DNA of 64,000 nt from Kiritimatiellia bacterium (GTDB lineage Bacteria; Verrucomicrobiota; Kiritimatiellia; WLWN01). Positions within the stretch are counted from its first letter, which is position 1, and every line of letters starts with the position of its first letter. A model generated the notes under the pieces. The model saw nothing but the letters and a program-made list of their open reading frames with translations. It made no database searches and was not told where the DNA came from. Positions 1 through 64,000 of this stretch are shown here, piece by piece. Made by a program: the position numbers and the translations under genes. The stretch spans positions 1,484,538-1,548,537 of the forward strand of contig WLWN01000001.1 of assembly GCA_012103575.1 (NCBI GenBank). Direction: 5' to 3'.

Positions 1-3000
1 AAAACGTCCATGACCTTATTATCAGGTTCCAGAAACGCGATTTCCTCAGCATGCTCTAAGAGCGGATATAAAGCTTCCAGGCGCTTTTCCTCCACGCTAT
101 CGAACAGATCTTTTAAGCTCGGTATGTGATCGCATCCTGCCTGTTGATAGTTCTTTCGGATAACCCGTAAGTACGAATTCGGCAGGTACGGGGACGTAAA
201 TGCTCCGGCAAATAGTTGACATGGCAAAGGTAATTTACATTCTTGCAGGTGTAACGCCCACCCATAAGCTATCAGAGCCCCTACGCTGTGCCCATACAGG
301 GCATAAGGGTGATCTAGCTCAGAGGCTAATACTTCGGTCAGCACTCTTGAATACTCTTCAATCTCTTCAATAGGCGTCTCAAGAAGACGATCTTCACGCC
401 CGGGCAAATGAACCGGAACGACTTCAATCTTATCGGACATTTGCCCCTGCCAATCACGATAGATCGAAGCGGCTCCGCCGCCATAAGGAAAACAGTACAG
501 TCGCAGTTCGGCCTGTTTTCTCTTAGGACTTCGTATCCATTTCTTTTTATCGAGCGAATACTCTGTTAAGGTTCTGAACAAAGAGTCTGTAGGCCCTTTT
601 CCTTTGGCAGCTCTTTCTTGTAATCCTGCACAGACAAGCTGCTTACGTAGTTCTTCACTCAATTCGGTAATACTCGGTCCTTGAATTAACATGCCCACAG
701 AAATATCCAAGCCTAATCCTTGATCCAGTTTGTTTTTAAATTCCAAGCCCATTAAAGAGTCCATACCCATATCGAGCAGGGATTCGGTCACACTAAGTTC
801 TCCGGACGGTAATTTCAACAGACCGGACAGGTTTGTTCGAAGATAGTTTTCGATGTGATCAATTTGCTCTACTTCGGAGGCCGTTCCCCGCATCACAGCG
901 AGGAACTCTTCGTTGCGTTGCCCTAAAGAGGGACCACTGGCTTTTCTCAAAGCTTCTTTATGAGCTACGGTCAGCTCCTTCATCTGATAGTTTTTACTCC
1001 TGGCGAGCACTCCGCCTTTATCGGTGTAGAGCGTAAGACTTCCTTGCAATAGCCCTTTTTCATTGGGCATTCCGCTCGAACAGGCATGGCACCATAGAGG
1101 CGTTGTTAACTCGGCTTGTTCGAAGGTCAGTTCTCCAAGTTGGGTGACCATAAAACTGGAATCGCCCGCCACCGTCTCAGCCAACGTCGCGTGAAATAGC
1201 TGGGCGCATGCATCCCATATACCTGGGTGAAAAGGGTTTTGGTACGCTGAGCTTTGCTCTGGGTCTGTGGCCATTCGAAATTGGGCTAAGGCCTCTCCTG
1301 CTTTACTCCATACGTATTCTATCCATTGCACCGATCGGCCTAGTTTAATGCCTCGTTCTTCCATGCTTTGATAGAAAACCAGACCCGATTGACCTTTCTT
1401 GAGTTCTTCCTGGAACGCCGTCAAGGAGCGCTTTTGTTCGGACTGATCGATAAAGTCCACGGCCCCATGCACATGTTTCGTCCATTGCTCTGATTTTTGA
1501 TTCCGACTATGAAACGAAAAATTCAGGCCGACTTCAGCCGGTTCAAGCAGGAGTTGAACCTCGACCTCTTCGGTATCAGGAATCATCAACGCCACCTCAA
1601 AAGCCATCTCTCGAATCCGAAAGTCTCGGGTTCCACTTTTTTCCATCCCGGATTGCAACATCTCTAAAAGATATCCGATATGAACCACTCCATGCGTATC
1701 TTTCAGCTCGGGCGTTTGGGATAAACTCAGTTTATAGTGTACCTGTTTTACTTTGGACGGGCTTACTTGAAGCTGACCGATAAAGGGATGAGGGGCCCGC
1801 GTCTTCGAGGAAATGGGCTGGGGAACCCGTACTTCATAGCCTTCCTCCAGTCGCGGGATCCAATACGATCGTTTTCGAAACGGATAGGTCGGAGCCGGCA
1901 CTTTTCTTCGGCAACTTCCTTCATCATATCCTTTCCAATCCACTCCATGGCCTAAACTATAAAATTGCGCTGCCGCGTGAACGAATCCGTTCTCTATTGA
2001 AGCGATATCATACAACATCTTATAGGGCATGGACGTTAAGGCCTCTCCATATAATTGTTTCAGTAAACAAGGGGTTGTATGCAGCTCACACAGGATCGCA
2101 TTTTCTGTGGGCAGCAGCTTCTTCACATCCTGAGGCTGCGATGTTTGATCGTAGGCCTGCTCGATCAAGCCTTCATCGGTTAGATCGCTTCTGTTCAGCG
2201 CTTTCTTTTTCCCGGGCCATATGACCCGAACTCTTGGCATGGTCAAGGAATGTCGGGGCAGCTCTGCGAAGGACTCGGGGGCATAACGATGCACAAGATG
2301 TGGCACGGCCTCTTCCAAAGGTAATAGACCACTGGCAGCTGTCATGGAATACAACCCATCTTTTTGAGCATATACGCTATGTATTTGGATGCCCCAATGT
2401 TCCAATAACCGGAAGCTAGCGTAGGCAAAACTGAAGGTTAAAGCTGCATGGCTCAAGGTGTTCTTCACCGACGGGTCCTCGAGATTCGAGTTCACTTCCA
2501 CTAAACTTTTATGGATGTGGGGTTCAAACAACTCTTCACACTTTTCCCACGTTTTCCGAAAATAAGGCGTGGTGTCCAGAAAAGCTGGCAACCTTTTTAT
2601 CTCTTCGATCATCTCACCCGGAAAGAAAACGGTGATTTTGGCGGCTTTACCCGAAGGCGCATCATCATAATAGACACATGTAGAGGGTTTTTGAGTCTCT
2701 TGAAACCTCACCAGCCCCGACAACAATTCGTCTTGATCCGACCCCACACAGGCCATGCGATGGGCAAAATGAGAACGTCCCGCATTCGCCGTAAAGGCTA
2801 AAGACCCTATATCCATTGAGGGCGAATTTGTTAAAAAATGCCTATACGCTTCGGTTAACTCGGATAATGCCTCGGGGTTTTGGGCTGATAGCGTCAGGAT
2901 ATGCAGGGGCCTATCGGTTTTTCCGGCCGGGCTCTCCGAACACGTCTCTGGCGCTTCTTTGACGATCACATGTGCATTGGTACCGCTAAAACCGAAAGAA

Positions 3001-4319
3001 CTGACTCCCGCCAGACGAGGCGCCCCCTCCGGCGTTTCCCAATCCCGGTATGATGAGGGTAACAGGGCGGGTATAGCCTCCAGTTTTACCCTCGGGTTGA
3101 GTTCAGGACAGTTAATATGCGGTGGGATAGCCTTGTGCTGTAAGCACAACACCGTTTTGATCACTCCGGCAATACCCGCGGCCGCTTCCAAGTGACCTAT
3201 ATTGGCTTTGCATGTGCCCATCATCAAGGGGTTGTCTTGCCTTCGGTTTTGCCCGAAGACTTGTTTTAAAGATTCGAATTCAATCGGATCGCCAAGGGCC
3301 GTTCCCGTCCCATGCGCCTCCAGATAACTGATATCTTCGGGTTCTATGCCGGCTCGTTGAATCGCCTGTTTAAGAAGCGCTTTCTGCGCCTGACCGTTGG
3401 GAACGGTTAACCCACTGCTCGCTCCATCATGATTCACCGCCGATCCTTGTATGAGCGCTAAGATAGGATCCTGGGCACGCTGTGCCGCGCTCAAACGTTT
3501 GAGGACAATCAGACCGGCTCCCTCCCCGCGACCATAACCATCTCCATTGGCCGAGAAAGGCTTACAACGTCCATCCCGGGAAAGGGCCTGCATTTGGCAA
3601 AGTCCTACAAACGATTGAGGCCTCAGCATTAAGCCCACACCGCCGGCCACCGCAAGTTCACACTCATCGTTGTACAAACTTTCACAGGCCTGATGAATCG
3701 CGACCAATGATGACGAACAGGCGATATCAAAAGACAGGGCTGGGCCGTGGAAGCCAAAGACATGGGCAATGCGTCCCGACGCCATATGAGACGTGACACC
3801 TGTTATGGAATAGGGGCTGGTCTTTTCCGGATCTCGAGGCAGCATGGCATATTCCGAACCAATGATACCAATAAACGTACCTGCCGACTTCCCTTCTAAT
3901 TCACCCGGCGCCTGTCCGGCCCGCTCCATCGCTTCCCAGGTCAGTTCTAATAACAGGCGTTGCTGCGGATCCATTTCCTCGGCTTCCCGCGGAGAAATAT
4001 TAAATAACTTAGGATCAAACAAAGAGACATCTTCGGTTAAAAAGTTGCCTTGTTGAATGTAGAGTTTATTCGGTTTAACCTCTTCATCATAAAAGGCCCG
4101 GTTATCCCAACGCTTGGAGGGCACATCAGATAGGCCCTCTTGGCCAGCTTTGAGAAGGTTCCAAAACTTTTCAGGCGTATTGCACCCCCCGGGAAAGCGA
4201 CAGGCCATACTAATAACGGCCAGAGGTTCACGAACCTTTTCCCTCTTTAACGCTTGTTTCAAGCTCCTGATATGGGCCAAGGACTTTCTTAATAACATGG
4301 GTTGAGTCTGTTCAATCAT
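1..4319 (-). CDS. Polyketide synthase, terminal module, partial (C-terminus beyond window start): KS, degenerate AT-like region, DH-like region, ACP, thioesterase
   Basis: Minus-strand start ATG at 4319-4317 ('MIEQTQPMLLRKS...VISMACRFPGG'), overlapping the upstream PKS stop in an ATGATTGA arrangement. KS motifs 'DIACSSSL', 'EAHGTGTALGDP', 'KANIGHLEAAAG'. AT-like stretch 'ITVFFPGE...FAYASFRLLEHWGIQIHSVYAQ' lacks GQGSQ and GHSxG. ACP 'GMDSLMGLEF' near 700-790. TE 'YGHSVGALIAY' near 200-260. The ORF track misses it because the stop lies outside the window. Confidence 0.85.
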   Translation of the reverse strand, partial: MIEQTQPMLLRKSLAHIRSLKQALKREKVREPLAVISMACRFPGGCNTPEKFWNLLKAGQEGLSDVPSKRWDNRAFYDEEVKPNKLYIQQGNFLTEDVSLFDPKLFNISPREAEEMDPQQRLLLELTWEAMERAGQAPGELEGKSAGTFIGIIGSEYAMLPRDPEKTSPYSITGVTSHMASGRIAHVFGFHGPALSFDIACSSSLVAIHQACESLYNDECELAVAGGVGLMLRPQSFVGLCQMQALSRDGRCKPFSANGDGYGRGEGAGLIVLKRLSAAQRAQDPILALIQGSAVNHDGASSGLTVPNGQAQKALLKQAIQRAGIEPEDISYLEAHGTGTALGDPIEFESLKQVFGQNRRQDNPLMMGTCKANIGHLEAAAGIAGVIKTVLCLQHKAIPPHINCPELNPRVKLEAIPALLPSSYRDWETPEGAPRLAGVSSFGFSGTNAHVIVKEAPETCSESPAGKTDRPLHILTLSAQNPEALSELTEAYRHFLTNSPSMDIGSLAFTANAGRSHFAHRMACVGSDQDELLSGLVRFQETQKPSTCVYYDDAPSGKAAKITVFFPGEMIEEIKRLPAFLDTTPYFRKTWEKCEELFEPHIHKSLVEVNSNLEDPSVKNTLSHAALTFSFAYASFRLLEHWGIQIHSVYAQKDGLYSMTAASGLLPLEEAVPHLVHRYAPESFAELPRHSLTMPRVRVIWPGKKKALNRSDLTDEGLIEQAYDQTSQPQDVKKLLPTENAILCELHTTPCLLKQLYGEALTSMPYKMLYDIASIENGFVHAAAQFYSLGHGVDWKGYDEGSCRRKVPAPTYPFRKRSYWIPRLEEGYEVRVPQPISSKTRAPHPFIGQLQVSPSKVKQVHYKLSLSQTPELKDTHGVVHIGYLLEMLQSGMEKSGTRDFRIREMAFEVALMIPDTEEVEVQLLLEPAEVGLNFSFHSRNQKSEQWTKHVHGAVDFIDQSEQKRSLTAFQEELKKGQSGLVFYQSMEERGIKLGRSVQWIEYVWSKAGEALAQFRMATDPEQSSAYQNPFHPGIWDACAQLFHATLAETVAGDSSFMVTQLGELTFEQAELTTPLWCHACSSGMPNEKGLLQGSLTLYTDKGGVLARSKNYQMKELTVAHKEALRKASGPSLGQRNEEFLAVMRGTASEVEQIDHIENYLRTNLSGLLKLPSGELSVTESLLDMGMDSLMGLEFKNKLDQGLGLDISVGMLIQGPSITELSEELRKQLVCAGLQERAAKGKGPTDSLFRTLTEYSLDKKKWIRSPKRKQAELRLYCFPYGGGAASIYRDWQGQMSDKIEVVPVHLPGREDRLLETPIEEIEEYSRVLTEVLASELDHPYALYGHSVGALIAYGWALHLQECKLPLPCQLFAGAFTSPYLPNSYLRVIRKNYQQAGCDHIPSLKDLFDSVEEKRLEALYPLLEHAEEIAFLEPDNKVMDV

Positions 4320-7300
4320 AACGCTTTCCTTGAAGTTCATTGAGTAAATCGCGTTTAACATCTTCATCAGATAATGCGTCAATATCTCTATATACGGAAA
4401 CATCAAACAAATCCCCATCGAATAATTCGATCAACGCAATCTCCGTTTCTGTATCTATTTCTTCGGTTGGCTCCATCAGCCTATCCTGTGAGGGCACTGT
4501 TTGCTGATATAAGTCCTCCCAGGGGATGATCTCTAAAACGTGATCTGTTAATCGAGGCGCCGTTGGATAGTCGAACAATACTGTATCGGACAAGGTGGTC
4601 AGTCCGAACTGTCTGCGACAATCCTGTATCAGTTTTTCTGCTTGAATCGACTCCATGCCCATATTAAAAAATCCCGTTTCCAGATCAACGTCTTCGGTCG
4701 ATGCAAATCCTAAGAGCGCCTTGACTTGTTCTACGATCCATTCTTCTACTTCTTCTTTTCTATCCATGTCCGATAGATCGAGCAATGCTGCTACAAAAGT
4801 AGAGGTCTCTGACCTCGATGGAGGGGGGACCCTTTCAACCCCATTAGCCTGTTTAAGAAAAGAGGTGTCCTCTTTTGCCTGATCTGATACGGATATTATG
4901 GGGCCGGCAAGGGGGTTGCTTAGCCTGCCATTTTGACCCCCGCCTTCTTCTTTTTTGGCTTTGTTTTTCTCGACAATTTCTGTCATCCAATACCGTCTCT
5001 TCAAAAACGGATAGTTAGGCAGAGGCAAACATACACTCCCCCCATTATCTTCATATAGCCTTTCCCAGGGGATCAGCGTCCCCTGCACCCACAGCTGGGC
5101 TAATCGTTCCATCTTTCTTTTTTTCAGTAAGCTAGCCAAATAGTCCTGATCCTCTTTCACACCGTTCAACTTGAGCGCAGCTCCCACTTTTTCCGTATCC
5201 GCTTCATAATATTTCGTCTCTCGACCACCATTCCGGTCCTGATTGACATAGCCCTTCAATTGCTCGATCAAATCCGGTGTATCATTGACAACAAAGGCTA
5301 AACGATGGCGAAACAAGGCCCGTTTGGTTTGCAGGGTAAAGGCTAGATGCTGGATACTGGATACTGGACGCTGGATATTTGATTTTAAATACCCATGAAG
5401 ATTTCTGGCCAGTTCAAGCAGTTGGGACCGCACATGAGCCGAAAGCGGGATAACCACAGAAGATACCGCCCCGTCCATTGTTCGACCGTCTACCGGTTCA
5501 CCTTTCGACCTTTCACCTTTTTGACTTTTTGACTCATCGAGGTATTCCTCGATAATTACATGCACATTCACGCCACCGGCTCCAAAAGAACTGATTCCCG
5601 CACGTCGAGGCCATGCTTTCCCCTCTAGCCGAGGTTGTTCCCAAGTCGTCTTTTTTTCCTGAACATAAAAGGAAGAATTTTTGAAATCTATATTCGGATT
5701 CAACGGGCCATGTAATAAAGAAGGGACCAAAGTTTGGTGCTGCATTTGCAAAACCGTTTTTGTCAATTGCCCAATCCCGGCAGCCGCTTCCCCATGGCCG
5801 ATGTTCGATTTCACCGATCCGATCGCGCAGAATTGTTTTTTGTCTGTATGCTGTGTATAAACGTCCATAAGCCCTTGAATTTCGATCGGATCACCTAAAG
5901 CCGTCCCGGTTCCGTGCGCCTCAACATAGCTAATACTCTCAGGAGAAATACGGGCTTGGGCCAGCGCAGCTCCAATCGCTTTTGATTGAGATACAGGATT
6001 AGGTACTGTATAACTCTGAGTTTTGCCGTCATGGCTCACGCCCGTTCCTTTAATCACCGCTAAAATAGAATCCCCATCCGCTTTGGCCCGTTGATAAGGC
6101 TTCAACAATACCACCCCAACTCCTTCACTGGGAACATAGCCATCCCCATCAGCTGCAAACGCATGACAACGGCCATCACTGGAAGCAAAACCACCGGAGC
6201 AAAGGGTCGCATATTTACTCGGATGAAGCGTTAAATTAACGCCCCCCGCCAAGGCCAGACTACACGCTCCTCGCTTCAAGTTTTCACAGGCTTCATGAAT
6301 CGCAAATAAAGAGGAGGCACAGGCCGTATCCAGGGTAAAACTCGGTCCGGTGAAATTAAAAAAATAAGAAACCCGATTGGCAATCGAAAAGGTTTGTGAA
6401 TTCGCCGGATAACTGGGGCCAGGGCCAGCGGCCTCGGCCATCAACAATTGGTAATTATTAAAGGTGACACCGGCAAACACCCCGATGTTTCGGGCTTCCC
6501 TTTGCCAATGAGGATGGATAAAGCCGGCTGTTTCCAGACATCCCCAAGCCATTTCCAGGAAAAGCCGCTCCTGGGGATCCATAAAACGTGCGTCTTGAGG
6601 CGAAATATTAAAAAAGAGCGGGTCAAATTGATCCACCCCATCAAGAAACCCTCCCCATTTGCAATAGAGGGAATCCGTCCGGCCTTTTTCGGTATTAAAA
6701 TATGAACGATAATCAAATCTGTCTCGTGGAATCTCGGTAATACAATCCTTCCCCTGACTCAAATTATCCCAAAATGCCATCAGATCAGGGGCCTGTGGAT
6801 ATCGTCCACTCATCCCAATAATCGCGATATCCTCATTGGAAACCTGTTTTCCGGAGAACCTCGCGGAGAAACGCGCATGCCCAAAGGAGGTCAGATCCTT
6901 GGAGTGTTGTACCTTGACCTTGCCATTCAATGAGCGCGCACCTATTTTCCGGGGCTGCTCTGCGATCATCATATCTGCAGCATAAGCCTCGCTTAAAAAC
7001 TTCGCCAGAGAAGACAAGGTTTTGTATTTAAAAAAGAGGGTGGCATCTAATTTACCCAACCACTTTTCTACTTGTTGATTCAACGTCGTAATCATAATCG
7101 AATCTAAGCCCAATTCTTCCAGATCGGCTTCTACATTGATTTTTTCCTTGGGAATTTGTGTGATTTCAGTAACGATAGATGTCAACTTATTCAGCGCATA
7201 AGACCTTGCATCGACGTTGGAGAGCTCATTTTTTCCTTGGACTTCTTTATCCGTCTGATTACCGGCGCGGGCTTCTTGCTCTTGGGTGGAATCTTCGGTA

Positions 7301-10300
7301 AAGGGTTCCAGATATGTCTGCATTTCCATGGCCTTCATGCGCACACAAACATGGCCGAGATCATCGCATAGATCTATATCCAATTTCAGCGCCTGTTTCG
7401 ATGATGGGCTGCCCTGGCAGGATTGCACCCACGCCCACATCGACTCGGTACAACGATCAAGGATTTCAAGGCGTTCCAAGGAGGCTAAGAAGGGTTCTTG
7501 GTCTCCTCCTTCGCTCAAAGAGCTGCGAAAGACAGGCTTGGTTATTGGCTTGTCCTCCATAGCTTCCCCCTTCGCGCAGCGCGCGGCGGAGGAAAAGTCG
7601 GTGAACAAGTCAGCCGAGGAGGATTGTTGGTTAGCAAAGTTTAAGCCGATAGAGGCCTGAAGAGCCGAGTCCAACAGGCTGGGGTGCAGGGTGAACGGGT
7701 CCTTCGTATCTGCTATTGAGGAAGGCAGCGTCAGCTTGGCCAACACTTTATTCTCACCAACATAAAGTTTTTCGATCCCTTTATGAGCAGGCCCATACTC
7801 AATACCCATCCTTTTAAAGGCTGCATAGCACTCATCAGCGCTTAAAACACGTTGAGTACATGTTTCCTGTAGACCTTGGACATCGATGGGTTCAGCGGTT
7901 GGAGCCCCCTCAGAGGTCTCGACTCCACACACTTCCACCACCCCTTGACTATGTACAACTCTGGTATCCATGCCGTCGCGAAGCTGTTGTTGTGGAACCG
8001 TAGTTACGGAACCGTTGTCCTTCTCTAGCTCGCTATAGATTTCGTACTGAATCTCCCCATTCTCTTCGGGGAAGAGCCCAATATTCACCTGCCTGGGGTG
8101 GCCATTCACCGCAATCGGCATGGCCCAAACAACATTTTTAAGCTCAATTCTCTGAGGATCTTTGGCCCACTCTCCACAGGCTTGTTTGACGGCTTCTCGG
8201 GCCATTTCCAGATAAGCCGCGCCAGGGAGAACTTTTTCGCCTCTCACCTGGTGATCGGCAAAGAAAAACTCTTTGCCCGTAAAGGTTGAACTGAAACGCA
8301 GCTCGGATACGTCCGAGGTATTTTCATGCAACAACGGATGGAGTTCTTTCCCCGTTTCCGCATTCCGAACTCCGGACTCCGCATTTCCTTTGATCCAATA
8401 TCGTACCCTCGCAAACGGATAGGAGGGAAGACTGATGCGACGAAGTGGGGTATCGCCATACAACTTGTTCCAGTCAAGAATCAGACCCTTAACCCATAGA
8501 TCTAAGAGTTTGGAGTATTTCCCTTTACGAACCCACATATCAATGATTTTGGCCATGTCCTCATCGGCCGTGAAGACGTCCAATGTCTCTTTATTTCGTT
8601 TCACTTGGCCCAAATAAAGATCCTCCACATCTTCTTTACCATCCATAAAACGTTGGAGCTTTTCTTTAAGTTCTTCCATGGAATGAACTATCAAACCCAA
8701 CCGCTCTTCCATGGCTTCGCGACCGACCTGGAGGGTGTAGGCCACATCTTGAAGACATGGCGTCAAAGGTTGGAGATAATCAATAAGATGTTGGACATAG
8801 GCTTTGAGCCGGTCTTCATCTTTCGCCGACAGCACGATCAAATAGGGACCTTCTTTACTTTGTGACTTTGGACCTTCAACCTTTGACTCATCGAGGTATT
8901 CCTCGATGACCGCATGCGCATTCACCCCTCCCGCTCCAAACGAAGAGACTCCGGCAATCCGAGGGTATTCTTTTGTTTCCCCCTTGATCGTAAGGGTGGG
9001 TCGCTTCCAGTCCTCAAGTTGTTGTTGGACAATAAACGGCGTTTTGCTAAAATGAATGTTCGGATTCAATTCCATGGCATGCAGGCTGGGAGCAAGCTGC
9101 CCATACTTCATTTGGAGCACAATCTTAGTAAGCCCCGCAATCCCCGCCGCCGCTTCCAGGTGACCCACATTGGATTTTGCCGAACCCAACGCACAGAAGC
9201 CGGTATCCAACGTATCCTTTTGAAAAGCCTGTGTCAGTCCTGTCACTTCAATCGGATCGCCTAACTCCGTCCCGGTTCCATGCGCCTCCATATAACTAAC
9301 GCTCCGAGCGTCAATCCCGGCTTTTTCCAATGTCTCTCGAATCAGCGCACCCTGGGCTTTGGGGCTGGGAACCGTATAGCCATTGGTTTTACCACCATGA
9401 TTCACACTGGTTGCGCGGATCACAGCGTAAATGTGGTCCTGATCTTCAATCGCTTTCGATAATCTTTTCAGCAACACGACTCCAACACCTTCTCCAGGAA
9501 CAAACCCATTCCCCCCTTTCCCAAAACTTTTGCACTGTCCATCTTTCGAGAGCATCTGTTGTGCGCATAGCTCTATATACGTCGAAGGATGAAGATATAA
9601 ATTCACTCCACCCGCTATCGCCAATTCGCATGCTCCGTGGCGCAAGTGCTCACACGCTTCATGAATCGCGGTTAACGAGGAGGAACACATCGTATCAATC
9701 GGCATACTGGGGCCTTGTATATTCAGGAGATAGGAGACACGGTTGGCCACCGAACTGAATGATGTATGCGGAGAGATACCCCCCCTCTGTTTCTTCAGTT
9801 CAGGCCCATACAAATTAAACCCAGTTTTGGTAATGCCTGCAAAAACACCAACACGTTGGTTAAACTGTGTTGCGAGATGCTCTCTGGTGCAGCCCGCGTC
9901 TTCTAAGGCTTCCCAGCAGGACTGAAGAAACAGCCGTTCCTGCGGATCTATATTCATCGCTTCCCGGGGTGAAATATTAAAAAAGAGCGGATCAAAGTCC
10001 GCAAAGCCTTCCAAAAAACTCCCCCATTTGCTGTAACTCTTTCCTTGAGCCACTGCTTCCTGGGGATCCTCATGGAAAAAGCCATTCAACGACCAACGTT
10101 CCGGAGGAATCTCGGTAATACAGTCTTTGCCGGACTTTAAATGCTCCCAATATTCTTCTATCGTGTTGGCTTGGGGATAACGGCCGCTCATCCCGATAAT
10201 AGCCATCGGATCTTGAGTTCCGGTTCTGCTCATGCTCACGGAAAGTCCACGCCCGCAACCTTGCGTTGATTTTAGAGCCCTCAGAACGGGAAACTCTTCG

Positions 10301-13300
10301 GCTATAGACAGTACCGATCGATTCGGAAGCAGGTACGCTTGCTCTTGAAGACCCGCCCATTGAGCACAAGCTTGCGGATAATCAGCTATAAAATAGTCTG
10401 TTAATGCTTTTAATGTTTGATATTCAAAAAACAAGGTTTTGGAAATCTCTCCAAACACGCCTTCCAGTTTCTGATTCAGCTGCGTGATCAATATCGAGTC
10501 GATCCCATAACGCTCCAAGGGCTCTTCCGAATCGATTTTCGAGATAGATAGCTTGATCATTTCTCCAAACAGTTTTTTGAATTCATACAAGGTTTTTTCT
10601 TGCAAAAGGTGAGGGTCCATGGCCGGTACGGGTGATTCTTTGACAGGCACTACGGTTTGATCGGCAAGGAAAACGTTTCTTATCTTCTCTACATCCCCCT
10701 CCATGACCATCACTTGAGAGGTTCCCGAAGATAAGCCCTGATAAAACGCTTCGATCCCGGTGGATGTTTGCATCGCCACCATGCCCGTTCTCTCTGTGAT
10801 CATCTGCTCGGTGGCTTCATCCACGCTCATTCCCCCTTCTTTCCATAACGGCCAATTCATCGAAAGCGTTTGGCCGCTTCTCTCTGAGTCTATTCGAACA
10901 TTGCGATACCTGGCAAAAGTATCCATAAACGCATTGGCCGTGGCGTAGTCCGCTTGACCCACGTTGCCGATAGCTCCGGATACGGAGGAAAACAAAACAA
11001 AAAAGTCTAAAGACAGATCCTGCGTGGCTTCATCCAGATAAATGACTCCCTCCACCTTCGGCTTTAGCGTCTCTTCAAACTCTTCCCGGGGTTTCTTCAA
11101 AATAAAATTGTCCCGAATCAATCCCGCGCTATGAAGAATGCCATTGATTCCCCCAAAATCGTTTCGAGTCTCTTCAATGAGCCTTTCAACCGCTTGTTGA
11201 TCGGAAACATCCACAGTATGGTATTCAACGTTTGCTCCCAGGCTTTCTAATTCTTTGAGCTTTTCTTTGATCGGTTCGCTGAGCTCTGAACGACCCGTGA
11301 GGATCAGTCTTGCGCTTTTCGTTCTTTCCGCAATCTCTTTGGCAAAGATCAGGCCCAGTCCTCCAGCGCCACCGGTGATTAAATAGACACCTCCTTCTTT
11401 CCAGGGAATCTCTTTCTGAGCATGAGCCGTTGACCTTTCTTCAAAAACCTGCACTAGACGTTTGGTTCCTTCATAGCGAATACACTGATCTTCCGGACAT
11501 TTTACATTCTCTTGGAGTCTAGAGATGATTTCTTTGGGTGGTTCTTCTTCGCCCACTGCAATCACCTGACCCATGAGTTTAGGGTTTTCCAAATGAGCGG
11601 TCTTTAACAACCCTGAAACCCCTGAAAAAGTTTGTTCGAACCCTTCAGCGGGAACCAATACCTGGAGCAAAACAGGACCTTCAGGTTTGCCCTCCACTAT
11701 CTTCTGAGTGCGTTTAAACAGGTCCAAGGCAAACTCTTCAAAGCGTTTTCCAAGCCTTTTTTGATCCGGCTTCAGTTCTATAAAAGATCGTTCAGAGGCT
11801 CTATGACCTACGGATTCATTCCTTTGAGTTAAACCGCACAAGAACACTTGATGGTCCGCATATTCGGGGATGTTTTGCTTTGGATCAACCGCTCTTTCTC
11901 GCCAAACCGGCTGGAACATCAAAGTCCCTGTCGTTTCCGATTTTTCTAAGACTCCTTCCGGGGTTTGGGAAAAGAAATCTCTCAGCTTCACACACACCTT
12001 CCCATTCTCATCACACAGATCAATGTCCAACTTCTGGACACGGGCCGTTGTTCCGCTGCTACCGGAACGGTGTACATGAGCCCACATTTTTTCTGAGCAG
12101 TAATCTATGATTTCAAGGCGGTTCAAGGAGGCTAAGAAGGGTTCTTGGTTTCCTTCTTTGCTCAAAGAGCTGCGAAGGACAGGCTTGGTTGTTGGGTTGT
12201 CCTCCATAGCTTTCTCCTCCGCCAAGCCTTTAGTGAACAAGTCAGCGGAGGCAGATTTTTGGTTCGTAAAGCCTGAGCCGATAGCAGCTTGAAGAGCTGA
12301 ATCCAAAAGGCTGGGATGAAGGGTGAATTGGTCTTTGGTCTCCAACACGCAAGAAGGGATCTTTAATTGGGCCAACACTTCATCATCGCCAACATAGAGT
12401 TTTTCTATTCCTTGGTGAGCGGGACCATATTCAATGCCTATTTTTTTAAAGACCGTATAGCATTCCTCGGCGCTTAAAACACGTTGAGTACACGTTTCCT
12501 GAAGGGCTTTCAGATCGAGCTTAGGGTGTTGGTCCGCTGAGGCGAACACCGCCACCCCTTGACTGTGCACGACGATTTCATCTTTTGAACTTTTTTCGTG
12601 TTTCGAATCTCGAAGTTCGAATTTCCCATCCACCGGAGGGGCCGTGTAGATTTCATAGGCGATTTCTCCATTATCTTCAGGGTAAAGCCCAATATGGACA
12701 TCCTGAGGTTGATCGTCCACAGCAAACGGCCACGCCCACACCACATTTTTGAGCTCTATTATTTGATTCTCTTTAGGAAATTCTCCAGAAGCCTGCTCTA
12801 CTGCCGCGCGCGCCATCTCCAGGTAAGCGACTCCAGGTAAAACCTTTTCTCCCTTTACCTGATGATCTTCCAAAAAGAACTCCTTACCGGTAAACATAGA
12901 GCTGAATCGCTGCTCTTCCAATGTCGAGGTATTCTCATGAACGAACGGATGCAGCCTCTTACTGACCATATCTTCGGCCATGCCGTTGGCTTGGCAAACT
13001 TGGTAAGCCTCTGACTTCTGTCTTCTGCCCTCTGTCCGTTCTACCCAATATCGCTCTCTTTCAAAGGGGTACGTAGGAAGGGATACCCTGTAACTAATTT
13101 TTGGATTGGCAAGGTTCGACCAATTCACCTTATAGCCCTGAACAAAAGCTTCTGCTAGTGTGAATAAATCTTTGTGATAGTTCGACTCATCTTTTGTCCG
13201 TTTATTTTCAAGTTTCGCTAAAATTTGATCACATTTTTCTTTGGTCTCTGTTGAGGCTTTAGAAGACCTTGAACTATACATGACTGAGTCCCGGCATGTT

Positions 13301-14904
13301 TTTCCCGTTAAAATACGCAGAATTTTGTTTCGCAAATCTTGTGCATCTTTTACAACGCAAGCAAAACGATACTTAAAATGCTTGCGCCCGACCTGCAAGG
13401 TATAAGCGATATCACGAATTGAAGGCTGTTCTCCAACCGCTTCGAACCAATCTGATAAATCATTGATTTTTTGGTTAAGAGACCCTTCTGTTTTAGCGGA
13501 TAGAGGGATTAAATAACATGGTGCCTTTTCTTTTCCCTCACGCCTCCCCTGTTCCGGAGCTTCCTCCAAGATTAAAAAAGAATTGGTTCCGCCTATACCT
13601 AAAGAATTTATACACGCTCGCCTGGGGCTTTGGTCTTTCACGGTCCATGGTTTAAGCTTTGTGTTTACATAAAAAGGTGTTTCGTTAAAATCAATCTTAG
13701 GGTTGGCCGTCTTATAGTTTATACAAGGGACTAAGGTTTTGTGTTTTAGACACATCGCTGTTTTTATCAAACTAGCAACTCCCGCTGCGATATCTAGATG
13801 ACCTATATTGTTTTTAACAGAACCCAACGCACAATAGTCCCCTTTATGCGTGGCAGGAGAATCAAACATGCGTGTTAAGGCTGTCACTTCCACCGGATCG
13901 CCCATAGCGGTGCCTGTACCATGCGCCTCAACATAATTCACGGTCTTGGGAGAAACCTTGGCCTTCTCAAAGGCTTTGCGCATACAACGCACTTGTCCGG
14001 TAGCCGTTGTGGCCATGTAGCTCATCTTCTGGCCACCGTCATTATTGAAAGCAGACCCTTTGATCACTGCATAGATTTGGTCATGATCCCTCATGGCCTG
14101 TTCCAGGGGCTTTAACAAAACTAACCCTAAGCCACTCCCAAAAACGATCCCTTGGGCATCGGCGTCAAACGCACGAACGTGACCATCATGGGAGAAGATG
14201 CTGTCTTTCTTTAAAGCATAGCCCACTCGATGGGGGATTCGGATATTCACGCCTCCGGCCAAGGCCATATCGCATTCCTGATGCAGAATACTTTGACACG
14301 CCAGATGAACCGCCACCAAAGAGGTCGAACAGGCCGTCTGCACGTTGATGCTTGGGCCTTTGATGTTCAATTTATAAGAAACCCTTGTACTGACAAAATC
14401 TTTATCATTGCCCAGGTGCTCTATGCCGCCTGTTGCACCACGGATCGTGGAATCATATCTCAGGCATTCCAGCAAATAATTGCTCACAGCTCCACCCGAA
14501 CCGCTAAAGACTCCAACCATAGGCACCAGCTTCTCTGGCACATAACCGGCATCCTCGAACGTGGCCCACGCACATTCGAGTAACAAGCGTTGTTGAGGAT
14601 CTAGTACTTTGGCTTCAACTGGAGGTATATTAAAAAAAGAGGCATCAAACTTGTCTATATCATCTAAAACAGGAGCGGCCTTAATGTAATGGGCCGCTTG
14701 GATAAAAGATTCTTCTACACCGGCTTCTCTCAACTCTTCATCTCTAAAAAAGGTAATGCTTTCTTTACCTTCTTTAAGGTTTTCAAAAAATTCAGGAATG
14801 GATGAGGCGCCGGGAAAGCGTCCGCTCATCCCAATGATGGCAATATCTTCACTCAGGACCTCTTTTTTCTTCTTTAGCATGTGCATCCACATCTTATCAC
14901 TCAA
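4312..14904 (-). CDS. trans-AT type polyketide synthase, 3530 aa: KS-DH-KR-ACP-KS-DH-ACP-KS-ACP, no integrated AT domains
   Basis: Three KS domains with active-site Cys ('TACSTS', 'MCSSSL', 'TACASS') plus 'EAHGTGT' and 'N(I/V)GH' motifs. Each KS is followed by a post-KS linker ('LSAKTEGSL...AYTLQVGRKHF', 'LPxYPFxRxRYW') with no AT. DH motif 'HxxxGxxxxP' appears twice ('DHQVKGEKVLPGVAYLEMA'). KR Rossmann 'ITGGAGGLGLIFAKEIA'. ACP serines 'GIDSI', 'GLDSI', 'GMESI'. Start ATG overlaps the ACP gene stop (ATGA). Confidence 0.9.
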   Translation of the reverse strand: MSDKMWMHMLKKKKEVLSEDIAIIGMSGRFPGASSIPEFFENLKEGKESITFFRDEELREAGVEESFIQAAHYIKAAPVLDDIDKFDASFFNIPPVEAKVLDPQQRLLLECAWATFEDAGYVPEKLVPMVGVFSGSGGAVSNYLLECLRYDSTIRGATGGIEHLGNDKDFVSTRVSYKLNIKGPSINVQTACSTSLVAVHLACQSILHQECDMALAGGVNIRIPHRVGYALKKDSIFSHDGHVRAFDADAQGIVFGSGLGLVLLKPLEQAMRDHDQIYAVIKGSAFNNDGGQKMSYMATTATGQVRCMRKAFEKAKVSPKTVNYVEAHGTGTAMGDPVEVTALTRMFDSPATHKGDYCALGSVKNNIGHLDIAAGVASLIKTAMCLKHKTLVPCINYKTANPKIDFNETPFYVNTKLKPWTVKDQSPRRACINSLGIGGTNSFLILEEAPEQGRREGKEKAPCYLIPLSAKTEGSLNQKINDLSDWFEAVGEQPSIRDIAYTLQVGRKHFKYRFACVVKDAQDLRNKILRILTGKTCRDSVMYSSRSSKASTETKEKCDQILAKLENKRTKDESNYHKDLFTLAEAFVQGYKVNWSNLANPKISYRVSLPTYPFERERYWVERTEGRRQKSEAYQVCQANGMAEDMVSKRLHPFVHENTSTLEEQRFSSMFTGKEFFLEDHQVKGEKVLPGVAYLEMARAAVEQASGEFPKENQIIELKNVVWAWPFAVDDQPQDVHIGLYPEDNGEIAYEIYTAPPVDGKFELRDSKHEKSSKDEIVVHSQGVAVFASADQHPKLDLKALQETCTQRVLSAEECYTVFKKIGIEYGPAHQGIEKLYVGDDEVLAQLKIPSCVLETKDQFTLHPSLLDSALQAAIGSGFTNQKSASADLFTKGLAEEKAMEDNPTTKPVLRSSLSKEGNQEPFLASLNRLEIIDYCSEKMWAHVHRSGSSGTTARVQKLDIDLCDENGKVCVKLRDFFSQTPEGVLEKSETTGTLMFQPVWRERAVDPKQNIPEYADHQVFLCGLTQRNESVGHRASERSFIELKPDQKRLGKRFEEFALDLFKRTQKIVEGKPEGPVLLQVLVPAEGFEQTFSGVSGLLKTAHLENPKLMGQVIAVGEEEPPKEIISRLQENVKCPEDQCIRYEGTKRLVQVFEERSTAHAQKEIPWKEGGVYLITGGAGGLGLIFAKEIAERTKSARLILTGRSELSEPIKEKLKELESLGANVEYHTVDVSDQQAVERLIEETRNDFGGINGILHSAGLIRDNFILKKPREEFEETLKPKVEGVIYLDEATQDLSLDFFVLFSSVSGAIGNVGQADYATANAFMDTFARYRNVRIDSERSGQTLSMNWPLWKEGGMSVDEATEQMITERTGMVAMQTSTGIEAFYQGLSSGTSQVMVMEGDVEKIRNVFLADQTVVPVKESPVPAMDPHLLQEKTLYEFKKLFGEMIKLSISKIDSEEPLERYGIDSILITQLNQKLEGVFGEISKTLFFEYQTLKALTDYFIADYPQACAQWAGLQEQAYLLPNRSVLSIAEEFPVLRALKSTQGCGRGLSVSMSRTGTQDPMAIIGMSGRYPQANTIEEYWEHLKSGKDCITEIPPERWSLNGFFHEDPQEAVAQGKSYSKWGSFLEGFADFDPLFFNISPREAMNIDPQERLFLQSCWEALEDAGCTREHLATQFNQRVGVFAGITKTGFNLYGPELKKQRGGISPHTSFSSVANRVSYLLNIQGPSMPIDTMCSSSLTAIHEACEHLRHGACELAIAGGVNLYLHPSTYIELCAQQMLSKDGQCKSFGKGGNGFVPGEGVGVVLLKRLSKAIEDQDHIYAVIRATSVNHGGKTNGYTVPSPKAQGALIRETLEKAGIDARSVSYMEAHGTGTELGDPIEVTGLTQAFQKDTLDTGFCALGSAKSNVGHLEAAAGIAGLTKIVLQMKYGQLAPSLHAMELNPNIHFSKTPFIVQQQLEDWKRPTLTIKGETKEYPRIAGVSSFGAGGVNAHAVIEEYLDESKVEGPKSQSKEGPYLIVLSAKDEDRLKAYVQHLIDYLQPLTPCLQDVAYTLQVGREAMEERLGLIVHSMEELKEKLQRFMDGKEDVEDLYLGQVKRNKETLDVFTADEDMAKIIDMWVRKGKYSKLLDLWVKGLILDWNKLYGDTPLRRISLPSYPFARVRYWIKGNAESGVRNAETGKELHPLLHENTSDVSELRFSSTFTGKEFFFADHQVRGEKVLPGAAYLEMAREAVKQACGEWAKDPQRIELKNVVWAMPIAVNGHPRQVNIGLFPEENGEIQYEIYSELEKDNGSVTTVPQQQLRDGMDTRVVHSQGVVEVCGVETSEGAPTAEPIDVQGLQETCTQRVLSADECYAAFKRMGIEYGPAHKGIEKLYVGENKVLAKLTLPSSIADTKDPFTLHPSLLDSALQASIGLNFANQQSSSADLFTDFSSAARCAKGEAMEDKPITKPVFRSSLSEGGDQEPFLASLERLEILDRCTESMWAWVQSCQGSPSSKQALKLDIDLCDDLGHVCVRMKAMEMQTYLEPFTEDSTQEQEARAGNQTDKEVQGKNELSNVDARSYALNKLTSIVTEITQIPKEKINVEADLEELGLDSIMITTLNQQVEKWLGKLDATLFFKYKTLSSLAKFLSEAYAADMMIAEQPRKIGARSLNGKVKVQHSKDLTSFGHARFSARFSGKQVSNEDIAIIGMSGRYPQAPDLMAFWDNLSQGKDCITEIPRDRFDYRSYFNTEKGRTDSLYCKWGGFLDGVDQFDPLFFNISPQDARFMDPQERLFLEMAWGCLETAGFIHPHWQREARNIGVFAGVTFNNYQLLMAEAAGPGPSYPANSQTFSIANRVSYFFNFTGPSFTLDTACASSLFAIHEACENLKRGACSLALAGGVNLTLHPSKYATLCSGGFASSDGRCHAFAADGDGYVPSEGVGVVLLKPYQRAKADGDSILAVIKGTGVSHDGKTQSYTVPNPVSQSKAIGAALAQARISPESISYVEAHGTGTALGDPIEIQGLMDVYTQHTDKKQFCAIGSVKSNIGHGEAAAGIGQLTKTVLQMQHQTLVPSLLHGPLNPNIDFKNSSFYVQEKKTTWEQPRLEGKAWPRRAGISSFGAGGVNVHVIIEEYLDESKSQKGERSKGEPVDGRTMDGAVSSVVIPLSAHVRSQLLELARNLHGYLKSNIQRPVSSIQHLAFTLQTKRALFRHRLAFVVNDTPDLIEQLKGYVNQDRNGGRETKYYEADTEKVGAALKLNGVKEDQDYLASLLKKRKMERLAQLWVQGTLIPWERLYEDNGGSVCLPLPNYPFLKRRYWMTEIVEKNKAKKEEGGGQNGRLSNPLAGPIISVSDQAKEDTSFLKQANGVERVPPPSRSETSTFVAALLDLSDMDRKEEVEEWIVEQVKALLGFASTEDVDLETGFFNMGMESIQAEKLIQDCRRQFGLTTLSDTVLFDYPTAPRLTDHVLEIIPWEDLYQQTVPSQDRLMEPTEEIDTETEIALIELFDGDLFDVSVYRDIDALSDEDVKRDLLNELQGKRYD

Positions 14905-15167
14905 CTTGTGTTCAGACTTTTTTCATAGGCCTTTGCTATATCTTCTACTGTTCTCATTTCAGTGATGACGGCACGATTTGTACTAAAAGGGTCCACCTCC
15001 AATTTATTCTCAAGAAAGGCAACTAGACTCGCCACATATAATGAAGAAAAACCCAGATCTTCAACCAGACTATCGTCATCCTGGACTTCAGAAATACCTA
15101 GCTCTTGTTCTTCGTTTATTTGCATAATGAAATCTTTAACCGTTTGATTAATTTCTTTATAGTCCAA
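14901..15167 (-). CDS. Stand-alone acyl carrier protein (probable starter-unit carrier)
   Basis: 88 aa with phosphopantetheine-site motif 'EDLGFSSLYVASLVAF'. Stop overlaps the PKS start (ATGA). Lies between the SDR and the PKS. Confidence 0.8.
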   Translation of the reverse strand: MDYKEINQTVKDFIMQINEEQELGISEVQDDDSLVEDLGFSSLYVASLVAFLENKLEVDPFSTNRAVITEMRTVEDIAKAYEKSLNTS

Positions 15168-15185
15168 TTTATTTTCTCCTTTAAT

Positions 15186-15911
15186 TTAACACGTAAGACC
15201 ACCATCTATAATTAACGTTTGACCCGTTATAAATTCTGCATCTTTAGACAACAGAAAGCGCACCATCCCAACGATGTCTTCAACTTTCCCCAGCCTATTT
15301 AAAGGGGTCCGACGGATAATCTGCTTTCTTTTTGCCTCTCCAAGCATAGCGCCCATCTCTGTATCCATATACCCTGGTGCAATGGCGTTCACACAAATAT
15401 TTCGGCCACCGAGCTCTCGGGCCAAAGACCGAGTAAACCCGTCTAAAGCAGATTTGGTCGCACTGTAGACCGCCACTCCTGAATGTCCTCGAATACCCAC
15501 AATGGAAGATATGTTAATGATTATACCCCTTCCCTGTTGTAACATATATTTTGCACACGTTTGGGTCAGATGAAGCGGACTCTTTAGGTTTAAAGATATC
15601 AGCTGATCAATATCACCTGAATTCATTAAGGTTAGTATTCCATCTGAGGCCATCCCCACGTTATTTATCAACCCATCGATTTGGCCATACTTTCTAAAAA
15701 CTTTCTGCGCAAAGAGCTTCAACGCTTCAAGATCTGTACCCTCTATAGATTCCCAATAGAATCGCTCTGAACTTTCAGCCTCCTGCGTTTTTTCGATAAA
15801 TTCTGTTTTGCTCCTGCTGTACGTTGCTACACTATAGCCATGTCTTAATAAATCTTCGACGACCCCTTTACCCAGACCTTTGCTACCGCCACTCACACAT
15901 ATAACCTTCAT
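15186..15911 (-). CDS. Short-chain dehydrogenase/reductase, FabG-like 3-oxoacyl-ACP reductase family
   Basis: N-terminal 'VSGGSKGLGKGV' Rossmann motif, 'NISSIVGIRG' and catalytic 'YSATKSAL' (YxxxK), 241 aa. Confidence 0.85.
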   Translation of the reverse strand: MKVICVSGGSKGLGKGVVEDLLRHGYSVATYSRSKTEFIEKTQEAESSERFYWESIEGTDLEALKLFAQKVFRKYGQIDGLINNVGMASDGILTLMNSGDIDQLISLNLKSPLHLTQTCAKYMLQQGRGIIINISSIVGIRGHSGVAVYSATKSALDGFTRSLARELGGRNICVNAIAPGYMDTEMGAMLGEAKRKQIIRRTPLNRLGKVEDIVGMVRFLLSKDAEFITGQTLIIDGGLTC

Positions 15912-15935
15912 AGTCTTTGGATCCCTCCTATTATC

Positions 15936-17393
15936 TTAACCCTGCGTTGAGCAATAATGAGCTTCTTGACTTTTGATCCTTTGTTTTTTAAAACGATAGC
16001 CCATAAGAGAGTCTTTACTGATCTGAACGACAACAGGAATTTTAAAAGGCTCTACACAATCTAAACAAAAGGCCTTCATACGCTTTCGCAAATCTATCAC
16101 ACTTTCTTCTCGTTCCAAAACAAACGTGGCGCAAACCACCTGCCCCATTATAGGATTGGACTTACCCTCCACCTTAACATCTTGCACATAAGGCATCTTC
16201 AATAATACGCTTTCGACCTCCACGGGATACACCTTCTCTCCTCCCACATTAATCATGTCACTGACCCGACCTAAAATACGGTAATACTCGCCCTTTTTTT
16301 CCACACGATCACCCGTATTATACCAACCTAGATTATCAAAAGGTGAAGGGGCATTGAGGTACCCACGCATAGCGCCCTGACTACGAATCCAAAGCTCTCC
16401 GTCACGCACTTGCAAAGAAACGCCTTCTCCTGCAATTTTCATCCAATTAGAATCCGAATTTTTCGACTGCGTATTAAAAATATCCAGCTCTGTAAGACCA
16501 TAGGTTTGTTTGAGTTTAACCTCAGGAAAGAGGGCATGTAAGGCCTTTAAGGTAGAATGGGGCATTGGTTCGGTGCCATATGTAATCATTTTTAGACTAG
16601 AAAGATCATGTTTGCGATACAGGGAGGATAATAGAAGCATGTTTAAGAAGCTAGGGGTCGCTGGTAGAAGCTCGATTTTATGCTTTTCAATAGCTTGACA
16701 AACCGCTTCAACCGAACGTTCCTTTGAACAGACCATGCACCCTCCATTTAACCAGATTGAAAGTAGGGTATGAATACCGCCAATGTGATCTAGTTTGAGA
16801 AAGATTAGACTCCTCCACGGCCTCCTCATCTCTTCAAATTTTCTTAAAATATGCTTGGTCTGTAATAACGCGGCCTTGCTTGTACCTGTTGTTCCAGAAG
16901 TAAAAATGACCACGCCTCCATCGTTTTCTTTTTGTAATTCAGTAATCAAACTCGGACAAACAGAGGGAGAACGTTTAACCCATTTACAGTTTGGAGTGTC
17001 AAAATAACCCTCCACTCCGGAAATGCTCCATTTTTCTTCATACTCAGCAACATCTTCAGACAAAGGCACCAGGATGTTCCGATTTAAAAGCAATACCAAA
17101 AAAAGTACCAAACAAGAAAAATCCTCCCGAACCACAACGCCAATCACCTGACCCGGTTGAATATCTAATTCATCGAGTTTTCTTTGCCATTGATAAACTT
17201 CACGTTGCAGGCAGTCATAGGTATAAGTTTCGTCATTACCAATAAAACAAAATGAATCTCCAAAAGAGAACAAGCGTTCTAAAACCCAAGAATAGATTCC
17301 AAACACCCTTACTTCTTCATGTTGGCTCTCTTTATCTTCAGAAAGTCTTTTCTTTTCGATTTTGATATCCTTACGCCTACTTTCTATACCCAA
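15936..17393 (-). CDS. AMP-dependent synthetase/ligase (acyl-AMP or acyl-ACP ligase, probable starter activation)
   Basis: Adenylation motifs 'IFTSGTTGTSKAA', 'TYGLTE', 'YNTGDRV', 'GRVSDMINVGGEKVYPVEVE'. Co-oriented with ACP, SDR and PKS. Confidence 0.85.
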   Translation of the reverse strand: MGIESRRKDIKIEKKRLSEDKESQHEEVRVFGIYSWVLERLFSFGDSFCFIGNDETYTYDCLQREVYQWQRKLDELDIQPGQVIGVVVREDFSCLVLFLVLLLNRNILVPLSEDVAEYEEKWSISGVEGYFDTPNCKWVKRSPSVCPSLITELQKENDGGVVIFTSGTTGTSKAALLQTKHILRKFEEMRRPWRSLIFLKLDHIGGIHTLLSIWLNGGCMVCSKERSVEAVCQAIEKHKIELLPATPSFLNMLLLSSLYRKHDLSSLKMITYGTEPMPHSTLKALHALFPEVKLKQTYGLTELDIFNTQSKNSDSNWMKIAGEGVSLQVRDGELWIRSQGAMRGYLNAPSPFDNLGWYNTGDRVEKKGEYYRILGRVSDMINVGGEKVYPVEVESVLLKMPYVQDVKVEGKSNPIMGQVVCATFVLEREESVIDLRKRMKAFCLDCVEPFKIPVVVQISKDSLMGYRFKKQRIKSQEAHYCSTQG

Positions 17394-17400
17394 ACCTGCC

Positions 17401-17922
17401 TCATGCTGGTTGTGGCTCTTTTTTCGAGGAACTGACTACCTCTTCACTTTTTTTTACAGCTTCATCAAATTCTTTTTTTGCTTTCTTTTTGCAAAAACTT
17501 AATAAGGTTCCGCCTGATTCAAAGTGCTTGATAAAGACCCGACCCACCGCATAGGTAGACGCGCCGGAAAAAATCGGCATGGTCACTGCTCCTATCGTCG
17601 GCCCAACGAGGGGGATCATTTTGATCAAACCCGCCGCTGGCCTGGACAACGTCGATGGAAAAAGTCCGCCCAGTAGAGAACCGATAATATTTTTCGCTGT
17701 ATTTCTGAAAAATTTCACTTCGTAAACCTTGCAGATTCTTCGCAGCATATTGAGCTGGAACCCGGTTACGGCTACTAGATCAACTACCGGAATTGGCACC
17801 AATCCAACGCCAGTCGTCCACAAAATCGTATTCTTTACGATATTATCCGCCTCAAGTTTCTTGGCATTCACCTCTTGATTTTCGCTTTTTTCCACTTCTT
17901 CTACTGTTGGCTTTTTAGGCAT
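17401..17922 (-). CDS. Hypothetical membrane protein, DUF697/YcjF-like
   Basis: 173 aa with hydrophobic core 'GVGLVPIPVVDLVAVTGFQLNMLRRI', Lys-rich N- and C-termini. Family assignment is from memory of the DUF697 pattern. Confidence 0.45.
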   Translation of the reverse strand: MPKKPTVEEVEKSENQEVNAKKLEADNIVKNTILWTTGVGLVPIPVVDLVAVTGFQLNMLRRICKVYEVKFFRNTAKNIIGSLLGGLFPSTLSRPAAGLIKMIPLVGPTIGAVTMPIFSGASTYAVGRVFIKHFESGGTLLSFCKKKAKKEFDEAVKKSEEVVSSSKKEPQPA

Positions 17923-18078
17923 GGTGACCCTCCTTTTCTGATGTTAATATTACCTTCTTATCCTGCTTATTCCATTCGCAGATTCCTCAAATTTGTTTAG
18001 AGACTTATATCATGATTGAAACCGTATCAATCAAAAAATGATTTTTTGTTGGCCCTTCTCGGAAAGCATCCCGTTTAA

Positions 18079-19191
18079 TCAAAGTTTTTTATTACCCAAA
18101 GTTTGGGTTTCACGCATTGAAATATTGATAAGAATACCGACCATCACCATGGTCATAACCAGACTCGACCCTCCAAAACTGATAAAGGGTAATGCCAACC
18201 CTTTTGTGGGCAAACTGCCCGTCACAACACCTATATTGATTGCAGCCTGAAATGTAATAATCATGGTAATGCCCATCCCTAATAACCGGGCAAACAGGTC
18301 AGAGGTATGTGTGCTAATATATAAACCACATATAAAAAACCCTAAAAATAAGGCCACCACAATCATGGAGGCTATCGGTCCTAATTCTTCGCCAATAATC
18401 GCAAATATAAAATCAGTATGCGCTTCGGGCAAATAAAAACGTTTTTGCATACTCTGTCCCAATCCAACGCCTTTAGACCCACCGATGACAAAAGCTTTGA
18501 TCGCATTTAGTAATTGGAAGGCCTCATTCTGCGCATATTTTTCAGGATTTAAAAAGGCAATGATGCGTCGTAATCGTTCAGGGCTCTCCAGAATAGCGGC
18601 TATAAAACAGATACTTCCTAATAGCGCGGATATAAAAAGATACCCAATTTGAGTACCCCCTATAAACATAATGGCCATCCCCACGACGGCGATGAGCATG
18701 GTTGTTCCAAAATCAGGTTCCACAAAGATTAAGATTAACGTAACCCCTAATCCAGCTAATGGAATAAGCAGCCCTTTTTTAAAATCCTGCGCTTTACGTC
18801 GAATATGGGACATCCACCCCGCTAACCAAATGAGGGTCGTTATTTTAGCTAGTTCAGACGGTTGAAAATTCAGAGGCCCTAATTTTAACCAACGACTGCT
18901 GCCTTTCACTTTATGGCCCACTCCTGGGATAAGGACTAAAACCAATAGCACAAAGGAAAAGATGAGTAATGGAACAGCTAGTTTTCGCAAAATAGAATAA
19001 TCTATTCGAGACACTACAACACTAGCAAGGGTCGCTAAAGCAAGCCATATTAGTTGATGCTTAAGAAAGTAATGGGGATCGTCGTATCGAATTTGACCTT
19101 GAACAGCGCTGGTACTCGCTAGCATCACAATGCCAAGGGTTATTAAAATCAGAACAATCCCAACGAGTATACTTCTGGCTTTCCACATCAT
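18079..19191 (-). CDS. ftsW: SEDS-family peptidoglycan glycosyltransferase FtsW
   Basis: 370 aa, multi-TM, conserved FtsW/RodA regions ('PSELAKI', 'EPDFGTTML', 'LPEAHTDFIFA', 'GLALPFISFGGSS'). Positioned in the dcw cluster. Confidence 0.85.
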   Translation of the reverse strand: MMWKARSILVGIVLILITLGIVMLASTSAVQGQIRYDDPHYFLKHQLIWLALATLASVVVSRIDYSILRKLAVPLLIFSFVLLVLVLIPGVGHKVKGSSRWLKLGPLNFQPSELAKITTLIWLAGWMSHIRRKAQDFKKGLLIPLAGLGVTLILIFVEPDFGTTMLIAVVGMAIMFIGGTQIGYLFISALLGSICFIAAILESPERLRRIIAFLNPEKYAQNEAFQLLNAIKAFVIGGSKGVGLGQSMQKRFYLPEAHTDFIFAIIGEELGPIASMIVVALFLGFFICGLYISTHTSDLFARLLGMGITMIITFQAAINIGVVTGSLPTKGLALPFISFGGSSLVMTMVMVGILINISMRETQTLGNKKL

Positions 19192-19273
19192 TTTCAGTTC
19201 ACAGTTCCCGGTTCGTTAAAACAGTTTAGGCGGGTATGAACCCCGAGCCGCAAACCCTGAACCAGGAACCTTT

Positions 19274-20182
19274 TTAATAATCCATCGGAGGAATTTTAAG
19301 TTTTTGGCCAGGTTTGATACTGACTTCATCCTCTATGTTATTTAGCTGAAGGATCTCTTCTTTGAGCACTGCAAAGTCTTTGGCAATACTATCGGGTGTT
19401 TCACCCTCTCTCACGGTATGTTCAAAGATTTGTTCTACAGGAGAGACGGGAGGCTCTGCAGGCGCCTCAGGTAAAACCCGGCGTTCTTCTATGACGTCCT
19501 CCAGCTGAATAATTTCTTTGACTATGGCTCTCTCTGTTGAGGGTGCAGGTTGCTTTAATGGCGCTGATTTTTTCTTGGTCCCCGGAATAAGAAGTTTTTG
19601 GCCAATTAAGATTCTGTCACCTTTTATCTGATTGGCTTCGCGCAAAGCAGGAACGGTTGTTCCATTCCGAAATGCAATTTTAGAAAGGCTATCACCCGAT
19701 TGCACAACATAGGTACTCTCTGAACCCGAAATAATAACCGGTCGTCGAGGTGTAGAAGCTCTTTTCACAGGCGCTTGGGGAACCGTTACACCCGTCGCAT
19801 AAGGGGGGAGAAGAAGTTTTTGGCCTACCCATATGTTATCAGGATTTTTAAGCTGGTTTAGATCAATCAATTCCTGTGTTGAAATATTATGACGCTTTGC
19901 GATTCGAGATAACGAATCGCCCTTTTTTATAATGTAGGTTTTAGGATTAAATTCAGGAGGGACCTCTATAGGTCGGACCGGTCTTTCCCCGGGAGGAATG
20001 AGACGGGACGACACAGGAGGTATAGAACGACGCGGATGACGTTTAGGAGGCATAACAGGAGAGGGAGGTGATTCCACAATAATGGGGCCTCTTTGTGTGC
20101 CACACCCCTGAATAAACACAAAGGCCGCTAAAGCCATCATGTGCAAAGCGACAACAATTGTTATAAGTACCGGTGCTTTCAT
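19274..20182 (-). CDS. Secreted protein with three LysM domains, no recognisable peptidase domain
   Basis: Signal peptide 'MKAPVLITIVVALHMMALAAFVF'. Three LysM-like units ('YIIKKGDSLSRIAKRHNIS', 'YVVQSGDSLSKIAFRNGTT', 'HTVREGETPDSIAKDFAV'). SD GGGAGA lies 8 nt upstream of the ATG. Confidence 0.8.
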   Translation of the reverse strand: MKAPVLITIVVALHMMALAAFVFIQGCGTQRGPIIVESPPSPVMPPKRHPRRSIPPVSSRLIPPGERPVRPIEVPPEFNPKTYIIKKGDSLSRIAKRHNISTQELIDLNQLKNPDNIWVGQKLLLPPYATGVTVPQAPVKRASTPRRPVIISGSESTYVVQSGDSLSKIAFRNGTTVPALREANQIKGDRILIGQKLLIPGTKKKSAPLKQPAPSTERAIVKEIIQLEDVIEERRVLPEAPAEPPVSPVEQIFEHTVREGETPDSIAKDFAVLKEEILQLNNIEDEVSIKPGQKLKIPPMDY

Positions 20183-20199
20183 CTTTTTTCTCCCATGGT

Positions 20200-20362
20200 C
20201 CTGGATCTGTCAGTTAAACGTGGGATTTCTGTGCGAATGCTTTGGAGGCAAAAGGTTGCAAAAAAACGCAGGCGCACCCGCTGGGTGCGTCGAGGCTTTT
20301 TTGTAATTCCTTTTGGCCCAAATGGTTCGTGCAGAAAACCGCGTTTAACTGACGGATCCAGG
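20200..20362 (+). mobile_element. MITE copy 1 (163 bp, ~45-bp imperfect terminal inverted repeats CCTGGATC(T/C)GTCAGTTAAACG..., 5-bp target-site duplication ATGGT)
   Basis: Left end 'cctggatctgtcagttaaacgtggg...', right end '...ccgcgtttaactgacggatccagg'. Flanked by ATGGT on both sides. >97% identical to copies at 53952 and 57816. Internal hairpin 'gcgcacccgctgggtgcg' bracketed by an A7 tract and a T6 tract. Sits 18 bp upstream of the LysM gene start, between murD and ftsW. Confidence 0.85.
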
Positions 20363-20405
20363 ATGGTTTGAGTGTTCAAAATATGTTTCGATATTATTTG
20401 TTTAT

Positions 20406-21746
20406 TCATTTTATCTCCACGTTTTCTAACTGATTAACAATGGTCTGAAAATGGTGACCACGCTCTTGGTAATCCGAAAACTGGTCAAAACTGGCACAGC
20501 CAGGAGAAAGCAAGATGAGTTCTCCTTCCTTCGCATCTTCCCATGCCATCCGTACAGCATTCTCTAATGTAGTACCCTGTGCACATGATATTATGTCAGA
20601 CCAAGTAGAGGTCATTTCCTTTGAGGTTTCTCCTATAAGATATACACGGATTGCGTGCTCAGCCAACATTTCTTTTACCCTTTCGAAATTTTTTTCTTTA
20701 GCTCTGCCTCCTGCTATTAATCGTATGTTTTTCCCCGCCATCTTTAACCCCGCTCTTAAAGCAGCCATGTTGGTTGATTTAGAATCGTTTATAAAACGAA
20801 CACCGTTTATATCGGCGACCTCCTCCATGCGATGAGACAATGGTTCTATGTGGCAAAGCGATTGCTCAACAACCTCACGTTTTATAGAGCAAACATCCAT
20901 TGCTGCCATGATGGCTGCGGCTGTAGGCCCCATGACATCATTATCAAAAATGCTTTCCTTCAGAACGGCTATTTCTTGTCCCTTATGAATAATGCGACCG
21001 CAGTCCCATACATAGTCTGCTTTATCGGTTCGACCAAATGTTCTCCACTGTCCCTGTCCATCTGACCCTTCAGCCAGCGATTTGCTTATTTCTTCAGGCA
21101 CAATACAAAAATCGGTTTTTTGGGTGTGAGCAAAAAAAGTGGCTTTGGTTTTCGTATAGGCCTGTATTGTTCCATGTCGATCTAAATGATTCGGGTATAT
21201 ATTTAAAAGGATCCCAATGTCCGGCCGAAACGATTGTATGGTTTCCAATTGAAACGAGCTGACTTCTAAAACGGTCCAATCTAGATGAGGCTGCTCACAA
21301 ACAACCCGGGACAAAGGAGGACCATAATTCCCTGCAAGAGACACGCGCTGACCGGCTAGAGCAAACGTTTCATAACACCCTTTAGCCGTTGTACTTTTAC
21401 CGTTTGTTCCCGTTATAGCAAAGATCTTCGAATGACTTCGAGTCCATGCCAATTCGATTTCAGAAACATAATAGATCCTGCGTTTTTTTACTTCGTGCAG
21501 CCACGGAGAATCAATGGATACACCTGGACTTACAATACAAATGTCGTATGGTTCTGGAGGAATATCGGGGGCGTTTAAGACCAGTTTGGCTCCACGTTTT
21601 TTTAAGGCTTCTAGGCATTCTAAAGAAATGGAACCTTTGCCCGCATCTAAAAGAGTCACTTTAGAACCTTCGTTTAACAGTAAATGTGCTGCAGCTTCAC
21701 CACTGAGACCTGCACCTAAAATTAATGCATGTTCGTATGTTTTCAT
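20406..21746 (-). CDS. murD: UDP-N-acetylmuramoylalanine--D-glutamate ligase
   Basis: 446 aa with 'ILGAGLSGEAAA' N-terminus and 'AITGTNGKSTT' P-loop. dcw context. Confidence 0.9.
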   Translation of the reverse strand: MKTYEHALILGAGLSGEAAAHLLLNEGSKVTLLDAGKGSISLECLEALKKRGAKLVLNAPDIPPEPYDICIVSPGVSIDSPWLHEVKKRRIYYVSEIELAWTRSHSKIFAITGTNGKSTTAKGCYETFALAGQRVSLAGNYGPPLSRVVCEQPHLDWTVLEVSSFQLETIQSFRPDIGILLNIYPNHLDRHGTIQAYTKTKATFFAHTQKTDFCIVPEEISKSLAEGSDGQGQWRTFGRTDKADYVWDCGRIIHKGQEIAVLKESIFDNDVMGPTAAAIMAAMDVCSIKREVVEQSLCHIEPLSHRMEEVADINGVRFINDSKSTNMAALRAGLKMAGKNIRLIAGGRAKEKNFERVKEMLAEHAIRVYLIGETSKEMTSTWSDIISCAQGTTLENAVRMAWEDAKEGELILLSPGCASFDQFSDYQERGHHFQTIVNQLENVEIK

Positions 21747-21761
21747 CGGTACTCGTTCAAA

Positions 21762-22898
21762 TTATCTGATTTTTAAAATGGCTACGCCAATTAAGGCAAA
21801 AATAATTGATAAAATCCAAAACCGGATTGTAATCATAGTTTCGACCACTTCTATATCACGCCCTTCACGACCCGCGCGTTCTTTTTCTAATAGTTCAAAG
21901 TGATGATGGAGAGGAGAACATCTAAAGATACGTTTCCCTGTTATCTTAAAAGAAGCTACTTGTAATACGACACTCAGGGCTTCTATAACAAAAACGCCCC
22001 CTACAATCACCAGTACAAGCTCTTGTTTGATAAGAATTGCAATCATGGCAATAGCTCCACCAATCGCCATACTCCCCGTATCTCCCATAAAGAGTTTAGC
22101 AGGATGGCAATTAAACCAAAGAAACCCCAATCCCGCCCCGAGTAATCCACCTGTAAAAACAGCTAACTCACCACTACCCGATATATAAGGAATGTGAAGA
22201 TAATCTGCAAACAGAGCATGACCCGCAAGATAGGACATAATCAAATAGGCGAAAGCTACTGAATTCGTACACCCAATCGCCAACCCATCTAATCCATCGG
22301 TAAGGTTTACGGCATTGGTTGAACCCAAGATGACCATGCTGACAAAGAGAAAGCTCCCTATAAGCCCGATGTTTTCAATCATGGGCTCTTTTAAAAACGG
22401 AGCCATTAAATGGCCTACGGTCTCCCGTGTTCCTGGCCACATCCAAAGAAAACAAATAACAATACACACCCACGCTCCTTGCAGGTATAGCTTTGAACGC
22501 GCGCGAAGACCTTTAGACTGTTTTTGTGTAATTTTAAGATAGTCATCCCAAAACCCGATTCCTCCCATATAAAGAAACGTCATAACAACAAACCATACGT
22601 GAATATTACTGGGTACAGCCCATAACCATGTAGAAACCACTACTGAAAAAATGATCAGAAGTCCGCCCATGGTAGGCGTCCCCTGTTTTTTGCCATGAAA
22701 CTCATATAAATGTATGGCTTCCTCTTTTCTAACTTGTTGTCCAACTTTTAAACGTTGCAAAACGCCTATGATCCATGGGCCAAGGATTAACGTGATGATA
22801 AAGGCAGTACCCGCAGCGGCAAAAGCTCGGACGGTAATATATTGGAACACCCGTAGCGGTGAATATAAATCTGTTAGATAGTGTAGGTAGTATAGCAT
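21762..22898 (-). CDS. mraY: Phospho-N-acetylmuramoyl-pentapeptide transferase
   Basis: 378 aa polytopic protein with MraY motifs ('NAVNLTDGLDGLA', 'FMGDTGSMAIGG'). Confidence 0.9.
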   Translation of the reverse strand: MLYYLHYLTDLYSPLRVFQYITVRAFAAAGTAFIITLILGPWIIGVLQRLKVGQQVRKEEAIHLYEFHGKKQGTPTMGGLLIIFSVVVSTWLWAVPSNIHVWFVVMTFLYMGGIGFWDDYLKITQKQSKGLRARSKLYLQGAWVCIVICFLWMWPGTRETVGHLMAPFLKEPMIENIGLIGSFLFVSMVILGSTNAVNLTDGLDGLAIGCTNSVAFAYLIMSYLAGHALFADYLHIPYISGSGELAVFTGGLLGAGLGFLWFNCHPAKLFMGDTGSMAIGGAIAMIAILIKQELVLVIVGGVFVIEALSVVLQVASFKITGKRIFRCSPLHHHFELLEKERAGREGRDIEVVETMITIRFWILSIIFALIGVAILKIR

Positions 22899-22921
22899 TT
22901 TGTTTTCTACGCTCAGTTATT

Positions 22922-24304
22922 TTACATTTCATTAGCAACGGGAAGACCTGGTTCCTGCCCTATAACTAATTCCAACTGCTCTGCCCTGGATGCTTTCAAC
23001 AAAACAGCATCACCAGGGCGAATTAGACCCTTCAAAACAACACCCGCTTCCGAAGGAGTCAAACATTCTTGTACCAATTCAAATTTTTCTCCCATAGCTC
23101 CCTGGGCAATCAGCGAACCTAATTTCCCAACCGTAATTAAACCTGCCCAATCTCCATGAGCCACTTCATGACCTAAAGCAATATGGGCATCCTTCTCTAA
23201 AGCACCCAGTTCATTCATCCCCCCTAAAACAAGCCACTTATTTCCTTCTACGTGAAAATCCTTAAATGTTTCGAGAGCAGCTCTCATGCTTACCGGATTT
23301 GCATTGTACGCATCATTAATCCATTGAACACCCTGTATAATCGTTGTATTCCATCGCATGGATAAAGGAGTATACTGTTTAAGGCCTTGACCAATGGAAT
23401 CCGCACCCAAATCATGTTCACGACCCACAGCAATCGCTATTAAGGCATCGCGCATGATGTATTCGCCGGGTAATGGCATTTGGTAAATAAAGGTATCTCC
23501 CGTACGAACTTCGGTTACCTCTAATCGATGGCCTTCTAATAATTTTCCGCTGTAATCAGCTTGCCCGGCAAGTGAAATGGTTATTACAGGACATGGCATC
23601 ATCTCTTGGAAAAAAGAATACCAGGGCTCATCCTTACTTAAAACCGCTCTTCCACCTTCCGGCAAAGCGTTTAGGAGTGTTGCTTTTTCTTTAGCCACAT
23701 CTTTAACAGAGTCAAAGTGAACCATATGGGCCAGTCCAATCGTTGTGATAATCCCCCACGATGGTTCCAATAAATCACACAAAGGCTCTAATTCGCCCGG
23801 TTCGCTCATACCGATTTCGAACACACCAAATTGATCTTCTGGAGATATAGACAAAAGGCTGAGAGGAACCCCAATATGATTGTTCCAATTGCCAGGCGTT
23901 CGAGTGGTTTTCCCTTTTTGAGCAAGTACACAAGCAACGAGTTCTTTCACGGTTGTCTTCCCAACACTACCCGTTATCCCGAAAATTTTCCCAGGCCATG
24001 TAGATCGATACCCTTGCGCAAGGTTTGTCAACGCCTCACAGGTATCGTCAACAGTTAACAGGGGAACGTGCAAAGATGAAGTGGAAGAAAAATCACGATC
24101 AACCAACGCACATGAGGCGCCTTTCCTAAAGGCTTCCTCAACGAATTCGTGTCCATCCAAACGGTCTCCTCTAATCGCTACGTATAAATTTCCCGAGGTA
24201 ATGGAACGCGTATCATGACACACCCCCTCAATACGATCAAGCGGCGATTGGAGCCATGTTCCCCTACTCCATCTTTCTAAATCGTTTGGAAAAAATGTAG
24301 ACAT
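22922..24304 (-). CDS. murF: UDP-MurNAc-tripeptide--D-alanyl-D-alanine ligase
   Basis: 460 aa with 'ITGSVGKTTVKE' P-loop and Mur ligase middle and C-terminal domains. Confidence 0.9.
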   Translation of the reverse strand: MSTFFPNDLERWSRGTWLQSPLDRIEGVCHDTRSITSGNLYVAIRGDRLDGHEFVEEAFRKGASCALVDRDFSSTSSLHVPLLTVDDTCEALTNLAQGYRSTWPGKIFGITGSVGKTTVKELVACVLAQKGKTTRTPGNWNNHIGVPLSLLSISPEDQFGVFEIGMSEPGELEPLCDLLEPSWGIITTIGLAHMVHFDSVKDVAKEKATLLNALPEGGRAVLSKDEPWYSFFQEMMPCPVITISLAGQADYSGKLLEGHRLEVTEVRTGDTFIYQMPLPGEYIMRDALIAIAVGREHDLGADSIGQGLKQYTPLSMRWNTTIIQGVQWINDAYNANPVSMRAALETFKDFHVEGNKWLVLGGMNELGALEKDAHIALGHEVAHGDWAGLITVGKLGSLIAQGAMGEKFELVQECLTPSEAGVVLKGLIRPGDAVLLKASRAEQLELVIGQEPGLPVANEM

Positions 24305-24313
24305 TCTACTTCC

Positions 24314-25780
24314 TTAACAGGTCCTTAACCATTGTTTTACGAATTCTTTATCATCAAAGGGAATGATGGTGTGGTTGAGTTCTTGATAGGTTTCATGACC
24401 TTTTCCTGCAATGATAATACTGTCTCCTGAACGTCCAAAGTTTAGGGCTTTTGAAATGGCTTTTTCTCGATCCAATTCAATCTCATAGTGATTAGAAACA
24501 TTAAATCCTGTGATAATTTGTTGTGCGATTTCGGTGGGATCTTCATCGCGTGGATTATCACTCGTAATAATGGAATAGTCGGCAAAACGATCAGCGATCT
24601 CCCCCATTAAGGGACGTTTTTTCGGGTCCCGATTCCCGCCGCAACCAAATACTAATAGGATTTTCCCCGACGTAATTCGGCGCACAATCGTTAGCGTCTT
24701 TTTCAAAGCATCATGGGTATGAGCATAGTCTATAAAGATATTAAATCCTCTGTCATTACGTAAACGCTCTAGACGGCCAGGAACAGAATCTAGACCTGCC
24801 ACGCCTTCGACCATTTCCGAAACCGGTATGCCTAAAGCGCCACAAGAGGCCATCGCAAGAATGGTATTCCTTATATTAAATGACCCTAAGAGATTAAGAT
24901 GCACAGGCGCATGGCCCCACGGGCTTTGGAAATTAAACGTACACCCCCGCTCACTTAACTGAACATCTTCCGCACGAACCTGTGCATATTGACGCGTCCC
25001 ACAGGTAATGATCGCACTCTCTATGTCATTCATCCGGAAAAGCTTCTCTCCCCACGGGTCGTCCGTGTTAATAATAGCTGTAGCGGATTTATCCATTGTT
25101 CCTATCGATCGAAATATAGACGTTTTAGATTCAAAATATTTTTCGATCGTTCCATGATAATCTAAATGATCGTGGGTTAAATTTGTGAAAACCATTACAT
25201 CAAAATCCGTCCCCACAACTCTTTTCTGGTCAAGGCCATGAGACGAAACCTCCAACACACCTGACTGACAGTTTGATTGGACCATATCAAATAACAGCGC
25301 TTGTAACTCGGGCGCTTCAGGTGTTGTTCGATTCGACACAATCACGCGATCTCCTATTTGATACTGAACCGTTCCTATTAAACCAGGTGATCGACCGGCT
25401 CTTTCAAGTATAGCGTGAGCAATATATGATGTAGTTGTCTTTCCATTCGTCCCTGTAATCCCAATGAGTTGTAAGTCTTTCGATGGATTCCCATAAAAAT
25501 GACAGGACACTTTGGCTAAAGCCAACCGTGCATCTTCAACTTGAATATGGGTCACATCACCCGCCGGACATTGATCGGATTCGGACATAACGGCTACTGC
25601 ACCCCGCGAGATAGCTTCCTCAACAAATTCGGTCCCATGGTGCTGATGCCCCTGACAAGCCACAAATAATGAATCCGTACGGACCTGCCTCGAATCAAAA
25701 GCGACCGCTTTTATTTTATGAGACTGAGAGCCCCGGACGTTAATAGGCTCTATTCTTTTGATCAGTGTTTCTATTTTCAT
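24314..25780 (-). CDS. murE: UDP-MurNAc-L-Ala-D-Glu--2,6-diaminopimelate ligase
   Basis: 488 aa with 'GITGTNGKTTTSY' and 'DNPRDEDP' C-terminal motif typical of MurE. Confidence 0.9.
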   Translation of the reverse strand: MKIETLIKRIEPINVRGSQSHKIKAVAFDSRQVRTDSLFVACQGHQHHGTEFVEEAISRGAVAVMSESDQCPAGDVTHIQVEDARLALAKVSCHFYGNPSKDLQLIGITGTNGKTTTSYIAHAILERAGRSPGLIGTVQYQIGDRVIVSNRTTPEAPELQALLFDMVQSNCQSGVLEVSSHGLDQKRVVGTDFDVMVFTNLTHDHLDYHGTIEKYFESKTSIFRSIGTMDKSATAIINTDDPWGEKLFRMNDIESAIITCGTRQYAQVRAEDVQLSERGCTFNFQSPWGHAPVHLNLLGSFNIRNTILAMASCGALGIPVSEMVEGVAGLDSVPGRLERLRNDRGFNIFIDYAHTHDALKKTLTIVRRITSGKILLVFGCGGNRDPKKRPLMGEIADRFADYSIITSDNPRDEDPTEIAQQIITGFNVSNHYEIELDREKAISKALNFGRSGDSIIIAGKGHETYQELNHTIIPFDDKEFVKQWLRTC

Positions 25781-27503
25781 AGTTCACAAATTGCAAATAG
25801 GGTTTGACTTCTCCAGGTGGTACATCCAGATAACGCAAAACCTCTTCAGCTATCTCCTTAAATACAGGCGCGGACACCCGCCCCCCTGTGTGTAAAGGCT
25901 GAGGCTCGTCCACAACAACAATAATACCGATCTCCGGGTTTTCTACGGGGGCAAACCCAACAAAAGATGCAATATTTGCTGTATCTGAGTATCCACCGGG
26001 AACCGGCTTTTGAGCCGTGCCCGTTTTGCCAGCAACATCATATCCATCTATACAGGCGCGGGTTCCTGTGCCCCCTCTTTCGGTAATCCGATGCATCAAA
26101 TAACGCATTTCTTTTGCTGTATCTCTACGTATAGGTCGGGCGATCACTTCGGGGTCAGGGTCAAAAACAGTACGTCCGTGAACATCAACCACTTTTTCAA
26201 TGACAATCGGACGCATTAAAAATCCATCATTGGCAATCGCACATACGGCATTGAGCATTTGTAAGGCCGTCACCGCTATTTCATGTCCCATCGCAATACG
26301 CGTAGAGCTAATCGCTGACCAGCTAGAATAACGGTGGAAAATACCTGCTTCTTCACCGGGCAAATTAAGTCGGTTGGGTTTACCAAAACCAAATGCTCTG
26401 ATGTAGTTCTCCAAACGTCTTTTACCTAGAGATAAGGCTATTTTTGCAGCACCAATATTACTTGATTTTTTTAAAACATCTGCCACAGAAAGGCTGCCAT
26501 ACGGATGAAAATCCCTTAAAGGTCTTCGTTGATAGATCCAACGCCCATGTTCACAATCTATGAGTTGGTCGGACCGTGCAACACCTTCATTTAAAGCCGA
26601 AGCAATCACAATCGCTTTAAATGTAGAACCTGGTTCGTACACATAACTAATAGAACGATTTCGGCGGACCTCTGCAGAAGTGTTTCGGAAACCGTTTAAG
26701 TCATAGCAAGGTCTTGAGACCATGGCTAAAATCTCACCCGTTCTTACTCTTTGAACAATCGCCCAAGCCCCTTTTGGCTGATGCGTTTCCATGGCTCTAT
26801 CCAGCGCTTCCTCAACCATAAATTGTATATTTTGATCCAGTGTCAAATAAATGTCAGAACCTGTTTGCCCTTTAATTTCTAACGTTCGCCGACTGTATAA
26901 TTCACGACGACGACCATCGCGTTCGCTCACACGTAATCCAGACCGGCCCTTTAAATAACGATTCATTTTTTGTTCAATACCTGCACTCCCAACACCTTCC
27001 CAATTTGAAAACCCAATCGCATGACACATCAATGCCCCCTGTGGATAATGACGAGCTGTATGGTCCTCAAAATGAATACCTGTAAGTTGCAAACGGGCAA
27101 TCTCATCTGCCAAATCATTCTTGACAAAGCGTTTCACATAAACAAAACGCTTACCGGGGCGATTTAAACGATCGAAGAGTATTTTCCCATTAAGGTTAAG
27201 GAGTCGGGCAAGGTGGGAAACAACAAACTGTAGATGCCCTTTATCAATAATCACTTTCGGATCAGCAAATATATCTTTGACCGGCAGATCAAGCGCCAAG
27301 ATATTTCCGTTTCGATCTAAAATACGCCCTCTCCCTACTAAAATTTCTTCTTCTGAATGCCTACTCTTTAGGATACGGGTTCTAAGTGCATCATGTGATG
27401 AACCAAAATGTAAAAAGGCTAGGCGGACGCCTAGCCCTGACAGAGCCGTTATGGCAATAGATGCTATCACCCATATACGCCATCTATGACCCAAATCAAT
27501 CAT
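25740..27503 (-). CDS. ftsI: Penicillin-binding protein 3, FtsI-type transpeptidase
   Basis: 587 aa with N-terminal TM, 'STFK' (SxxK), 'SSN' and 'KTGT' transpeptidase motifs. Confidence 0.9.
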   Translation of the reverse strand: MIDLGHRWRIWVIASIAITALSGLGVRLAFLHFGSSHDALRTRILKSRHSEEEILVGRGRILDRNGNILALDLPVKDIFADPKVIIDKGHLQFVVSHLARLLNLNGKILFDRLNRPGKRFVYVKRFVKNDLADEIARLQLTGIHFEDHTARHYPQGALMCHAIGFSNWEGVGSAGIEQKMNRYLKGRSGLRVSERDGRRRELYSRRTLEIKGQTGSDIYLTLDQNIQFMVEEALDRAMETHQPKGAWAIVQRVRTGEILAMVSRPCYDLNGFRNTSAEVRRNRSISYVYEPGSTFKAIVIASALNEGVARSDQLIDCEHGRWIYQRRPLRDFHPYGSLSVADVLKKSSNIGAAKIALSLGKRRLENYIRAFGFGKPNRLNLPGEEAGIFHRYSSWSAISSTRIAMGHEIAVTALQMLNAVCAIANDGFLMRPIVIEKVVDVHGRTVFDPDPEVIARPIRRDTAKEMRYLMHRITERGGTGTRACIDGYDVAGKTGTAQKPVPGGYSDTANIASFVGFAPVENPEIGIIVVVDEPQPLHTGGRVSAPVFKEIAEEVLRYLDVPPGEVKPYLQFVNYENRNTDQKNRAY

Positions 27504-27900
27504 TCATAACGGATCCGGAATACTGTGCATACTGATTTTTTGCCGAGATGGAGTCTTCTTCTCTCGAAGAAAAGACACGAACAATTTGATCTTCGTTTGG
27601 CCATGACATCACACTCCCATTCCGCAACAAAGCGGCTTTAATATTCGGCAATGTTTTCATATTAGACCATTTATACTCTTCATTTAGAAACTGATTATAA
27701 ATCTTCTCCTTTTGAGCCTCTAAGTCCTGTATATAAACCCCTAATGCTTCACATCGACCATGTACCCACAAATAGGATAATGACAATATCGCCGCTAATA
27801 AAAGAATAGATGCTAATGGAGCGGGAAATGCAAATCCCCCTTCTTGTTTCTTCCTATTTTGTTTTTGTTTTTTTCTCTTCGGCATTTTTAATCCTTTCAA
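27496..27900 (-). CDS. Small bitopic membrane protein, FtsL-like by position
   Basis: 134 aa, Lys-rich N-terminus, one TM 'ILLLAAILSLSYLWV', then a coiled-coil-like segment. Located between rsmH and ftsI as ftsL is in dcw clusters. The true start is probably internal, since the ORF overlaps rsmH by 47 nt. Confidence 0.5.
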   Translation of the reverse strand: MKGLKMPKRKKQKQNRKKQEGGFAFPAPLASILLLAAILSLSYLWVHGRCEALGVYIQDLEAQKEKIYNQFLNEEYKWSNMKTLPNIKAALLRNGSVMSWPNEDQIVRVFSSREEDSISAKNQYAQYSGSVMND

Positions 27901-28807
27901 TGACTCTTAATTTAGAGGATCTAGCACGAGGATTTTGCTGAACCTCCTCCTGATCAGGTACAACGAATGTATGCGTTATCCATTGTGCGACCGGCATTGA
28001 ACCTTTCCAACGACTTCCTCCTTCGTTCAACGACTCCCAGCGGCCAACATGCTGGGAAAAGCACTGTTTAACGTTTCTATCTTCCAAACTATGATAAGAA
28101 ATAACAGCCAATCGGCCTCCCTCTCTCAACAATCCCACAGCTTCTTCCAACCCTTTAGACAAAGATTCGAGCTCTCTATTGACCGCTATTCGTAATGCCT
28201 GAAAAGTTTTGGTCGCTGGATGAATCCGCCCCCGCCTTCCCCCTTTTGCATCCGAAACAATCTGAGCAAGCTCCTTTGTCGTCTTAATCCGACCTTTCTG
28301 TCTGGCTAAAACGATCCTATTAGCAACACGCGAAGAGGCTTTTTCCTCGCCGAAATTCCATAAAATATCTGCGATTTCACCGCGATCATATGTATTCACA
28401 ATTTTTTCCGCGGTTACAGCCTGTGTTCGATCCATTCGCATATCCAATAACCCTTCATGCATAAAACTGAACCCTCTATCTCCCTGGTCAATTTGCTCTG
28501 AACTCATGCCCAAATCCATCACAATTCCATCGACTTCTTTTACACGTGCTTTCTGCGCCAACCCTTTAATATCTGAAAAGTTACCTAACAAAAGTTGACA
28601 TTGACCTTCCCGGTCTAACAACCGTTTTTCGGTCCGTTTAATAGCATCCTCATCACGATCAATACCTAATAATCGGCCGTCAACGCCTAACCGCTCTAAA
28701 AGGGCCTTTGCATGTCCACCACTCCCGACTGTTGCATCTATATAGACACCCTCTTTCTTTACGCTTAAAAGCTCCATCATCTGTATGAGCATGACCGGTT
28801 TATGCAT
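27854..28807 (-). CDS. rsmH: 16S rRNA (cytosine1402-N4)-methyltransferase
   Basis: 317 aa, 'HKPVML...YIDATVGSGGHA' SAM-MTase N-terminus characteristic of RsmH/MraW. Confidence 0.9.
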   Translation of the reverse strand: MHKPVMLIQMMELLSVKKEGVYIDATVGSGGHAKALLERLGVDGRLLGIDRDEDAIKRTEKRLLDREGQCQLLLGNFSDIKGLAQKARVKEVDGIVMDLGMSSEQIDQGDRGFSFMHEGLLDMRMDRTQAVTAEKIVNTYDRGEIADILWNFGEEKASSRVANRIVLARQKGRIKTTKELAQIVSDAKGGRRGRIHPATKTFQALRIAVNRELESLSKGLEEAVGLLREGGRLAVISYHSLEDRNVKQCFSQHVGRWESLNEGGSRWKGSMPVAQWITHTFVVPDQEEVQQNPRARSSKLRVIERIKNAEEKKTKTK

Positions 28808-28885
28808 CCGAACCCATTCATCATTTAACGCCTTACTCGTTTAGAGGGGCTAAGAAATCTGTGAGCCTCTTTCAAAACAAGGCTC

Positions 28886-29095
28886 CTATGTAGCCTTTTT
28901 AGGTCTTGTCGTCCTCGCTGCCAAAGGTTTATTCATCATAATCCACTCCCCTTCAGCCATAGCCGGCCCTCCCCATAGCTGAAAACACAACCGGTCACGT
29001 CCATTTGGCAGCATCAAATACCGATTTTCATCTTTCTGAACACCATATAACCCCCGGTTAACTTTCAAAAATTTTGCAATTTTAAACATACTCAT
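28886..29095 (-). CDS. Hypothetical small protein (69 aa)
   Basis: Good SD (AAAGGAACT ACA ATG) and sits between mraZ and rsmH. No recognisable domain. Confidence 0.3.
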   Translation of the reverse strand: MSMFKIAKFLKVNRGLYGVQKDENRYLMLPNGRDRLCFQLWGGPAMAEGEWIMMNKPLAARTTRPKKAT

Positions 29096-29112
29096 TGTAG
29101 TTCCTTTTTTTT

Positions 29113-29204
29113 AGTCAAAAGTCGAAGGTTGAAAGACACATCCTCGAACTTTTGACTTTTATTGACACTGATTCTTCATATTAGACATTTGACTTTCGAC
29201 CCTC
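29113..29204 (-). repeat. Palindromic GTCGAAAG/GTCAAAG-type repeat element (copy R-a) immediately 3' of the mraZ stop
   Basis: 'agtcaaaagtcgaagg ... cctcgaacttttgact' forms a hairpin, and 'gacatttgactttcgaccctc' abuts the mraZ stop TAA at 29205-29207. Same motif family as 37248-37300, 42410-42510 and 42878-42995. Confidence 0.6.
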
Positions 29205-29672
29205 TTAAAATCCAACATACCTCGCTGCTTCGCCCAGCCCAGACTGATTTATAGAACCCTCCACTTCATTCCACTGATCAGGGTTCCACAATTCAAACCC
29301 ATCAAAAGTTCCGACTAAAACAACTTGATTGACCAGACTAGCAAATTCGAGTAGTTCGTCTTTTACGCGAATTCGTCCTTGACTATCCCAGGGCACTAAA
29401 TCAGAGCGAGAGGCGAGCGTACGAGCAAGCTGTCGGCCTTTGGCATCTGCAATTGAAAGGTTTCGCAGTCTTTCAAGCCTTCGGGTCATTTCACGGGCAG
29501 GGTAAACACACAGGCACTTGTCGTTTACCCCAGGCAGTACAAACAACCGCTTTGGTGCTCCCGCCAACTCTCTCCAATCTGAAGGAACCGTTAATCTCTT
29601 CTTCGGATCCAAATTGTGAACATAGGTATTTACAAAAACACCTTGCGAACTTATCCCACTATCCATATGCAT
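29205..29672 (-). CDS. mraZ: Transcriptional regulator MraZ
   Basis: 'VHNLDPKKRLTVPSDWR' matches the MraZ DxxGR motif, and the C-terminal half repeats it. The longest ORF starts at 29720, but a TTGACA-N17-TTTAAA promoter overlaps that 5' end, so the start is more likely the ATG at 29672 or 29666 ('MHMDSG'). Confidence 0.8.
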   Translation of the reverse strand: MHMDSGISSQGVFVNTYVHNLDPKKRLTVPSDWRELAGAPKRLFVLPGVNDKCLCVYPAREMTRRLERLRNLSIADAKGRQLARTLASRSDLVPWDSQGRIRVKDELLEFASLVNQVVLVGTFDGFELWNPDQWNEVEGSINQSGLGEAARYVGF

Positions 29673-29703
29673 ATCTTTTTGGTCCACTTTTCCGTATCTC
29701 CAT

Positions 29704-29738
29704 GACACTTTAAACCACATCGCCCCACTTTATGTCAA
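29704..29738 (-). promoter_or_regulatory. Putative Pmra promoter with MraZ-operator-like direct repeats
   Basis: Minus strand reads 'TTGACAtaaaGTGGGgcgatGTGGTttaaaGTGTC'. A sigma70-like -35/-10 pair overlaps three GTGGG-like repeats at 10-bp spacing, the arrangement bound by MraZ in E. coli. Confidence 0.4.
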
Positions 29739-30130
29739 CAGATTTATTTTATTTTTTTTCAGATAATACATATCCATCTGCGTCCCAAAGATTTGCTTCG
29801 GTGAATTATCGGTTATTGGCGAGTGTAAAAACCTGTTGGTTAAATTTTTTTTCTTCCCTCAAATACATTCCTCTTCATTTCTCAGAAGTTGACTGAAAAC
29901 GGATTTTCCTTGTAGGCCGGATCTCTGACCCGGCACGCTTCCAGATATTGAAATGTTGAATCACAAAAACCTCCAATCATTGTGAGACATAGATCAAAAA
30001 GGTTCCATTCTCTGTAAATGAGCTTTAAAAACCCTTCCAACCCTTGGCAAATCGAAGATCCGCCGTGGTGGAATAGAGCCTCAAAAAATCGTAAATTTTT
30101 TCTTATTGATCTCGCGCAAAAAAGGAAAAT

Positions 30131-30568
30131 TCACTTAAATTTTAATAAAAAATATAAAATGATTTGGCGCAACGCTTCTATTTTCCTGATCGTTTTCAAG
30201 GCCCCTAAAAGTTCTGGATCGCCATAATAGCTTTTGCGTCCTCGTGGCTTGCTTGAACGATGAATTTTACGGCCAAGCAGCTTCGTTGCGTATTTGCGCT
30301 CATCGCCACAGACTTGGCACACTTCATCAAGCAGGTTTGTTTAATACCGTTTGCTAGCCCGTTTATACCGGCGTCGCATTCGCTGTACATATTCTTTTCT
30401 TGATTCGTAACTCATCCTTTTCATCCCCCTTTTTTGGGTGTCATCTTTTGTGAGGCAATTCGGTGACAATAAAAATATATAAACTAGCTTGACAGCACAG
30501 ACAAAAACAGATATAATAACATTATTTTTGCTGTTCCACCACAGCAGATCTTTGAGTTTCGCGGGCAA
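30131..30568 (-). pseudogene. Remnant ORF with zinc-ribbon-like CxxC motif, interrupted by an in-frame TAA
   Basis: 'MSYESRKEYVQRMRRRYKRASKRY' is followed by TAA at 30341-30343 and then, in the same frame, 'TNLLDEVCQVCGDERKYATKLLGRKIH...'. Lies in the AT-rich 29.7-30.6 kb intergenic region. Function unknown, possibly a transposase or regulator N-terminus. Confidence 0.3.
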
Positions 30569-30592
30569 AAAAAATAACTATCAAAGGCTACC

Positions 30593-31585
30593 ATGAAAAA
30601 ATTGAGGTCCATGCTGGGTCAATGTAGATTGGGGATACTGCTATTCCTTGTGTTCATCGGGACGCTGGTTTTGTCTCTGAACTTTCTCTTCGCTCAAGAA
30701 TTTCGGATCACTGATTTCTTCATCGATTCATCCAATGAAGTCCATGTGGTCTATGAGACCGATACCAATTTTTATTATATCCTCGAAAGGGGCCAGGCTG
30801 TTACGGGTATGTGTCTAGCGCCATGGAAATAACCCTGGATCAAGCAGGGACTATGGAACCACGCCAAACACCGACAAACAACTCCACTTCCTTCAACATT
30901 ATGAGAATCCCTACTACCAATGCGATGGACACCGATGGGGACGGTATTGATGACGTATACGAATTGATTCAAAGTCCCCTGGACCCCTTAGACGGCAATG
31001 ATGGGAGTCAAGATTTTGATAATGATGGCAGATCAAGTCTAGAGGAATACCAGATTGGCACGGATCCCTCTTCTCCAAATTTGCCCCCATCGATTACGTT
31101 CTCACACCCCCTTAACAACTCCACATTTGTTGGACCGACCTCCATCGTACTAAACGTTACAGCATCAGATGAAGACGGATCATTAAATGATGTTCGCTTT
31201 TATCAGGGAACAAACTATATCGGGAACGATATCACGAGTCCTTATGAACTTACCTGGAGTAACGTGTTGCCCGGTGGCTATCTATTTACCGCAGAAGCCA
31301 CCGACAATTTTGGAACAACCGTTACCTCCACACCTGTAAATATAGCGGTCAACATCGCGCCCCCCTACGGTCATCCCTCCGCCTTCATCCACGTCGGCCT
31401 CTTTCATCAACCTGACCGGTGCCACCCTTCCCAACGCGCAAATCACGATTGTTGGTGGGGCCTCAAATATAACAGCCACAGCCGATTCTAACGGCATTTA
31501 TTCCGTCAATCTCCCATTACAATCCAATCGGATCAACCGTCTTTTTGTTAGCAGTTCTGATGACCAGGGCAATGTCAGCTCATAA
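30593..31585 (+). pseudogene. Secreted TSP3-repeat (calcium-binding, 'DTDGDGIDD') surface protein, disrupted by frameshifts
   Basis: Signal peptide 'MKKLRSMLGQCRLGILLFLVFIGTLVLSL'. Reading frame switches near 30811-30832 and again at a C6 tract (31360-31365). The tail 'ITIVGGASNITATADSNGIYSVNLPLQSN' resumes in the original frame. TAA at 31583-31585 is in-frame with the next gene. Confidence 0.5.
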
Positions 31586-31600
31586 GTCCCAATCTATGTC

Positions 31601-34477
31601 ATGCAGGATTCAGAGCCCCCGTTCCTTTTCATTGATTTCCCCATCAACAACGCCGTGTTAACCGTGAGCAATACCGTTATCGCTGGACGAGTAGGAGACA
31701 TGCTCAGCGGGTATATGGGGCTTAACGTTATGGTTAATACCCAGGCGGCTAATGTTATCGTGGGTATCGGTCAGAACGGGACCTATGAGCGCGGTAACGT
31801 GCCCTTGGTCATGGGGTCAAATCTGATTACGGCTGTAGCCTCTGATGTCCATGGGAATAGCGTGACGCAACAAGTGAATGTTTTTCGGGCGGCTATCACA
31901 GGCGCCAACATGGTGGCTGTTTCCGGAGATGGCCAAATCACCAATATTTTACAACAATTGGCAGAGCCTATTGTTGTTGAGGTTAAAAAAGCAAATGGCG
32001 CCCCCTTTGCCAACAAGCTGGTTACCTTTGACGTTACCCGCAGTAACGGTCGCTTATTTATAAACGCGGTATCGACCAATGCCGGGACCATGAGTCTACA
32101 GGTCTTTACGGATACAAACGGGTTAGCTCAGGCTTATTGGCGTTTAGGAATGGATGCCGGATGCGGGAATAATCGTATTGCTGTGACCAGCCAGAGTATT
32201 TCAGGGAACGCCTTCTTCTGTGCCTCAGCCATGCCAGGGCCAGCCGGACAAATCAATATCGGTTCGGGGAACAATCAGCGGGTTGAAGCCGGGACCGTCG
32301 CCCCGGAAAAATTACGGGTATGGGTCAGTGATGGGTGTAACGGGGTAACGAACGTTCTAGTTACCTTTACGAGCATTTACGGCGGAGGCCAATTCAATGG
32401 GGCCAACAGCATCACGATCAACACCTCCATAACCGGCCACGCTCAAGTCGATTTTACCCTCGGTCCCGCCGCTGGGAAAAATATGGTTGAAGCCACCTTC
32501 CCAGGCAACACCAACAAATATCCAGTTATTTTCATCCTGTATGGTGTAACGCGCAACATCACTCAACCCACCACCTTTAAGGGTATTGTTATGGACGATG
32601 CCAGTTGTTCTGTGGGGGGCGCCCATTGCATGTTGACCATGGGCAGCGAAACCCTGTCCAATGTGTATAGCGATGATGCCCAGGGCCAATTCACATTCAC
32701 GGCCATGACTAACTCCGGCCCAGCTCATTTAAAGGTGGACGGCAGTGTGGCGACCTTATTAAACAGCAATGCGATTCCTGCGGGTACCTTTCCAGCATTA
32801 GGCTATGATTTAATGGTGATCCCTAACGCACAAAACCAGTTGCCAACGCCCGTCTTCATCCCTCCCCTCAACCCGACGAACGCCGTGCTGTACGACGGCA
32901 CACAAGACGTGATCTTAACCTGTGAAGGGATTGATGAATTAAAGATGATTGTCAAAGCAGGTTCCATGAGGAATAAGGATGGCTCCATTCCCAATCCAGC
33001 CAACCCGGCCTATCTTTCCATTAACCAGGTTCATCACGACGAAATCCCCATGCCAATCCCCGACGGCGCATCCCCGCCTTTTGCGTGGACCTTACAACCG
33101 GGCGGAGCGATGTTTGATCCGCCCGTTCAAATCCAATATCCTAATATATCAGGTTTACCCGCCGGGGCCATTGCCTACTTCTTAAGCTTTAATCACGACA
33201 CCGAACAGTTTAATATCGTTGCCACTGGGAGTGTGGTGCCTGACGGGTCCTGCATCGTCACCGATTCGGGCATGGGCATAAGCGTGGCGGGTTGGGGGTG
33301 CAACTGCCCTCCTTATTCAGCCTCCGGGGACGCGTCAAAAGTCGATCTGGAGATAGATGGTGTTTCTGAAAGCGACGAAACAAGTGTAGGCGCATTTATA
33401 TGTTTAAACAATACGGTGCCTTTATCTCTTTCTGTTGATCCAAGTTATACCACAGGAACCGTTACCATGAGTGTCCTCTCCGGAAACGATAAGATTAAAA
33501 TCGTAGATGATCAAACCAACGAAGTATCCAATCTGACCTGGAACTTGCCGTCAACCTTTCCGGCCCTTTTTGTAAAAGTGATTTTACCCAGTAGCTCTCC
33601 ACGGGATGTGACCTTAGAGTTATTTTATGAAAACGATGATATTGAGTGTCGAGATACCGTTAAATTAACCGTATTTAAAGTCGATATTGCATCGGACGCG
33701 ATAAATCAGTATGATCCTATAAACGCTACGTTTGACCTTATAAATCCAACAGTTGTTTATGGCGGTTCAGAAAATTCAACGGCCGAGAATCTTGAACTGA
33801 CCGCAATGATCGTTCCTTTAGGCCCTGTGCCTGTTAGCTATACATGGTCCTTCTCAAATATCGTTGAAACTGGATTCAACCCAACTCCACCATCTCCTTC
33901 ATCAGCGATAAGTAAGTGGGATGTTGGGGATGTTATTGCATCTTTTGCAGGGCGAGTTACCTTTACTGTGGTGCTCGAATTCCAAGGTGGTACTACCTGC
34001 AAAACAACTAAAGAGTTTGAGGTAGGTATACGTACCGATGATACTATCGTCATCGGTTGGATAGACCCGAACCTAGTGACATTGCCGGGAGGCGCAGCAG
34101 TGTGGCTCACAACAAAGTTCCCGCCTGCAGGCCCTCCTGTTCCTAGTCCATTATGGTCTTCTCTTTTCTTGTTAGACCTTAGTGAGAACTCCACCACTCC
34201 TAACTTTCAGACGCTCACCTTGGCAGACCGCGACTACATCCTAAAATGGATGTTCAAATATTCAGGCGACCCAAATCCGGCAGGAGTTATTCCCGGTGGT
34301 AACTTTAGAGGTAGCACCAACACACACATAGATGAACAGGAGGTCTTAACTTTCAAAGCCTTTCTGACAAATTATAAGTTGTTTAACCGCCTCCAAATCA
34401 AATACCGAGCTAATTCTGTAGGCTTTGTTGGTTTACCCGTTATCTTGAAAGCAAGTACGGGGTTGGGTCTACTATAA
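31601..34477 (+). CDS. Large surface protein with multiple Ig-like/invasin-type beta domains (958 aa); may be the cut-off continuation of the upstream pseudogene
   Basis: Repeated beta-rich segments ('VAVSGDGQITNILQQLAEPIVVEVKKANGAPFANKLVTFDV', 'VTSQSISGNAFF...'). No signal peptide of its own. In the same frame as the end of 30593-31585, separated only by a TAA. Confidence 0.65.
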   Translation: MQDSEPPFLFIDFPINNAVLTVSNTVIAGRVGDMLSGYMGLNVMVNTQAANVIVGIGQNGTYERGNVPLVMGSNLITAVASDVHGNSVTQQVNVFRAAITGANMVAVSGDGQITNILQQLAEPIVVEVKKANGAPFANKLVTFDVTRSNGRLFINAVSTNAGTMSLQVFTDTNGLAQAYWRLGMDAGCGNNRIAVTSQSISGNAFFCASAMPGPAGQINIGSGNNQRVEAGTVAPEKLRVWVSDGCNGVTNVLVTFTSIYGGGQFNGANSITINTSITGHAQVDFTLGPAAGKNMVEATFPGNTNKYPVIFILYGVTRNITQPTTFKGIVMDDASCSVGGAHCMLTMGSETLSNVYSDDAQGQFTFTAMTNSGPAHLKVDGSVATLLNSNAIPAGTFPALGYDLMVIPNAQNQLPTPVFIPPLNPTNAVLYDGTQDVILTCEGIDELKMIVKAGSMRNKDGSIPNPANPAYLSINQVHHDEIPMPIPDGASPPFAWTLQPGGAMFDPPVQIQYPNISGLPAGAIAYFLSFNHDTEQFNIVATGSVVPDGSCIVTDSGMGISVAGWGCNCPPYSASGDASKVDLEIDGVSESDETSVGAFICLNNTVPLSLSVDPSYTTGTVTMSVLSGNDKIKIVDDQTNEVSNLTWNLPSTFPALFVKVILPSSSPRDVTLELFYENDDIECRDTVKLTVFKVDIASDAINQYDPINATFDLINPTVVYGGSENSTAENLELTAMIVPLGPVPVSYTWSFSNIVETGFNPTPPSPSSAISKWDVGDVIASFAGRVTFTVVLEFQGGTTCKTTKEFEVGIRTDDTIVIGWIDPNLVTLPGGAAVWLTTKFPPAGPPVPSPLWSSLFLLDLSENSTTPNFQTLTLADRDYILKWMFKYSGDPNPAGVIPGGNFRGSTNTHIDEQEVLTFKAFLTNYKLFNRLQIKYRANSVGFVGLPVILKASTGLGLL

Positions 34478-34530
34478 TAAATCCTCTGGGAGGACTATTC
34501 GGTGGTTTTGGCAGCATCCTGCCGGGAGTA

Positions 34531-34941
34531 ATGGGCCCTGCAAATGGGCCACCCTCTATACTAAGTTCGTCACCTTCGCGTGTTTCCCTTATAAATGATG
34601 GGAGTTCAGATGCAGCCGGCATCAGGGTGTTTAACACGTTAAAAGGGAAAGGTCTGCCTGCAGGTGTCACGCCCGTTTTTTGGGAAAACATTGGATCGCG
34701 CATCAAATTTATTTTCAACGGCGGGCCAACACCAACCGTCACCCTTCAACCTTACCCAACCTACTTTGAATATCGCAATGGAAGGCATGTCATTACGATG
34801 CCACAAGCGCCTACACCAGCAGCCAATTTTGGAACAGTTCCTTGTACCGGACTTGGAGGGGTTACACCAGGAGGTAGATGTGGAAACGCGTCTTTACCGC
34901 CAGCCGCCTCTGCAAGAATACCTGCGTACACATTGCCTTGA
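34531..34941 (+). CDS. Hypothetical Gly/Pro-rich ORF
   Basis: 136-aa ORF whose frame is open from about 34414 and overlaps the 3' end of the upstream gene. May be a frameshifted C-terminal extension rather than a separate gene. Confidence 0.25.
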   Translation: MGPANGPPSILSSSPSRVSLINDGSSDAAGIRVFNTLKGKGLPAGVTPVFWENIGSRIKFIFNGGPTPTVTLQPYPTYFEYRNGRHVITMPQAPTPAANFGTVPCTGLGGVTPGGRCGNASLPPAASARIPAYTLP

Positions 34942-34978
34942 ATAATAGTAACCCATGAACAAAATCAGGAGATAATTA

Positions 34979-35377
34979 ATGAGAACCCTTTTGCTGATAA
35001 TCGTTTTTCTTTCCGCGAAGACATTGCTCGATGGGGTAGAAGATTACGAGATGACACTTGCCGATACCCCCATTAATATTACTCTACAGTCTAATGGGAT
35101 GTGGAGAGCCTCGACTAGCTCCGAAACACAACTCGGTCTGTACAATGTGAATGGCAATGAACTCCATATCATCACCGAAACAGAAACGAATACCGTGGAC
35201 ATGAGCCAGTGCTTAGTGATACCACAGGGTATTGATTGGGATACTGTGCAGGAGATAGACATGGCGAAAATAGAGTTTGGTTCTCCGATTGTAATCAATA
35301 GATCCACGGGGTACTTGGGGTTTTACCAAACCAACGGTTATCTAGATACGAATTTCGTTGTTACTTGGACCAATTAG
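34979..35377 (+). CDS. Hypothetical secreted protein (132 aa)
   Basis: Signal peptide 'MRTLLLIIVFLSAKTLL', good coding look, no recognised domain. Confidence 0.5.
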   Translation: MRTLLLIIVFLSAKTLLDGVEDYEMTLADTPINITLQSNGMWRASTSSETQLGLYNVNGNELHIITETETNTVDMSQCLVIPQGIDWDTVQEIDMAKIEFGSPIVINRSTGYLGFYQTNGYLDTNFVVTWTN

Positions 35378-35959
35378 AACCATTCGCCAACCATGAGTTG
35401 GATAGGGAGATTTTCGAGGATTCGGAGCCAGTTAATATGTAAAGCGTTAGCTTTTGTGAAAGGGCAGAATAAGTAGAGAAAAGCAGGTAGCGGTTAAATA
35501 TAAATTACAATTTAACCAGAGAGATAAGTTTTAGGGACGGAAGAGTCAGAGAGATTAGTAAAAGCTTGAAATTGAAGGGGTAAAATGAAGAGGATACCAA
35601 TAAAAGATTGTGCCTTAGTTATTCAGTATAGACAAGCAGCCAAATGTATCCACTCGTTGTTCAAAGCAGTAAGATGCAGAATGAATCTTTTGGCAAGATT
35701 TCTGGCCCACGAAACACACGAATGTTCACGAAAAAAAGAGTCATTAATTCCTTGTCTTAAATTTGTGCTGATTCGTGTGTTTCGTGGGCAGAAATTTTTC
35801 TGTTTCCTTTGGTTGCAGCTCTGCTGCTCCATGCTCTTTGCGCTCTCCCTGTTAAACATAACCATCTTTGCCCAGAACCTCAATGAAAGTTGGACGGTAA
35901 CGGTGGCCGGCCAAATTGTGTAAGTCAATCCCAATGGAACCTTTCGTATCCCTAATATC

Positions 35960-37249
35960 TTGACCCCTGACCAATTTGGCAATGCGGGACCGGGATCTCC
36001 GCCCGGTTTTTTAGGCGATGACTTGGTCCGCCTCACCGGATACACGACCGTGAGCGGTCAAACCACCTATGTGTATAGTGATTACTTTCAGATCAAACAG
36101 GCCGGGACCTATGGCGTAACGAACTTGACCTTTACGAATACGCCCCCTCCCCTTCCGGTGTCGATTCGGGCTGTTGTTGACGATCCGACGTTGACGACTC
36201 AAACTCAAGTTCACGTAACCGCCCTCTATGCAAATGGTGGTTCCAGTGATGTAACGCCCCGAGCCCAAGGATCGATTTATCGCATCAGTAATCTAAGCAT
36301 TGCTACGGTCAGTAGCAACGGTCTTGTTACAGCTCTTAAGGAGGGTACGGCCGTGGTGACGGTGGTGAATGATGGCGCTACGTCGGTTACGCGAATAGAC
36401 GTTCTTCCAGGGGCGACTTTAACGACATTAACTGGTTTTGTCCAAGATCAGAATGGGGCTCCTGTGGCTAACTCAACAATCAATTTGCTTGGTGTAGTGG
36501 GTTCAACAACAACGGATTCTCAAGGGCGTTTTACCCTTCCGGGACTAGCGGTCTCCTCTAACATTTTTGAGGTCATCGTTCAGGTCTTTACAACAAACAA
36601 TACGCTTTTTGGAGTCCCTGTTTCAGTGCCCCTGGTGTCCGGAGGATTTACAGATGTTGGAATCATGACCATTGATAGCTTATGTGATGTGTCTCCAATA
36701 AACTGTGTGGATACCGATAGCGATGGTCTTTCTGATACGTTGGAGGTTGCCTTGGGATACAATGCCAATAGCGTTGACTCTGATACAAACGGTGTTCTTG
36801 ATGGGGCAGAGAATTATGATGCAGATGGCCTTTCTAACACAGGCGAAGCATTAGTCGGCGCTGATCCCACCAATATGGATACGGATAATGACAGCATTCT
36901 GGATGGAGACGAAGATAGTGATTTTGATGGACTCCTGGATGGCCAGGAACTCTCTCTTGGCACCGATCCCTTAGATCCAGATACGGATAACGATTGGTGG
37001 AACGATGAAGTGGAGAATCAATTTAATAGTGATCCATTAGATCCTACAGTGACTCCTGATGCATTAGTTGTAGCAACGCCCCTTGTAGAGACATTTGTTT
37101 CCGACACAACAGGAACCGGGGTGGACCTAAGTTTAACAGTGGGTCAACCTCCGGTCTCTACCTTTGTTTCTGATGTAACAGGGAATGGGGTAGAATTGGG
37201 TTTAACAGTGGGTCAGCCCCCTGTGACCGTTTCAACGAATGCGCCATGA
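35960..37249 (+). CDS. Surface protein with BIG2 Ig-like domain, carboxypeptidase-regulatory-like domain, TSP3-type Ca-binding repeats and a 23-aa tandem repeat; N-terminal signal-peptide exon cut off by an in-frame TAA
   Basis: 'SNLSIATVSSNGLVTALKEGTAVVTVV' (BIG2). 'DTDSDGLSDTLE...DSDTNGVLDG...DTDNDSILDGDEDSDFDGLLDG' (TSP3). Tandem 'TFVSD(T/V)TG(T/N)GV(D/E)L(S/G)LTVGQPPV' at 37088-37237. The upstream ORF at 35585-35923 in the same frame carries a signal peptide ('FFCFLWLQLCCSMLFALSLLNITIFAQN') and ends 'WTVTVAGQIV' with TAA at 35924-35926. The sequence 'VNPNGTFRIPNI' then continues in frame. Confidence 0.7.
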   Translation: MTPDQFGNAGPGSPPGFLGDDLVRLTGYTTVSGQTTYVYSDYFQIKQAGTYGVTNLTFTNTPPPLPVSIRAVVDDPTLTTQTQVHVTALYANGGSSDVTPRAQGSIYRISNLSIATVSSNGLVTALKEGTAVVTVVNDGATSVTRIDVLPGATLTTLTGFVQDQNGAPVANSTINLLGVVGSTTTDSQGRFTLPGLAVSSNIFEVIVQVFTTNNTLFGVPVSVPLVSGGFTDVGIMTIDSLCDVSPINCVDTDSDGLSDTLEVALGYNANSVDSDTNGVLDGAENYDADGLSNTGEALVGADPTNMDTDNDSILDGDEDSDFDGLLDGQELSLGTDPLDPDTDNDWWNDEVENQFNSDPLDPTVTPDALVVATPLVETFVSDTTGTGVDLSLTVGQPPVSTFVSDVTGNGVELGLTVGQPPVTVSTNAP

Positions 37250-37300
37250 GAAGAGAAGAAGTCAAATGTCAGAAATCAGAAGTCAAAGGTCATAAGTCCG
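37248..37300 (+). repeat. GTCAAAG-type repeat element (copy R-b) immediately after the stop codon
   Basis: 'TGAGAAGAGAAGAAGTCAAATGTCAGAAATCAGAAGTCAAAGGTCATAAGTCCGAG'. Shares the 'TGAGAAGAGAAGAGTCAAAGGTC' head with copy R-c at 42410. Confidence 0.5.
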
Positions 37301-37420
37301 AGAAATAGAGAATCCTCTCCTGGGAAAGGATTGAGGTGAGGGTCTTTTGGTCAGGTATGAGGAATCAGGAACATTATATGGAGTGCGATGACTTATCACT
37401 GCCTATCATAAAAGCTAAAT

Positions 37421-38627
37421 TTGATTAGAAAGACGAACCAAAAAAAGGAGAAAAAGATGAAAAGAAAAGAGATGATTATAGCTGGGTTCATATCATGGAT
37501 AATCAGTGTTCCTTTTGCCTATGAGCAATTCACTAATTTTAATTCAGGCAGTACGGGCTCAGATGGAGCGCTGAATGTTACGGTAAACACAAATATTGAT
37601 TTACCTCCAGATGGTATATTCCACTTTACAACCATCAATATTGCTCAAAATGTTACAGTTACCTTCAATCGAAATACCTTAAATACCCCCGTTTATCTAT
37701 TAGCACAGGGCGACATTACCATTGATGGAGATATTGATGTATCAGGACAAAATTCACCCCCTGGTGGAGTTGGCGCAGGGGGTCCGGGAGTTTGATGGGG
37801 GGATGTTAGGGTTTTTGAACACCCTGCCAGGTGCTGGGCAGGGATCTGGTGGTGGTCTTGGAGGTGCGTGTGTTTCTTCGGGTACAAACACCGTTGGCGC
37901 TGGGTCATACCAAAGTGTTCCCACCTCTTCTTTTCAAGACGGTAGAGATGGAAGTATATACGGGAGTCCTTTACTGGTTCCCTTGGTGGGAGGATCTGGA
38001 GGAGGGGGGTCAACGGGCACACCTGGGCTTGGAGGTGGAGGTGGTGGCGACGCTATTCTGTTAGCTTCGAATACAAGAATTGAGTTCACTAGTGCGAATA
38101 TATATGCGAAAGGAGCACAAGCAGTAGGTTGTTCTTATAACGAAGGAAGTGGTGGTGCCATATGTTTAGTTGCCCCGATTGTTACAGGAACTGCAGGATG
38201 TCATGCTAATGGGTATAGCACGCGGGCAGGGAATGGGTATATACGTGTTGACGCCATTGATCGTAGTGGAATGAGCGGAATAACATTTAATCCTACACCG
38301 AGTGTGGGAAGCTTTATGGCCGTATTTCAAAATCCTCTCCCTCGTTTAGATGTTATTGAAGCCGCTGGGCAAACAATTCCGGAGGGAGCCAGTACAGCTT
38401 ATCATGTCCATTTACCCTCTGGTTCGCCAAGTAATCAGACTGTTTTGGTTCAAGCAAAAGATTTTTCCGGGACAAATCTACCCATACGGGTTACATTAAC
38501 GCCTGAAAGTGGAGATCCTCTTTCTTATGATGCCGATATTGATATAACTGGGGGTACGGCGACCGGAACGGTTAATGCTGTGTTCCCTGTCAACATCCTC
38601 ACGCATGTACACGCATGGACCAGGTAA
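37421..38627 (+). pseudogene. Secreted Gly-rich surface protein, beta-helix-like by composition, split by a frameshift at a G5 tract
   Basis: Signal peptide 'MKRKEMIIAGFISWIISVPFA' and 'ITIDGDIDVSG' repeats. The first frame ends '...GGVGAGGPGV*' at 37795. The second frame runs from 'ELAQGVREFDGGMLGFLNTLPGAGQGSGGG' to 38627. Removing one G from 'caGGGGGtcc' (37778-37782) fuses them into one ORF of about 402 aa. Confidence 0.55.
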
Positions 38628-38949
38628 CCGATTGAGGATTTCAGATTTCGGATTAGCCGATTGTGGATTGCGGGAAAACAAGAGAATGGATTTAGAGTTA
38701 CCATGTAAGAAGACTAGGAGTAAAGTCCTCCCTTGGGGCATTCATGAAGATGTCCTGGGGATCGTTAACCAAAACTATCGGATCGAGGTTGTGGTCTAGC
38801 AGTGATCGAAAAAATTCCAGGTAACAGTTCGTGTTCTCAAAAATTTAAAGTGGGGGGCGGAGCCGCCTCCCACTTTAGAAAAATGATTACGGGGTAATGA
38901 ATAAACCTCTCGGTTAGCCGCTCAATCCCTAAGCTGTAGTCCAAGCTAT

Positions 38950-39213
38950 TTGGACGTCTATTATCGAAAAATGAAAGCCCGCTTAGGCGCCCCTAAAGCG
39001 ATTACCGCTACAGCTCACAAATTGGCTCGGATTTTCTATAAAATATGGAATGAAAGTCAAGATTTTGACCCTACTCTTTTTGAGCAGCTCAAACAGAAAG
39101 CTCGTACGCGAACTGAAACCTATGTTCGAAAAAAGGCTTATGACTTAGGGTTTGAGTTAATCCTGAATCCGTCAGCTATCGCTTCGGAAGGCGTTTTGGG
39201 GCTCAAAAGTTGA
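38950..39213 (+). mobile_element. IS110-family transposase, C-terminal fragment only
   Basis: 'YRKMKARLGAPKAITATAHKLARIFYKIW' matches the conserved C-terminus of IS110/IS1111 transposases. The roughly 300 upstream residues are absent. A strong hairpin 'AAAGTGGGGGGCGGAGCCGCCTCCCACTTT' lies at 38851-38880. Confidence 0.6.
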
Positions 39214-39378
39214 AAACTTTTTCCTTGAGATGCTCGCTTTTGGGCGGATTGGGACCGGCAAGTATCACCCTGATGAATTTTTTGAGCGTACAGGTCAGAC
39301 TCACTCTGATTTGGCCATTTTGGGGCGTAGGCCTCCTTGGGCAGTCGCCTTAGAGTATTGTTAAAGGTGCACGGAGGG

Positions 39379-40820
39379 CTATGCGAAGGAATGGGCAATA
39401 TCTTGTATCACTTCAAACCAGCGATAACGCTTGCCAAAGTGAAGTTCAATTCGTCCGGCGTGGCGGACCAATCGAACCGCGCAATAAACGATATTTTTGA
39501 GAACCGTTTTGATTCGCCAGCACGGGATGTTGATTTTCTGCGGGGCAAGCCCAGCCCGTTTGATGACCTCTTGGCCAAGACCGCGCAATAGGTTGAAGGC
39601 CACCATGGCGCATAACAGAATAATCTTATTGGCACAGGGTCTCCCCGAAGGCAATCGCTCAACATCAAGATCGCTTTTGAGTTCACTGTGGTACTGCTCG
39701 CTGGGGCCATGTCCATGATAGAGATCTAGCACCGTCTTGGCACGACAAGAGAGGTTCGTCCACCAGGTGTTCACCTCAAGTTTAGGAACCAGAAGTTTCT
39801 GACCATCGATATCGATGGTGCGTTCAATCACTTCGAAGGCCACCGGGACACAAGGGCGGTTTTGGTCACCACCGGGATGGAAATGATCGAAAAAGCCTGT
39901 GTAAACGTTCTTGCCTTCACGACTGTCTTGTTTGTCTCCAACTCGGCGTGCAAGGGCCAGCATTTGTTCAGGACATTCGCGGCGAGGATTTCGCTTTACG
40001 ATAAAATAATGATCCCCAAAAGCGTCGAAGTTATCGGCCGCAGCGTTGCCACTATCAAGCCGAAGCAAACATTTTCCACCTAGGCCCAGGGTTTGGAGCG
40101 TTTCAACGCTGCGGGCAATAAACGCGGTCGTTCCCGACTGACAATGTTGTTTACCGGGTCGAAGTTCGCACTCAAGCATGTGGCCTTGAGTGCCCACATA
40201 GGCAAATATCGGGGCGTAACCATCATGGCCCTTCTAGGTGTAGGAAACGCCTTCTTTCGAAGAGCCTGAGTGATCCAAAGGGCTCACATCGATATCGACG
40301 GGAACAAGATCAAGCCCTTCGACATCTACCTAGCCAAAGGGGCCCAAGGAAAGAAGTTCGGTGTTGAGTTTGCGTAGCCCCACATGGGTTCTGGCTGGGG
40401 GCAGGTCGTCGAAACGACGTCGGAACACCGGCTCAGAGGCTACCCTTTTTAACTCCCCTTTTTAAGTCCAAAGGCATTCATAAAAATCTCATCACCCCGG
40501 TACAGGTCGATATCATTGAAATCGGTTCGACCGTTGCAAAGTAAGCCGATCTGGGTAAGGAGGATCTCCCGATCAGAGATCGCATCGGAGCGGCGTGGTT
40601 GAAAATTGGAGGGAAGAATCCGTTGAGCATGATCCTCAAGCAGCAGGCCGCAAAGATGATTTCCGCTTGTGCTGTTGAGTTCGCCCTTGCCAGTCTTTAT
40701 TTTATATTGTTTCATATACACACCTGTTGGGGTGGGGTTGTTTGTTTGAATACGGGTATGCTCCCCGCTTTAGCCCAACAGGTAATGAAAAATTATCAGA
40801 TTTTATCTGACGGATTCAGG
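39379..40820 (-). mobile_element. Degraded IS1380-family insertion sequence; transposase broken into at least three pieces
   Basis: 272-aa ORF 39379-40197 ('RLDSGNAAADNFDAFGDHYFIVKR', 'DLYHGHGPSEQYHSELKSD...ANKIILLCAMVAFNLLRGLG') resembles the ISEcp1-type DDE transposase middle and C-terminus. In-frame TAG at 40234-40236. N-terminal fragment ORF 40449-40721 ('LCNGRTDFNDIDLYRGDEIFMNAFGL'). Terminal IR 'CCTGAATCCGTCAGATAAAA' reads inward from 40820 and matches the MITE terminus CCTGGATCCGTCAG. Confidence 0.7.
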
Positions 40821-40984
40821 TTAATCACTAAACTGGCTGTTCCCTAAAAAGGTTTCTTAGGAGGATAAAGCTCTAACGCACCTCACACCGCTACTACCAA
40901 CGCTTGTAAACACCTAAAATTCAGTTTCACATTTCATGGATAAATAGATATGTTATCGCTCGCAAATGCGTATAGTTTAGTGAA

Positions 40985-42412
40985 ATGAATTTTAAAGATT
41001 ATGAAGTCGGAAATTTTTATGATGAGATGTTTGAGTCTAATCAAACGGCACGCACGTGCGCTCAACTTCTGACGAAGAAAATTGAATCATTACCGCCGGG
41101 CGAACTTAAACGACGGCAAGCCGCCGCAGAACGTTCTCTATACAGCATGGGCATTACGTTTAATGTATATGGAGAAGAAGCAGAGCGGGAAAAAATATGG
41201 CCTTTTGATGTCATACCCCACGTCATTGAATCCACTGAGTGGAATCGGATTGAAAAAGGTTTGAAACAAAGGATACAAACTTTAAACCTTTTCCTTGATG
41301 ATGTTTATAACGATCAAAAAATAATAAAGGACAAGGTTATTCCAGAAGAGATCATCCGATCCTCTTCAGGTTTTCTAGAAGCATGCATCGGTCTAAAACC
41401 GCCCCACGGAATCTGGCCGCATATTACTGGAACAGACTTAATTCGGGATCAAGAGGGTCAACTGTATGTGCTAGAAGACAATATGCGCGTTCCATCGGGA
41501 GTCTCCTATGTACTCGCCAATCGCAATCTGATGAAGCGTACGTTTCCAGAAGTGTTCAACACCTTAAACGTGAAACGTATTAATGATTATCCAACTCACT
41601 TACTTGACATGCTATCCGGTATCGCCCCACCCCATCATGATAATCCACAAGTGGCTCTTTTAACACCCGGCATCCACAACTCCGCCTATTTCGAACACAC
41701 GTTTTTAGCACAGCAGATAGGAGCTGAACTCGTAGAAGGCCGTGATCTTGTAGTTTCGGATGGGTATGTATCTATGCGTACAACACACGGACTCCAACGT
41801 GTGGATATGATTTATCGTCGTATTGATGATTTATTTTTAGATCCTAACGTGTTCCACAAACATTCAACATTAGGCGCGGCCGGATTAATGGACGCCTACC
41901 GAGCAGGCCGTGTAGCCATCGCCAATGCCCCTGGAACAGGTGTTGCTGATGATAAAGTCATATATGCGTTTGTTCCTCAAATGATTAAGTATTATCTCGA
42001 TCAAGAATCGCTTATACCCAATGTCCCAACGTATATATGTGCCGATGAAAAGAGCTTGGCATATACCCTTTCGAATTTAGATACACTGGTCGTTAAACCC
42101 GCTAGCGAAGCAGGAGGGTATGGGATGTTAGTAGGGCCCCCTTCTTCGAAAAAAGAACAAGAAAAGTTCGCGGATAAAATTAAAAAGAATCCTCGAAATT
42201 ATATTGCCCAACCCACGATCGCGCTTTCCCGAGCCCCTGTTATTGTCGACGATCATTTTGAAGGTCGTCATGTGGATCTCCGACCTTTGATTCTGTACGG
42301 AAAAGATATTTATGTCCTGCCGGGGGGACTAACCCGAGTCGCTTTACCCAAAGATTCACTCGTTGTAAACTCTTCGCAAGGGGGAGGCAGCAAAGATACA
42401 TGGGTGGTGTGA
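40985..42412 (+). CDS. Circularly permuted ATP-grasp type 2 protein (Anbu-operon gene 1)
   Basis: 475 aa. The family-typical gene order with alpha-E, Anbu and transglutaminase follows. Confidence 0.85.
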
Positions 42413-42510
42413 GAAGAGAAGAGTCAAAGGTCGAAAGTCGTAAAGTCGAAAGTCATAAAGAGAAAGAACAGTCTTGGCCTTAACGACCTTCGACTTTCGA
42501 CCAACAAAAG
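42410..42510 (+). repeat. Palindromic GTCGAAAG repeat element (copy R-c) with a 12-bp perfect stem
   Basis: 'TGAGAAGAGAAGAGTCAAAGGTCGAAAGTCGtaaagtcgaaagtcataaag...CGACTTTCGACC'. GGTCGAAAGTCG (42428-42439) pairs with CGACTTTCGACC (42491-42502). Begins at the stop codon of the ATP-grasp gene. Confidence 0.6.
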
Positions 42511-42524
42511 AAAGGAAAGATGTT

Positions 42525-42869
42525 GTGTCTAACGTTGAAACATTTGAAGATTTAAGAATTTGGCAAGAGGCTCGGGGTCTAGTAAAAGAAATATATTCAG
42601 ACGTTGGAAGAGGCACACCTGCTGGTACTGATTATGGATTTATAAGCCAAATTCAACGAGCCGGCATCTCTATCATGAACAATATCGCTGAAGGTTTCGA
42701 ACGGTCATCTGATGCTGATTTTCTAGATCTCTTGATATTTCAAAGGGGTCATGTGGAGAGGTTCGAAGCATGTACTACCCGGCAGAAGATCTGGGATATA
42801 TTACAACCGATATTGCACATCAACGACGTGATAAAGCGAAACAAATCGCGAGAGGAGTGGCATCATTAA
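42525..42869 (+). CDS. Four-helix-bundle protein (TIGR02436 / 23S rRNA intervening-sequence protein family)
   Basis: 'FEDLRIWQEARGLVKEIY...ISQIQRAGISIMNNIAEGFERSSDADFLDLL' fits the family consensus. GTG start at 42525 preceded by SD AAGGAAAG. Flanked by repeats R-c and R-d. Interrupts the ATP-grasp to alpha-E adjacency. Confidence 0.8.
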   Translation: MSNVETFEDLRIWQEARGLVKEIYSDVGRGTPAGTDYGFISQIQRAGISIMNNIAEGFERSSDADFLDLLIFQRGHVERFEACTTRQKIWDILQPILHINDVIKRNKSREEWHH

Positions 42870-42877
42870 CCCATCAT

Positions 42878-42995
42878 CTCAGACCTTGAAGACAGAGAGT
42901 CAAAAGTCGAAAGGTCTAAAGTCGAAGGAAGGAGAAAATTCTTTCTCTTATCGGCCTTGGACTTTCGACTTTCAGACCTTCGACCAAAAAGCTCC
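42878..42995 (+). repeat. Palindromic GTCGAAAG repeat element (copy R-d)
   Basis: 'agtcaaaagtcgaaaggtctaaagtcgaagg ... ccttggactttcgactttcagaccttcgacc' forms an imperfect ~18-bp stem hairpin between the four-helix-bundle gene stop and the alpha-E start. Confidence 0.6.
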
Positions 42996-42998
42996 CCC

Positions 42999-43935
42999 AT
43001 GCTAAGTCGAGTTGCAAATGCTATATACTGGATGAGCCGATATGTTGAGCGGGCCGCCAACATCGCACGCTTCATTGAAGTAAATTGGTACCTGATGCTA
43101 GATTTACCCACGGAAACCCGAGAACAATGGAAACCGCTTGTCGACGTCACGGGCGATGGAGATGTATTTAAAGAAAAATACAAAACACCGACCCGCGAAC
43201 ATGTCATCTCTTTTCTCACCTTTGAGACCTCATATGCACACTCCGTTATTTCATGTATTCAATCCGCTCGAGAAAATGCATTGGCTGTACGTGACAGAAT
43301 TTCACCTGAAATGTGGGAGCATATGAACGCTCTTTATCATCTTCTCACGGATGCATCAAAAAATGCCTATAGGCATAACGAAAACCCCGAATTTTATAAC
43401 CAGATTAAGATAGCGGGCATGTTGATGGGCGGCATTGCTCATGACACCATGAACCATGATGAAGGATGGCACTTCTTTCGATTAAGACGACAGCTCGAAC
43501 GCGCGGATAAAACGTCGCGGATGCTCGATGTAAAATACTTTATCCTTCTTCCCAGTATAGACTACGTAGGAACCCCCTACGATGATGTACAATGGGCCGC
43601 CCCTCCAATCTGTAAGTGGTCTAGAAAGTTATCGGCAACGATACGGACGCATTGCTCCAGATCGCATTGTACAAATGCTTCTTTTAGATCGAACGTTCCC
43701 CCGTTCCGCTCAGAACTGTCTGATCGCCACGGAAAATTCTCTACGGGTTATATCAAGCACGCCTATAGGAACGTTCCAAAATGAAGCCGAACAACACTTA
43801 GGGCAATTATGCTCAGAATTAATGTATACGGACGTGAGCCAAATCTTTGAAATCGGTGTCCATGAATTTGTTATTGGCCTTCAAGCAAAGATCAATTTGG
43901 CAAATAACGCTATTTTTGATACCTTCTTCGCATAA
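42999..43935 (+). pseudogene. Alpha-E domain protein (Anbu-operon gene 2), frameshifted
   Basis: Starts 'MLSRVANAIYWMSRYVERAANIARFIEVN' (ATG 42999). Frame 1 becomes junk ('CKWSRKLSATIRTHCSRSHC') after 'DDVQWAA'. The family-like C-terminus 'LQSVSGLESYRQRYGRIAPDRIVQMLLLDRTFPRSAQNCL...' continues in the +1 frame. The shift is at a C4 tract, 43600-43603. Confidence 0.7.
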
Positions 43936-43964
43936 CCAACATCTAGATCAACAGGAGCAAATGA

Positions 43965-44703
43965 ATGACATTTTGTTTAGGCATTCGGGTAAAAGAAGGA
44001 TTAGTGAGGATTGCAGATACACGCGTTGTTTCCGGCAGCGAATGTATCACAGCTCGAAAGGCCATCTCATATCATATTGATGAAGGCGCGTTTTTTGTGA
44101 TGTCTTCAGGATTGAGATCGGTACGTGATAAAACATTAACCTACTTTTCCGAAGTCGTTGAAGAGCCTGACCAACCTTTTGATCGTCTTTTCAAAGTGGT
44201 CAATACATGGGCGAATCAAATTCGTCGCGTTGCTGAAGAAGACAAAAAAATACTTGAAGAAAGTGGGATGCATTTTAATACACACGCGCTTGTAGGCGGA
44301 CAATTATCCGGAGATAAAGAACACAAAGCTCTACCTCATTTGTCTGGAAGCAAACTGGGTAGAGATCGGGCCTGGAACCCCTTACGGCATCATTGGTTCA
44401 GGGCAGTATGGGAAACCTGTACTAGACCGCACCCTGAAATTTGACGACCCTATGCATCACGCGTTTAAAGTCGGAAGCCTAGCCTTTGACTCAACACAGA
44501 TTAGTGCAGCCGACGTCGACTTCCCGATCGACACGATTATGTATCTGAAGGATTCCAATTATATTGTTGAGCATCGATATGAAAAATCAGACCTCCAAGA
44601 AATATTAACATGGTGGCAAGAACATTTACGAGATGGCATTGGGAATTTGCCCTCGAGTTGGATCAATCCACTCTACGAAAAGCTTCCGGGCCGTCAACCA
44701 TGA
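43965..44703 (+). pseudogene. Anbu (ancestral beta-subunit, proteasome homologue), frameshifted
   Basis: N-terminus 'MTFCLGIRVKEGLVRIADTRVVSG' is Ntn-hydrolase/Anbu-like. After '...VGGQLSGDKEHK' the conserved continuation 'LYLICLEANWVEIGPGTPYGIIGSGQYGKPVLDRTLKFDDPMHHAFKVGSLAFDST' is in the +1 frame (shift near 44326-44332). Stop TGA overlaps the transglutaminase ATG. Confidence 0.7.
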
Positions 44704-45551
44704 AATATCAAATCCACCATCAAACCCATTATACCTACAGTAAACCTGTATTCCTTGAACCTCATATCGTGCGGTTAAAGCCCCCCTCCAATGGATCTCA
44801 ACAACGTGTTGATTACACCCTCGACGTGATACCCTCGCCGGCCGGTATGTCTGAAGGAGACGATCCGAGCGGGAACGATTTTACAAAAATTTGGTTTGAT
44901 GAGTTTCACGAAACACTGGAACTCAGCACATCTGTCATGGTTGAGACAAGTCGAAACAATCCTTTCGACTACCTGCCTGAACCGTATGCAAGCATCATCC
45001 CCATCCAGTTTGAGCATGACGAATTAGATCACCTGAACCCTTTTTTAAAAAGGCCTGTGACCTCTGATTTAGATCCCGTCGAAGCGTTGGCTGAAAGACT
45101 CGCCATCAAAGTGGAACACGAAACGCTTATATTCTTAGATGTGCTCAATAGACACTTATATGACACTACGAAAGTCATTGTACGTGAAGAAGGAGCGCCC
45201 CACCCTCCCTCCAAAACCCTCGAATCTCGAGAAGGTGCGTGTCGGGATTTAACCGTTTTATTTATAGATGCCTGTCGATCTTTAGGTATTCCTGCTCGAT
45301 ACGTTAGCGGCTACCAAGAAAGAGACTCCAATCAAACCCTTCGCTATCTTCATGCATGGGCTGAAGTCTATATACCGGGTGGAGGTTGGCGGGGGTATGA
45401 CCCCACACAAGGCTTAGTCGTTGCAGATCGGCACATCACCTTAACCGCAACCCCTGAACCCGCCGAGACACTCCCCGTTCAAGGGACTTTTAGAGGCACT
45501 CAAGCAACCAGTCATATGGTTGCCTCTACTCAACTTATATGCATTTCTTAA
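44700..45551 (+). CDS. Transglutaminase-like cysteine protease family protein (Anbu-operon gene 4)
   Basis: Starts 'MKYQIHHQTHYTYSKPV' (ATG 44700, ATGA overlap with Anbu). Core motif 'REGACRDLTVLFIDACRSLGIPARYVSGY'. Confidence 0.8.
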   Translation: MKYQIHHQTHYTYSKPVFLEPHIVRLKPPSNGSQQRVDYTLDVIPSPAGMSEGDDPSGNDFTKIWFDEFHETLELSTSVMVETSRNNPFDYLPEPYASIIPIQFEHDELDHLNPFLKRPVTSDLDPVEALAERLAIKVEHETLIFLDVLNRHLYDTTKVIVREEGAPHPPSKTLESREGACRDLTVLFIDACRSLGIPARYVSGYQERDSNQTLRYLHAWAEVYIPGGGWRGYDPTQGLVVADRHITLTATPEPAETLPVQGTFRGTQATSHMVASTQLICIS

Positions 45552-46750
45552 ACCCAGATAATATAGCTAGGCTCGGGAATAGTCTTTTCTGGTCTCATAT
45601 CGTTGTCCACTTTGATGAGATCGCTTTAAAAGGTGGCAATCGACAACCGTTTACATATCGGCTTTGGAAAAACATTACACTCGCTTTAACTCCTTTTGCC
45701 CCCAAATTTGATAAATTTCATGATCGCTTAGTCATCGTCCCGGCTTCACCAGACCATATTTCACCTATCCTGACAGCCACCGCCCAACTATTTGGCGTAG
45801 CCTACACCATCCCCATCAAAAGACTCGAACTGTCTATCGAAGCTATGAGTCAGGCCGGCGTCAAACTATATAAAACTCTCGCAAAACCTAATGATTCATT
45901 TCGGGTCACCGTAAAAAGAGTGCATAAAAAATTTCCCATGACCTCAACAGAAATACAGCAACAAATAGGTCATGATCTCCAACAAGCAACACACGCTCCG
46001 GTTGATTTACATCAACCAGACATAACGCTCTTTTTTCGCATGTATAAGGATTATGTTTATCTCGAAGGCCCACGATGTCTCGGACCCGGTGGACTCCCTG
46101 TCGGCACAGCCGGAAGCGTGCTCACGCTCTTTTCCGGCGGCATTGATTCACCTGCTGCTGCTTGGCTCATTATGCGACGTGGGTGCATAACGCACTTTGT
46201 CCACTTTCATGTATTTTCCAACGCTGAATCTGTTCGCGAAACCAAAATACCTGCGCTCATAAGGAAGGTGCTGAATCCTCATAGATTAACCGCAAAATTA
46301 TTCCTCGTTCCCTATCATCCATTTTCATTCGAATGTTTGAAGACACACATCCCTGAACGTCTTGAACTAGCCTTTTTTCGACGTTTTATGATGCGAACCG
46401 CTGATGCGTTAGCCGAAAGAGAAAAGCTTAGTGCACTCATCACTGGAGACAATTTATCTCAAGTCGCTTCTCAAACCATTGAAAATCTAACGGCACTTGA
46501 AGGCACCTTTACACGGCCCGTATTTCGACCTTTGCTAACCTATAACAAGCCTGAAATCATCCAACTAACCAAACGCATTGACACCTATGAACAATCAACG
46601 ACCCCCTATAAAGATTGTTGCTCACTGGTGACCAAACATCCACATACGAAACCTAAACAGGAAAAAGTACTCGAAGCAGAATCTTCTCTCGATACAAAGA
46701 AGATGACAGAACAAGCGTTAGATGAAACGGTTATATGGACAATAGAATAG
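45539..46750 (+). CDS. thiI: tRNA 4-thiouridine synthase ThiI (THUMP + PP-loop ATPase)
   Basis: PP-loop 'LFSGGIDSPAAAW' and conserved C-terminal 'PYKDCCSL'. 403 aa. Confidence 0.8.
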   Translation: MHFLNPDNIARLGNSLFWSHIVVHFDEIALKGGNRQPFTYRLWKNITLALTPFAPKFDKFHDRLVIVPASPDHISPILTATAQLFGVAYTIPIKRLELSIEAMSQAGVKLYKTLAKPNDSFRVTVKRVHKKFPMTSTEIQQQIGHDLQQATHAPVDLHQPDITLFFRMYKDYVYLEGPRCLGPGGLPVGTAGSVLTLFSGGIDSPAAAWLIMRRGCITHFVHFHVFSNAESVRETKIPALIRKVLNPHRLTAKLFLVPYHPFSFECLKTHIPERLELAFFRRFMMRTADALAEREKLSALITGDNLSQVASQTIENLTALEGTFTRPVFRPLLTYNKPEIIQLTKRIDTYEQSTTPYKDCCSLVTKHPHTKPKQEKVLEAESSLDTKKMTEQALDETVIWTIE

Positions 46751-47598
46751 CTGTGTTCCCTTCATTTCACATTGGAAAAGTTATAGGTATACCCATTAAG
46801 GTGCATATCACCTTGCTGGTTCTATTCCCTTTTTTTGTATTGCGAATCACCGAGGTCAGTGAAGCATTGACTCTTTTCTGGTCTTTTCTCTCCGTGATAG
46901 GACTTTTTGCTAGCATCACATTACACGAGTTAGGCCATGCCTATGTAGCGATTCGAAAACGGTTAAGAGTTCGTCAAATTCTGCTGCTGCCCATAGGAGG
47001 CATCGCACAACTCGAAGGCATGCCAATACAACCGAAAGATGAATTTCAGATCGCGATCGCAGGTCCAGCCGTCAGCTTTGTGCTCGCGCTAGGAGCCTAT
47101 CTTTTAGCCAATGGAGCTTTTATGCTAGGATTTCCTGACGCCCCCGTACTTTTTTTATTGGTTTTATCTACGACCAATGCAGCGCTCGCACTATTCAACT
47201 TGATCCCTTCCTTTCCCATGGATGGCGGCCGTATTTTTCGTGCATGGATGACCCCCCGCGTGGGTAGACTAGAGGCCACACGGATCGCTAGTAAAATAGG
47301 TCGAATCATAGCGATTGGGTTTGGTCTTATAGCGCTCTTTCAATTCAATTTTATTTTAGGTGCGATAGCCCTCTTTATTTATTATACCGCTCAATCGGAA
47401 TATCGAACAGTCCGCGCTCAAGAAACGTATACCCCATATACTTCCTCACCGTTCCATACGACCCGGTTTTCAAAAGAGGATAACGATGAAGTTACTGTCA
47501 GCCCGCCTCCGTACGAACGCAAAGACAATGAACCAAGATCTAAGAAAGCAACGCGTATCCGACGGAACCTTTTTAATGACCTCTTTGGAGGAAGGTAG
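46735..47598 (+). CDS. Site-2 protease family (M50) membrane metalloprotease
   Basis: 'HELGHAYVA' HExxH inside a TM helix and the second motif 'NLIPSFPMDGGRIF'. Confidence 0.75.
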   Translation: MDNRIAVFPSFHIGKVIGIPIKVHITLLVLFPFFVLRITEVSEALTLFWSFLSVIGLFASITLHELGHAYVAIRKRLRVRQILLLPIGGIAQLEGMPIQPKDEFQIAIAGPAVSFVLALGAYLLANGAFMLGFPDAPVLFLLVLSTTNAALALFNLIPSFPMDGGRIFRAWMTPRVGRLEATRIASKIGRIIAIGFGLIALFQFNFILGAIALFIYYTAQSEYRTVRAQETYTPYTSSPFHTTRFSKEDNDEVTVSPPPYERKDNEPRSKKATRIRRNLFNDLFGGR

Positions 47599-47955
47599 TT
47601 ATCGGCTGTCTGGTATTCGTGGGTCATAAAGAGGAACCTCTGGAGAACCTTCTTCATGTAACAATCCTTCTTCTGCATGGATCACCTTTAACAACATCGA
47701 CCGGGCCATAAAGAACCAAACCATCACCACCACAAAGAAGCTAAGAAACAATAGAAACTTCCTCTTTGCGGGCACCTTTCTTTTCACCGAAGCTCTTTGT
47801 CGGGGGACAGGCTCCACTTTTAAAGGGGGAACAGACGGGTTCACTGAAACCGATTCAGAAACCCGTGAGGATTCTTTCGTTTCTGCTCTGCGGGGCTTTG
47901 AAAAAGATCGAAACTGCTTTGCTTTCGGATCGTGTATAAAGTTGTCTTTATTCAT
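47599..47955 (-). CDS. Hypothetical single-TM protein
   Basis: 118 aa with one hydrophobic helix 'FLLFLSFFVVVMVWFFMA'. Its stop abuts the M50 stop (convergent). Weak support. Confidence 0.3.
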   Translation of the reverse strand: MNKDNFIHDPKAKQFRSFSKPRRAETKESSRVSESVSVNPSVPPLKVEPVPRQRASVKRKVPAKRKFLLFLSFFVVVMVWFFMARSMLLKVIHAEEGLLHEEGSPEVPLYDPRIPDSR

Positions 47956-48010
47956 GAAGAGAACTATAATGATTTAAATTACATTATCAACCTAGATCCG
48001 GCATCCAGCT

Positions 48011-49038
48011 ATGGTAACGCAAAATTCATCAGATTCCCTGTGGGCAAACCGATCCGACGAAGAACTGCTCAAGATACGAATATGCGATTTTAACCTTGAG
48101 ATTGAAGGATCCGAACTAGCGCCCCGTATCGACAAATTATATAAAGAACTTGAATCAAAAGGGATCTTTTTCAAACCTACCTGTTACCTGACAACGGAAT
48201 GGTTATGCCCAGATAAGATCCCCATGATTGGTATTCCATTTTGCCTGGCCCATCCACGATTAAAACAACTCGAAAGAAATATGATGCTTGAAGTTGAGGG
48301 GGGAACCGAAACAACCTGCATCCAACTTTTGCGCCATGAAATGGGCCACGCTATAAACTATGCATATCGACTCTATCGGCGTACACGTTGGCGGGAATTA
48401 TTTGGCCCTTTTTCAACTGAATACAATGAACATAACTATTACTCAAGGCCGTATAGCAAACAGTATGTCCTTCATTTACCCGATAACTATGCCCAAGCTC
48501 ATCCCGATGAAGATTTTGCCGAAACGTTTTCTGTATGGCTTACACCGAATCTTGATTGGCAAAAAAATATAAAGGATGGGGCGCGATAAAAAAGCTAGAA
48601 TACGTCAACCATCTCATGAAACAGATAGGTTCAACATCACCTCTGGTCACCCGAGGACAGAAATTATGGGCTATTCATCGACTACGATCCACACTGGCTA
48701 CCTATTATAAAAAGAAACGAGAGGAATTTGCCGAAACCTACGCAGGGTACTATGATCCCGATCTACTCAAAATATTCGCCCCTGAACCTAAAGAAACACA
48801 CGTAAAGGCTGACCGTTTTCTCCGCCAGCACCAACGTATTCTCACCGATACCGTTGCCCAATGGGCGCATGCAAGAAAATATGCTATTGACCATTTAGTA
48901 CGTCGCTTAGCAAACCGATCCAAAGAACTATCGCTCTACATTAAAGGGGAAGAGAAAGAGACGCTTCTACACATTGGCGTTTATTTAACAACCTTAATAT
49001 GTGAACAAAGAGATGTGAAAGCTCAACACAATCCATAG
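48011..49038 (+). pseudogene. Putative zinc-binding metallopeptidase (HExxH), frameshifted at an A7 tract
   Basis: 'LLRHEMGHAINYAY' zinc motif. First frame ends '...DWQKNIKDGAR*'. Downstream ORF 48556-49038 continues in the +1 frame. An A8 in place of the A7 at 48561-48567 would fuse them ('DWQKKYKGWGAIKK...'). Confidence 0.6.
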
Positions 49039-49047
49039 CTAGTACGC

Positions 49048-50058
49048 ATGAAAGTCCTCGTCCTCGTAGACCCCGAATCCATACATCCCGAAGACCCTCA
49101 ATTCGAAAACGGTCATGAATCAACCCTCACCGAGGTAGAATATCATGTGCCCGAAGCCCTCCGCCATTTAGGTCATGAAGTTTCTGTGCTGCCGTTTGAC
49201 CCGAATATTCTGACGACGATCCATGAAATCAAGGCTTCTGCACCTCAACTTATTTTCAATTTAACAGAACATTACTCAGGGAATAGACAGATGGACTTAC
49301 ATATTGTCGCTCTTTTAGATATGCTGCATCTTCCCTATACAAGTACATCGCCTACCGGACTCATGCTGTGCCGACATAAAGGAATCTGCAAACGCATTCT
49401 CGGCCATCACAGAGTCAAAATTCCTACCTTCGTTACAGTCCCCCTTGGAAAAGCAAGAGTGACTAAACGGCTGCGCTACCCCATCATCGTAAAACCCGTT
49501 ATGGAAGATGGATCCGATGGCATTTCATTATCCTCCTTAGTCCATAACGAACAGGAGCTCAAAGAACGCATCATACAAGTGCATGAACGCATGAAACAAG
49601 CAACCATCTGTGAAGAATTCATTGAAGGTCAAGAGTTGTATGTCGGCATTCTCGGCAATAAGAGACTTCACGTTTTGCCTCCACGAGAAATTGCTTTTGA
49701 CCACCATGATGTCTCAGGTCCCATCATTGCTACATCTAAAGTGAAGCGCGATGAAGCCTATCGGAAAAAATGGAAGATCACGTACCGGCATGCCGAACTT
49801 GACCCAGTACTAGAAAAACGAGTCGCTAAAATCGGAAAACGGATTTATCGCCTGTTACAGCTTAAAGATTATGGCCGTATTGATCTGCGTGTGACGCCTG
49901 AAAAAGAGATCTATTTCTTAGAAGCCAATCCAAACCCCGATTTGTCCATGGGTGATAAAGTTGCCGAAGCCGCCGAAAAGGCAGGTATTCATTACAGCCA
50001 ACTCATTGACCGGATTCTGCGTTTAGCCATAAAAAGGAAAACACTTCACAAATCCTGA
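49048..50058 (+). CDS. ATP-grasp enzyme of the D-alanine--D-alanine ligase family
   Basis: 336 aa. 'HYSGNRQMDLHIVALLDMLHLPYTSTSP' (Ddl N-domain-like), 'IIVKPVMEDGSDGIS', 'EEFIEGQELYVGILG', 'YFLEANPNPDL'. Not in the dcw cluster. Confidence 0.65.
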   Translation: MKVLVLVDPESIHPEDPQFENGHESTLTEVEYHVPEALRHLGHEVSVLPFDPNILTTIHEIKASAPQLIFNLTEHYSGNRQMDLHIVALLDMLHLPYTSTSPTGLMLCRHKGICKRILGHHRVKIPTFVTVPLGKARVTKRLRYPIIVKPVMEDGSDGISLSSLVHNEQELKERIIQVHERMKQATICEEFIEGQELYVGILGNKRLHVLPPREIAFDHHDVSGPIIATSKVKRDEAYRKKWKITYRHAELDPVLEKRVAKIGKRIYRLLQLKDYGRIDLRVTPEKEIYFLEANPNPDLSMGDKVAEAAEKAGIHYSQLIDRILRLAIKRKTLHKS

Positions 50059-50121
50059 CTCAACCTTCCTCCATATGCATCTATTAAATGTTTAAATTGT
50101 TTAAAGATAGGAATTCAACCC

Positions 50122-53100
50122 ATGAAGCCTTCAATAGAAAAGTTAAAATCCCTTTGCCCAGATATTAGCGAGCCTGTCCTTCAGCAACACTTGGATCGAC
50201 TTGATCTGTCCTATTTTCAGCACTTTGAACCCTCTGCCATTGCCCAGCATATTAAAGGACTGGCTCAACTTTCTCCAACGTATCCGGTCCATATCATCAC
50301 ATCCTTTGACCCTAAAAATCATACGGCAAACTGCACCCTGCTCGCTTTCGACTATCTCTCAGAATTCTCTTTAATTACCGGCATTCTTGCTGGCATGGAA
50401 ACCAGTATACAATCAGGCGAAGTTTTTACCTATAAACGAACAAAGACACCCTCTCACAGTCATCGACAAAAAATGTATCGTTCCCGATCACACGTAGACC
50501 CTGAGCAGCGGCGTAAAATCATCGATCATTTTCGATGTCGAATCACCCCAAAACAAACTTACAAATACTGGAACCGAGAGATCCAAAAATGGCTTGTGGA
50601 AATTATTACATTACTCGAAAAAGGAGATAAACCATCCATACAAAAAGCTGAACATCGTGTCAACGAACACGTCACACAAAAATTGGCTGTACTGCAATCG
50701 AGCGACAACCCTGTTTTGTATCCCGTAGATATCGAAATTAATAATGAGTGTGGACCCTTTACAAGACTACGTGTTGTTTCTCAAGATACGCCCGCTTTTC
50801 TCTATACATTAACAACGGTGTTATCACTTCACAATCTTTCCATCGAACATGTAGAGATCCATACGCAAGAAAACCAAATCGAAGATATAGTAGATATCGT
50901 CACAACACGGGGAGAATCTATTCGCGATATACATTCGTTAAACAAAATTAAGCTGGCCGTCCTACTCACCAAACAGTTCACCTATTTTTTGGATAGAGCG
51001 CCTGATCCCTATTCAGCACTTGCCCGATTTGAACAGCTCGTCGAAGAAGTTGTTCAACTTCCGGATAGTCAGCAATGGATCGCGTCTCTTTCTGATCCGT
51101 ACGCCATGCAAAAGCTTGCCCGCGTATTAGGCGCCAGCGACTATCTGTGGGAAGACTTTATCCGGCTCCAATACGAAACGTTGATTCCCCTTTTCTCTTC
51201 ACACGTAAATGAGACTTCGTTCCATGTAAAAAACATGGATACACTTCCCGAACGACTCGATCAAGCGCTAGGCTTTGCTGAAACCTATGAAGATAAACGG
51301 AGGACGCTGAATCAATTTAAGAATCAAGAAATATTTCTGATTGATTTAGCCTATATTCTCGACCCTGAAAAAAATCTTAAACGCTTGGCTAGTCACCTAA
51401 CGCGATTAGCCGAAAACATTGTCAATACCGCAACATCGGTCGTTTATAACGACCTTGCTGAAAAATACGGGAGCCCGAAGACTATAGGAGGTTTAGAGGC
51501 AACGTATTCTATACTAGGATTAGGTAAACTCGGTGGAAGAGCTCTCGGCTACGCATCCGATATCGAACTACTCTTCGTCTATAGTGATAATGGAGAGACC
51601 GATGGTCATACCCCTCTAGGCAACCAAAAATTCTTCTCTGATATGGCCCGGGAACTTTCGCAATTCATTGAAACAAAACGGGAAGGTATTTTTCATATCG
51701 ACCTACGTCTTCGCCCTCATGGACACAGCGGACCGATGGCATGCAGCCTTGAAAGTTTTATAAGTTACTACGGTCCGGGAGGCGAAGAAGCCCATTCCTA
51801 CGAAAGACTGGCGTTGGTGCGTATGCGCGCGATTGGGGGACATATGGAATTAGGAGGCCGATTGGAGCGTCTTAGAAATGAATTCATATATGCTACATCA
51901 AGTATCAAACTAGAAGAATTACAAACCCTGCGAATCAAACAATTTAAAGAAAAAAGAAAATCGGGGAGCTATAACGCAAAGTTTAGTCCAGGGGCCTTAG
52001 TCGATTTAGAATATACCGTACAGATTCTTCAGGTAAAACATGGAAAAGAGATACCCACGTTACGAACACCCCAGATTCATCAAGCCCTCGAAGGTCTAAA
52101 GCATGCAGGGGTCTTACAACAAAAAGAATGTGAACGCCTTATCGCGGCCTATCAGTTTTTCAGGCATCTCATCAATGGACTACGGATGCTTCGTGGTTCC
52201 GCTCAAGATCTCTTCCTCCCTTTTGTAGAGTCCTACGAATTTGTCCATCTTGCTAGGCGTATGGGCTATGAGCGTCAAGAAGAACTCGAACCGGCTCAAC
52301 AATTACATGTAGATTTTCAAACCCATACAGCTATCATACGTACTTTTGTTCAAACACATCTTGGTTCCAAATCCTTACCCGCTCCGACCATGGGCAATGT
52401 CGCGGATCTAATCCTTTCCCACACTGATGATGTGGGAAAAAGAGACAAAGTTTTAAGGGCTTCTGGATTCAAAGATCTACATAAAGCAACCAAAAATCTA
52501 CGTAGTCTCGCGGGCACAGGAAAACGCCAAGAGCTATTTGTGAAGCTTGCGATTTTAGCGTGTGACGTCCTACAACATGAGCCTGATCCAGATATGGCAT
52601 TAAATAATTGGGAACGCTTTATAAACAGGGTTCGCGATGTAGAAAAAGTATATCGAAAATTTCTAGCGCAACCCAAACATCTAGAGCTTATGCTTTCAAT
52701 TTTTTCGCGCAGCCAATTTTTGGCCGATTCACTAATATGCCATCCCGAATACCTCGAATGGGTCACCAACCCTGAAATCCTCCATAAAGAACTCTCCAAA
52801 GAAGAATGGGGAAAAGAATGGAACGATTTGACTCCAGCGATTGAACAAGATGAAGAGTGGCTTAATAGACTAAGAGGGTATCGGAAAAGAGAAATGCTGC
52901 GTATCGGCGTTCGCGATATGTGCCTTTGCATACCTATACAAGATATTATGGCCGACTTAAGTGGTTTAGCTGAAACAATCACACAAATCGCTCTTGATCG
53001 TGTTTGGCTTAACCTTCAAAAGGAATATAAACTCTCGAAAGAGACCATCCATATCCTCGCAGATCATTTTTGCATCATGGCCTTTGGGAAGTTAGGTGGC

Positions 53101-53925
53101 CAAGAATTGAACTATAGCTCAGACATCGATCTACTCGGTCTTTACGATAATACGGCTCAACCAGTAAACAGTTCTCTGACCCTTGCAGAGTATTACGCTA
53201 AAGTAATGGAAAAACTACGTGCTGATTTAGCCACCCCCATGCTCCAAGGACATGCTTATCGAGTAGATTACCGACTGCGCCCCTATGGGAGCGCAGGTCT
53301 AATCGCCTGCACCTTTTCCGAAGTTAAAACCTATTATATAGAAAAGGCTTCTTTATGGGAAATACAGGCGTTACTAAAACTACGGGCGATTGCAGGGAAC
53401 CTATCTATGGGGCACGCTTTAAAAAAAGGACTCCACCCTTTACTCTGTCAACAGCGTACCGCCCAAGAGATTTTTCAATCGATTCACCATATGCGCGAAA
53501 TGGCTATTCAACAACAGTCCATAAAAAAAGGGGGACTTCTCGATGTTAAAACCGGAATCGGAGGGATACGAGACATCGAATTTCTCGTACAAGGACTACA
53601 ATTTTTTCATGGGCACAACAACCCTGACCTTCTAGGTGGAAATACGCTGAATGGACTGCATGCATTAGCCACGTCAAAGATTTTAGAACCCCATATCACC
53701 AAAGAACTTCAGGATGATTATATCTTCTTACGCCGTATAGAACATACCCTTCAAATTCTCCACGACCAACAAAGCCATTCAATCCCTGAAGACGAAAATG
53801 AATTAGAGGTCCTCGCTAAACGCGTGTTAGGCACAGAATACAATGCTAAAAAGTTTATTGATCATCTTGAAGCCCGACTCACCCATATCCGTACACTCTA
53901 TCTGAAATATTTATCGGTTGAATAG
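50122..53925 (+). CDS. glnE: Bifunctional glutamine synthetase adenylyltransferase/adenylyl-removing enzyme with ~300-aa N-terminal extension
   Basis: Two nucleotidyltransferase motifs ('LGLGKLGGRALGYASDIELLFVYSD', 'MAFGKLGGQELNYSSDIDLLGLYD'), each followed by a GlnE helical domain. 1267 aa versus about 950 typical. Extension residues 1-320 contain ACT-like segments ('FTRLRVVSQDTPAFLYTLTTVLSLHNLSIEHVEIHT'). Confidence 0.85.
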   Translation: MKPSIEKLKSLCPDISEPVLQQHLDRLDLSYFQHFEPSAIAQHIKGLAQLSPTYPVHIITSFDPKNHTANCTLLAFDYLSEFSLITGILAGMETSIQSGEVFTYKRTKTPSHSHRQKMYRSRSHVDPEQRRKIIDHFRCRITPKQTYKYWNREIQKWLVEIITLLEKGDKPSIQKAEHRVNEHVTQKLAVLQSSDNPVLYPVDIEINNECGPFTRLRVVSQDTPAFLYTLTTVLSLHNLSIEHVEIHTQENQIEDIVDIVTTRGESIRDIHSLNKIKLAVLLTKQFTYFLDRAPDPYSALARFEQLVEEVVQLPDSQQWIASLSDPYAMQKLARVLGASDYLWEDFIRLQYETLIPLFSSHVNETSFHVKNMDTLPERLDQALGFAETYEDKRRTLNQFKNQEIFLIDLAYILDPEKNLKRLASHLTRLAENIVNTATSVVYNDLAEKYGSPKTIGGLEATYSILGLGKLGGRALGYASDIELLFVYSDNGETDGHTPLGNQKFFSDMARELSQFIETKREGIFHIDLRLRPHGHSGPMACSLESFISYYGPGGEEAHSYERLALVRMRAIGGHMELGGRLERLRNEFIYATSSIKLEELQTLRIKQFKEKRKSGSYNAKFSPGALVDLEYTVQILQVKHGKEIPTLRTPQIHQALEGLKHAGVLQQKECERLIAAYQFFRHLINGLRMLRGSAQDLFLPFVESYEFVHLARRMGYERQEELEPAQQLHVDFQTHTAIIRTFVQTHLGSKSLPAPTMGNVADLILSHTDDVGKRDKVLRASGFKDLHKATKNLRSLAGTGKRQELFVKLAILACDVLQHEPDPDMALNNWERFINRVRDVEKVYRKFLAQPKHLELMLSIFSRSQFLADSLICHPEYLEWVTNPEILHKELSKEEWGKEWNDLTPAIEQDEEWLNRLRGYRKREMLRIGVRDMCLCIPIQDIMADLSGLAETITQIALDRVWLNLQKEYKLSKETIHILADHFCIMAFGKLGGQELNYSSDIDLLGLYDNTAQPVNSSLTLAEYYAKVMEKLRADLATPMLQGHAYRVDYRLRPYGSAGLIACTFSEVKTYYIEKASLWEIQALLKLRAIAGNLSMGHALKKGLHPLLCQQRTAQEIFQSIHHMREMAIQQQSIKKGGLLDVKTGIGGIRDIEFLVQGLQFFHGHNNPDLLGGNTLNGLHALATSKILEPHITKELQDDYIFLRRIEHTLQILHDQQSHSIPEDENELEVLAKRVLGTEYNAKKFIDHLEARLTHIRTLYLKYLSVE

Positions 53926-53951
53926 CCATCCACCTACTAAGTAGAATAAAA

Positions 53952-54114
53952 CCTGGATCCGTAAGTTAAACGTAGGATTTCTGTGCGAATGCTTTGGAGG
54001 CAAAAGGTTGCAAAAAAACGCAGGCGCACCCGCTGGGTGCGTCGAGGCTTTTTTGTAATTCCTTTTGGCCCAAATGGTTCGTGCAGAACACCGCGTTTAA
54101 CTGACGGATCCAGG
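53952..54114 (+). mobile_element. MITE copy 2 (TSD TAAAA)
   Basis: Same 163-bp element, flanked by TAAAA on both sides. Lies between convergent glnE and menE. Confidence 0.85.
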
Positions 54115-54260
54115 TAAAACACATATAACAAAAACTCTGCAGAAGCATCCGATTCCGACTTTTTATTACACAACTGATAATTTTTCGGACTATGAAAACT
54201 CGACATCTGAGTCAAATAATCATTGATGATGTGTTAGTGGACGTTCGTTAAAGTCACTTA

Positions 54261-55688
54261 TTATGATATGTAGCCAGATAGACGTTTACGATCTACTTTC
54301 ATCCTATCCGGTTCCATTTCTTCTGGCCAGGGATAGAAAACGACCGGAATTTTGAATCGAGGCAAAACCTGTTCCAAACAGTAAACTATTTTTTGTATAT
54401 CTATATCCCCATTTTTTCCCTGAATAAAAGCCACCGGTCTAGACCCGAATTCTTCATCAGAAACAGGGACAACAATGGCTTGATCAACATCTTCTAACAT
54501 GCAGATAGCCCGTTCGATTTCTTCGGGTTGGATATTTTCACCGCCTGAAATAAACATATTGTCTTTACGACCTAACACAATTAAATAACCTTCTTCGTCT
54601 AGATACCCCCTATCACCCGTGGCAAACCATCCTTCATGATTAACAGGACAATGAGCATCTTGACCGTCGACATATCCGGCAAATAAAGTCTTTCCTCTCA
54701 CCCAGATTTCTCCGTCTTTTTCAATTTTAAGCTCTCGGTGTTTTAAAAGTTGACCCGAGGTTATCCTTTTTACAGGCGGAGAATCAGGACGCATACTGGT
54801 TACTTGTGAAGCCATTTCCGTAAGTCCATAGGTTATATAAACGGGGAGTTTCTTTTTATAGGCCTCTTTTAATAATGTAGAGGATACAGAACTCCCCCCT
54901 AAAAGAATAACCTGAAGGTTTTGAAAATCGGCTTGTTTGAATTTGCTTTTTGATAAACGGTATAATTGTGCAGGAACAAGAGAACAATGCGTGATACCCT
55001 CTTCTTTTAAAGAGGTATCAATGGCTCTTTTTCTTTCAGGGATAACCATAGTGGCGCCGGTAATAAGACAACGAAAAAGTATCGCCAATCCTCCCACATG
55101 ATAAAGGGGCAGGGATATAAGCCATCGATGTTTTGAACGTAAACGAAGGATCAAATTACTTCCCTGTGCACTATAATAATGATTTCCGTAGGTTAGCAAA
55201 ACAGGTTTAGGAGCTGAAGAAGAGCCTGAAGTAAAAACGATCGTTGTGGGTTGTGATAACGAAATCATATCATCTTCGATAGATTTCTTTTGGGTTAAGG
55301 TTTTTATAATAAGGTCATCCGGACTCCATCTCTCCACACCTGCAAGAAGCTTAAGGCCCTTTCCCTCTACATAGGCTATTAACTTTTTATAGTCAATCGC
55401 GTCTAATTGATTTCTTAAAGTTTGTGCAGGCAGCCTTGTACTCATATGACAGGCAATGGCTCCTATACGCAACAAACTCAACGTCAAAACAATAGTTTGC
55501 CAATCGTTATTCATAAAAATAGCAATGCGATCACCCGGTTTACAATGTCTCTCACGCAATCGTCTCGTCGTTGACGTAACTATTAGATCAAGTTGATTGT
55601 ACAAAAGTTTGACCTCTCCACTTATAATAGCCGTTGCTTCACCTGAGATATTTGCTGTTTCCCTTAAGGGACATTTTATCTTAGTCAT
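54261..55688 (-). CDS. menE: o-Succinylbenzoate--CoA ligase
   Basis: AMP-binding motifs 'VFTSGSSSAPKPVLL', 'YGLTE', 'GWFATGDRG', 'GRKDNMFISGGENIQPEEIE'. Overlaps menC by 8 nt. Co-operonic with menC and menA. Confidence 0.75.
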   Translation of the reverse strand: MTKIKCPLRETANISGEATAIISGEVKLLYNQLDLIVTSTTRRLRERHCKPGDRIAIFMNNDWQTIVLTLSLLRIGAIACHMSTRLPAQTLRNQLDAIDYKKLIAYVEGKGLKLLAGVERWSPDDLIIKTLTQKKSIEDDMISLSQPTTIVFTSGSSSAPKPVLLTYGNHYYSAQGSNLILRLRSKHRWLISLPLYHVGGLAILFRCLITGATMVIPERKRAIDTSLKEEGITHCSLVPAQLYRLSKSKFKQADFQNLQVILLGGSSVSSTLLKEAYKKKLPVYITYGLTEMASQVTSMRPDSPPVKRITSGQLLKHRELKIEKDGEIWVRGKTLFAGYVDGQDAHCPVNHEGWFATGDRGYLDEEGYLIVLGRKDNMFISGGENIQPEEIERAICMLEDVDQAIVVPVSDEEFGSRPVAFIQGKNGDIDIQKIVYCLEQVLPRFKIPVVFYPWPEEMEPDRMKVDRKRLSGYIS

Positions 55689-56781
55689 AGGTTAAATCCT
55701 GTAGCTCCTCACATCGTATTTCAGGGGGGGATTTTTCTAACTCATCCAACTTAATACATCCACCCCTAAAAGGGATTGGCATAGATAAAACATCTTTTTT
55801 AAGCCATCGATAAGTATCTAGACCCGCAGAAGTAACTCTGTCACCGATGGCAGCAGCCAGTTGCACGAGGGCACAGATTCCAACGCCGGATTCAAAAGTA
55901 GAACTGATAACCGATCTAATTCCTAATGATCGGGCTTTATTCGAAAGATTCAAAGCCTGTAAAATCCCTCCCAAAAGAGTGGGTTTTATAATGACGGCTT
56001 TTATCCCTTGCCAATCCTCTATATTGGATCTGTTTATAAGGCTTTCATCTAAAGCAACGGGTAATGAACTCTCTGCCATGAAGACGGCTAAATCTTCAGA
56101 TGCTTTGAGAGGTTCCTCAATATACTCGACCTTGTCTGATTGAATGGTACGGCTAAAGGTTAAAGCTTCATCTAATGTCCATGCTTGGTTTGCATCCAAT
56201 CGTATCGTCATATCTTTATTGGCAATGTCACATACTTTATTTATACACTCTATATCGTCAACGAGAGCCCCCTGCCCTACTTTAACTTTCAAAGTTTTAT
56301 ACCCATTGTGCTTCGCTTGTTCTGCAGATTCACAGATAGTATCCATACCTCCCGTTAATAAAGCATTAATGAATACAAAATCATTTATTCGGGTCGATAG
56401 GATCGAAGAAACAGATGTTGCCCATTCTTCAGCAGCGAGATTACACATCGCTGTCTCAAGACCGAAACGTACAGAAGGGTAAAGGGTCATGGTTGAGAGA
56501 GGTTCTAATAGACGTTCTAAAGACACGGTGGTTTTGTCGATAGTTACGCCTATCATGTTTTGGGTAAATTCGGGTACCTGTTCTTTGATGGTTTCCCATG
56601 TTTCTGAACTAAATTGGGGGATCGGTGCAATATCCCCCCACCCTACACCTCCTGACTCAGCGATACATTTGATGAGAAACCCTGACCGAAAATGGATGGA
56701 TAATCCCTTTAGAGAAAGAGGGTTGATCAATGGAAGTGTATACCCCCACACTTCACACGCGACAATTCTCATAGATTCCAA
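55681..56781 (-). CDS. menC: o-Succinylbenzoate synthase (enolase superfamily)
   Basis: 366 aa with 'YKTLKVKVGQ', 'RLDANQAW' and 'EEP' enolase-superfamily metal-ligand motifs. Confidence 0.8.
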   Translation of the reverse strand: MESMRIVACEVWGYTLPLINPLSLKGLSIHFRSGFLIKCIAESGGVGWGDIAPIPQFSSETWETIKEQVPEFTQNMIGVTIDKTTVSLERLLEPLSTMTLYPSVRFGLETAMCNLAAEEWATSVSSILSTRINDFVFINALLTGGMDTICESAEQAKHNGYKTLKVKVGQGALVDDIECINKVCDIANKDMTIRLDANQAWTLDEALTFSRTIQSDKVEYIEEPLKASEDLAVFMAESSLPVALDESLINRSNIEDWQGIKAVIIKPTLLGGILQALNLSNKARSLGIRSVISSTFESGVGICALVQLAAAIGDRVTSAGLDTYRWLKKDVLSMPIPFRGGCIKLDELEKSPPEIRCEELQDLTYD

Positions 56782-57668
56782 CCCATTGCAAAAAGGACGC
56801 TATATAGCAAAAGCAGCTTGGCCGTGTAGCCTAAGAGGGGATTCAATACTGTTCCACTTGTTGCATTAAACATTTTACGGATAGCGGGTAGCGCTAAAAT
56901 TAAAATAAGGATTGTCGTTAAAGCGTACATACGTTCGCTCAACCGGAAAACTAGAAAGACAGGTATGATGACTGCTCCGCCAATACACGTGACATATTCT
57001 AACCGAGCAAACGTTTTTCCAAAACGCACGGCCCATGTTTTTTTTCCTACTTTAGCGTCCTCTTCTCTATCCCTAAGATTGTTTACAACTAATATAGCCA
57101 CAGACAAAAAACCAGGGGGAAACCCAGCCAAAATAACGATCCAATTTATTTCTAAAGCTTGGACATAATAGGTCGTTACCACCGCTACCGGACCAAAAAA
57201 CACTAATACAAATAGGTCGCCCAGACCGTGATATCCCAATGGAAACGGACCTGCTGTATACAAGATACCGAACAGGATAGAAAAAATTCCTATTATAGCA
57301 ATAGGCCAACCAGCTCTATATATTAAATAAAGACAAAAAAGGAAAGCGATGCCAAAGGCAAGAGATGTGGCCCATATCATCGTCTGCGGGCTCACAAGAC
57401 CAGCTTGTGTGGCTCTAAGAGGACCTTTCCGTTCTTTGGTATCCGCTCCTTTTTTAAAATCGGCAACATCATTACAAAAATTTGTGCCTATTTGGATGAA
57501 AACCGCAAATAACAATGCCACACTAGCAGATAAAAGATGTACAAAACCATCGGAATAGGCGATCGCCGTTCCGATCAAAACTGGGGAAAAAGCCGCCCAG
57601 AGCGTCTTAGGTCTACATGCTATAATCCAAATCGCGGAAGAGCTTAACTGAGTTCTTTTTATATTCAT
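56769..57668 (-). CDS. menA: 1,4-dihydroxy-2-naphthoate polyprenyltransferase (UbiA family)
   Basis: 299 aa polytopic protein with 'NDVADFKKGADTKER' and second 'NNLRDREED' Asp-rich motifs. Confidence 0.85.
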   Translation of the reverse strand: MNIKRTQLSSSAIWIIACRPKTLWAAFSPVLIGTAIAYSDGFVHLLSASVALLFAVFIQIGTNFCNDVADFKKGADTKERKGPLRATQAGLVSPQTMIWATSLAFGIAFLFCLYLIYRAGWPIAIIGIFSILFGILYTAGPFPLGYHGLGDLFVLVFFGPVAVVTTYYVQALEINWIVILAGFPPGFLSVAILVVNNLRDREEDAKVGKKTWAVRFGKTFARLEYVTCIGGAVIIPVFLVFRLSERMYALTTILILILALPAIRKMFNATSGTVLNPLLGYTAKLLLLYSVLFAMGWNL

Positions 57669-57815
57669 TAACGGTATTTGGCGATCGAATGTCCTCGACT
57701 TTTCCGAAAGTTGATGTACATTTTTATCATGTTAAAAATTTTAACCCATATAGCGTGTCTTATTAACAGGGTTATTAACAGAAAAAGCAAGAAGAGTCCG
57801 TTGAAGACTTCTTCT

Positions 57816-57976
57816 TGGATCCGTCAGTTAAACGTGGGATTTCTGTGCAAATGCTTTGGAGGCAAAAGGTTGCAAAAAAACGCAGGCGCACCCGCTGGGT
57901 GCGTCGAGGCTTTTTTGTAATTCCTTTTGACCCAAATGGTTCGTGCAGAAAACCGCGTTTAACTGACGGATCCAGG
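57816..57976 (+). mobile_element. MITE copy 3 (TSD TTCTT)
   Basis: Same element with the left terminus mutated to CTTGGATCC. Flanked by TTCTT on both sides. Sits in the divergent menA/exonuclease promoter region. Confidence 0.85.
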
Positions 57977-58001
57977 TTCTTATAAGCTTTCTCTTGGGTT
58001 A

Positions 58002-58628
58002 GTGATTATCATATTAATCGCACCTACTTTATCAACGGCCAATAAGAAAACTACGATTAAAAAATCTTCGCTCGTCTCCGACATAACTTTTGTAGCTTTT
58101 GACACTGAAACGACGGGTATTAATCCGAAAAAAGACCGAATTGTAGAAGTCGGTGCCGTAAAATTTCGTTCTGGGATAATTATTGAGGAAAAGAGTTGGT
58201 TAATTAACCCTAAACGAAAAATTCCTCATCGCGTCCAAAAAGTTCACGGGATCACTCATGAAATGGTTAAAGATAGTCCGTCATTTGTAGATATCTATCC
58301 TGAATTCAAAGCGTTTATCAAAGGCTCTGTCTTACTCGCTCATAATGCGCGCTTCGATGTTTCTTTTGTAGGAGAGGAGATCAAAAGAAACAAACAGGAA
58401 CTACCCAATAATGACGTGTTAGATAGTCTAAGACTTTTTAGAAAGTGGTTTCCCAAATCAAAGCCTCATTCACTCTCTGCCTTAGCGGATTATGCAAAAA
58501 TTGGGGAAGATCCTAATCATCGTGCATTAGCCGATTCCATTGCCGTAGCTCTCATTTTTGAAAAAGGGATTAAAACGAAAAGGCTAAGTAAAGTCTACAA
58601 AGATGCTGGAGGGGCGCTGCGATTTTAA
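58002..58628 (+). CDS. DnaQ-like (DEDDh) 3'-5' exonuclease
   Basis: Exo motifs 'FVAFDTETTG', 'LLAHNARFDVSFV', 'HRALADS'. The GTG at 58002 is the longest start; the true start may be further downstream. Confidence 0.7.
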   Translation: MIIILIAPTLSTANKKTTIKKSSLVSDITFVAFDTETTGINPKKDRIVEVGAVKFRSGIIIEEKSWLINPKRKIPHRVQKVHGITHEMVKDSPSFVDIYPEFKAFIKGSVLLAHNARFDVSFVGEEIKRNKQELPNNDVLDSLRLFRKWFPKSKPHSLSALADYAKIGEDPNHRALADSIAVALIFEKGIKTKRLSKVYKDAGGALRF

Positions 58629-58769
58629 GAAAAATTGCAGAGTTAGACAACCCGTCACCTTATATCCCCATCTTTTTCAAAAGCGTCAAATTTAAACTTC
58701 TTTGTTGCCTTTGTTTCCTTCTGTAAATAATCTCCTGTGACTTCTACATTAAAGCAAAGGAAAAAGATT

Positions 58770-61478
58770 ATGAAACCATTTGAGTACAGTTTAAAAAAAC
58801 TAACCCTATCGACGGGGACATCCTATTTTTATTATGATCTACACACACTCGAAAATAAAGGGTTAGGCGCTATATCAAAGTTTCCTTTTTCCCTGAAAAT
58901 ACTGCTTGAATCTCTTTTAAGAATGCAAAGCCATCCCGCCTATACCGAAGAACATGTGACTGAATTTTGTGAATGGCAACCGGGCAAAGAAACGCGCAGA
59001 GAATTTCCGTATATGCCTGCCAGAGTGTTATTGCAAGATTTTACGGGCGTACCCTGTGTCGTCGATTTGGCGGCGCTGAGAAGTACTCTCGAAAGAGCCG
59101 GACAAGACCCAAGCCTTATCGAACCTCAGATTCCCGTTGATCTAGTCATCGATCATTCTGTGCAGATTGATGACTACGGAAAGAAACCTGCGTTTGACTA
59201 TAACCTCGAAAAAGAATTTGAGCGCAATAAAGAAAGATATAGTTTTCTACATTGGGGCCAAAACGCGTTTAAAAAACTCAATGTATTACCACCAGGCCTT
59301 GGTATCTGTCATCAAGTGAATATGGAATATCTGGGTTCTTGCATTACTAGTGATACCGATGATCAAGGACAATCTATCGCCTTTCCAGATACCCTTGTTG
59401 GGACAGATTCACATACGACCATGATCAATAGTATGGGTATCCTCGGTTGGGGTGTTGGGGGCATTGAAGCAGAAGCCGCTATGCTAGGCCAACCGATTCC
59501 TCTGCTCACACCTATTGTGATAGGGGTGCGGATTGCAGGAGAGATGCAATCAGGTGTTACGCCTACAGATATTGCATTAGCGATTACCCAAATGCTACGT
59601 GAAAAAGGAGTCGTTGGCCATTTTGTAGAATTTTTTGGATCGGGCCTCGACCATTTAAGTTTGGCTGACCGTGCCCCAATAGCCAATATGTCCCCTGAAT
59701 ACGGGGCCACCATGGGATATTTTCCGATCGATGATAACACTCTAAAGTATTTACGTACAACGAGCCGGTCTGAGAAACAAATAGAATTGGTGGAACGTTA
59801 CTGCAAAGAACAGGGTCTATTCCGTACTTCAAATGCTAGCGAGCCTGAGTATGACCAAGTTGTTGAGTTAGATCTTTCCACAGTAGAGTCCAGCGTCGCA
59901 GGCCCTAAACGGCCTCAAGATCGTGTCTTAGTAAAAAACCTGCACACCTCATTCAACAAAGGATTAACCGCACCTGTGGCTGAGCGTGGATTTGGTCTTG
60001 CTGACGATCAAGTAGATAAAACGGGATCTGCTAATCCCTATGGTACATTGACACACGGGTCTGTTGTGATCGCGGCCATTACGAGTTGTACCAATACTTC
60101 AAATCCATCGTTACTTATCGGTGCAGGTCTTGTAGCAAAAAAGGCCACAGAACGAGGTCTTGCTGTTCCAGCTTATGTCAAAACAAGTTTGGCACCTGGT
60201 TCACGTGTTGTAACAGAATATCTCAAACGAGCTGCACTATTGCCGTATCTCGAAACACTTGGATTTCATGTTGTTGCATACGGGTGCACAACCTGTATTG
60301 GTAATAGCGGCCCCTTGCGACCCGAAATCGAGACAGCCATTAAAGAGAATGATCTTGTAGTCGCTGCGGCATTAAGCGGAAACAGAAATTTCGAAGGTCG
60401 AATCCATCCCTTAACCAAAGCAAACTATTTATGCTCACCCCCTTTAGTGGTAGCCTATGCCCTAAAAGGTTCTGTAGAAGGTGACTTATTAAATGATCCA
60501 CTCGGAGCAGACACCAATGGGCAACCTGTTTATTTAAAAGATATCTGGCCAACCCGGGAAGAAATAGAGTCCTTACTCGATATAGCTTTTGACCCTACAA
60601 TGTATCGTACGTTATATGAAGATGTTATGAACGCATCTCCTACCTGGAACGAAATATCGAGCGCCAAAAATGCTGTATACCCATGGGAACCAACATCTAC
60701 CTACATTCAGGAACCCTCTTTTTTTGAGGACTTAGAAGAAACACCTCAAGCGCTCGAAGATATTACAAACGCATCCATTTTAGGATATTACGGGGACTTT
60801 GTCACAACCGATCATATCTCTCCTGCGGGCGCTATTGCATTAGATGGCCCTGCAGCAAAATATCTTATAAAGGAAGATGTCCAGCCAGAAGCATTTAACT
60901 CCTTTGGCTCTCGACGTGGAAACCATGAAGTAATGATGAGAGGAACCTTTGCGAATATCCGTATTCGTAACAAGCTCGTTGACAAGGAAGGCGGATGGAC
61001 CGTTTACCATCCTACGAGTGAAGAAACCTCCATATACGATGCAGCGATGAAATATAAAGAAACAAAAACGCCTCTGGTTGTCGTTGCAGGCAAACTGTAT
61101 GGCGCAGGCTCATCACGAGATTGGGCCGCAAAAGGCACTTTTCTACTTGGTGTCAAAGCTGTATTGGCTGAAAGTTTTGAGCGTATACATCGAAGCAATT
61201 TAGTGGAAATGGGCGTACTCCCCTTAGAATTTGTAGAGAACCAAAATGCAGAGACCCTAAAATTAACCGGCAAAGAACAGATAACCATTACGGGCATTGC
61301 TGATAATCTTCAACCCGTAAAATTAATGGAAGTTATAGCTAAAGGTTCAGATGGCAACGAAATTTTCTTCAACGCTAAATGCAGGATCGATACCCCGATT
61401 GAAGTAGAATACTATCAACATGGTGGAATCCTTCAATACGTATTAAGAGACGTGATGAGAGGTAGAGACAGTGATTAG
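58770..61478 (+). CDS. acnA: Aconitate hydratase A
   Basis: About 900 aa with aconitase Fe-S cluster ligand regions ('ITSCTNTSNP', 'GCTTCIGNSG') and swivel-domain 'SRRGNHEVMMRGTF'. ATG at 58770 has SD AAGGAAAAAG. The longest ORF starts at GTG 58737. Confidence 0.9.
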   Translation: MKPFEYSLKKLTLSTGTSYFYYDLHTLENKGLGAISKFPFSLKILLESLLRMQSHPAYTEEHVTEFCEWQPGKETRREFPYMPARVLLQDFTGVPCVVDLAALRSTLERAGQDPSLIEPQIPVDLVIDHSVQIDDYGKKPAFDYNLEKEFERNKERYSFLHWGQNAFKKLNVLPPGLGICHQVNMEYLGSCITSDTDDQGQSIAFPDTLVGTDSHTTMINSMGILGWGVGGIEAEAAMLGQPIPLLTPIVIGVRIAGEMQSGVTPTDIALAITQMLREKGVVGHFVEFFGSGLDHLSLADRAPIANMSPEYGATMGYFPIDDNTLKYLRTTSRSEKQIELVERYCKEQGLFRTSNASEPEYDQVVELDLSTVESSVAGPKRPQDRVLVKNLHTSFNKGLTAPVAERGFGLADDQVDKTGSANPYGTLTHGSVVIAAITSCTNTSNPSLLIGAGLVAKKATERGLAVPAYVKTSLAPGSRVVTEYLKRAALLPYLETLGFHVVAYGCTTCIGNSGPLRPEIETAIKENDLVVAAALSGNRNFEGRIHPLTKANYLCSPPLVVAYALKGSVEGDLLNDPLGADTNGQPVYLKDIWPTREEIESLLDIAFDPTMYRTLYEDVMNASPTWNEISSAKNAVYPWEPTSTYIQEPSFFEDLEETPQALEDITNASILGYYGDFVTTDHISPAGAIALDGPAAKYLIKEDVQPEAFNSFGSRRGNHEVMMRGTFANIRIRNKLVDKEGGWTVYHPTSEETSIYDAAMKYKETKTPLVVVAGKLYGAGSSRDWAAKGTFLLGVKAVLAESFERIHRSNLVEMGVLPLEFVENQNAETLKLTGKEQITITGIADNLQPVKLMEVIAKGSDGNEIFFNAKCRIDTPIEVEYYQHGGILQYVLRDVMRGRDSD

Positions 61479-61598
61479 CTATTGGAGCCGCTTGCGCGGC
61501 TACTACAAACCATCAAATAGCTTGACCCTATGTTTACACGTGTTTGCGTCACAAGACACATCAGCGTTTATCCATTCGGTTGGCAAGAGGGTTATTGG

Positions 61599-62402
61599 TT
61601 ATTCGTTATCAGGGTTTTCCTTGTATAATTTCATCATCGCGGTAGTAGCAACTTCAATGGCCCCTTGAATATTTTGATCAAGCTTAATCACATCTTGGCC
61701 TGGTCCTGACCAAGGTGTACGATCTGAGACCGTACAAATACAGCCTGCACGCAAACCAAACAGATTGGCCAAAGTCAAAATCGTTGAGGATTCCATTTCA
61801 ACGTTAAGCACTTTCGCCTGTTTCATATCCTCTACAAGAGGATTCATCCAACTCTGCTGGTATCCTTGAAATGACATGGGCAATAGCTTTTCATCTTTAC
61901 CGATGACTTTATTCCGAGCATAGAACCCATCCACAGACCACGTGATTCCTATGTGAAAAGAATGATCCGTCATTTTTACGGTATCGACTAACGCTGATAC
62001 AATCTCGTAATGAGCAGAAGCAGGATATGCAGGACAGATATAAGACGTTGATGTTCCTTCATCTCGAATCGATGCAGTTGTAATAACGTAGTCGCCTAAA
62101 GCAACGTCTTCAGCCAAAGCGCCGCTGTTGCCGATGCGAATAAATGTATGAGCACCTAGCTTGGCGAGTTCTTCAAACAAAACAGCCGTAGAGGGTCCAC
62201 CGACCCCTGTAGACGCGGCTGTTAAAGGCACCTCTCCTTTTTTGCCGGTATGAACAACAAATTCACGAACGCGACACACCTCATTCGCTTCATCCCATTG
62301 TTGTGAAATTTTTGGTACGCGTTCAGGATCTCCACAAAGGAATACGTAAGGGGCAATATCGCCTTCTCCACAGCCTGTAATCGGTTGCACATTCTTTTTC
62401 AT
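61599..62402 (-). CDS. Nucleoside phosphorylase, PNP/UDP family 1 (DeoD/Udp-like)
   Basis: 'GDIAPYVFLCGDPERVPKI', 'FIRIGNSGAL', 'EMESSTILTLA' match the phosphate- and ribose-binding regions of DeoD/Udp phosphorylases. Confidence 0.75.
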   Translation of the reverse strand: MKKNVQPITGCGEGDIAPYVFLCGDPERVPKISQQWDEANEVCRVREFVVHTGKKGEVPLTAASTGVGGPSTAVLFEELAKLGAHTFIRIGNSGALAEDVALGDYVITTASIRDEGTSTSYICPAYPASAHYEIVSALVDTVKMTDHSFHIGITWSVDGFYARNKVIGKDEKLLPMSFQGYQQSWMNPLVEDMKQAKVLNVEMESSTILTLANLFGLRAGCICTVSDRTPWSGPGQDVIKLDQNIQGAIEVATTAMMKLYKENPDNE

Positions 62403-62476
62403 CCAACCCTCCTTATAAACAAACGTTCAGCATCTAGTACCAAGAATTCATGATCATACATTTATGGCTTCACACA

Positions 62477-63239
62477 CTACCTATCCCACCAAACCGTATC
62501 TGTGCTTTCAAAAAGAGCATCGGCCTCTTTCGGTCCCCAGGACCCGGCATCGTATTGATGTATAGGGATCGTGTTATCTTTTTCCCAAGCCCTTAGAACA
62601 GGGTCTACAATCTTCCAAGCAGTTTGAACCTCATCCGACCTCATAAAGAGCGTAGAATCACCACGCATGACATCCACTAAAAGACGTTCATAGGCTTCGG
62701 GCAAGGTATGTTGCCAGGTATCCGCATAGGTGAAATCCATGTCTACACTTTCCACTTGTACTTGTAAAGCCGGTCGTTTAGCAGAAAATTTTAATGAGAT
62801 CCCTTCTTCGGGCTGAATGCAAAACACGATCACATTAGGCTGTGTTTTTGTTAAATCACAAACATCCCCATCACATTCAACCGTTCGAAAAAATTCCAGT
62901 GGAGGCGTTTTAAATTGCACCACAATTTCGGCCACCCGTTCAGGTAATCGTTTACCCGTCCGAAGATAAAAGGGAACACCTGAGCATCTCCAATTCTGCA
63001 AATATCGATTCAATCACATGCTCGCGAAAAATAGCATCTGTATAATCACGACGGGCAAATCCAATAATAGCCAGCGTTTCAGGAATGAGTCCCTGGAGAT
63101 ACATCGCATATAAAGCGGGAATAAGTTTGCGGCGAGTCAAATCCCCTGACGCCCCAAAAATGGTGAGGGTTAAGGGTTCGATCACCTTACTCAAAACGAA
63201 ATCCTCAGCGATGTTATCTGCATGTATCTTATTTTTCAT
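62477..63239 (-). pseudogene. zwf: Glucose-6-phosphate 1-dehydrogenase remnant with ~750-bp internal out-of-frame deletion
   Basis: N-terminal 85 aa ('IFGASGDLTRRKLIPALYAMYLQGLIPETLAIIGFARRDY') and C-terminal 170 aa ('NWRCSGVPFYLRTGKRLPERVAEIVVQFKTPP...YERLLVDVMRGDSTLFMRSDEV...GSWGP') are present. They join near 62995-63010 in different frames. The NADP-binding-fold core and 'RIDHYLGKE' substrate site are missing. Confidence 0.8.
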
Positions 63240-63333
63240 CTTTGTGTCTATTGACGTATAGGTATGAGGAAGATAATATAAGTCTTATCAATAGTAAACA
63301 TATATGCCAACGGCACTAAGAATAGGCGTGACT

Positions 63334-64000
63334 ATGAGTTATATCCGAAAACGTAAAGGCTGGGAAATCCCTGAACGAAGCGTAACTTCAGAAGATATCT
63401 ACTGGAATCGGCGACGTTTTATCAAGGCAATGGGATTGGGCAGTATTGGAGCCCTCTCTTTAGCGACAGGGTGTGAAGCAGGTGAGACTTCTACGAAAGA
63501 AGTCATGAGCCCAACGATTCGCAACCCTCTAGATGCACCCGCTCGTGATTTATATCCCGTCAAACGCAATCTATCCTTCACCGCGAATCGATCCTTAACA
63601 CCCGAGGATATAGCAGCTGGATATAACAACTTTTATGAGTTTACAACCGACAAAGAAGGCGTATGGCCTCTCGCCCAAAAATTAAATATCAAACCTTGGG
63701 AAATAGAAATCACAGGTCTTGTTGATAGACCCCAAAAATGTGATATCGATAAACTCATTCGCATGATGCCTCTAGAAGAGCGCATTTACCGGTTTCGTTG
63801 TGTTGAAGCCTGGGCCATGACCGTTCCCTGGACGGGATTCCCCTTAAAAGCTTTAATCGACAAAGTGAAACCTAAATCCTCCGCTAAATATCTTCGCTTT
63901 ATTACCTTTATGCGACCCACTGAAGCGCCCGGACAATACAGCGCTTCTTGGTATCCTTGGCCATACTTCGAAGGGTTGACCATGGCAGAAGCAACGAACG
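63334..64000 (+). CDS. msrP: Protein-methionine-sulfoxide reductase catalytic subunit MsrP (molybdopterin oxidoreductase), 5' part
   Basis: Tat signal 'RRRFIKAMGLGSIGALSLATG', then 'NNFYEFTTDK...RFRCVEAWAMTVPWTGFPL' typical of YedY/MsrP. Continues past the window end, so it is absent from the ORF track. Confidence 0.8.
   Translation, partial: MSYIRKRKGWEIPERSVTSEDIYWNRRRFIKAMGLGSIGALSLATGCEAGETSTKEVMSPTIRNPLDAPARDLYPVKRNLSFTANRSLTPEDIAAGYNNFYEFTTDKEGVWPLAQKLNIKPWEIEITGLVDRPQKCDIDKLIRMMPLEERIYRFRCVEAWAMTVPWTGFPLKALIDKVKPKSSAKYLRFITFMRPTEAPGQYSASWYPWPYFEGLTMAEATN

What the first reader, a model, noticed from the sequence alone, without database searches (positions are those of the whole stretch)
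30593..38627. Surface-protein island riddled with homopolymer frameshifts and in-frame TAA codons
Four consecutive secreted Ig-like/TSP3/Gly-rich protein genes are each disrupted. Gene 30593 has a frame change near 30811 and another at a C6 tract (31360-31365), and a TAA (31583) separates it in-frame from 31601-34477. The gene at 35960 has its signal-peptide segment cut off by an in-frame TAA (35924). The gene at 37421 is split at a G5 tract (37778-37782). The candidate explanations are real pseudogenisation of adhesins no longer needed, slipped-strand phase variation at short G/C tracts, or homopolymer sequencing errors. The in-frame TAA codons favour the first for at least two genes.
Basis: seen in the sequence. 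Interest (0 to 1): 0.55.

Follow-up and report, generated by a model that had tools for sequence, protein, structure and literature searches.

The report
Decayed surface-protein genes in sponge symbiont
Three neighbouring genes for secreted cell-surface proteins in a sponge-dwelling bacterium (the pateamine producer 'Candidatus Patea custodiens') are genuinely dead, killed by four frameshifts and two stop codons found identically in other assemblies, which is ordinary gene decay in a host-restricted symbiont, not sequencing error or an on/off switch.

Summary
The disruptions are real, but the anatomy needs correcting. There are three genes, not four.

- **Gene 1 (30593-34941, about 1,450 codons):** It also has one in-frame TAA (31583).
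- **Gene 3:** a TAA (35921-23) replaces a conserved Gln just after the signal peptide.
- **Gene 4:** the break is at base 37790, not in the G5 tract.

Only two of the four frameshifts lie in homopolymers.

Intact homologues run collinearly across every lesion. The island is base-for-base identical in a 42.9-kb contig of a separate metagenome assembly (WLWG) and in a Logan assembly of SRR10090328. The window comes from the hybrid PacBio/Illumina genome of 'Ca. Patea custodiens', a symbiont of the sponge Mycale hentscheli.

TAA is the commonest normal terminator in the window, so reassignment is excluded. No single tract change could restore gene 1, so phase variation is excluded. No intact allele exists in 5.8 billion protein clusters.

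Other relics sit nearby: zwf, Alpha-E, an IS1380 element, and an FG-GAP/ASPIC gene at a second locus. The best reading is fixed pseudogenes from genome erosion. Real but ordinary; interest is low to moderate.

The parts
30489..30517 (+). Perfect sigma-70-type promoter consensus (TTGACA, 17 nt, TATAAT), 76 nt upstream of the gene 1 ATG
   Evidence: Read directly from the sequence. Function not tested.
30593..34941 (+). Gene 1 pseudogene, about 1,450 codons. It encodes a secreted multi-domain protein: signal peptide, TSP3-like Ca-binding motifs, Big_7, Big_6/CarboxypepD_reg, Glucodextran_B-like domain, a ~600-aa conserved core ending in WGCNCPPY, and a ~330-aa conserved C-terminal domain.
   Evidence: Pfam. 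Homologues of 900-1,900 aa are collinear over all pieces. P0205 (1,571 aa) and P0200 (1,532 aa) cover 31199/31436-34938.
30818..30822 (+). Frameshift 1 of gene 1. The frame changes from mod3=2 to mod3=1, consistent with a 1-nt deletion. It is not in a homopolymer (context CTAGCGCCATGG).
   Evidence: tblastn HSPs of P0002 and P0008 abut at 30820 with contiguous query residues. Sequence.
31360..31365 (+). Frameshift 2 of gene 1, at the C6 tract. The frame changes from mod3=1 to mod3=2, consistent with a 1-nt insertion into an ancestral C5.
   Evidence: HSP boundaries fall at 31361-31365. With C5 the linker has the same 18-residue length as in the homologues (residues counted by hand). The site can only be placed within 31360-31395.
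31583..31585 (+). In-frame TAA in gene 1, in the linker between the Big_6-like domain and the conserved core
   Evidence: Single HSPs span it. Homologues have P, Q or R at this position.
34459..34462 (+). Frameshift 3 of gene 1, at a G4 run. The frame changes from mod3=2 to mod3=1, consistent with a 1-nt deletion from an ancestral G5.
   Evidence: The open frame 34414-34938 matches the extreme C-terminus of 139 proteins. Eight homologues are collinear across 34444-34471.
34979..35377 (+). Small 132-aa ORF with a signal-peptide-like N-terminus. It looks intact and has no detectable relatives.
   Evidence: No Pfam or NCBIfam hit. No tblastn hit in 85 loci.
35765..37249 (+). Gene 3 pseudogene. 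It encodes a secreted protein with Big_2, CarboxypepD_reg and TSP3 repeats. The start at GTG 35765 is inferred; the first in-frame ATG is at 35585.
   Evidence: Pfam. Homologues of 460-590 aa share the arrangement of signal peptide followed by AQxLDETWTVTVAGQxVQVNPDGSF.
35921..35923 (+). In-frame TAA in gene 3, 16 codons after the predicted signal-peptide cleavage site (IFA/Q). It replaces a conserved Gln, which implies CAA to TAA.
   Evidence: In alignment A2, 6 of 8 homologues have Q at this column. P0013 also has Q.
37457..38627 (+). Gene 4 pseudogene. It belongs to an uncharacterised secreted Gly-rich family of about 390 aa with more than 1,260 members.
   Evidence: No Pfam or NCBIfam model matches. 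An intact paralogue in the same genome is P0077 (GKR87_08200).
37790..37790 (+). Gene 4 frameshift. A lone G sits between codon GGA (37787-89, frame mod3=2) and TTT (37791, frame mod3=0). This is either a 2-nt deletion of a Gly codon or a 1-nt insertion. The G5 tract at 37778-82 is intact.
   Evidence: The near-invariant motif GGPGGFDGG in homologues, read against the codon layout.
39151..40831 (-). Degenerate IS1380-family element bounding the island on the right. It has 28-nt imperfect inverted repeats, and its transposase is split over at least three frames.
   Evidence: PF13701. NF033539 at 192.8 bits against a cut-off of 180. Inverted repeats, frames. All short-read contigs end at its edges.

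Best explanation
The island is a cluster of three genes for secreted cell-surface proteins that have become fixed pseudogenes. The host is 'Candidatus Patea custodiens', a Kiritimatiellaeota symbiont of the sponge Mycale hentscheli.

Small spontaneous mutations destroyed each reading frame close to its 5' end. They comprise one C-to-T-type nonsense change at a conserved Gln, one further nonsense codon, and four 1-2-nt indels. Only two of the indels lie in short G/C runs. As a result, every long remaining fragment lacks a signal peptide and cannot reach the cell surface.

After the first hit, further lesions accumulated neutrally; gene 1 carries four. The mutant alleles are present in every assembly recovered.

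What is shown: the lesions, their presence in other assemblies, and collinearity with intact homologues. What is inferred: relaxed selection in a host-restricted lifestyle as the cause, the loss of product, and the attribution of the short contigs to other sponge specimens.
For: 1. Homology runs across every lesion. tblastn of intact homologues is collinear over all frame changes and spans both TAAs. Alignments place each lesion.
2. The lesions are not artefacts. L005 (WLWG01000428.1, a 42.9-kb contig) is 100% identical to window 21700-39288. L001 (Logan, SRR10090328) is identical from 30357 to 39187.
3. Provenance. The window's genome is a MaSuRCA PacBio+Illumina hybrid of a 2014 specimen. 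The other four specimens were collected in 2003 at a different site, sequenced by Illumina only and assembled with SPAdes (PMC7157528).
4. No intact allele was found. In three searches of 5.8 billion clusters the only hits at 100% identity are the truncated products P0001, P0335 and P0076.
5. Seven contigs carry P0001 with the same neighbouring fragment proteins.
6. TAA terminates 15 of 30 ordinary genes in the window.
7. About 15 kb of adjacent PKS genes contain 89 homopolymers of 5 nt or more and stay in frame.
8. Erosion is seen elsewhere in the same genome: a zwf relic, a split Alpha-E gene, an IS1380 relic, and an FG-GAP/ASPIC gene in four pieces on L007.
9. The window copies keep the lowest share of family-invariant residues in all three families.
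Against: - The margin in invariant-residue retention is narrow: 0.891 against a next-lowest 0.911, 0.917 against 0.939, and 0.897 against 0.906. Lineage divergence could explain it.
- The fragments are otherwise well preserved, and gene 1 keeps a perfect promoter consensus. Inactivation is therefore recent, and transcription or residual fragment function is not excluded.
- No read-level data were available, so minority intact alleles cannot be ruled out.
- Assigning the short contigs to the 2003 Illumina-only specimens is an inference from contig lengths and the paper's methods, not from the records themselves.
- The hybrid assembly does carry at least one homopolymer discrepancy elsewhere (A7 against A8 at 48561-67).
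Confidence: 0.88

Rival explanations
1. Homopolymer or other sequencing and assembly errors in a long-read-based genome. Under this reading the genes are intact in the organism.
For: The genome is a PacBio+Illumina hybrid. It differs from an assembly of another sample by A7 against A8 at 48561-67, which splits a Peptidase_Mx gene only in the window.
Against: The island is identical in WLWG01000428.1 and in the Logan assembly of SRR10090328. Two frameshifts are not in homopolymers, and the two TAAs are substitutions. The 89 homopolymers of 5 nt or more in the adjacent PKS genes are all in frame.
Confidence: 0.02
2. Slipped-strand phase variation: reversible on/off switching of adhesin genes at short G/C tracts.
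For: Two of the lesions lie in C6 and G4 runs in surface-protein genes.
Against: The tracts are shorter than typical contingency tracts (my own knowledge). Their length is the same in all assemblies. Gene 1 also carries a non-tract frameshift and a TAA, so no tract change restores it. The lesions in genes 3 and 4 are not in tracts.
Confidence: 0.02
3. Programmed recoding: ribosomal frameshifting, stop-codon readthrough, or TAA reassignment yields full-length proteins.
For: The gene 3 TAA falls at a column where homologues have Gln; the gene 1 TAA at one where one of seven has Gln and the rest P or R. Both are followed by GTC.
Against: TAA is the commonest terminator of ordinary genes, 15 of 30. 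No X XXY YYZ heptamer was seen at the junctions on reading the codon layouts. Homologues are single uninterrupted ORFs. Gene 1 would need four separate recoding events.
Confidence: 0.02
4. Selected (adaptive) loss: inactivating exposed surface proteins was favoured, for example to avoid recognition or phagocytosis by the sponge, rather than the genes merely becoming dispensable.
For: Disruptions are concentrated in secreted repeat proteins: 3 of 4 island genes, plus the FG-GAP/ASPIC gene on L007. The alleles are identical in every assembly recovered.
Against: Non-surface genes (zwf, Alpha-E) are also decayed. Large non-essential genes are simply bigger neutral targets. The population is nearly clonal, so no polymorphism test is possible.
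Confidence: 0.2
5. The fragments still work as split genes, for example the 958-aa and 399-aa ORFs that NCBI annotates as ordinary proteins.
For: Long ORFs with ATG or TTG starts remain, and public annotation calls them as proteins. A strong promoter consensus is retained.
Against: The fragments lack the signal peptide that all homologues have. Domain boundaries are cut. The C-terminal domain of gene 1 is out of frame.
Confidence: 0.05

Closest known systems
Pseudogene accumulation in recently host-restricted bacterial symbionts and pathogens (for example Sodalis glossinidius, Mycobacterium leprae; cited from my own knowledge)
   Same: Multiple small indels and nonsense mutations occur in non-essential genes, with several hits per gene. 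IS elements and IS relics lie nearby. Some metabolic genes are also decaying (zwf). Public annotation calls the fragments as separate hypothetical proteins.
   Different: At 3.1 Mb, the genome is described as showing no extreme reduction (PMC7196800). Neither Mycale paper discusses pseudogenes in this organism in its main text. The genome-wide pseudogene load was not measured here.
Phase-variable surface-protein genes (homopolymer contingency loci such as Neisseria opa/pilC and Haemophilus lic; my own knowledge)
   Same: They are surface or adhesin-like genes interrupted at G/C runs.
   Different: The tracts here are only 4-6 nt, show no length variation between assemblies, and are accompanied by irreversible lesions. 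The island does not behave as a switch.
Bacterial Ig-like / TSP3-repeat secreted proteins (Pfam Big_2, Big_6, Big_7, TSP3_bac, CarboxypepD_reg)
   Same: Genes 1 and 3 carry these domains above the Pfam gathering thresholds.
   Different: Most of each protein has no Pfam or NCBIfam model. This includes the 600-aa WGCNCPPY core, the 330-aa C-terminal domain and the N-module of gene 3. No family member has a tested function. The matches to CglD and MtsD fall far below cut-off.

Membership tests
Pseudogene (decayed relic of a protein-coding gene) | Sequence homology to intact genes continues across the disruption | tested here: met
   tblastn is collinear over all four frame changes and both stops. 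Alignments A1 and A2.
Pseudogene (decayed relic of a protein-coding gene) | The lesions are in the organism's DNA, not in one assembly only | tested here: met
   The sequence is identical in L005 (WLWG) and L001 (Logan SRR10090328). Seven contigs carry the truncated product.
Pseudogene (decayed relic of a protein-coding gene) | No full-length functional product is made | not testable with these tools
   This needs proteomics or transcriptomics. It is inferred from the loss of the signal peptide on all large fragments.
Pseudogene (decayed relic of a protein-coding gene) | Relaxed constraint (excess change at conserved positions) | tested here: inconclusive
   The window copies rank lowest in all three families, but by narrow margins.
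Phase-variable contingency locus | The lesion lies in a simple-sequence tract, and changing the tract length restores the ORF | tested here: not met
   Only 2 of 6 lesions lie in tracts (C6, G4). Gene 1 needs four repairs. The lesions in genes 3 and 4 are outside tracts.
Phase-variable contingency locus | Tract length varies within or between populations | tested here: not met
   There is no length difference among three assemblies. Read-level heterogeneity could not be tested.
Programmed ribosomal frameshift or readthrough | A slippery motif at the shift site, and conservation of the interrupted arrangement in homologues | tested here: not met
   No X XXY YYZ heptamer was seen at the junctions on reading the codon layouts by eye; no motif search was run. 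All homologues are single ORFs.
Stop-codon reassignment (TAA as sense) | TAA is not used as a terminator in ordinary genes | tested here: not met
   TAA ends 15 of 30 ordinary genes, including mur/mraY and the men-operon genes (menE, menC).
IS1380 family insertion sequence (right flank) | Transposase matches the family model above cut-off; terminal inverted repeats are present | tested here: met
   NF033539 scores 192.8 bits against a cut-off of 180, over profile positions 155-418 only. The 28-nt inverted repeats are 79% complementary. The transposase is broken.
Pfam Big_7 / Big_6 / Big_2 / TSP3_bac / CarboxypepD_reg domains | Score at or above the Pfam gathering threshold | tested here: met
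   Big_7 45.7 (threshold 24.1), Big_6 33.3 (27.6), Big_2 29.4 (22.8), TSP3_bac 35.8 (25), CarboxypepD_reg 37.4 (32.3), Glucodextran_B 32.6 (27).

The most novel reading that the evidence does not exclude
The dead genes may be the remains of an undescribed surface system that is conserved across phyla. The ~600-aa core of gene 1 (ending WGCNCPPY) is 42-59% identical in Verrucomicrobiota, Planctomycetota, Acidobacteriota, Hydrogenedentota and other phyla. In 63 of 80 loci the N-terminal module of gene 3 follows it within 1-4 kb. Gene 4 belongs to a family of more than 1,260 secreted proteins. A confident predicted fold for that family (pLDDT 85) has no match in the PDB. On this reading, inactivation of all three genes in 'Ca. 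Patea custodiens' would mark, and could help to date, the abandonment of a free-living surface-attachment apparatus on entering the sponge.
Probability: 0.35. Interest if true: 0.5.

Novelty: new member of a known kind. Interest (0 to 1): 0.3.

Why it matters
The finding shows that the pateamine-producing sponge symbiont is losing genes, including a cluster of conserved secreted surface proteins and at least one core metabolic gene (zwf). The two genome papers do not discuss this in their main text.

It has a practical consequence for annotation. At least seven 'hypothetical proteins' in the public record of this island are fragments of three genes.

It also gives a rule for using this assembly. 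The hybrid assembly has at least one homopolymer discrepancy (A7 against A8), so each frameshift has to be checked against the assemblies of the other samples before it is called biological.

Beyond that, this is an ordinary case of gene decay.

Tried and rejected
- **TAA reassignment:** rejected from terminator usage.
- **Giant-gene frameshift at 4312-4430:** rejected. These are two intact PKS genes with an ATGA overlap.
- **RNA genes:** Rfam and tRNA scans of the whole window found nothing.
- **Gene 4 'repair' at the G5 tract:** rejected. It gives GAGVREFDGG, which conflicts with the family's near-invariant GGPGGFDGG.
- **Left-flank element (30134-30418, minus strand):** it looked like an IS transposase N-terminus from memory. 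Pfam, NCBIfam and plasmid tblastn gave no support, so it is left unexplained.
- **ORF132 and the ORFs at 38575-39210:** no homologues in 85 fetched loci and no family hits.
- **PDB fold search for the gene 4 family:** no match at E <= 0.001.
- **Close relative with intact orthologues:** none was found. The best hit in genome contigs is 59% identical, so no dN/dS test or dating was possible.
- **Literature search by accession:** no hits. The source was identified through the NCBI protein name and the Storey 2020 paper.
- **The shared 'TAA GTC' context of the two stops:** treated as coincidence, because Val is the conserved next residue in both families.
Full report
**Source of the window**

The top database hit to the largest ORF is NCBI protein GKR87_07765 of a 'Kiritimatiellae bacterium' MAG, whose longest contig is 3,096,896 bp. 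Neighbouring genes are found on metagenome contigs WLWF, WLWG and WLWI, and on ENA records labelled STOR20-1_SAMN127186xx.

Storey et al. 2020 (mBio, PMC7157528) describe this dataset. They sequenced five specimens of the sponge Mycale hentscheli. The pateamine producer 'Candidatus Patea custodiens' (Kiritimatiellaeota) was resolved on a single 3.09-Mb contig. That contig came from a MaSuRCA hybrid assembly of PacBio Sequel and Illumina reads from a 2014 specimen. The other four specimens were collected in 2003 at another site, sequenced as Illumina PE150 only, and assembled separately with SPAdes.

The window layout is:
- trans-AT PKS genes and tailoring genes (1-17393)
- the dcw cell-division cluster (18079-29720)
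- the island (30593-38627)
- an IS relic
- housekeeping operons.

**The observation**

The frame changes and in-frame stops are present. They interrupt real genes.

tblastn of intact homologues of 900-1,900 aa (about 50% identity) is collinear. It runs in frame mod3=2 over 30593-30820, then mod3=1 over 30820-31365, then mod3=2 from 31361 onward. Query residues are contiguous at both junctions, and single HSPs run through the TAA at 31583-85. P0013 aligns across the TAA at 35921-23.

**Corrections to the anatomy**

1. The pieces at 30593 and 31601 belong to one gene.

2. Gene 1 does not end at 34477. The open frame 34414-34938 matches the extreme C-terminus of 139 proteins in an exhaustive HMMER search. 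NCBI annotates part of this frame as a separate 136-aa protein. Eight intact homologues are collinear across 34444-34471. The codon layout places a 1-nt deletion in the G4 run at 34459-62, implying an ancestral G5.
   - Gene 1 was therefore about 1,450 codons (30593-34941).
   - It carries three frameshifts and one nonsense codon.

3. Frameshift 1 lies at about 30818-30822, in CTAGCGCCATGG, with no homopolymer.

4. Frameshift 2 is compatible with the C6 tract. With C5 the linker regains the 18-residue length seen in the homologues (residues counted by hand).

5. In gene 4 the G5 tract is not the lesion. Homologues have the near-invariant motif GGPGGFDGG.
   - Frame 2 reads A-G-G-P-G through GGA (37787-89).
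   - Frame 0 resumes with TTT GAT GGG GGG at 37791.
   - A single G is left stranded at 37790. This is either a 2-nt deletion of a Gly codon or a 1-nt insertion.

6. The gene 3 TAA (35921-23) sits 16 codons after the predicted signal-peptide cleavage site. At this column 6 of 8 homologues have Gln, within the conserved N-terminus AQxLDETWTVTVAGQxVQVNPDGSF. That implies a CAA-to-TAA transition.

**Artefact or real**

L005 is a 42.9-kb contig of metagenome assembly WLWG. It is 100% identical to window 21700-39288 without gaps.

L001 is a Logan assembly of run SRR10090328. It matches 30212-39187 with no gaps and seven mismatches, all upstream of gene 1 at 30245-30356.

Seven contigs carry the truncated product P0001, all with the same neighbouring fragment proteins. 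The hybrid assembly holds this genome on a 3.09-Mb contig. I therefore infer that the short contigs, which stop at the IS element, come from the Illumina-only SPAdes assemblies of other specimens.

The next best hits were about 50% identical.

The two adjacent PKS genes cover about 15 kb and contain 89 homopolymers of 5 nt or more, including C7, A7 and T7. They remain in frame.

The concern about homopolymer errors is nonetheless legitimate for this assembly. At 48561-67 the window has A7 where WLWI01000908.1 has A8. This splits a Peptidase_Mx gene only in the window, and the truncated product is not on record anywhere else.

**Alternatives**

- *TAA reassignment* is excluded. TAA terminates 15 of 30 ordinary genes here.
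- *Phase variation* fails on anatomy. Only a C6 and a G4 tract are involved. Their lengths are constant between assemblies. Gene 1 would need four independent repairs, including a substitution.
- *Programmed frameshifting* fails. I saw no slippery heptamer at the junctions on reading the codon layouts, and all homologues are uninterrupted ORFs.

**Enrichment and context**

The island holds six lesions in 8.0 kb. The other ~54 kb holds two or three. The binomial P is 1e-4 to 3e-4, and the gene-level Fisher P is 0.003-0.007.

Decay is not confined to the island:
- A zwf (G6PD) relic lacks about 260 central residues (62480-63284).
- The Alpha-E gene is split at about 43600, and is split identically in three other assemblies.
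- The IS1380-family element at 39151-40831 has a transposase broken over at least three frames.
- At a second locus of the same genome (L007), an FG-GAP/UnbV_ASPIC gene is in four pieces. That locus comes from a different metagenome assembly (WLWI). The gene lies next to a weak rve/HTH_32 relic and just upstream of an intact paralogous pair, a TSP3 protein plus P0077.

The pattern fits ongoing genome erosion with IS activity. Large secreted proteins are prominent among the casualties.

**How recent**

The fragments are otherwise well preserved, and a perfect TTGACA-17-TATAAT consensus remains 76 nt upstream of gene 1. In leave-one-out comparisons the window copies retain the lowest share of family-invariant residues in all three families, but only narrowly. 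This suggests fairly recent inactivation. Relaxed constraint is not demonstrated.

**What the genes were**

*Gene 1* encoded a signal peptide, TSP3-like Asp-rich motifs, Big_7, Big_6/CarboxypepD_reg and a Glucodextran_B-like domain. It also had a ~600-aa core ending in WGCNCPPY and a ~330-aa C-terminal domain with no Pfam model. The core occurs in 115 loci of GTDB representative genomes, at 42-59% identity among the 80 kept. These span Verrucomicrobiota, Planctomycetota, Acidobacteriota, Hydrogenedentota and other phyla.

*Gene 3* has Big_2, CarboxypepD_reg and TSP3 repeats. Its N-terminal module follows the gene 1 core within 1-4 kb in 63 of 80 loci, and the two are fused in P0013.

*Gene 4* belongs to a secreted Gly-rich family of about 390 aa with more than 1,260 members and no Pfam or NCBIfam model.
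- In the three loci examined, a large Ig/TSP3 protein immediately precedes a member of this family.
- An AlphaFold model of the intact paralogue has pLDDT 85 and pTM 0.83.
- The model has no PDB match at E <= 0.001.

The function of these proteins is untested. Surface adhesion is an inference from the domain types.

**Verdict**

These are real, fixed, multi-lesion pseudogenes of three secreted surface-protein genes in a sponge symbiont. Its emphasis on homopolymers, its gene count and one lesion position needed correction, and one frameshift had been missed. The phenomenon is a known kind. The modest interest lies in documenting erosion in the pateamine producer, and in the uncharacterised, widely conserved protein families that are being lost.

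Noticed in passing
window 48561-48567: The window has A7 where WLWI01000908.1 (L002) has A8. This frameshifts a Peptidase_Mx gene (48011-48589 plus 48556-49038) only in the hybrid assembly, and the truncated product is on record nowhere else. It is probably an assembly homopolymer error, or a strain variant.
   Followed up: partly
window 62480-63284 (-): Relic of glucose-6-phosphate dehydrogenase (zwf). Only G6PD_N positions 2-54 and G6PD_C positions 135-296 remain, in two frames. About 260 central residues have been deleted.
   Followed up: partly
window 42957-43935 (+): An Alpha-E domain gene of the CP_ATPgrasp / Alpha-E / transglutaminase operon is split by a frameshift at about 43600, next to a C4 run. 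The split is identical in three other assemblies (L002-L004). A 23S_rRNA_IVP gene sits between the CP_ATPgrasp and Alpha-E genes.
   Followed up: partly
window 39151-40831: Degenerate IS1380-family element with 28-nt imperfect inverted repeats and a multiply broken transposase. Every short-read contig covering the neighbourhood ends at its edges, which implies a multi-copy repeat in the genome.
   Followed up: yes
L007 2843-6798 (same genome, second locus): An FG-GAP/UnbV_ASPIC secreted-protein gene is broken into four pieces, by two frame changes and one in-frame stop. A weak rve/HTH_32 relic follows it. Both lie just upstream of an intact TSP3 protein plus P0077 pair. P0077 lacks the family's conserved C-terminal ...PVNxxTHVxAWTR, and its contigs end 86 bp after its stop codon.
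   Followed up: partly
window 30212-30418: The Logan contig L001 starts at 30212 and carries seven SNPs within 30245-30356. This overlies a degenerate minus-strand ORF (MSYESRKEYVQRMRRRYKRASKRY*...LLDEVCQVCGDERKYATKLLG) with no Pfam, NCBIfam or plasmid match. It could be a strain variant or a repeat relic.
   Followed up: partly
window 30489-30517: A perfect sigma-70 consensus promoter (TTGACA, 17 nt, TATAAT) is retained upstream of the dead gene 1.
   Followed up: no
window 31583-31594 and 35921-35938: Both in-frame TAA codons are followed by GTC and a nearby CCAAT (TCA TAA GTC CCA AT; GTG TAA GTC AAT CCC AAT). This is probably coincidence, because Val is conserved at the next position in both families.
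   Followed up: no
window 1-17393 (-): Two intact giant trans-AT-type PKS genes lie here: one of more than 1,476 aa that runs off the window start, and one of 3,530 aa. Their stop and start codons overlap in an ATGA. They are followed by an ACP, an SDR and an AMP-ligase. This is part of one of the PKS clusters of 'Ca. Patea custodiens'; which cluster was not determined.
   Followed up: no
window 37457-38627; P0077; alignment A3: The gene 4 family has more than 1,260 members. They are about 390 aa long, with a signal peptide, a Gly-rich repetitive region and a C-terminal beta-sandwich ending in WTR. The family has no Pfam or NCBIfam model. A confident AlphaFold model (pLDDT 85, pTM 0.83) has no PDB fold match at E <= 0.001.
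   Followed up: partly
window 31586-33400; loci L011-L090: The ~600-aa core of gene 1 (ending WGCNCPPY) is unusually conserved for a surface protein, at 42-59% identity across several phyla. In 63 of 80 loci the N-module of gene 3 follows it. This suggests an undescribed conserved system or frequent horizontal transfer.
   Followed up: partly

Follow-up and report, generated by a model that had tools for sequence, protein, structure and literature searches.

What does the IS1380-family transposase sequence at this locus belong to, and did its lineage move the 163-bp MITE that occurs three times in the same window (the whole stretch of DNA analysed here, 64,000 nucleotides long)? The original prediction described a remnant of an insertion sequence (IS) whose other end was not recognisable near 39.3 kb. 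We find instead that positions 39162-40820 are a complete 1,659-bp IS1380-family IS with its transposase on the minus strand, inserted into the relic of what is tentatively an IS110 element. Judged from terminal sequences, target sites and copy numbers, the MITE very probably owes its spread to the transposase of the resident IS1380 lineage, acting in trans. The features of the locus are as follows.

38905-39161, plus strand: C-terminal part of a 5'-truncated IS110-family transposase relic (tentative label), split by the IS1380 insertion; start approximate
39157-39161: left copy of the target-site duplication (TSD) TTAAT, read from the sequence
39162-40820, minus strand: IS1380-family IS with perfect 14-bp terminal inverted repeats (TIRs), close in length to intact relatives of 1,658 bp; sister copies about 98% identical
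39162-39175, plus strand: transposase-distal TIR CCTGAATCCGTCAG, a perfect inverted copy of the other end
39379-40233, minus strand: C-terminal transposase piece with the DDE region; natural stop at 39381-39379
40234-40236, minus strand: second in-frame TAG, common to copy L081; tyrosine in copies P0143, P0144, P0113 and P0229
40330-40332, minus strand: first in-frame TAG; TAC (tyrosine) in copy L081
40444-40457, minus strand: 14-bp near-tandem frameshifting insertion, from the alignment of the window copy with copies L059 and L081
40449-40715, minus strand: N-terminal transposase piece of 88 codons, starting with ATG; its terminal TAA results from the frameshift
40807-40820, minus strand: transposase-proximal TIR CCTGAATCCGTCAG, followed inward by ATAAAA; 17 of 20 positions equal the MITE end
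40821-40825: right copy of the TSD TTAAT, read from the sequence
40826-40847, plus strand: last seven codons of the IS110 relic with its stop codon, read from the sequence

The extent of the element follows from its second TIR at 39162-39175. This end had been overlooked because a chance reading frame at 38950-39213 runs across it, and position 39379, originally taken as the start of the element, is merely the end of the transposase stop codon. IS1380-family members are elements of about 1.55-2.0 kb with a single long reading frame and TSDs of 4-5 bp. At 1,659 bp the window element has the expected length, with a reading frame that is no longer intact. Its TIRs start with CC (CCTGAATCCGTCAG), and their start, CCTGAATCCGT, is also found in relatives. 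A 5-bp TSD, TTAAT, stands on either side. Read inward from 40820, the outer end is CCTGAATCCGTCAGATAAAA. The distal end continues inward with CTATCG, an arrangement that we also see in six further copies, two of which carry G at position 5. Both ends of this copy are thus intact while its own transposase is dead, so that it is now non-autonomous, an IS1380 member by descent.

When the IS and one TTAAT are conceptually excised, an IS110-like frame reads through the junction, from GFELI directly into TKLAVP and a stop, and ends at 40847. Because this frame continues after excision, we place the IS within the 3' end of an IS110-type relic, of which the last ~90 codons survive, from about 38905. 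The relic matches the NF033542 profile only over its last 34 positions (309-342 of 343; 26.9 bits, where the cut-off is 140) and no Pfam family matched it; we therefore use the IS110 label tentatively. An IS110 fragment had been proposed at 38950-39213. A relic of this kind is indeed present, although it occupies approximately 38905-39161 and resumes at 40826-40847, and the proposed fragment overlaps the IS1380 end by 52 bp. The nested insertions and deletions suggested for this region were an overstatement: a single clean insertion brought a complete IS into an older relic that is truncated at its 5' end. The IS copy transposed into the AT-rich pentamer TTAAT at the 3' end of this relic, duplicating the pentamer. 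The hairpin proposed at 38851-38880 does exist (-27.7 kcal/mol, z = -4.9). Its position is immediately beyond the relic, it could be tied to neither element, and it is absent from the output of a terminator consensus scan. Rfam gave nothing meaningful in the way of structured RNA in 37500-41500.

The two transposase pieces, predicted at 40721-40449 and 40197-39379 on the minus strand, do belong to the IS1380 family. The N-terminal piece matches the NCBIfam profile NF033539 'IS1380 family transposase' over positions 2-84 (E = 3.8e-08, 32.4 bits) and the 272-codon frame 40197-39379 matches it over positions 168-418 (E = 2.7e-50, 171.2 bits). The transposase also matches Pfam PF13701 with 52.7 bits (cut-off 34.7). 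Comparison by tblastn with an intact relative (P0001) gave 80% identity over residues 1-84 and 76% over residues 84-440. We also repaired the gene conceptually, by removing the insertion and reading both TAGs as tyrosine. The resulting 440-residue protein matches NF033539 almost from end to end (positions 2-418 of 419), with a score of 283.8 bits, above the cut-off of 180.

The in-frame stop foreseen at 40234 is present, as a TAG at 40236-40234. The original list of defects missed another TAG, at 40332-40330, and the frameshift at 40444-40457. In the sense of the transposase, the frameshifting insertion in the window reads GGACTTAAAAAG[GGGAGTTAAAAAGG]GTAGCC (14 bp). That of L059 and L081 reads GGACTTAAAAAG[GGGAGTTAAAAAG]GTAGCC (13 bp), so that the window version is the same plus one extra G, which could be a homopolymer error. 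Intact relatives, which are without the insertion, read GL(T/K)xVASEP at this site. With one frameshift and two nonsense codons, the window gene is a pseudogene from which transposase is no longer made. We considered assembly error as the source of the defects and rejected it, since the insertion and one of the TAGs recur in independent contigs at other loci. In the DNA that flanks the IS, independent short-read contigs agree with the window at 99.99-100% identity, along as much as 11.7 kb. Of the IS itself these contigs cover no more than the outermost 154 bp; they begin inside its end, as would be expected of short-read assemblies, which break at repeats. A reassigned TAG codon was likewise rejected, as 7 of the window's 34 long reading frames end in TAG.

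The nearest intact proteins have 440-441 residues and are 76-77% identical to the window transposase. They are encoded on contigs from metagenomes, 1.7-2.2 kb long, within elements of 1,658 bp that have the termini CCTGAATCCGTTAG, with CCTGAATCCGTTAGATAA at either end. Relatives from Lachnospiraceae, at 37-39% protein identity, still have the termini CCTGAATCCGTGAA, and one element of this type (L010) is flanked by a 5-bp TSD, TAAAT. Because CCTGAATCCGT is kept down to this level of protein identity, it is a terminal signature that characterises this IS1380 branch. Among plasmid proteins, 20 records match at 32-41% identity; they carry an IS1380-family annotation, in one case as ISAzo40-like. 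The description of the transposase as 'ISEcp1-type' went beyond what these matches allow, which is assignment to the family: the name ISEcp1 is absent from the best 15 of the 20 (E <= 1e-5). A search of plasmids at the DNA level gave no match.

The three MITE copies in the window lie at the following positions.

20200-20362: MITE, 163 bp, TSD ATGGT, intergenic
53952-54114: MITE, 163 bp, TSD TAAAA, intergenic
57814-57976: MITE, 163 bp, TSD TTCTT, intergenic

These copies are mutually 97.5-98% identical. Their termini are CCTGGATCCGTCAGTTAAACG (the ends are also given as CCTGGATCCGTCAG). The two ends of the MITE are identical over 21 bp, and the entire element is about 75% self-complementary. 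Over its full length, the copy at 20200-20362 folds into a hairpin (-60.5 kcal/mol, z = -13). In shape the MITE looks like a single-arm foldback and not like an IS from which the centre was deleted. Scanning metagenome contigs for the MITE terminus returned at least 37 loci (316 kb), all from assemblies of the sponge Mycale hentscheli. These loci hold 32 more paired MITEs of 163-164 bp at distinct sites, 26 of them with a perfect 5-bp TSD; truncated MITEs also occur. The sample thus comprises at least 35 paired copies with a mean pairwise identity of 96.1%, 29 of which have perfect 5-bp TSDs, the rest showing mostly one mismatch or 6 bp. The repeat is short and non-coding, has TIRs and a TSD of fixed length, is dispersed in many copies and shares its termini with a resident IS, as is characteristic of MITEs. 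No locus in the sampled DNA was found in both an occupied and an empty MITE allele. The paralogous intergenic region 17918-18037 is uninterrupted where one sampled contig (L076) carries a MITE, which at 80% identity is weak evidence for an empty site.

The MITE and the IS resemble each other at their ends. We scanned the window for the terminal motif CCTGRATCCGTCAG, allowing one mismatch, and obtained eight occurrences against 0.01 expected, all of them at the ends of the IS and the three MITEs. The similarity predicted between the outer end at 40820 and the MITE terminus is borne out (CCTGAATCCGTCAGATAAAA and CCTGGATCCGTCAGTTAAACG, identical at 13 of 14 positions), and it extends to 17 of 20 positions at the transposase-proximal end. 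The differing position varies within both kinds of element: two other IS copies (L061:6052 and L089:132) carry G at position 5 and match the MITE terminus at 14 of 14 positions, and the A variant is present in one MITE copy. As predicted, the TSDs are also alike, with TTAAT at the IS and perfect 5-bp duplications at most MITEs. The flanking pentamers are rich in A+T for both (84% at MITE ends and 82-94% at IS ends, against a background of 56%). Furthermore, the two sets of copies have diverged to a similar degree, with MITEs about 96% identical pairwise and IS copies about 98% identical. Beyond the ~20 terminal bp the match between MITE and IS falls to chance level, and neither the interior of the MITE nor its subterminal TTAAACG was found in the IS.

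Taken together, terminal identity, TSD length, target bias, the clade signature and co-amplification make the link between the IS and the MITE well supported at the level of sequence. Because the two share a terminus of only ~14-20 bp, along with their TSDs and targets, the data point to mobilisation of the MITE in trans by the IS lineage. The shared terminus would be what an IS1380-type transposase binds and cuts, and a trans-acting transposase of this lineage would give MITE insertions with 5-bp TSDs in the same AT-rich type of target. According to reviews, the transposases of ISEcp1 and ISPme1 act on imperfect end-like sequences (PMC9330008), and this tolerance makes action in trans on an end that matches at 13 of 14 positions plausible. 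The original prediction went further and regarded the MITE as derived from an IS1380 element. Its ends are of the IS1380 type, and in TSDs and targets it resembles the IS. However, since no sequence is shared beyond ~20 bp, descent from the IS by internal deletion is not demonstrated. We infer that the same enzyme moved IS and MITE and that a working source for it once existed or still exists.

Where such a source might lie depends on the other copies. The original prediction relied on IS1380 transposases being present elsewhere in the genome, and the same 3.1-Mb genome has at least 162 IS1380 protein fragments on record, 16 in one cluster and 146 in another, and probably more than 100 copies of the IS. 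Fragments 97-99% identical to the window transposase are encoded on a single contig of 3,096,896 bp, which is annotated 'MAG: Kiritimatiellae bacterium' and has locus tags beginning GKR87_. The prediction also supposed that an intact family member elsewhere mobilises the MITE. We found no intact transposase of the lineage among about 30 listed fragments of the at least 162, nor in the three DNA copies. In these listed fragments the longest IS1380 frame has 304 residues, against 440 expected; a 551-residue entry is a fusion of an IS1380 fragment with an IS630-like transposase. Two protein searches returned no full-length protein more than 77% identical among cluster representatives. A search with the N-terminal half retrieved no fragment from the symbiont that spans the frameshift, and only an older relic at 74% identity (P0173). 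On this limited sample, an intact helper in the present-day genome is doubtful. Three DNA copies extend across the site of the frameshift (window, L059 and L081), and the insertion is present in each of them. Defects common to different loci suggest that coding-defective copies were propagated or homogenised. The nonsense codon common to the window and L081 is expected from mobilisation in trans, and recombination between copies could give the same pattern. Only two points are mildly unusual, namely the frameshifting insertion, which is apparently family-wide, and IS1380 as the family that provides the partner of the MITE.

These observations raise the question of whether the link is now purely historical, the IS and MITEs being immobile for lack of any remaining functional transposase and left over, as fossils, from an earlier burst in a symbiont genome that is in decay. 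We consider the chances of this to be evenly balanced. The insertion in three of three DNA copies and the shortness of the frames in the listed fragments fit such a state, as do the divergence of 2-4% between copies, the truncated or internally deleted IS and MITE copies in the sampled contigs, and the presence of the IS at the window site in every sponge specimen whose contigs reach there. However, the DNA-level view of the critical site covers three of probably more than 100 copies, and the protein sample covers about 30 of 162 fragments. A fossil state also concerns the present condition of the elements rather than the mechanism by which they spread, and it is compatible with mobilisation in trans.

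A more specific history, which is conceivable but that we think improbable, is that all copies descend from a master element already bearing the 13-bp insertion. These copies may have spread through a recoded or two-polypeptide transposase, or from a source that has been lost. In the latter case, one lost source would have spread defective IS copies and MITEs alike. If this history were true, the system would also be the first IS1380-MITE pair to be described.

We also weighed whether the MITE was moved by a second, unsampled IS1380 element with CCTGGATCCGTCAGTTAAACG ends, to which the resident IS is only a cousin. MITE positions 15-21 (TTAAACG) are unlike either end of the IS, G stands at position 5 in 86 of 87 MITE ends against 2 of 15 IS ends, and at least one further IS1380 lineage, an older one, is present in the genome (L093, ~80% nucleotide identity). 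Nevertheless, all MITE-type ends in ~380 kb of sampled DNA are those of MITEs, whole or truncated; we checked the solitary ends for a longer parent element, and all were truncated MITEs or lay at contig ends. Moreover, the older L093 relic has no recognisable ends, and intact relatives from elsewhere match the MITE terminus at 12 of 14 positions, and are thus further from it than the resident IS. A second element of this kind is therefore unlikely, and we favour the resident IS1380 lineage as the source of the enzyme.

Could the frameshift itself be functional? Expression could then involve recoding at runs of AAAAAG, with frameshifting across GGACTTAAAAAGGGGAGTTAAAAAGGTAGCC, or an 88-residue OrfA together with an OrfB that starts at the ATG in ATGAATGCC. 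Recoding would account for the multiplication of copies that bear the insertion, which all three copies examined have in common; the insertion creates a short overlap with two AAAAAG motifs, and its 13-bp version supplies an in-frame ATG for the downstream part. However, the 13-bp version requires a +1 shift, for which there is no known slippery context at this place, and the A runs are just five long, which falls short of what transcriptional slippage in IS elements is known to need. IS1380 members are single-frame, as are all the intact relatives found here, and many copies have additional nonsense codons. We thus regard a functional frameshift as very unlikely. Finally, it is very unlikely that the ends resemble each other by chance or convergence and that the MITE stems from another IS family: the shared stretch is only 14-20 bp, yet the motif is restricted to element ends and conserved in IS1380 relatives down to 37% protein identity, IS and MITE have the same TSD length and target bias, and the other transposases seen, IS110 and IS630-like, are not known to combine such TIRs with a 5-bp TSD, as IS110 elements are not known to have typical TIRs and the duplication made by IS630 is TA.

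With mobilisation by the resident IS1380 lineage as the preferred reading, the locus corrects the repeat annotation of a sponge-symbiont genome, which holds one IS1380 lineage and its 163-bp miniature partner. The neighbouring genes and the MITE ends recur in WLWD-WLWI, JAAHTG, JAAHTH, SAMN12718692 and SAMN12718693, accessions from two studies of Mycale hentscheli (PMC7157528; PMC7196800). The complete Kiritimatiellaeota genome of these studies is presumably that of 'Candidatus Patea custodiens'. Neither study describes its mobile elements or discusses insertion sequences or MITEs; one has no mention of transposases and the other names a transposase gene once, in the legend of a gene-cluster figure (PMC7157528; PMC7196800). 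The IS and MITE repeats explain where short-read assemblies of the symbiont break. Furthermore, many diverged copies with common defects offer a natural data set on the spread of defective elements in a host-restricted bacterium. IS1380 joins the families with a plausible MITE partner, and no general concept is altered by the pair.

Compared with known systems, the window presents a case of an already known kind, the pairing of an IS with a MITE in a symbiont swamped by IS copies. Like other IS1380-family elements (ISEcp1, ISPme1, ISAzo40 and IS1380), the IS is ~1.66 kb long, with short TIRs starting with CC and a 5-bp TSD, and its DDE transposase, once repaired, matches NF033539 from end to end. 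It differs in that its closest intact relatives are metagenomic elements from Verrucomicrobiota-like organisms and in that the window gene is a pseudogene. The MITE resembles RUP with IS630-Spn1, the TIMEs with Tn3, and MITEAba12 in being small and non-coding with TIRs common to a resident IS. As in other IS-paired MITEs of bacteria, the 163-bp element has a TSD of fixed length, many mostly intergenic copies and a long hairpin. Unlike these, its partner belongs to the IS1380 family, for which a non-exhaustive full-text literature search found no published MITE, and it is a near-perfect one-arm foldback and not an IS with its middle deleted. At the level of the genome, the anglerfish symbionts (PMC6020299) and the Azolla cyanobiont (PMC4369082) show a similar IS expansion, with decayed copies and IS inserted into IS. 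In the sponge symbiont one IS lineage accounts for at least 162 fragments in 3.1 Mb, with most or all copies pseudogenised, and the host of this expansion is, in contrast to the anglerfish and Azolla systems, a Kiritimatiellae lineage living in the sponge Mycale hentscheli.

The IS1380-family element in the window (39162-40820), whose transposase gene is broken, is accompanied elsewhere in the genome by a second, older relic of the same family. This relic lies on contig L093 of the same organism, and on L094 and L095 too, has ~80% nucleotide identity and 74% protein identity (protein P0173, GKR87_06995), and has no recognisable ends. Its presence indicates that at least two generations of the IS1380 family have existed in this genome. 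At 50.4%, the G+C content of the window element exceeds the 44.9% of the window, a difference that fits a relatively recent arrival of the IS lineage from a foreign source. Fragments of IS630/Tc1-like transposases also occur in the same genome, for example at L080 6394-6660, and the 551-residue protein P0127, annotated as 'IS1380 family transposase', in fact joins an IS1380 C-terminus, in frame, to an IS630/Tc1-like fragment. This fusion points to the insertion of one IS within another.

Just outside the IS110 transposase relic that the IS1380 element interrupts, we observed a strong hairpin at 38851-38880 with a 16-bp stem (-27.7 kcal/mol, z = -4.9). An A run precedes the hairpin, and on the minus strand a T run follows it; the hairpin looks like a terminator of minus-strand transcription, and is absent from the output of a terminator consensus scan. 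A ~95-bp segment at 38765-38860 sits 3' of a Gly-rich 301-aa reading frame. Elsewhere in this organism, one region has three further occurrences of the segment, with 79-86% identity and a spacing of ~2.5 kb; it may represent an intergenic or 3' part that is repeated in a paralogous gene series.

Recurrences of the ~95-bp segment, by contig
L065: 7656-7697, 10336-10430 and 12686-12727
L057: 6350-6391, 9030-9124 and 11380-11421

Across 11.7 kb, the sole mismatch between the window and L046, an independent short-read metagenome contig, is in a homopolymer at 48561-48567, which is A7 in the window and A8 in L046. The Peptidase_Mx gene (within 48011-49038) encodes 342 aa in L046 and is broken by A7 into frames of 192 and 160 aa; either the closed assembly has a homopolymer error here or the frameshift variant is genuine. 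On its minus strand, the window also contains a very long reading frame (4312-14904; 3,530 aa).

Copies of the MITE, the 163-bp miniature element with ends matching those of the IS, are frequently paired, 200-900 bp apart. This may reflect local hopping, or a preference for AT-rich intergenic targets.

Paired MITE copies
L076: 4264-4426 and 4614-4776
L065: 457-619 and 1283-1445
L082: 5695-5857 and 6404-6566

Solo or truncated MITE ends, retaining 19-100 bp, were found at L063:4059, L064:12324, L074:312 and L080:3579, and thus deletion also erodes MITE copies. Window 17918-18037 and L076 4480-4830 are paralogous upstream regions that are 80% identical, both with a conserved leader terminating in AAAAGGAG...ATG; a MITE interrupts this upstream region in L076, while its window paralogue is uninterrupted.

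Follow-up and report, generated by a model that had tools for sequence, protein, structure and literature searches.

The zwf gene of "Candidatus Patea custodiens" is a remnant that has lost its middle 0.8 kb

Is the zwf gene of this bacterium, which should encode glucose-6-phosphate dehydrogenase (G6PD), really destroyed, and what would its loss mean for the organism? The locus lies near one end of a 64,000-nucleotide stretch of DNA, hereafter called the window, which is part of a 3.1-Mb contig of the sponge symbiont "Ca. Patea custodiens". The compound that this symbiont makes, pateamine, is an inhibitor of eIF4A. "Ca. Patea custodiens" is a Kiritimatiellae symbiont of the sponge Mycale hentscheli (PMC7157528; PMC7196800); it corresponds to MAG 1 of Storey et al. 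2020, which is 3.14 Mb in size, 44.6% in GC and 96% complete, with a main contig of 3,096,896 bp (PMC7157528). In the papers examined on this organism, we found no mention of zwf, the pentose-phosphate pathway or pseudogenes in its genome. Our analysis indicated that its zwf is a dead remnant, from which the middle ~0.8 kb is gone.

The two zwf pieces and the block between them

A functional Zwf is one single open reading frame (ORF) of ~480–550 residues, which contains both the N- and C-terminal domains (PF00479 and PF02781; EC 1.1.1.49). Such an ORF is absent from this locus; two ORFs of 95 and 178 residues are present instead. The locus contains the following features:

63240–63303, no strand: intergenic region between the zwf remnant and a divergent msrP-like gene
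62952–63239, minus strand: N-terminal zwf remnant, 95-aa ORF with ATG start, matching Pfam G6PD_N positions 2–54 of 183 (E 1.8e-16)
62996–63006, minus strand: deletion junction, where the N frame (...E77 S78 I79) passes into the C frame (L5 Q6 N7 W8...) with a +1 shift
62477–63013, minus strand: C-terminal zwf remnant, 178-aa ORF, matching Pfam G6PD_C positions 135–296 of 296 (E 5.6e-58)
61599–62402, minus strand: intact PNP/UDP-family phosphorylase gene, 74 nt downstream of the remnant, matching Pfam PNP_UDP_1 (E 3.3e-38)

The two remnant ORFs overlap by 62 nt. The codons of the N piece start at 63239-3k and those of the C piece at 63013-3k, so the two frames are one base apart. G6PD homology in the N piece spans residues 1–79 (nt 63239–63003), among them the dinucleotide-binding motif GASGDLTRRKL; the GxxGDL(A/T)xRK motif of the zwf family is thus present, although only positions 2–54 of the 183 in the G6PD_N Rossmann fold are left. 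The last 16 codons of the N piece are out-of-frame read-through into the C piece, ending with a TAA stop at 62952. The C piece opens with TTG immediately after an in-frame TGA, and inspection of the sequence upstream of this TTG revealed no AGGAGG-like Shine-Dalgarno motif. In the C piece, homology to the C-terminal (beta+alpha) domain of G6PD covers the final 55% of that domain and involves ~174 residues, which begin at (L)QNWRCSGVPFYLRTGKRL and run up to the natural stop. In GenBank, the N piece is the hypothetical protein GKR87_07905 (NKB24282.1) and the C piece is GKR87_07900 (NKB24281.1); neither of them is flagged as a pseudogene.

To size the gap, both pieces were aligned to ten intact orthologues of 504–549 aa; 261–266 codons (~0.8 kb) are missing. 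A sequence-only reading of this DNA had proposed a loss of about 250 codons, or 750 bp; the large gap is there, and the proposed size is slightly low. Homology of the N piece ends at about Ile79 (nt 63003), and BLAST alignments with 120 further full-length proteins all end at residue 79, with one exception at residue 81. Homology of the C piece starts at about Leu5/Gln6 (nt 63001–62996), just before NWRCSGVPFYLRTGKRL. The alignment limits therefore place the join within 62996–63006, inside the interval 62995–63010 that the same reading had given.

The missing block takes the active site with it. EKPFG, RIDH(Y/F)LGKE and QNHLLQ, which in the Leuconostoc and human enzymes are the substrate-binding and catalytic elements, are invariant in eight Kiritimatiellia orthologues, and all three fall inside the block. 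EKPxG and RIDHYLGKE, two motifs of functional Zwf, are absent from the remnant, and the earlier statement that the RIDHYLGKE region was lost is borne out. The catalytic-His motif QNH(L/I)LQ is likewise absent here and invariant in the relatives (N266 H267 L268 in locus L009); its histidine corresponds to His240 of the Leuconostoc mesenteroides enzyme. An intact orthologue matches solved G6PD structures along its full length. Because the active site is deleted, the zwf locus can supply no G6PD, even if the N and C pieces were fused by frameshifting.

Intact relatives, gene order and repeated assemblies

One species-representative genome scan gave 15 loci with relatives of the gene, and the ten closest were examined. 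All ten contain one uninterrupted zwf of 504–549 aa; their labels are Kiritimatiellia, Pontiellaceae or Verrucomicrobia for nine of them and Terriglobia for one (L015). The best 120 matches of the zwf profile are also all full-length, 499–533 aa in size. The C piece is 64–67% identical to the Kiritimatiellia orthologues, and this identity, together with shared gene order, supports descent from zwf. In four of the loci (L009, L010, L011 and L014), an orthologue of the PNP/UDP-family phosphorylase, 63–66% identical to that of the window, comes next after the intact zwf. The gap between the two genes is 12 nt in L009, 13 nt in L011 and a few hundred nt in L010 and L014. One aconitase gene lies nearby on the opposite strand in L009, L011 and L014, as in the window; the L010 locus ends before any aconitase. 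Since the phosphorylase and aconitase neighbours are the same as in the relatives, the remnant is the lineage's own zwf at its original site.

Over the retained parts, the remnant and the intact Kiritimatiellia genes (the same four loci and proteins P0123–P0126) are 64–66% identical and share the GASGDLT and NWRW...YLRTGKR motifs. Different from the remnant, the relatives have one ORF of 524–549 aa with both domains complete, whereas in Patea the central codons are gone and the two ends are out of frame. The flanks differ as well. In L009 and L010, whose flanks are annotated, pntB-pntA-DUF547 lie upstream of zwf; none of these is present at the Patea locus, where the upstream neighbour of the remnant is the divergent msrP-like molybdopterin oxidoreductase gene. 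In both relatives thyA follows the phosphorylase gene, and in L009 one LTXXQ-motif gene comes after it, both before the aconitase (L009, 7337–9059; L010, 7856–8650), whereas in Patea only 120 nt (61479–61598) separate phosphorylase and aconitase. Judged from gene order, the Patea zwf locus has been remodelled in other ways besides the deletion. The 63240–63303 region presumably holds the old zwf promoter; a simple sigma-70 scan of it returned one plus-strand site only (63251–63279). The GC content of the window is ~44% (genome 44.6%), compared to 59–67% in the closest zwf-relative loci (50% in L012).

Such a gap could in principle arise during assembly, with the 0.8 kb present in the organism and collapsed or skipped by the assembler. 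The reference contig comes from a hybrid PacBio/Illumina MaSuRCA metagenome assembly, which can carry local errors, and in the same window one Alpha-E domain gene is split beside a C4 run. However, the exact 178-aa protein is recorded in 14 contigs, and all seven of those listed show the arrangement of 95-aa and 178-aa ORFs. The seven contigs come from samples SAMN12718690, -91, -92 and -93, from an independent assembly of run SRR10090328, and from the GenBank metagenome assemblies GCA_011087705.1 and GCA_012267655.1; they represent at least four sponge specimens and are 99.96–100% identical to the window across up to 11.5 kb. The junction is identical base for base in all of them (L001–L007). 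Collapse would moreover need repeats, and neither direct nor inverted repeats were found at the junction, nor any insertion-sequence end or other scar. In the collections searched, the nearest intact relative is ~67% identical. Slippage or illegitimate recombination may have produced the deletion. So far as assemblies rather than reads can answer the question, the deletion is real, assembly collapse is practically excluded, and the artefact reading has hardly any probability left. The proposal that the lesion is too large for a base-calling error holds as well, with 0.8 kb missing and the same junction in seven contigs.

Across up to 11.5 kb, the contigs differ from the window only at two positions: two contigs have a SNP at 63216, which gives Asp8Glu in the N piece, and the other SNP, at 63281, lies in the spacer upstream of the remnant. 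The junction is common to haplotypes that differ at 63216 or 63281, and we infer that the deletion is fixed in the sampled population; a minor intact allele may still be present. Both SNPs fall in or just upstream of the N remnant; this is anecdotal, yet it is what relaxed constraint would give.

Taken together, the catalytic core is gone, the halves stand in different frames, the junction is repeated across assemblies and the relatives are intact, in agreement with the original proposal that zwf was inactivated by one large internal, out-of-frame deletion. By the pseudogene criteria of Lerat and Ochman 2005, as applied in PMC9600693, the gene must be shorter than 80% of its closest intact homologues, the disruption must be real, not a sequencing or assembly error, and there must be no functional product. 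Here 253 homologous residues are left of ~518 (49%), and the junction is identical in seven contigs, as seen in assemblies, not reads; as for a product, the missing motifs entail the loss of G6PD activity.

We consider it very probable that the orthologous zwf was destroyed by a single real, population-fixed internal deletion of 261–266 codons. From the Rossmann domain this deletion would have taken the second half and from the beta+alpha domain the first 45%, and with them every motif known for glucose-6-phosphate binding or catalysis; the two ends would have been joined in different frames. Translation from the original ATG would then give a 95-residue peptide and stop. With its TTG start and no ribosome-binding site, the 178-codon C frame is probably untranslated. 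Transcription of the remnant probably continues, as a leader to the phosphorylase gene, because that gene lies only 74 nt downstream and the corresponding neighbour is 12–13 nt away in L009 and L011; the PNP/UDP-family phosphorylase probably depends on this transcription through the remnant.

Age of the remnant and the case for a retained function

Neither remnant frame has gained stops. At a conservation threshold of 98%, the C piece deviates from the consensus in one of 32 columns, by Trp to Cys in NWRW. At a threshold of 90% it deviates in four of 65 columns, one of the changes being Arg to Cys in FRIQP, and 23 of 121 homologues have as many deviations or more. By these counts there is no excess decay, and constraint is not proven either. 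Compared with the L009 clade, the zwf remnant is 64–66% identical, the PNP_UDP phosphorylase 63–66% and the aconitase 63–65%. Neither the conserved columns nor the comparison with neighbour genes shows any acceleration, and an old, eroding pseudogene was rejected. Since the remnants have not decayed further, we read the deletion as young compared with the time over which the lineage has diverged. It appears to be recent on the scale of the long Patea branch and older than the strain variants of the different sponge specimens.

Clean ORFs without excess substitutions at conserved sites would also fit selection for a retained function; recency seems the simpler explanation. Either fragment, the C half-domain or the 95 aa from the Rossmann fold, might serve as a small stand-alone or regulatory protein, or the two pieces might be fused through programmed +1 frameshifting; public databases do hold many G6PD_C-only proteins of ~180 aa. 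However, those that we checked on long contigs are halves of frameshifted full-length zwf genes, not members of a stand-alone family. The C ORF has only the TTG start, right behind a stop and with no Shine-Dalgarno motif, and it carries Cys at both the NWRW Trp and the FRIQP Arg. The sole coding SNP in 11.5 kb is non-synonymous and lies within the N piece, and no relative with the same arrangement was found among the ten loci or the best 120 profile matches. We therefore regard retention of the remnants for such functions as very improbable. The same low probability is given to the clean ORFs reflecting a new role of the G6PD C half-domain or Rossmann fragment, or an obligatory transcribed and translated leader that controls the phosphorylase gene. 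If retention were true, the gene would have been remodelled by the deletion, not simply left to decay.

Two candidates that involve the short G6PD_C proteins were rejected. The first is an ancient deletion shared with other lineages. The best non-self match of the C piece, P0002 (181 aa, 67% identical), starts at the same residue, but zwf is complete at its locus (L008), apart from a single frameshift. The second is a natural stand-alone G6PD_C family, represented by P0047, P0050 and P0092 on contigs of 65–725 kb. P0047 and P0050 each have, in the ORF upstream, the remaining part of a full-length zwf that is frameshifted; upstream of P0092, no gene is called within 1.2 kb, as would be the case for a zwf with several frameshifts. 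In L008, L025 and L026, the N-terminal part of zwf is visible directly upstream. The G6PD_C-only proteins of ~180 aa share a start at the conserved Val (GTG) of ...TETxVALR.... The split zwf genes in long-read metagenome contigs are:

L008, 8995–10546
L025, 1976–3543
L026, 2051–3597
L027, 1775–3543

Like the Patea locus, these four give a G6PD_C-only protein of ~180 aa that starts at almost the same residue. Different from it, they retain the whole 1.5-kb gene with only the frame broken, most likely by assembly indels, whereas Patea physically lacks 0.8 kb.

The surrounding window and what the loss means

Beyond zwf, the window gives little impression of a genome in heavy erosion. Some 90% of its length is covered by ORFs of at least 70 aa, and the dcw cell-division/cell-wall cluster, ddl, glnE, menA/C/E, thiI, aconitase and polyketide synthase (PKS) genes are intact. 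Other features of the window are as follows:

1–4311, minus strand: second PKS frame, open and running off the left window edge, 32–38% identical to modules of the next ORF
4312–14904, minus strand: PKS ORF of 3530 aa with repeated ketosynthase-type modules
20199–20377, 53951–54129 and 57813–57991: three copies, 90–94% identical, of one intergenic element of ~163 nt
39379–40197, minus strand: truncated transposase, a C-terminal fragment that covers only positions 178–427 of 435 of DDE_Tnp_1_4
42474–42869: 23S_rRNA_IVP-family gene, between the Alpha-E gene and the upstream ATP-grasp gene
42957–43784 and 43582–43935, plus strand: split Alpha-E domain gene, two overlapping ORFs (profile positions 1–183 and 185–294 of 294) with a frame change at ~43600 beside a CCCC run
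48011–49038, plus strand: overlapping ORFs of 192 and 160 aa, the first matching only positions 85–164 of 236 of Peptidase_Mx

The zwf remnant is the clearest lesion here, and other damage is limited to the split Alpha-E gene and the transposase fragment, in line with the earlier view of zwf as the strongest sign of decay in this DNA. The split Alpha-E gene may be another pseudogene, or else one base is wrong in the assembly. The ORF pair at 48011–49038 may be another split gene. The ORF at 40449–40721, just upstream of the transposase fragment, has no Pfam match. We also considered the 4.3-kb left end of the window, which lacks a called gene, as a sign of decay, and rejected it; it is one open PKS reading frame that runs past the window edge. 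PKS loci of "Ca. Patea custodiens" adjoin primary-metabolism genes (PMC7157528), and the PKS ORFs of the window fit this description. The ~163-nt element has terminal inverted repeats of ~24 nt (CCTGGATCCGTCAGTTAAACG ... CGTTTAACTGACGGATCCAGG) and no Rfam match; its structure resembles that of a miniature inverted-repeat transposable element. Scanning the whole window for Rfam families and tRNAs returned no matches.

Two other uncultivated sponge symbionts that make defensive polyketides, 'Ca. Thermopylae lasonolidus' (PMC9600693) and 'Ca. Synechomycale tutelaris' (bioRxiv 10.1101/2024.12.29.630706), are close points of comparison. Both are Verrucomicrobia, a lineage related to Kiritimatiellia, and both are in early genome erosion; as in Patea, they have primary-metabolism genes truncated to well under 80% of homologue length. 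These genomes are reported to have ~16% pseudogenes, ~72% coding density or many insertion-element matches (PMC9600693; bioRxiv 10.1101/2024.12.29.630706). In contrast, almost all housekeeping genes in the Patea window are intact. The remnant of zwf is an ordinary pseudogene, recognised here for the first time, in the genome of a known symbiont.

Does the real deletion have any metabolic effect? It would have none if a second, unrelated or horizontally acquired zwf lay elsewhere in the genome, or if another route led to 6-phosphogluconate. Some relatives are multi-copy (one Pontiella desulfatans match is named 'Glucose-6-phosphate 1-dehydrogenase 2'), and redundancy is a common reason for gene loss. 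However, besides the remnant, no protein of the GKR87 genome or of the 3,096,896-bp contig appears among the best 120 matches of the C-piece or Kiritimatiellia zwf profile search, which sees close paralogues only. We consider such a bypass unlikely, though clearly less so than an assembly artefact or a retained function. No pentose-phosphate genes were found within the 64-kb window.

The sequence-only reading had also taken the loss as a hint of host dependence. E. coli zwf mutants are viable, many bacteria make pentoses via the non-oxidative branch, and zwf is absent from many bacteria. Because zwf is dispensable in E. coli and missing from many genomes, its loss alone does not show host dependence.

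For annotation, a single zwf pseudogene should replace the entries GKR87_07900 and GKR87_07905, and metabolic reconstructions of "Ca. Patea custodiens" should count no G6PD at the zwf locus. If the rest of the genome is also without zwf, the organism would have no entry into the oxidative pentose-phosphate or Entner-Doudoroff pathways, and NADPH would be needed from elsewhere; its source bears on cultivation attempts and on models of reducing power for polyketide synthesis. The original papers do not describe this 3.1-Mb genome as eroding; the deletion is a small but well-documented sign that the loss of primary-metabolism genes has started in it.
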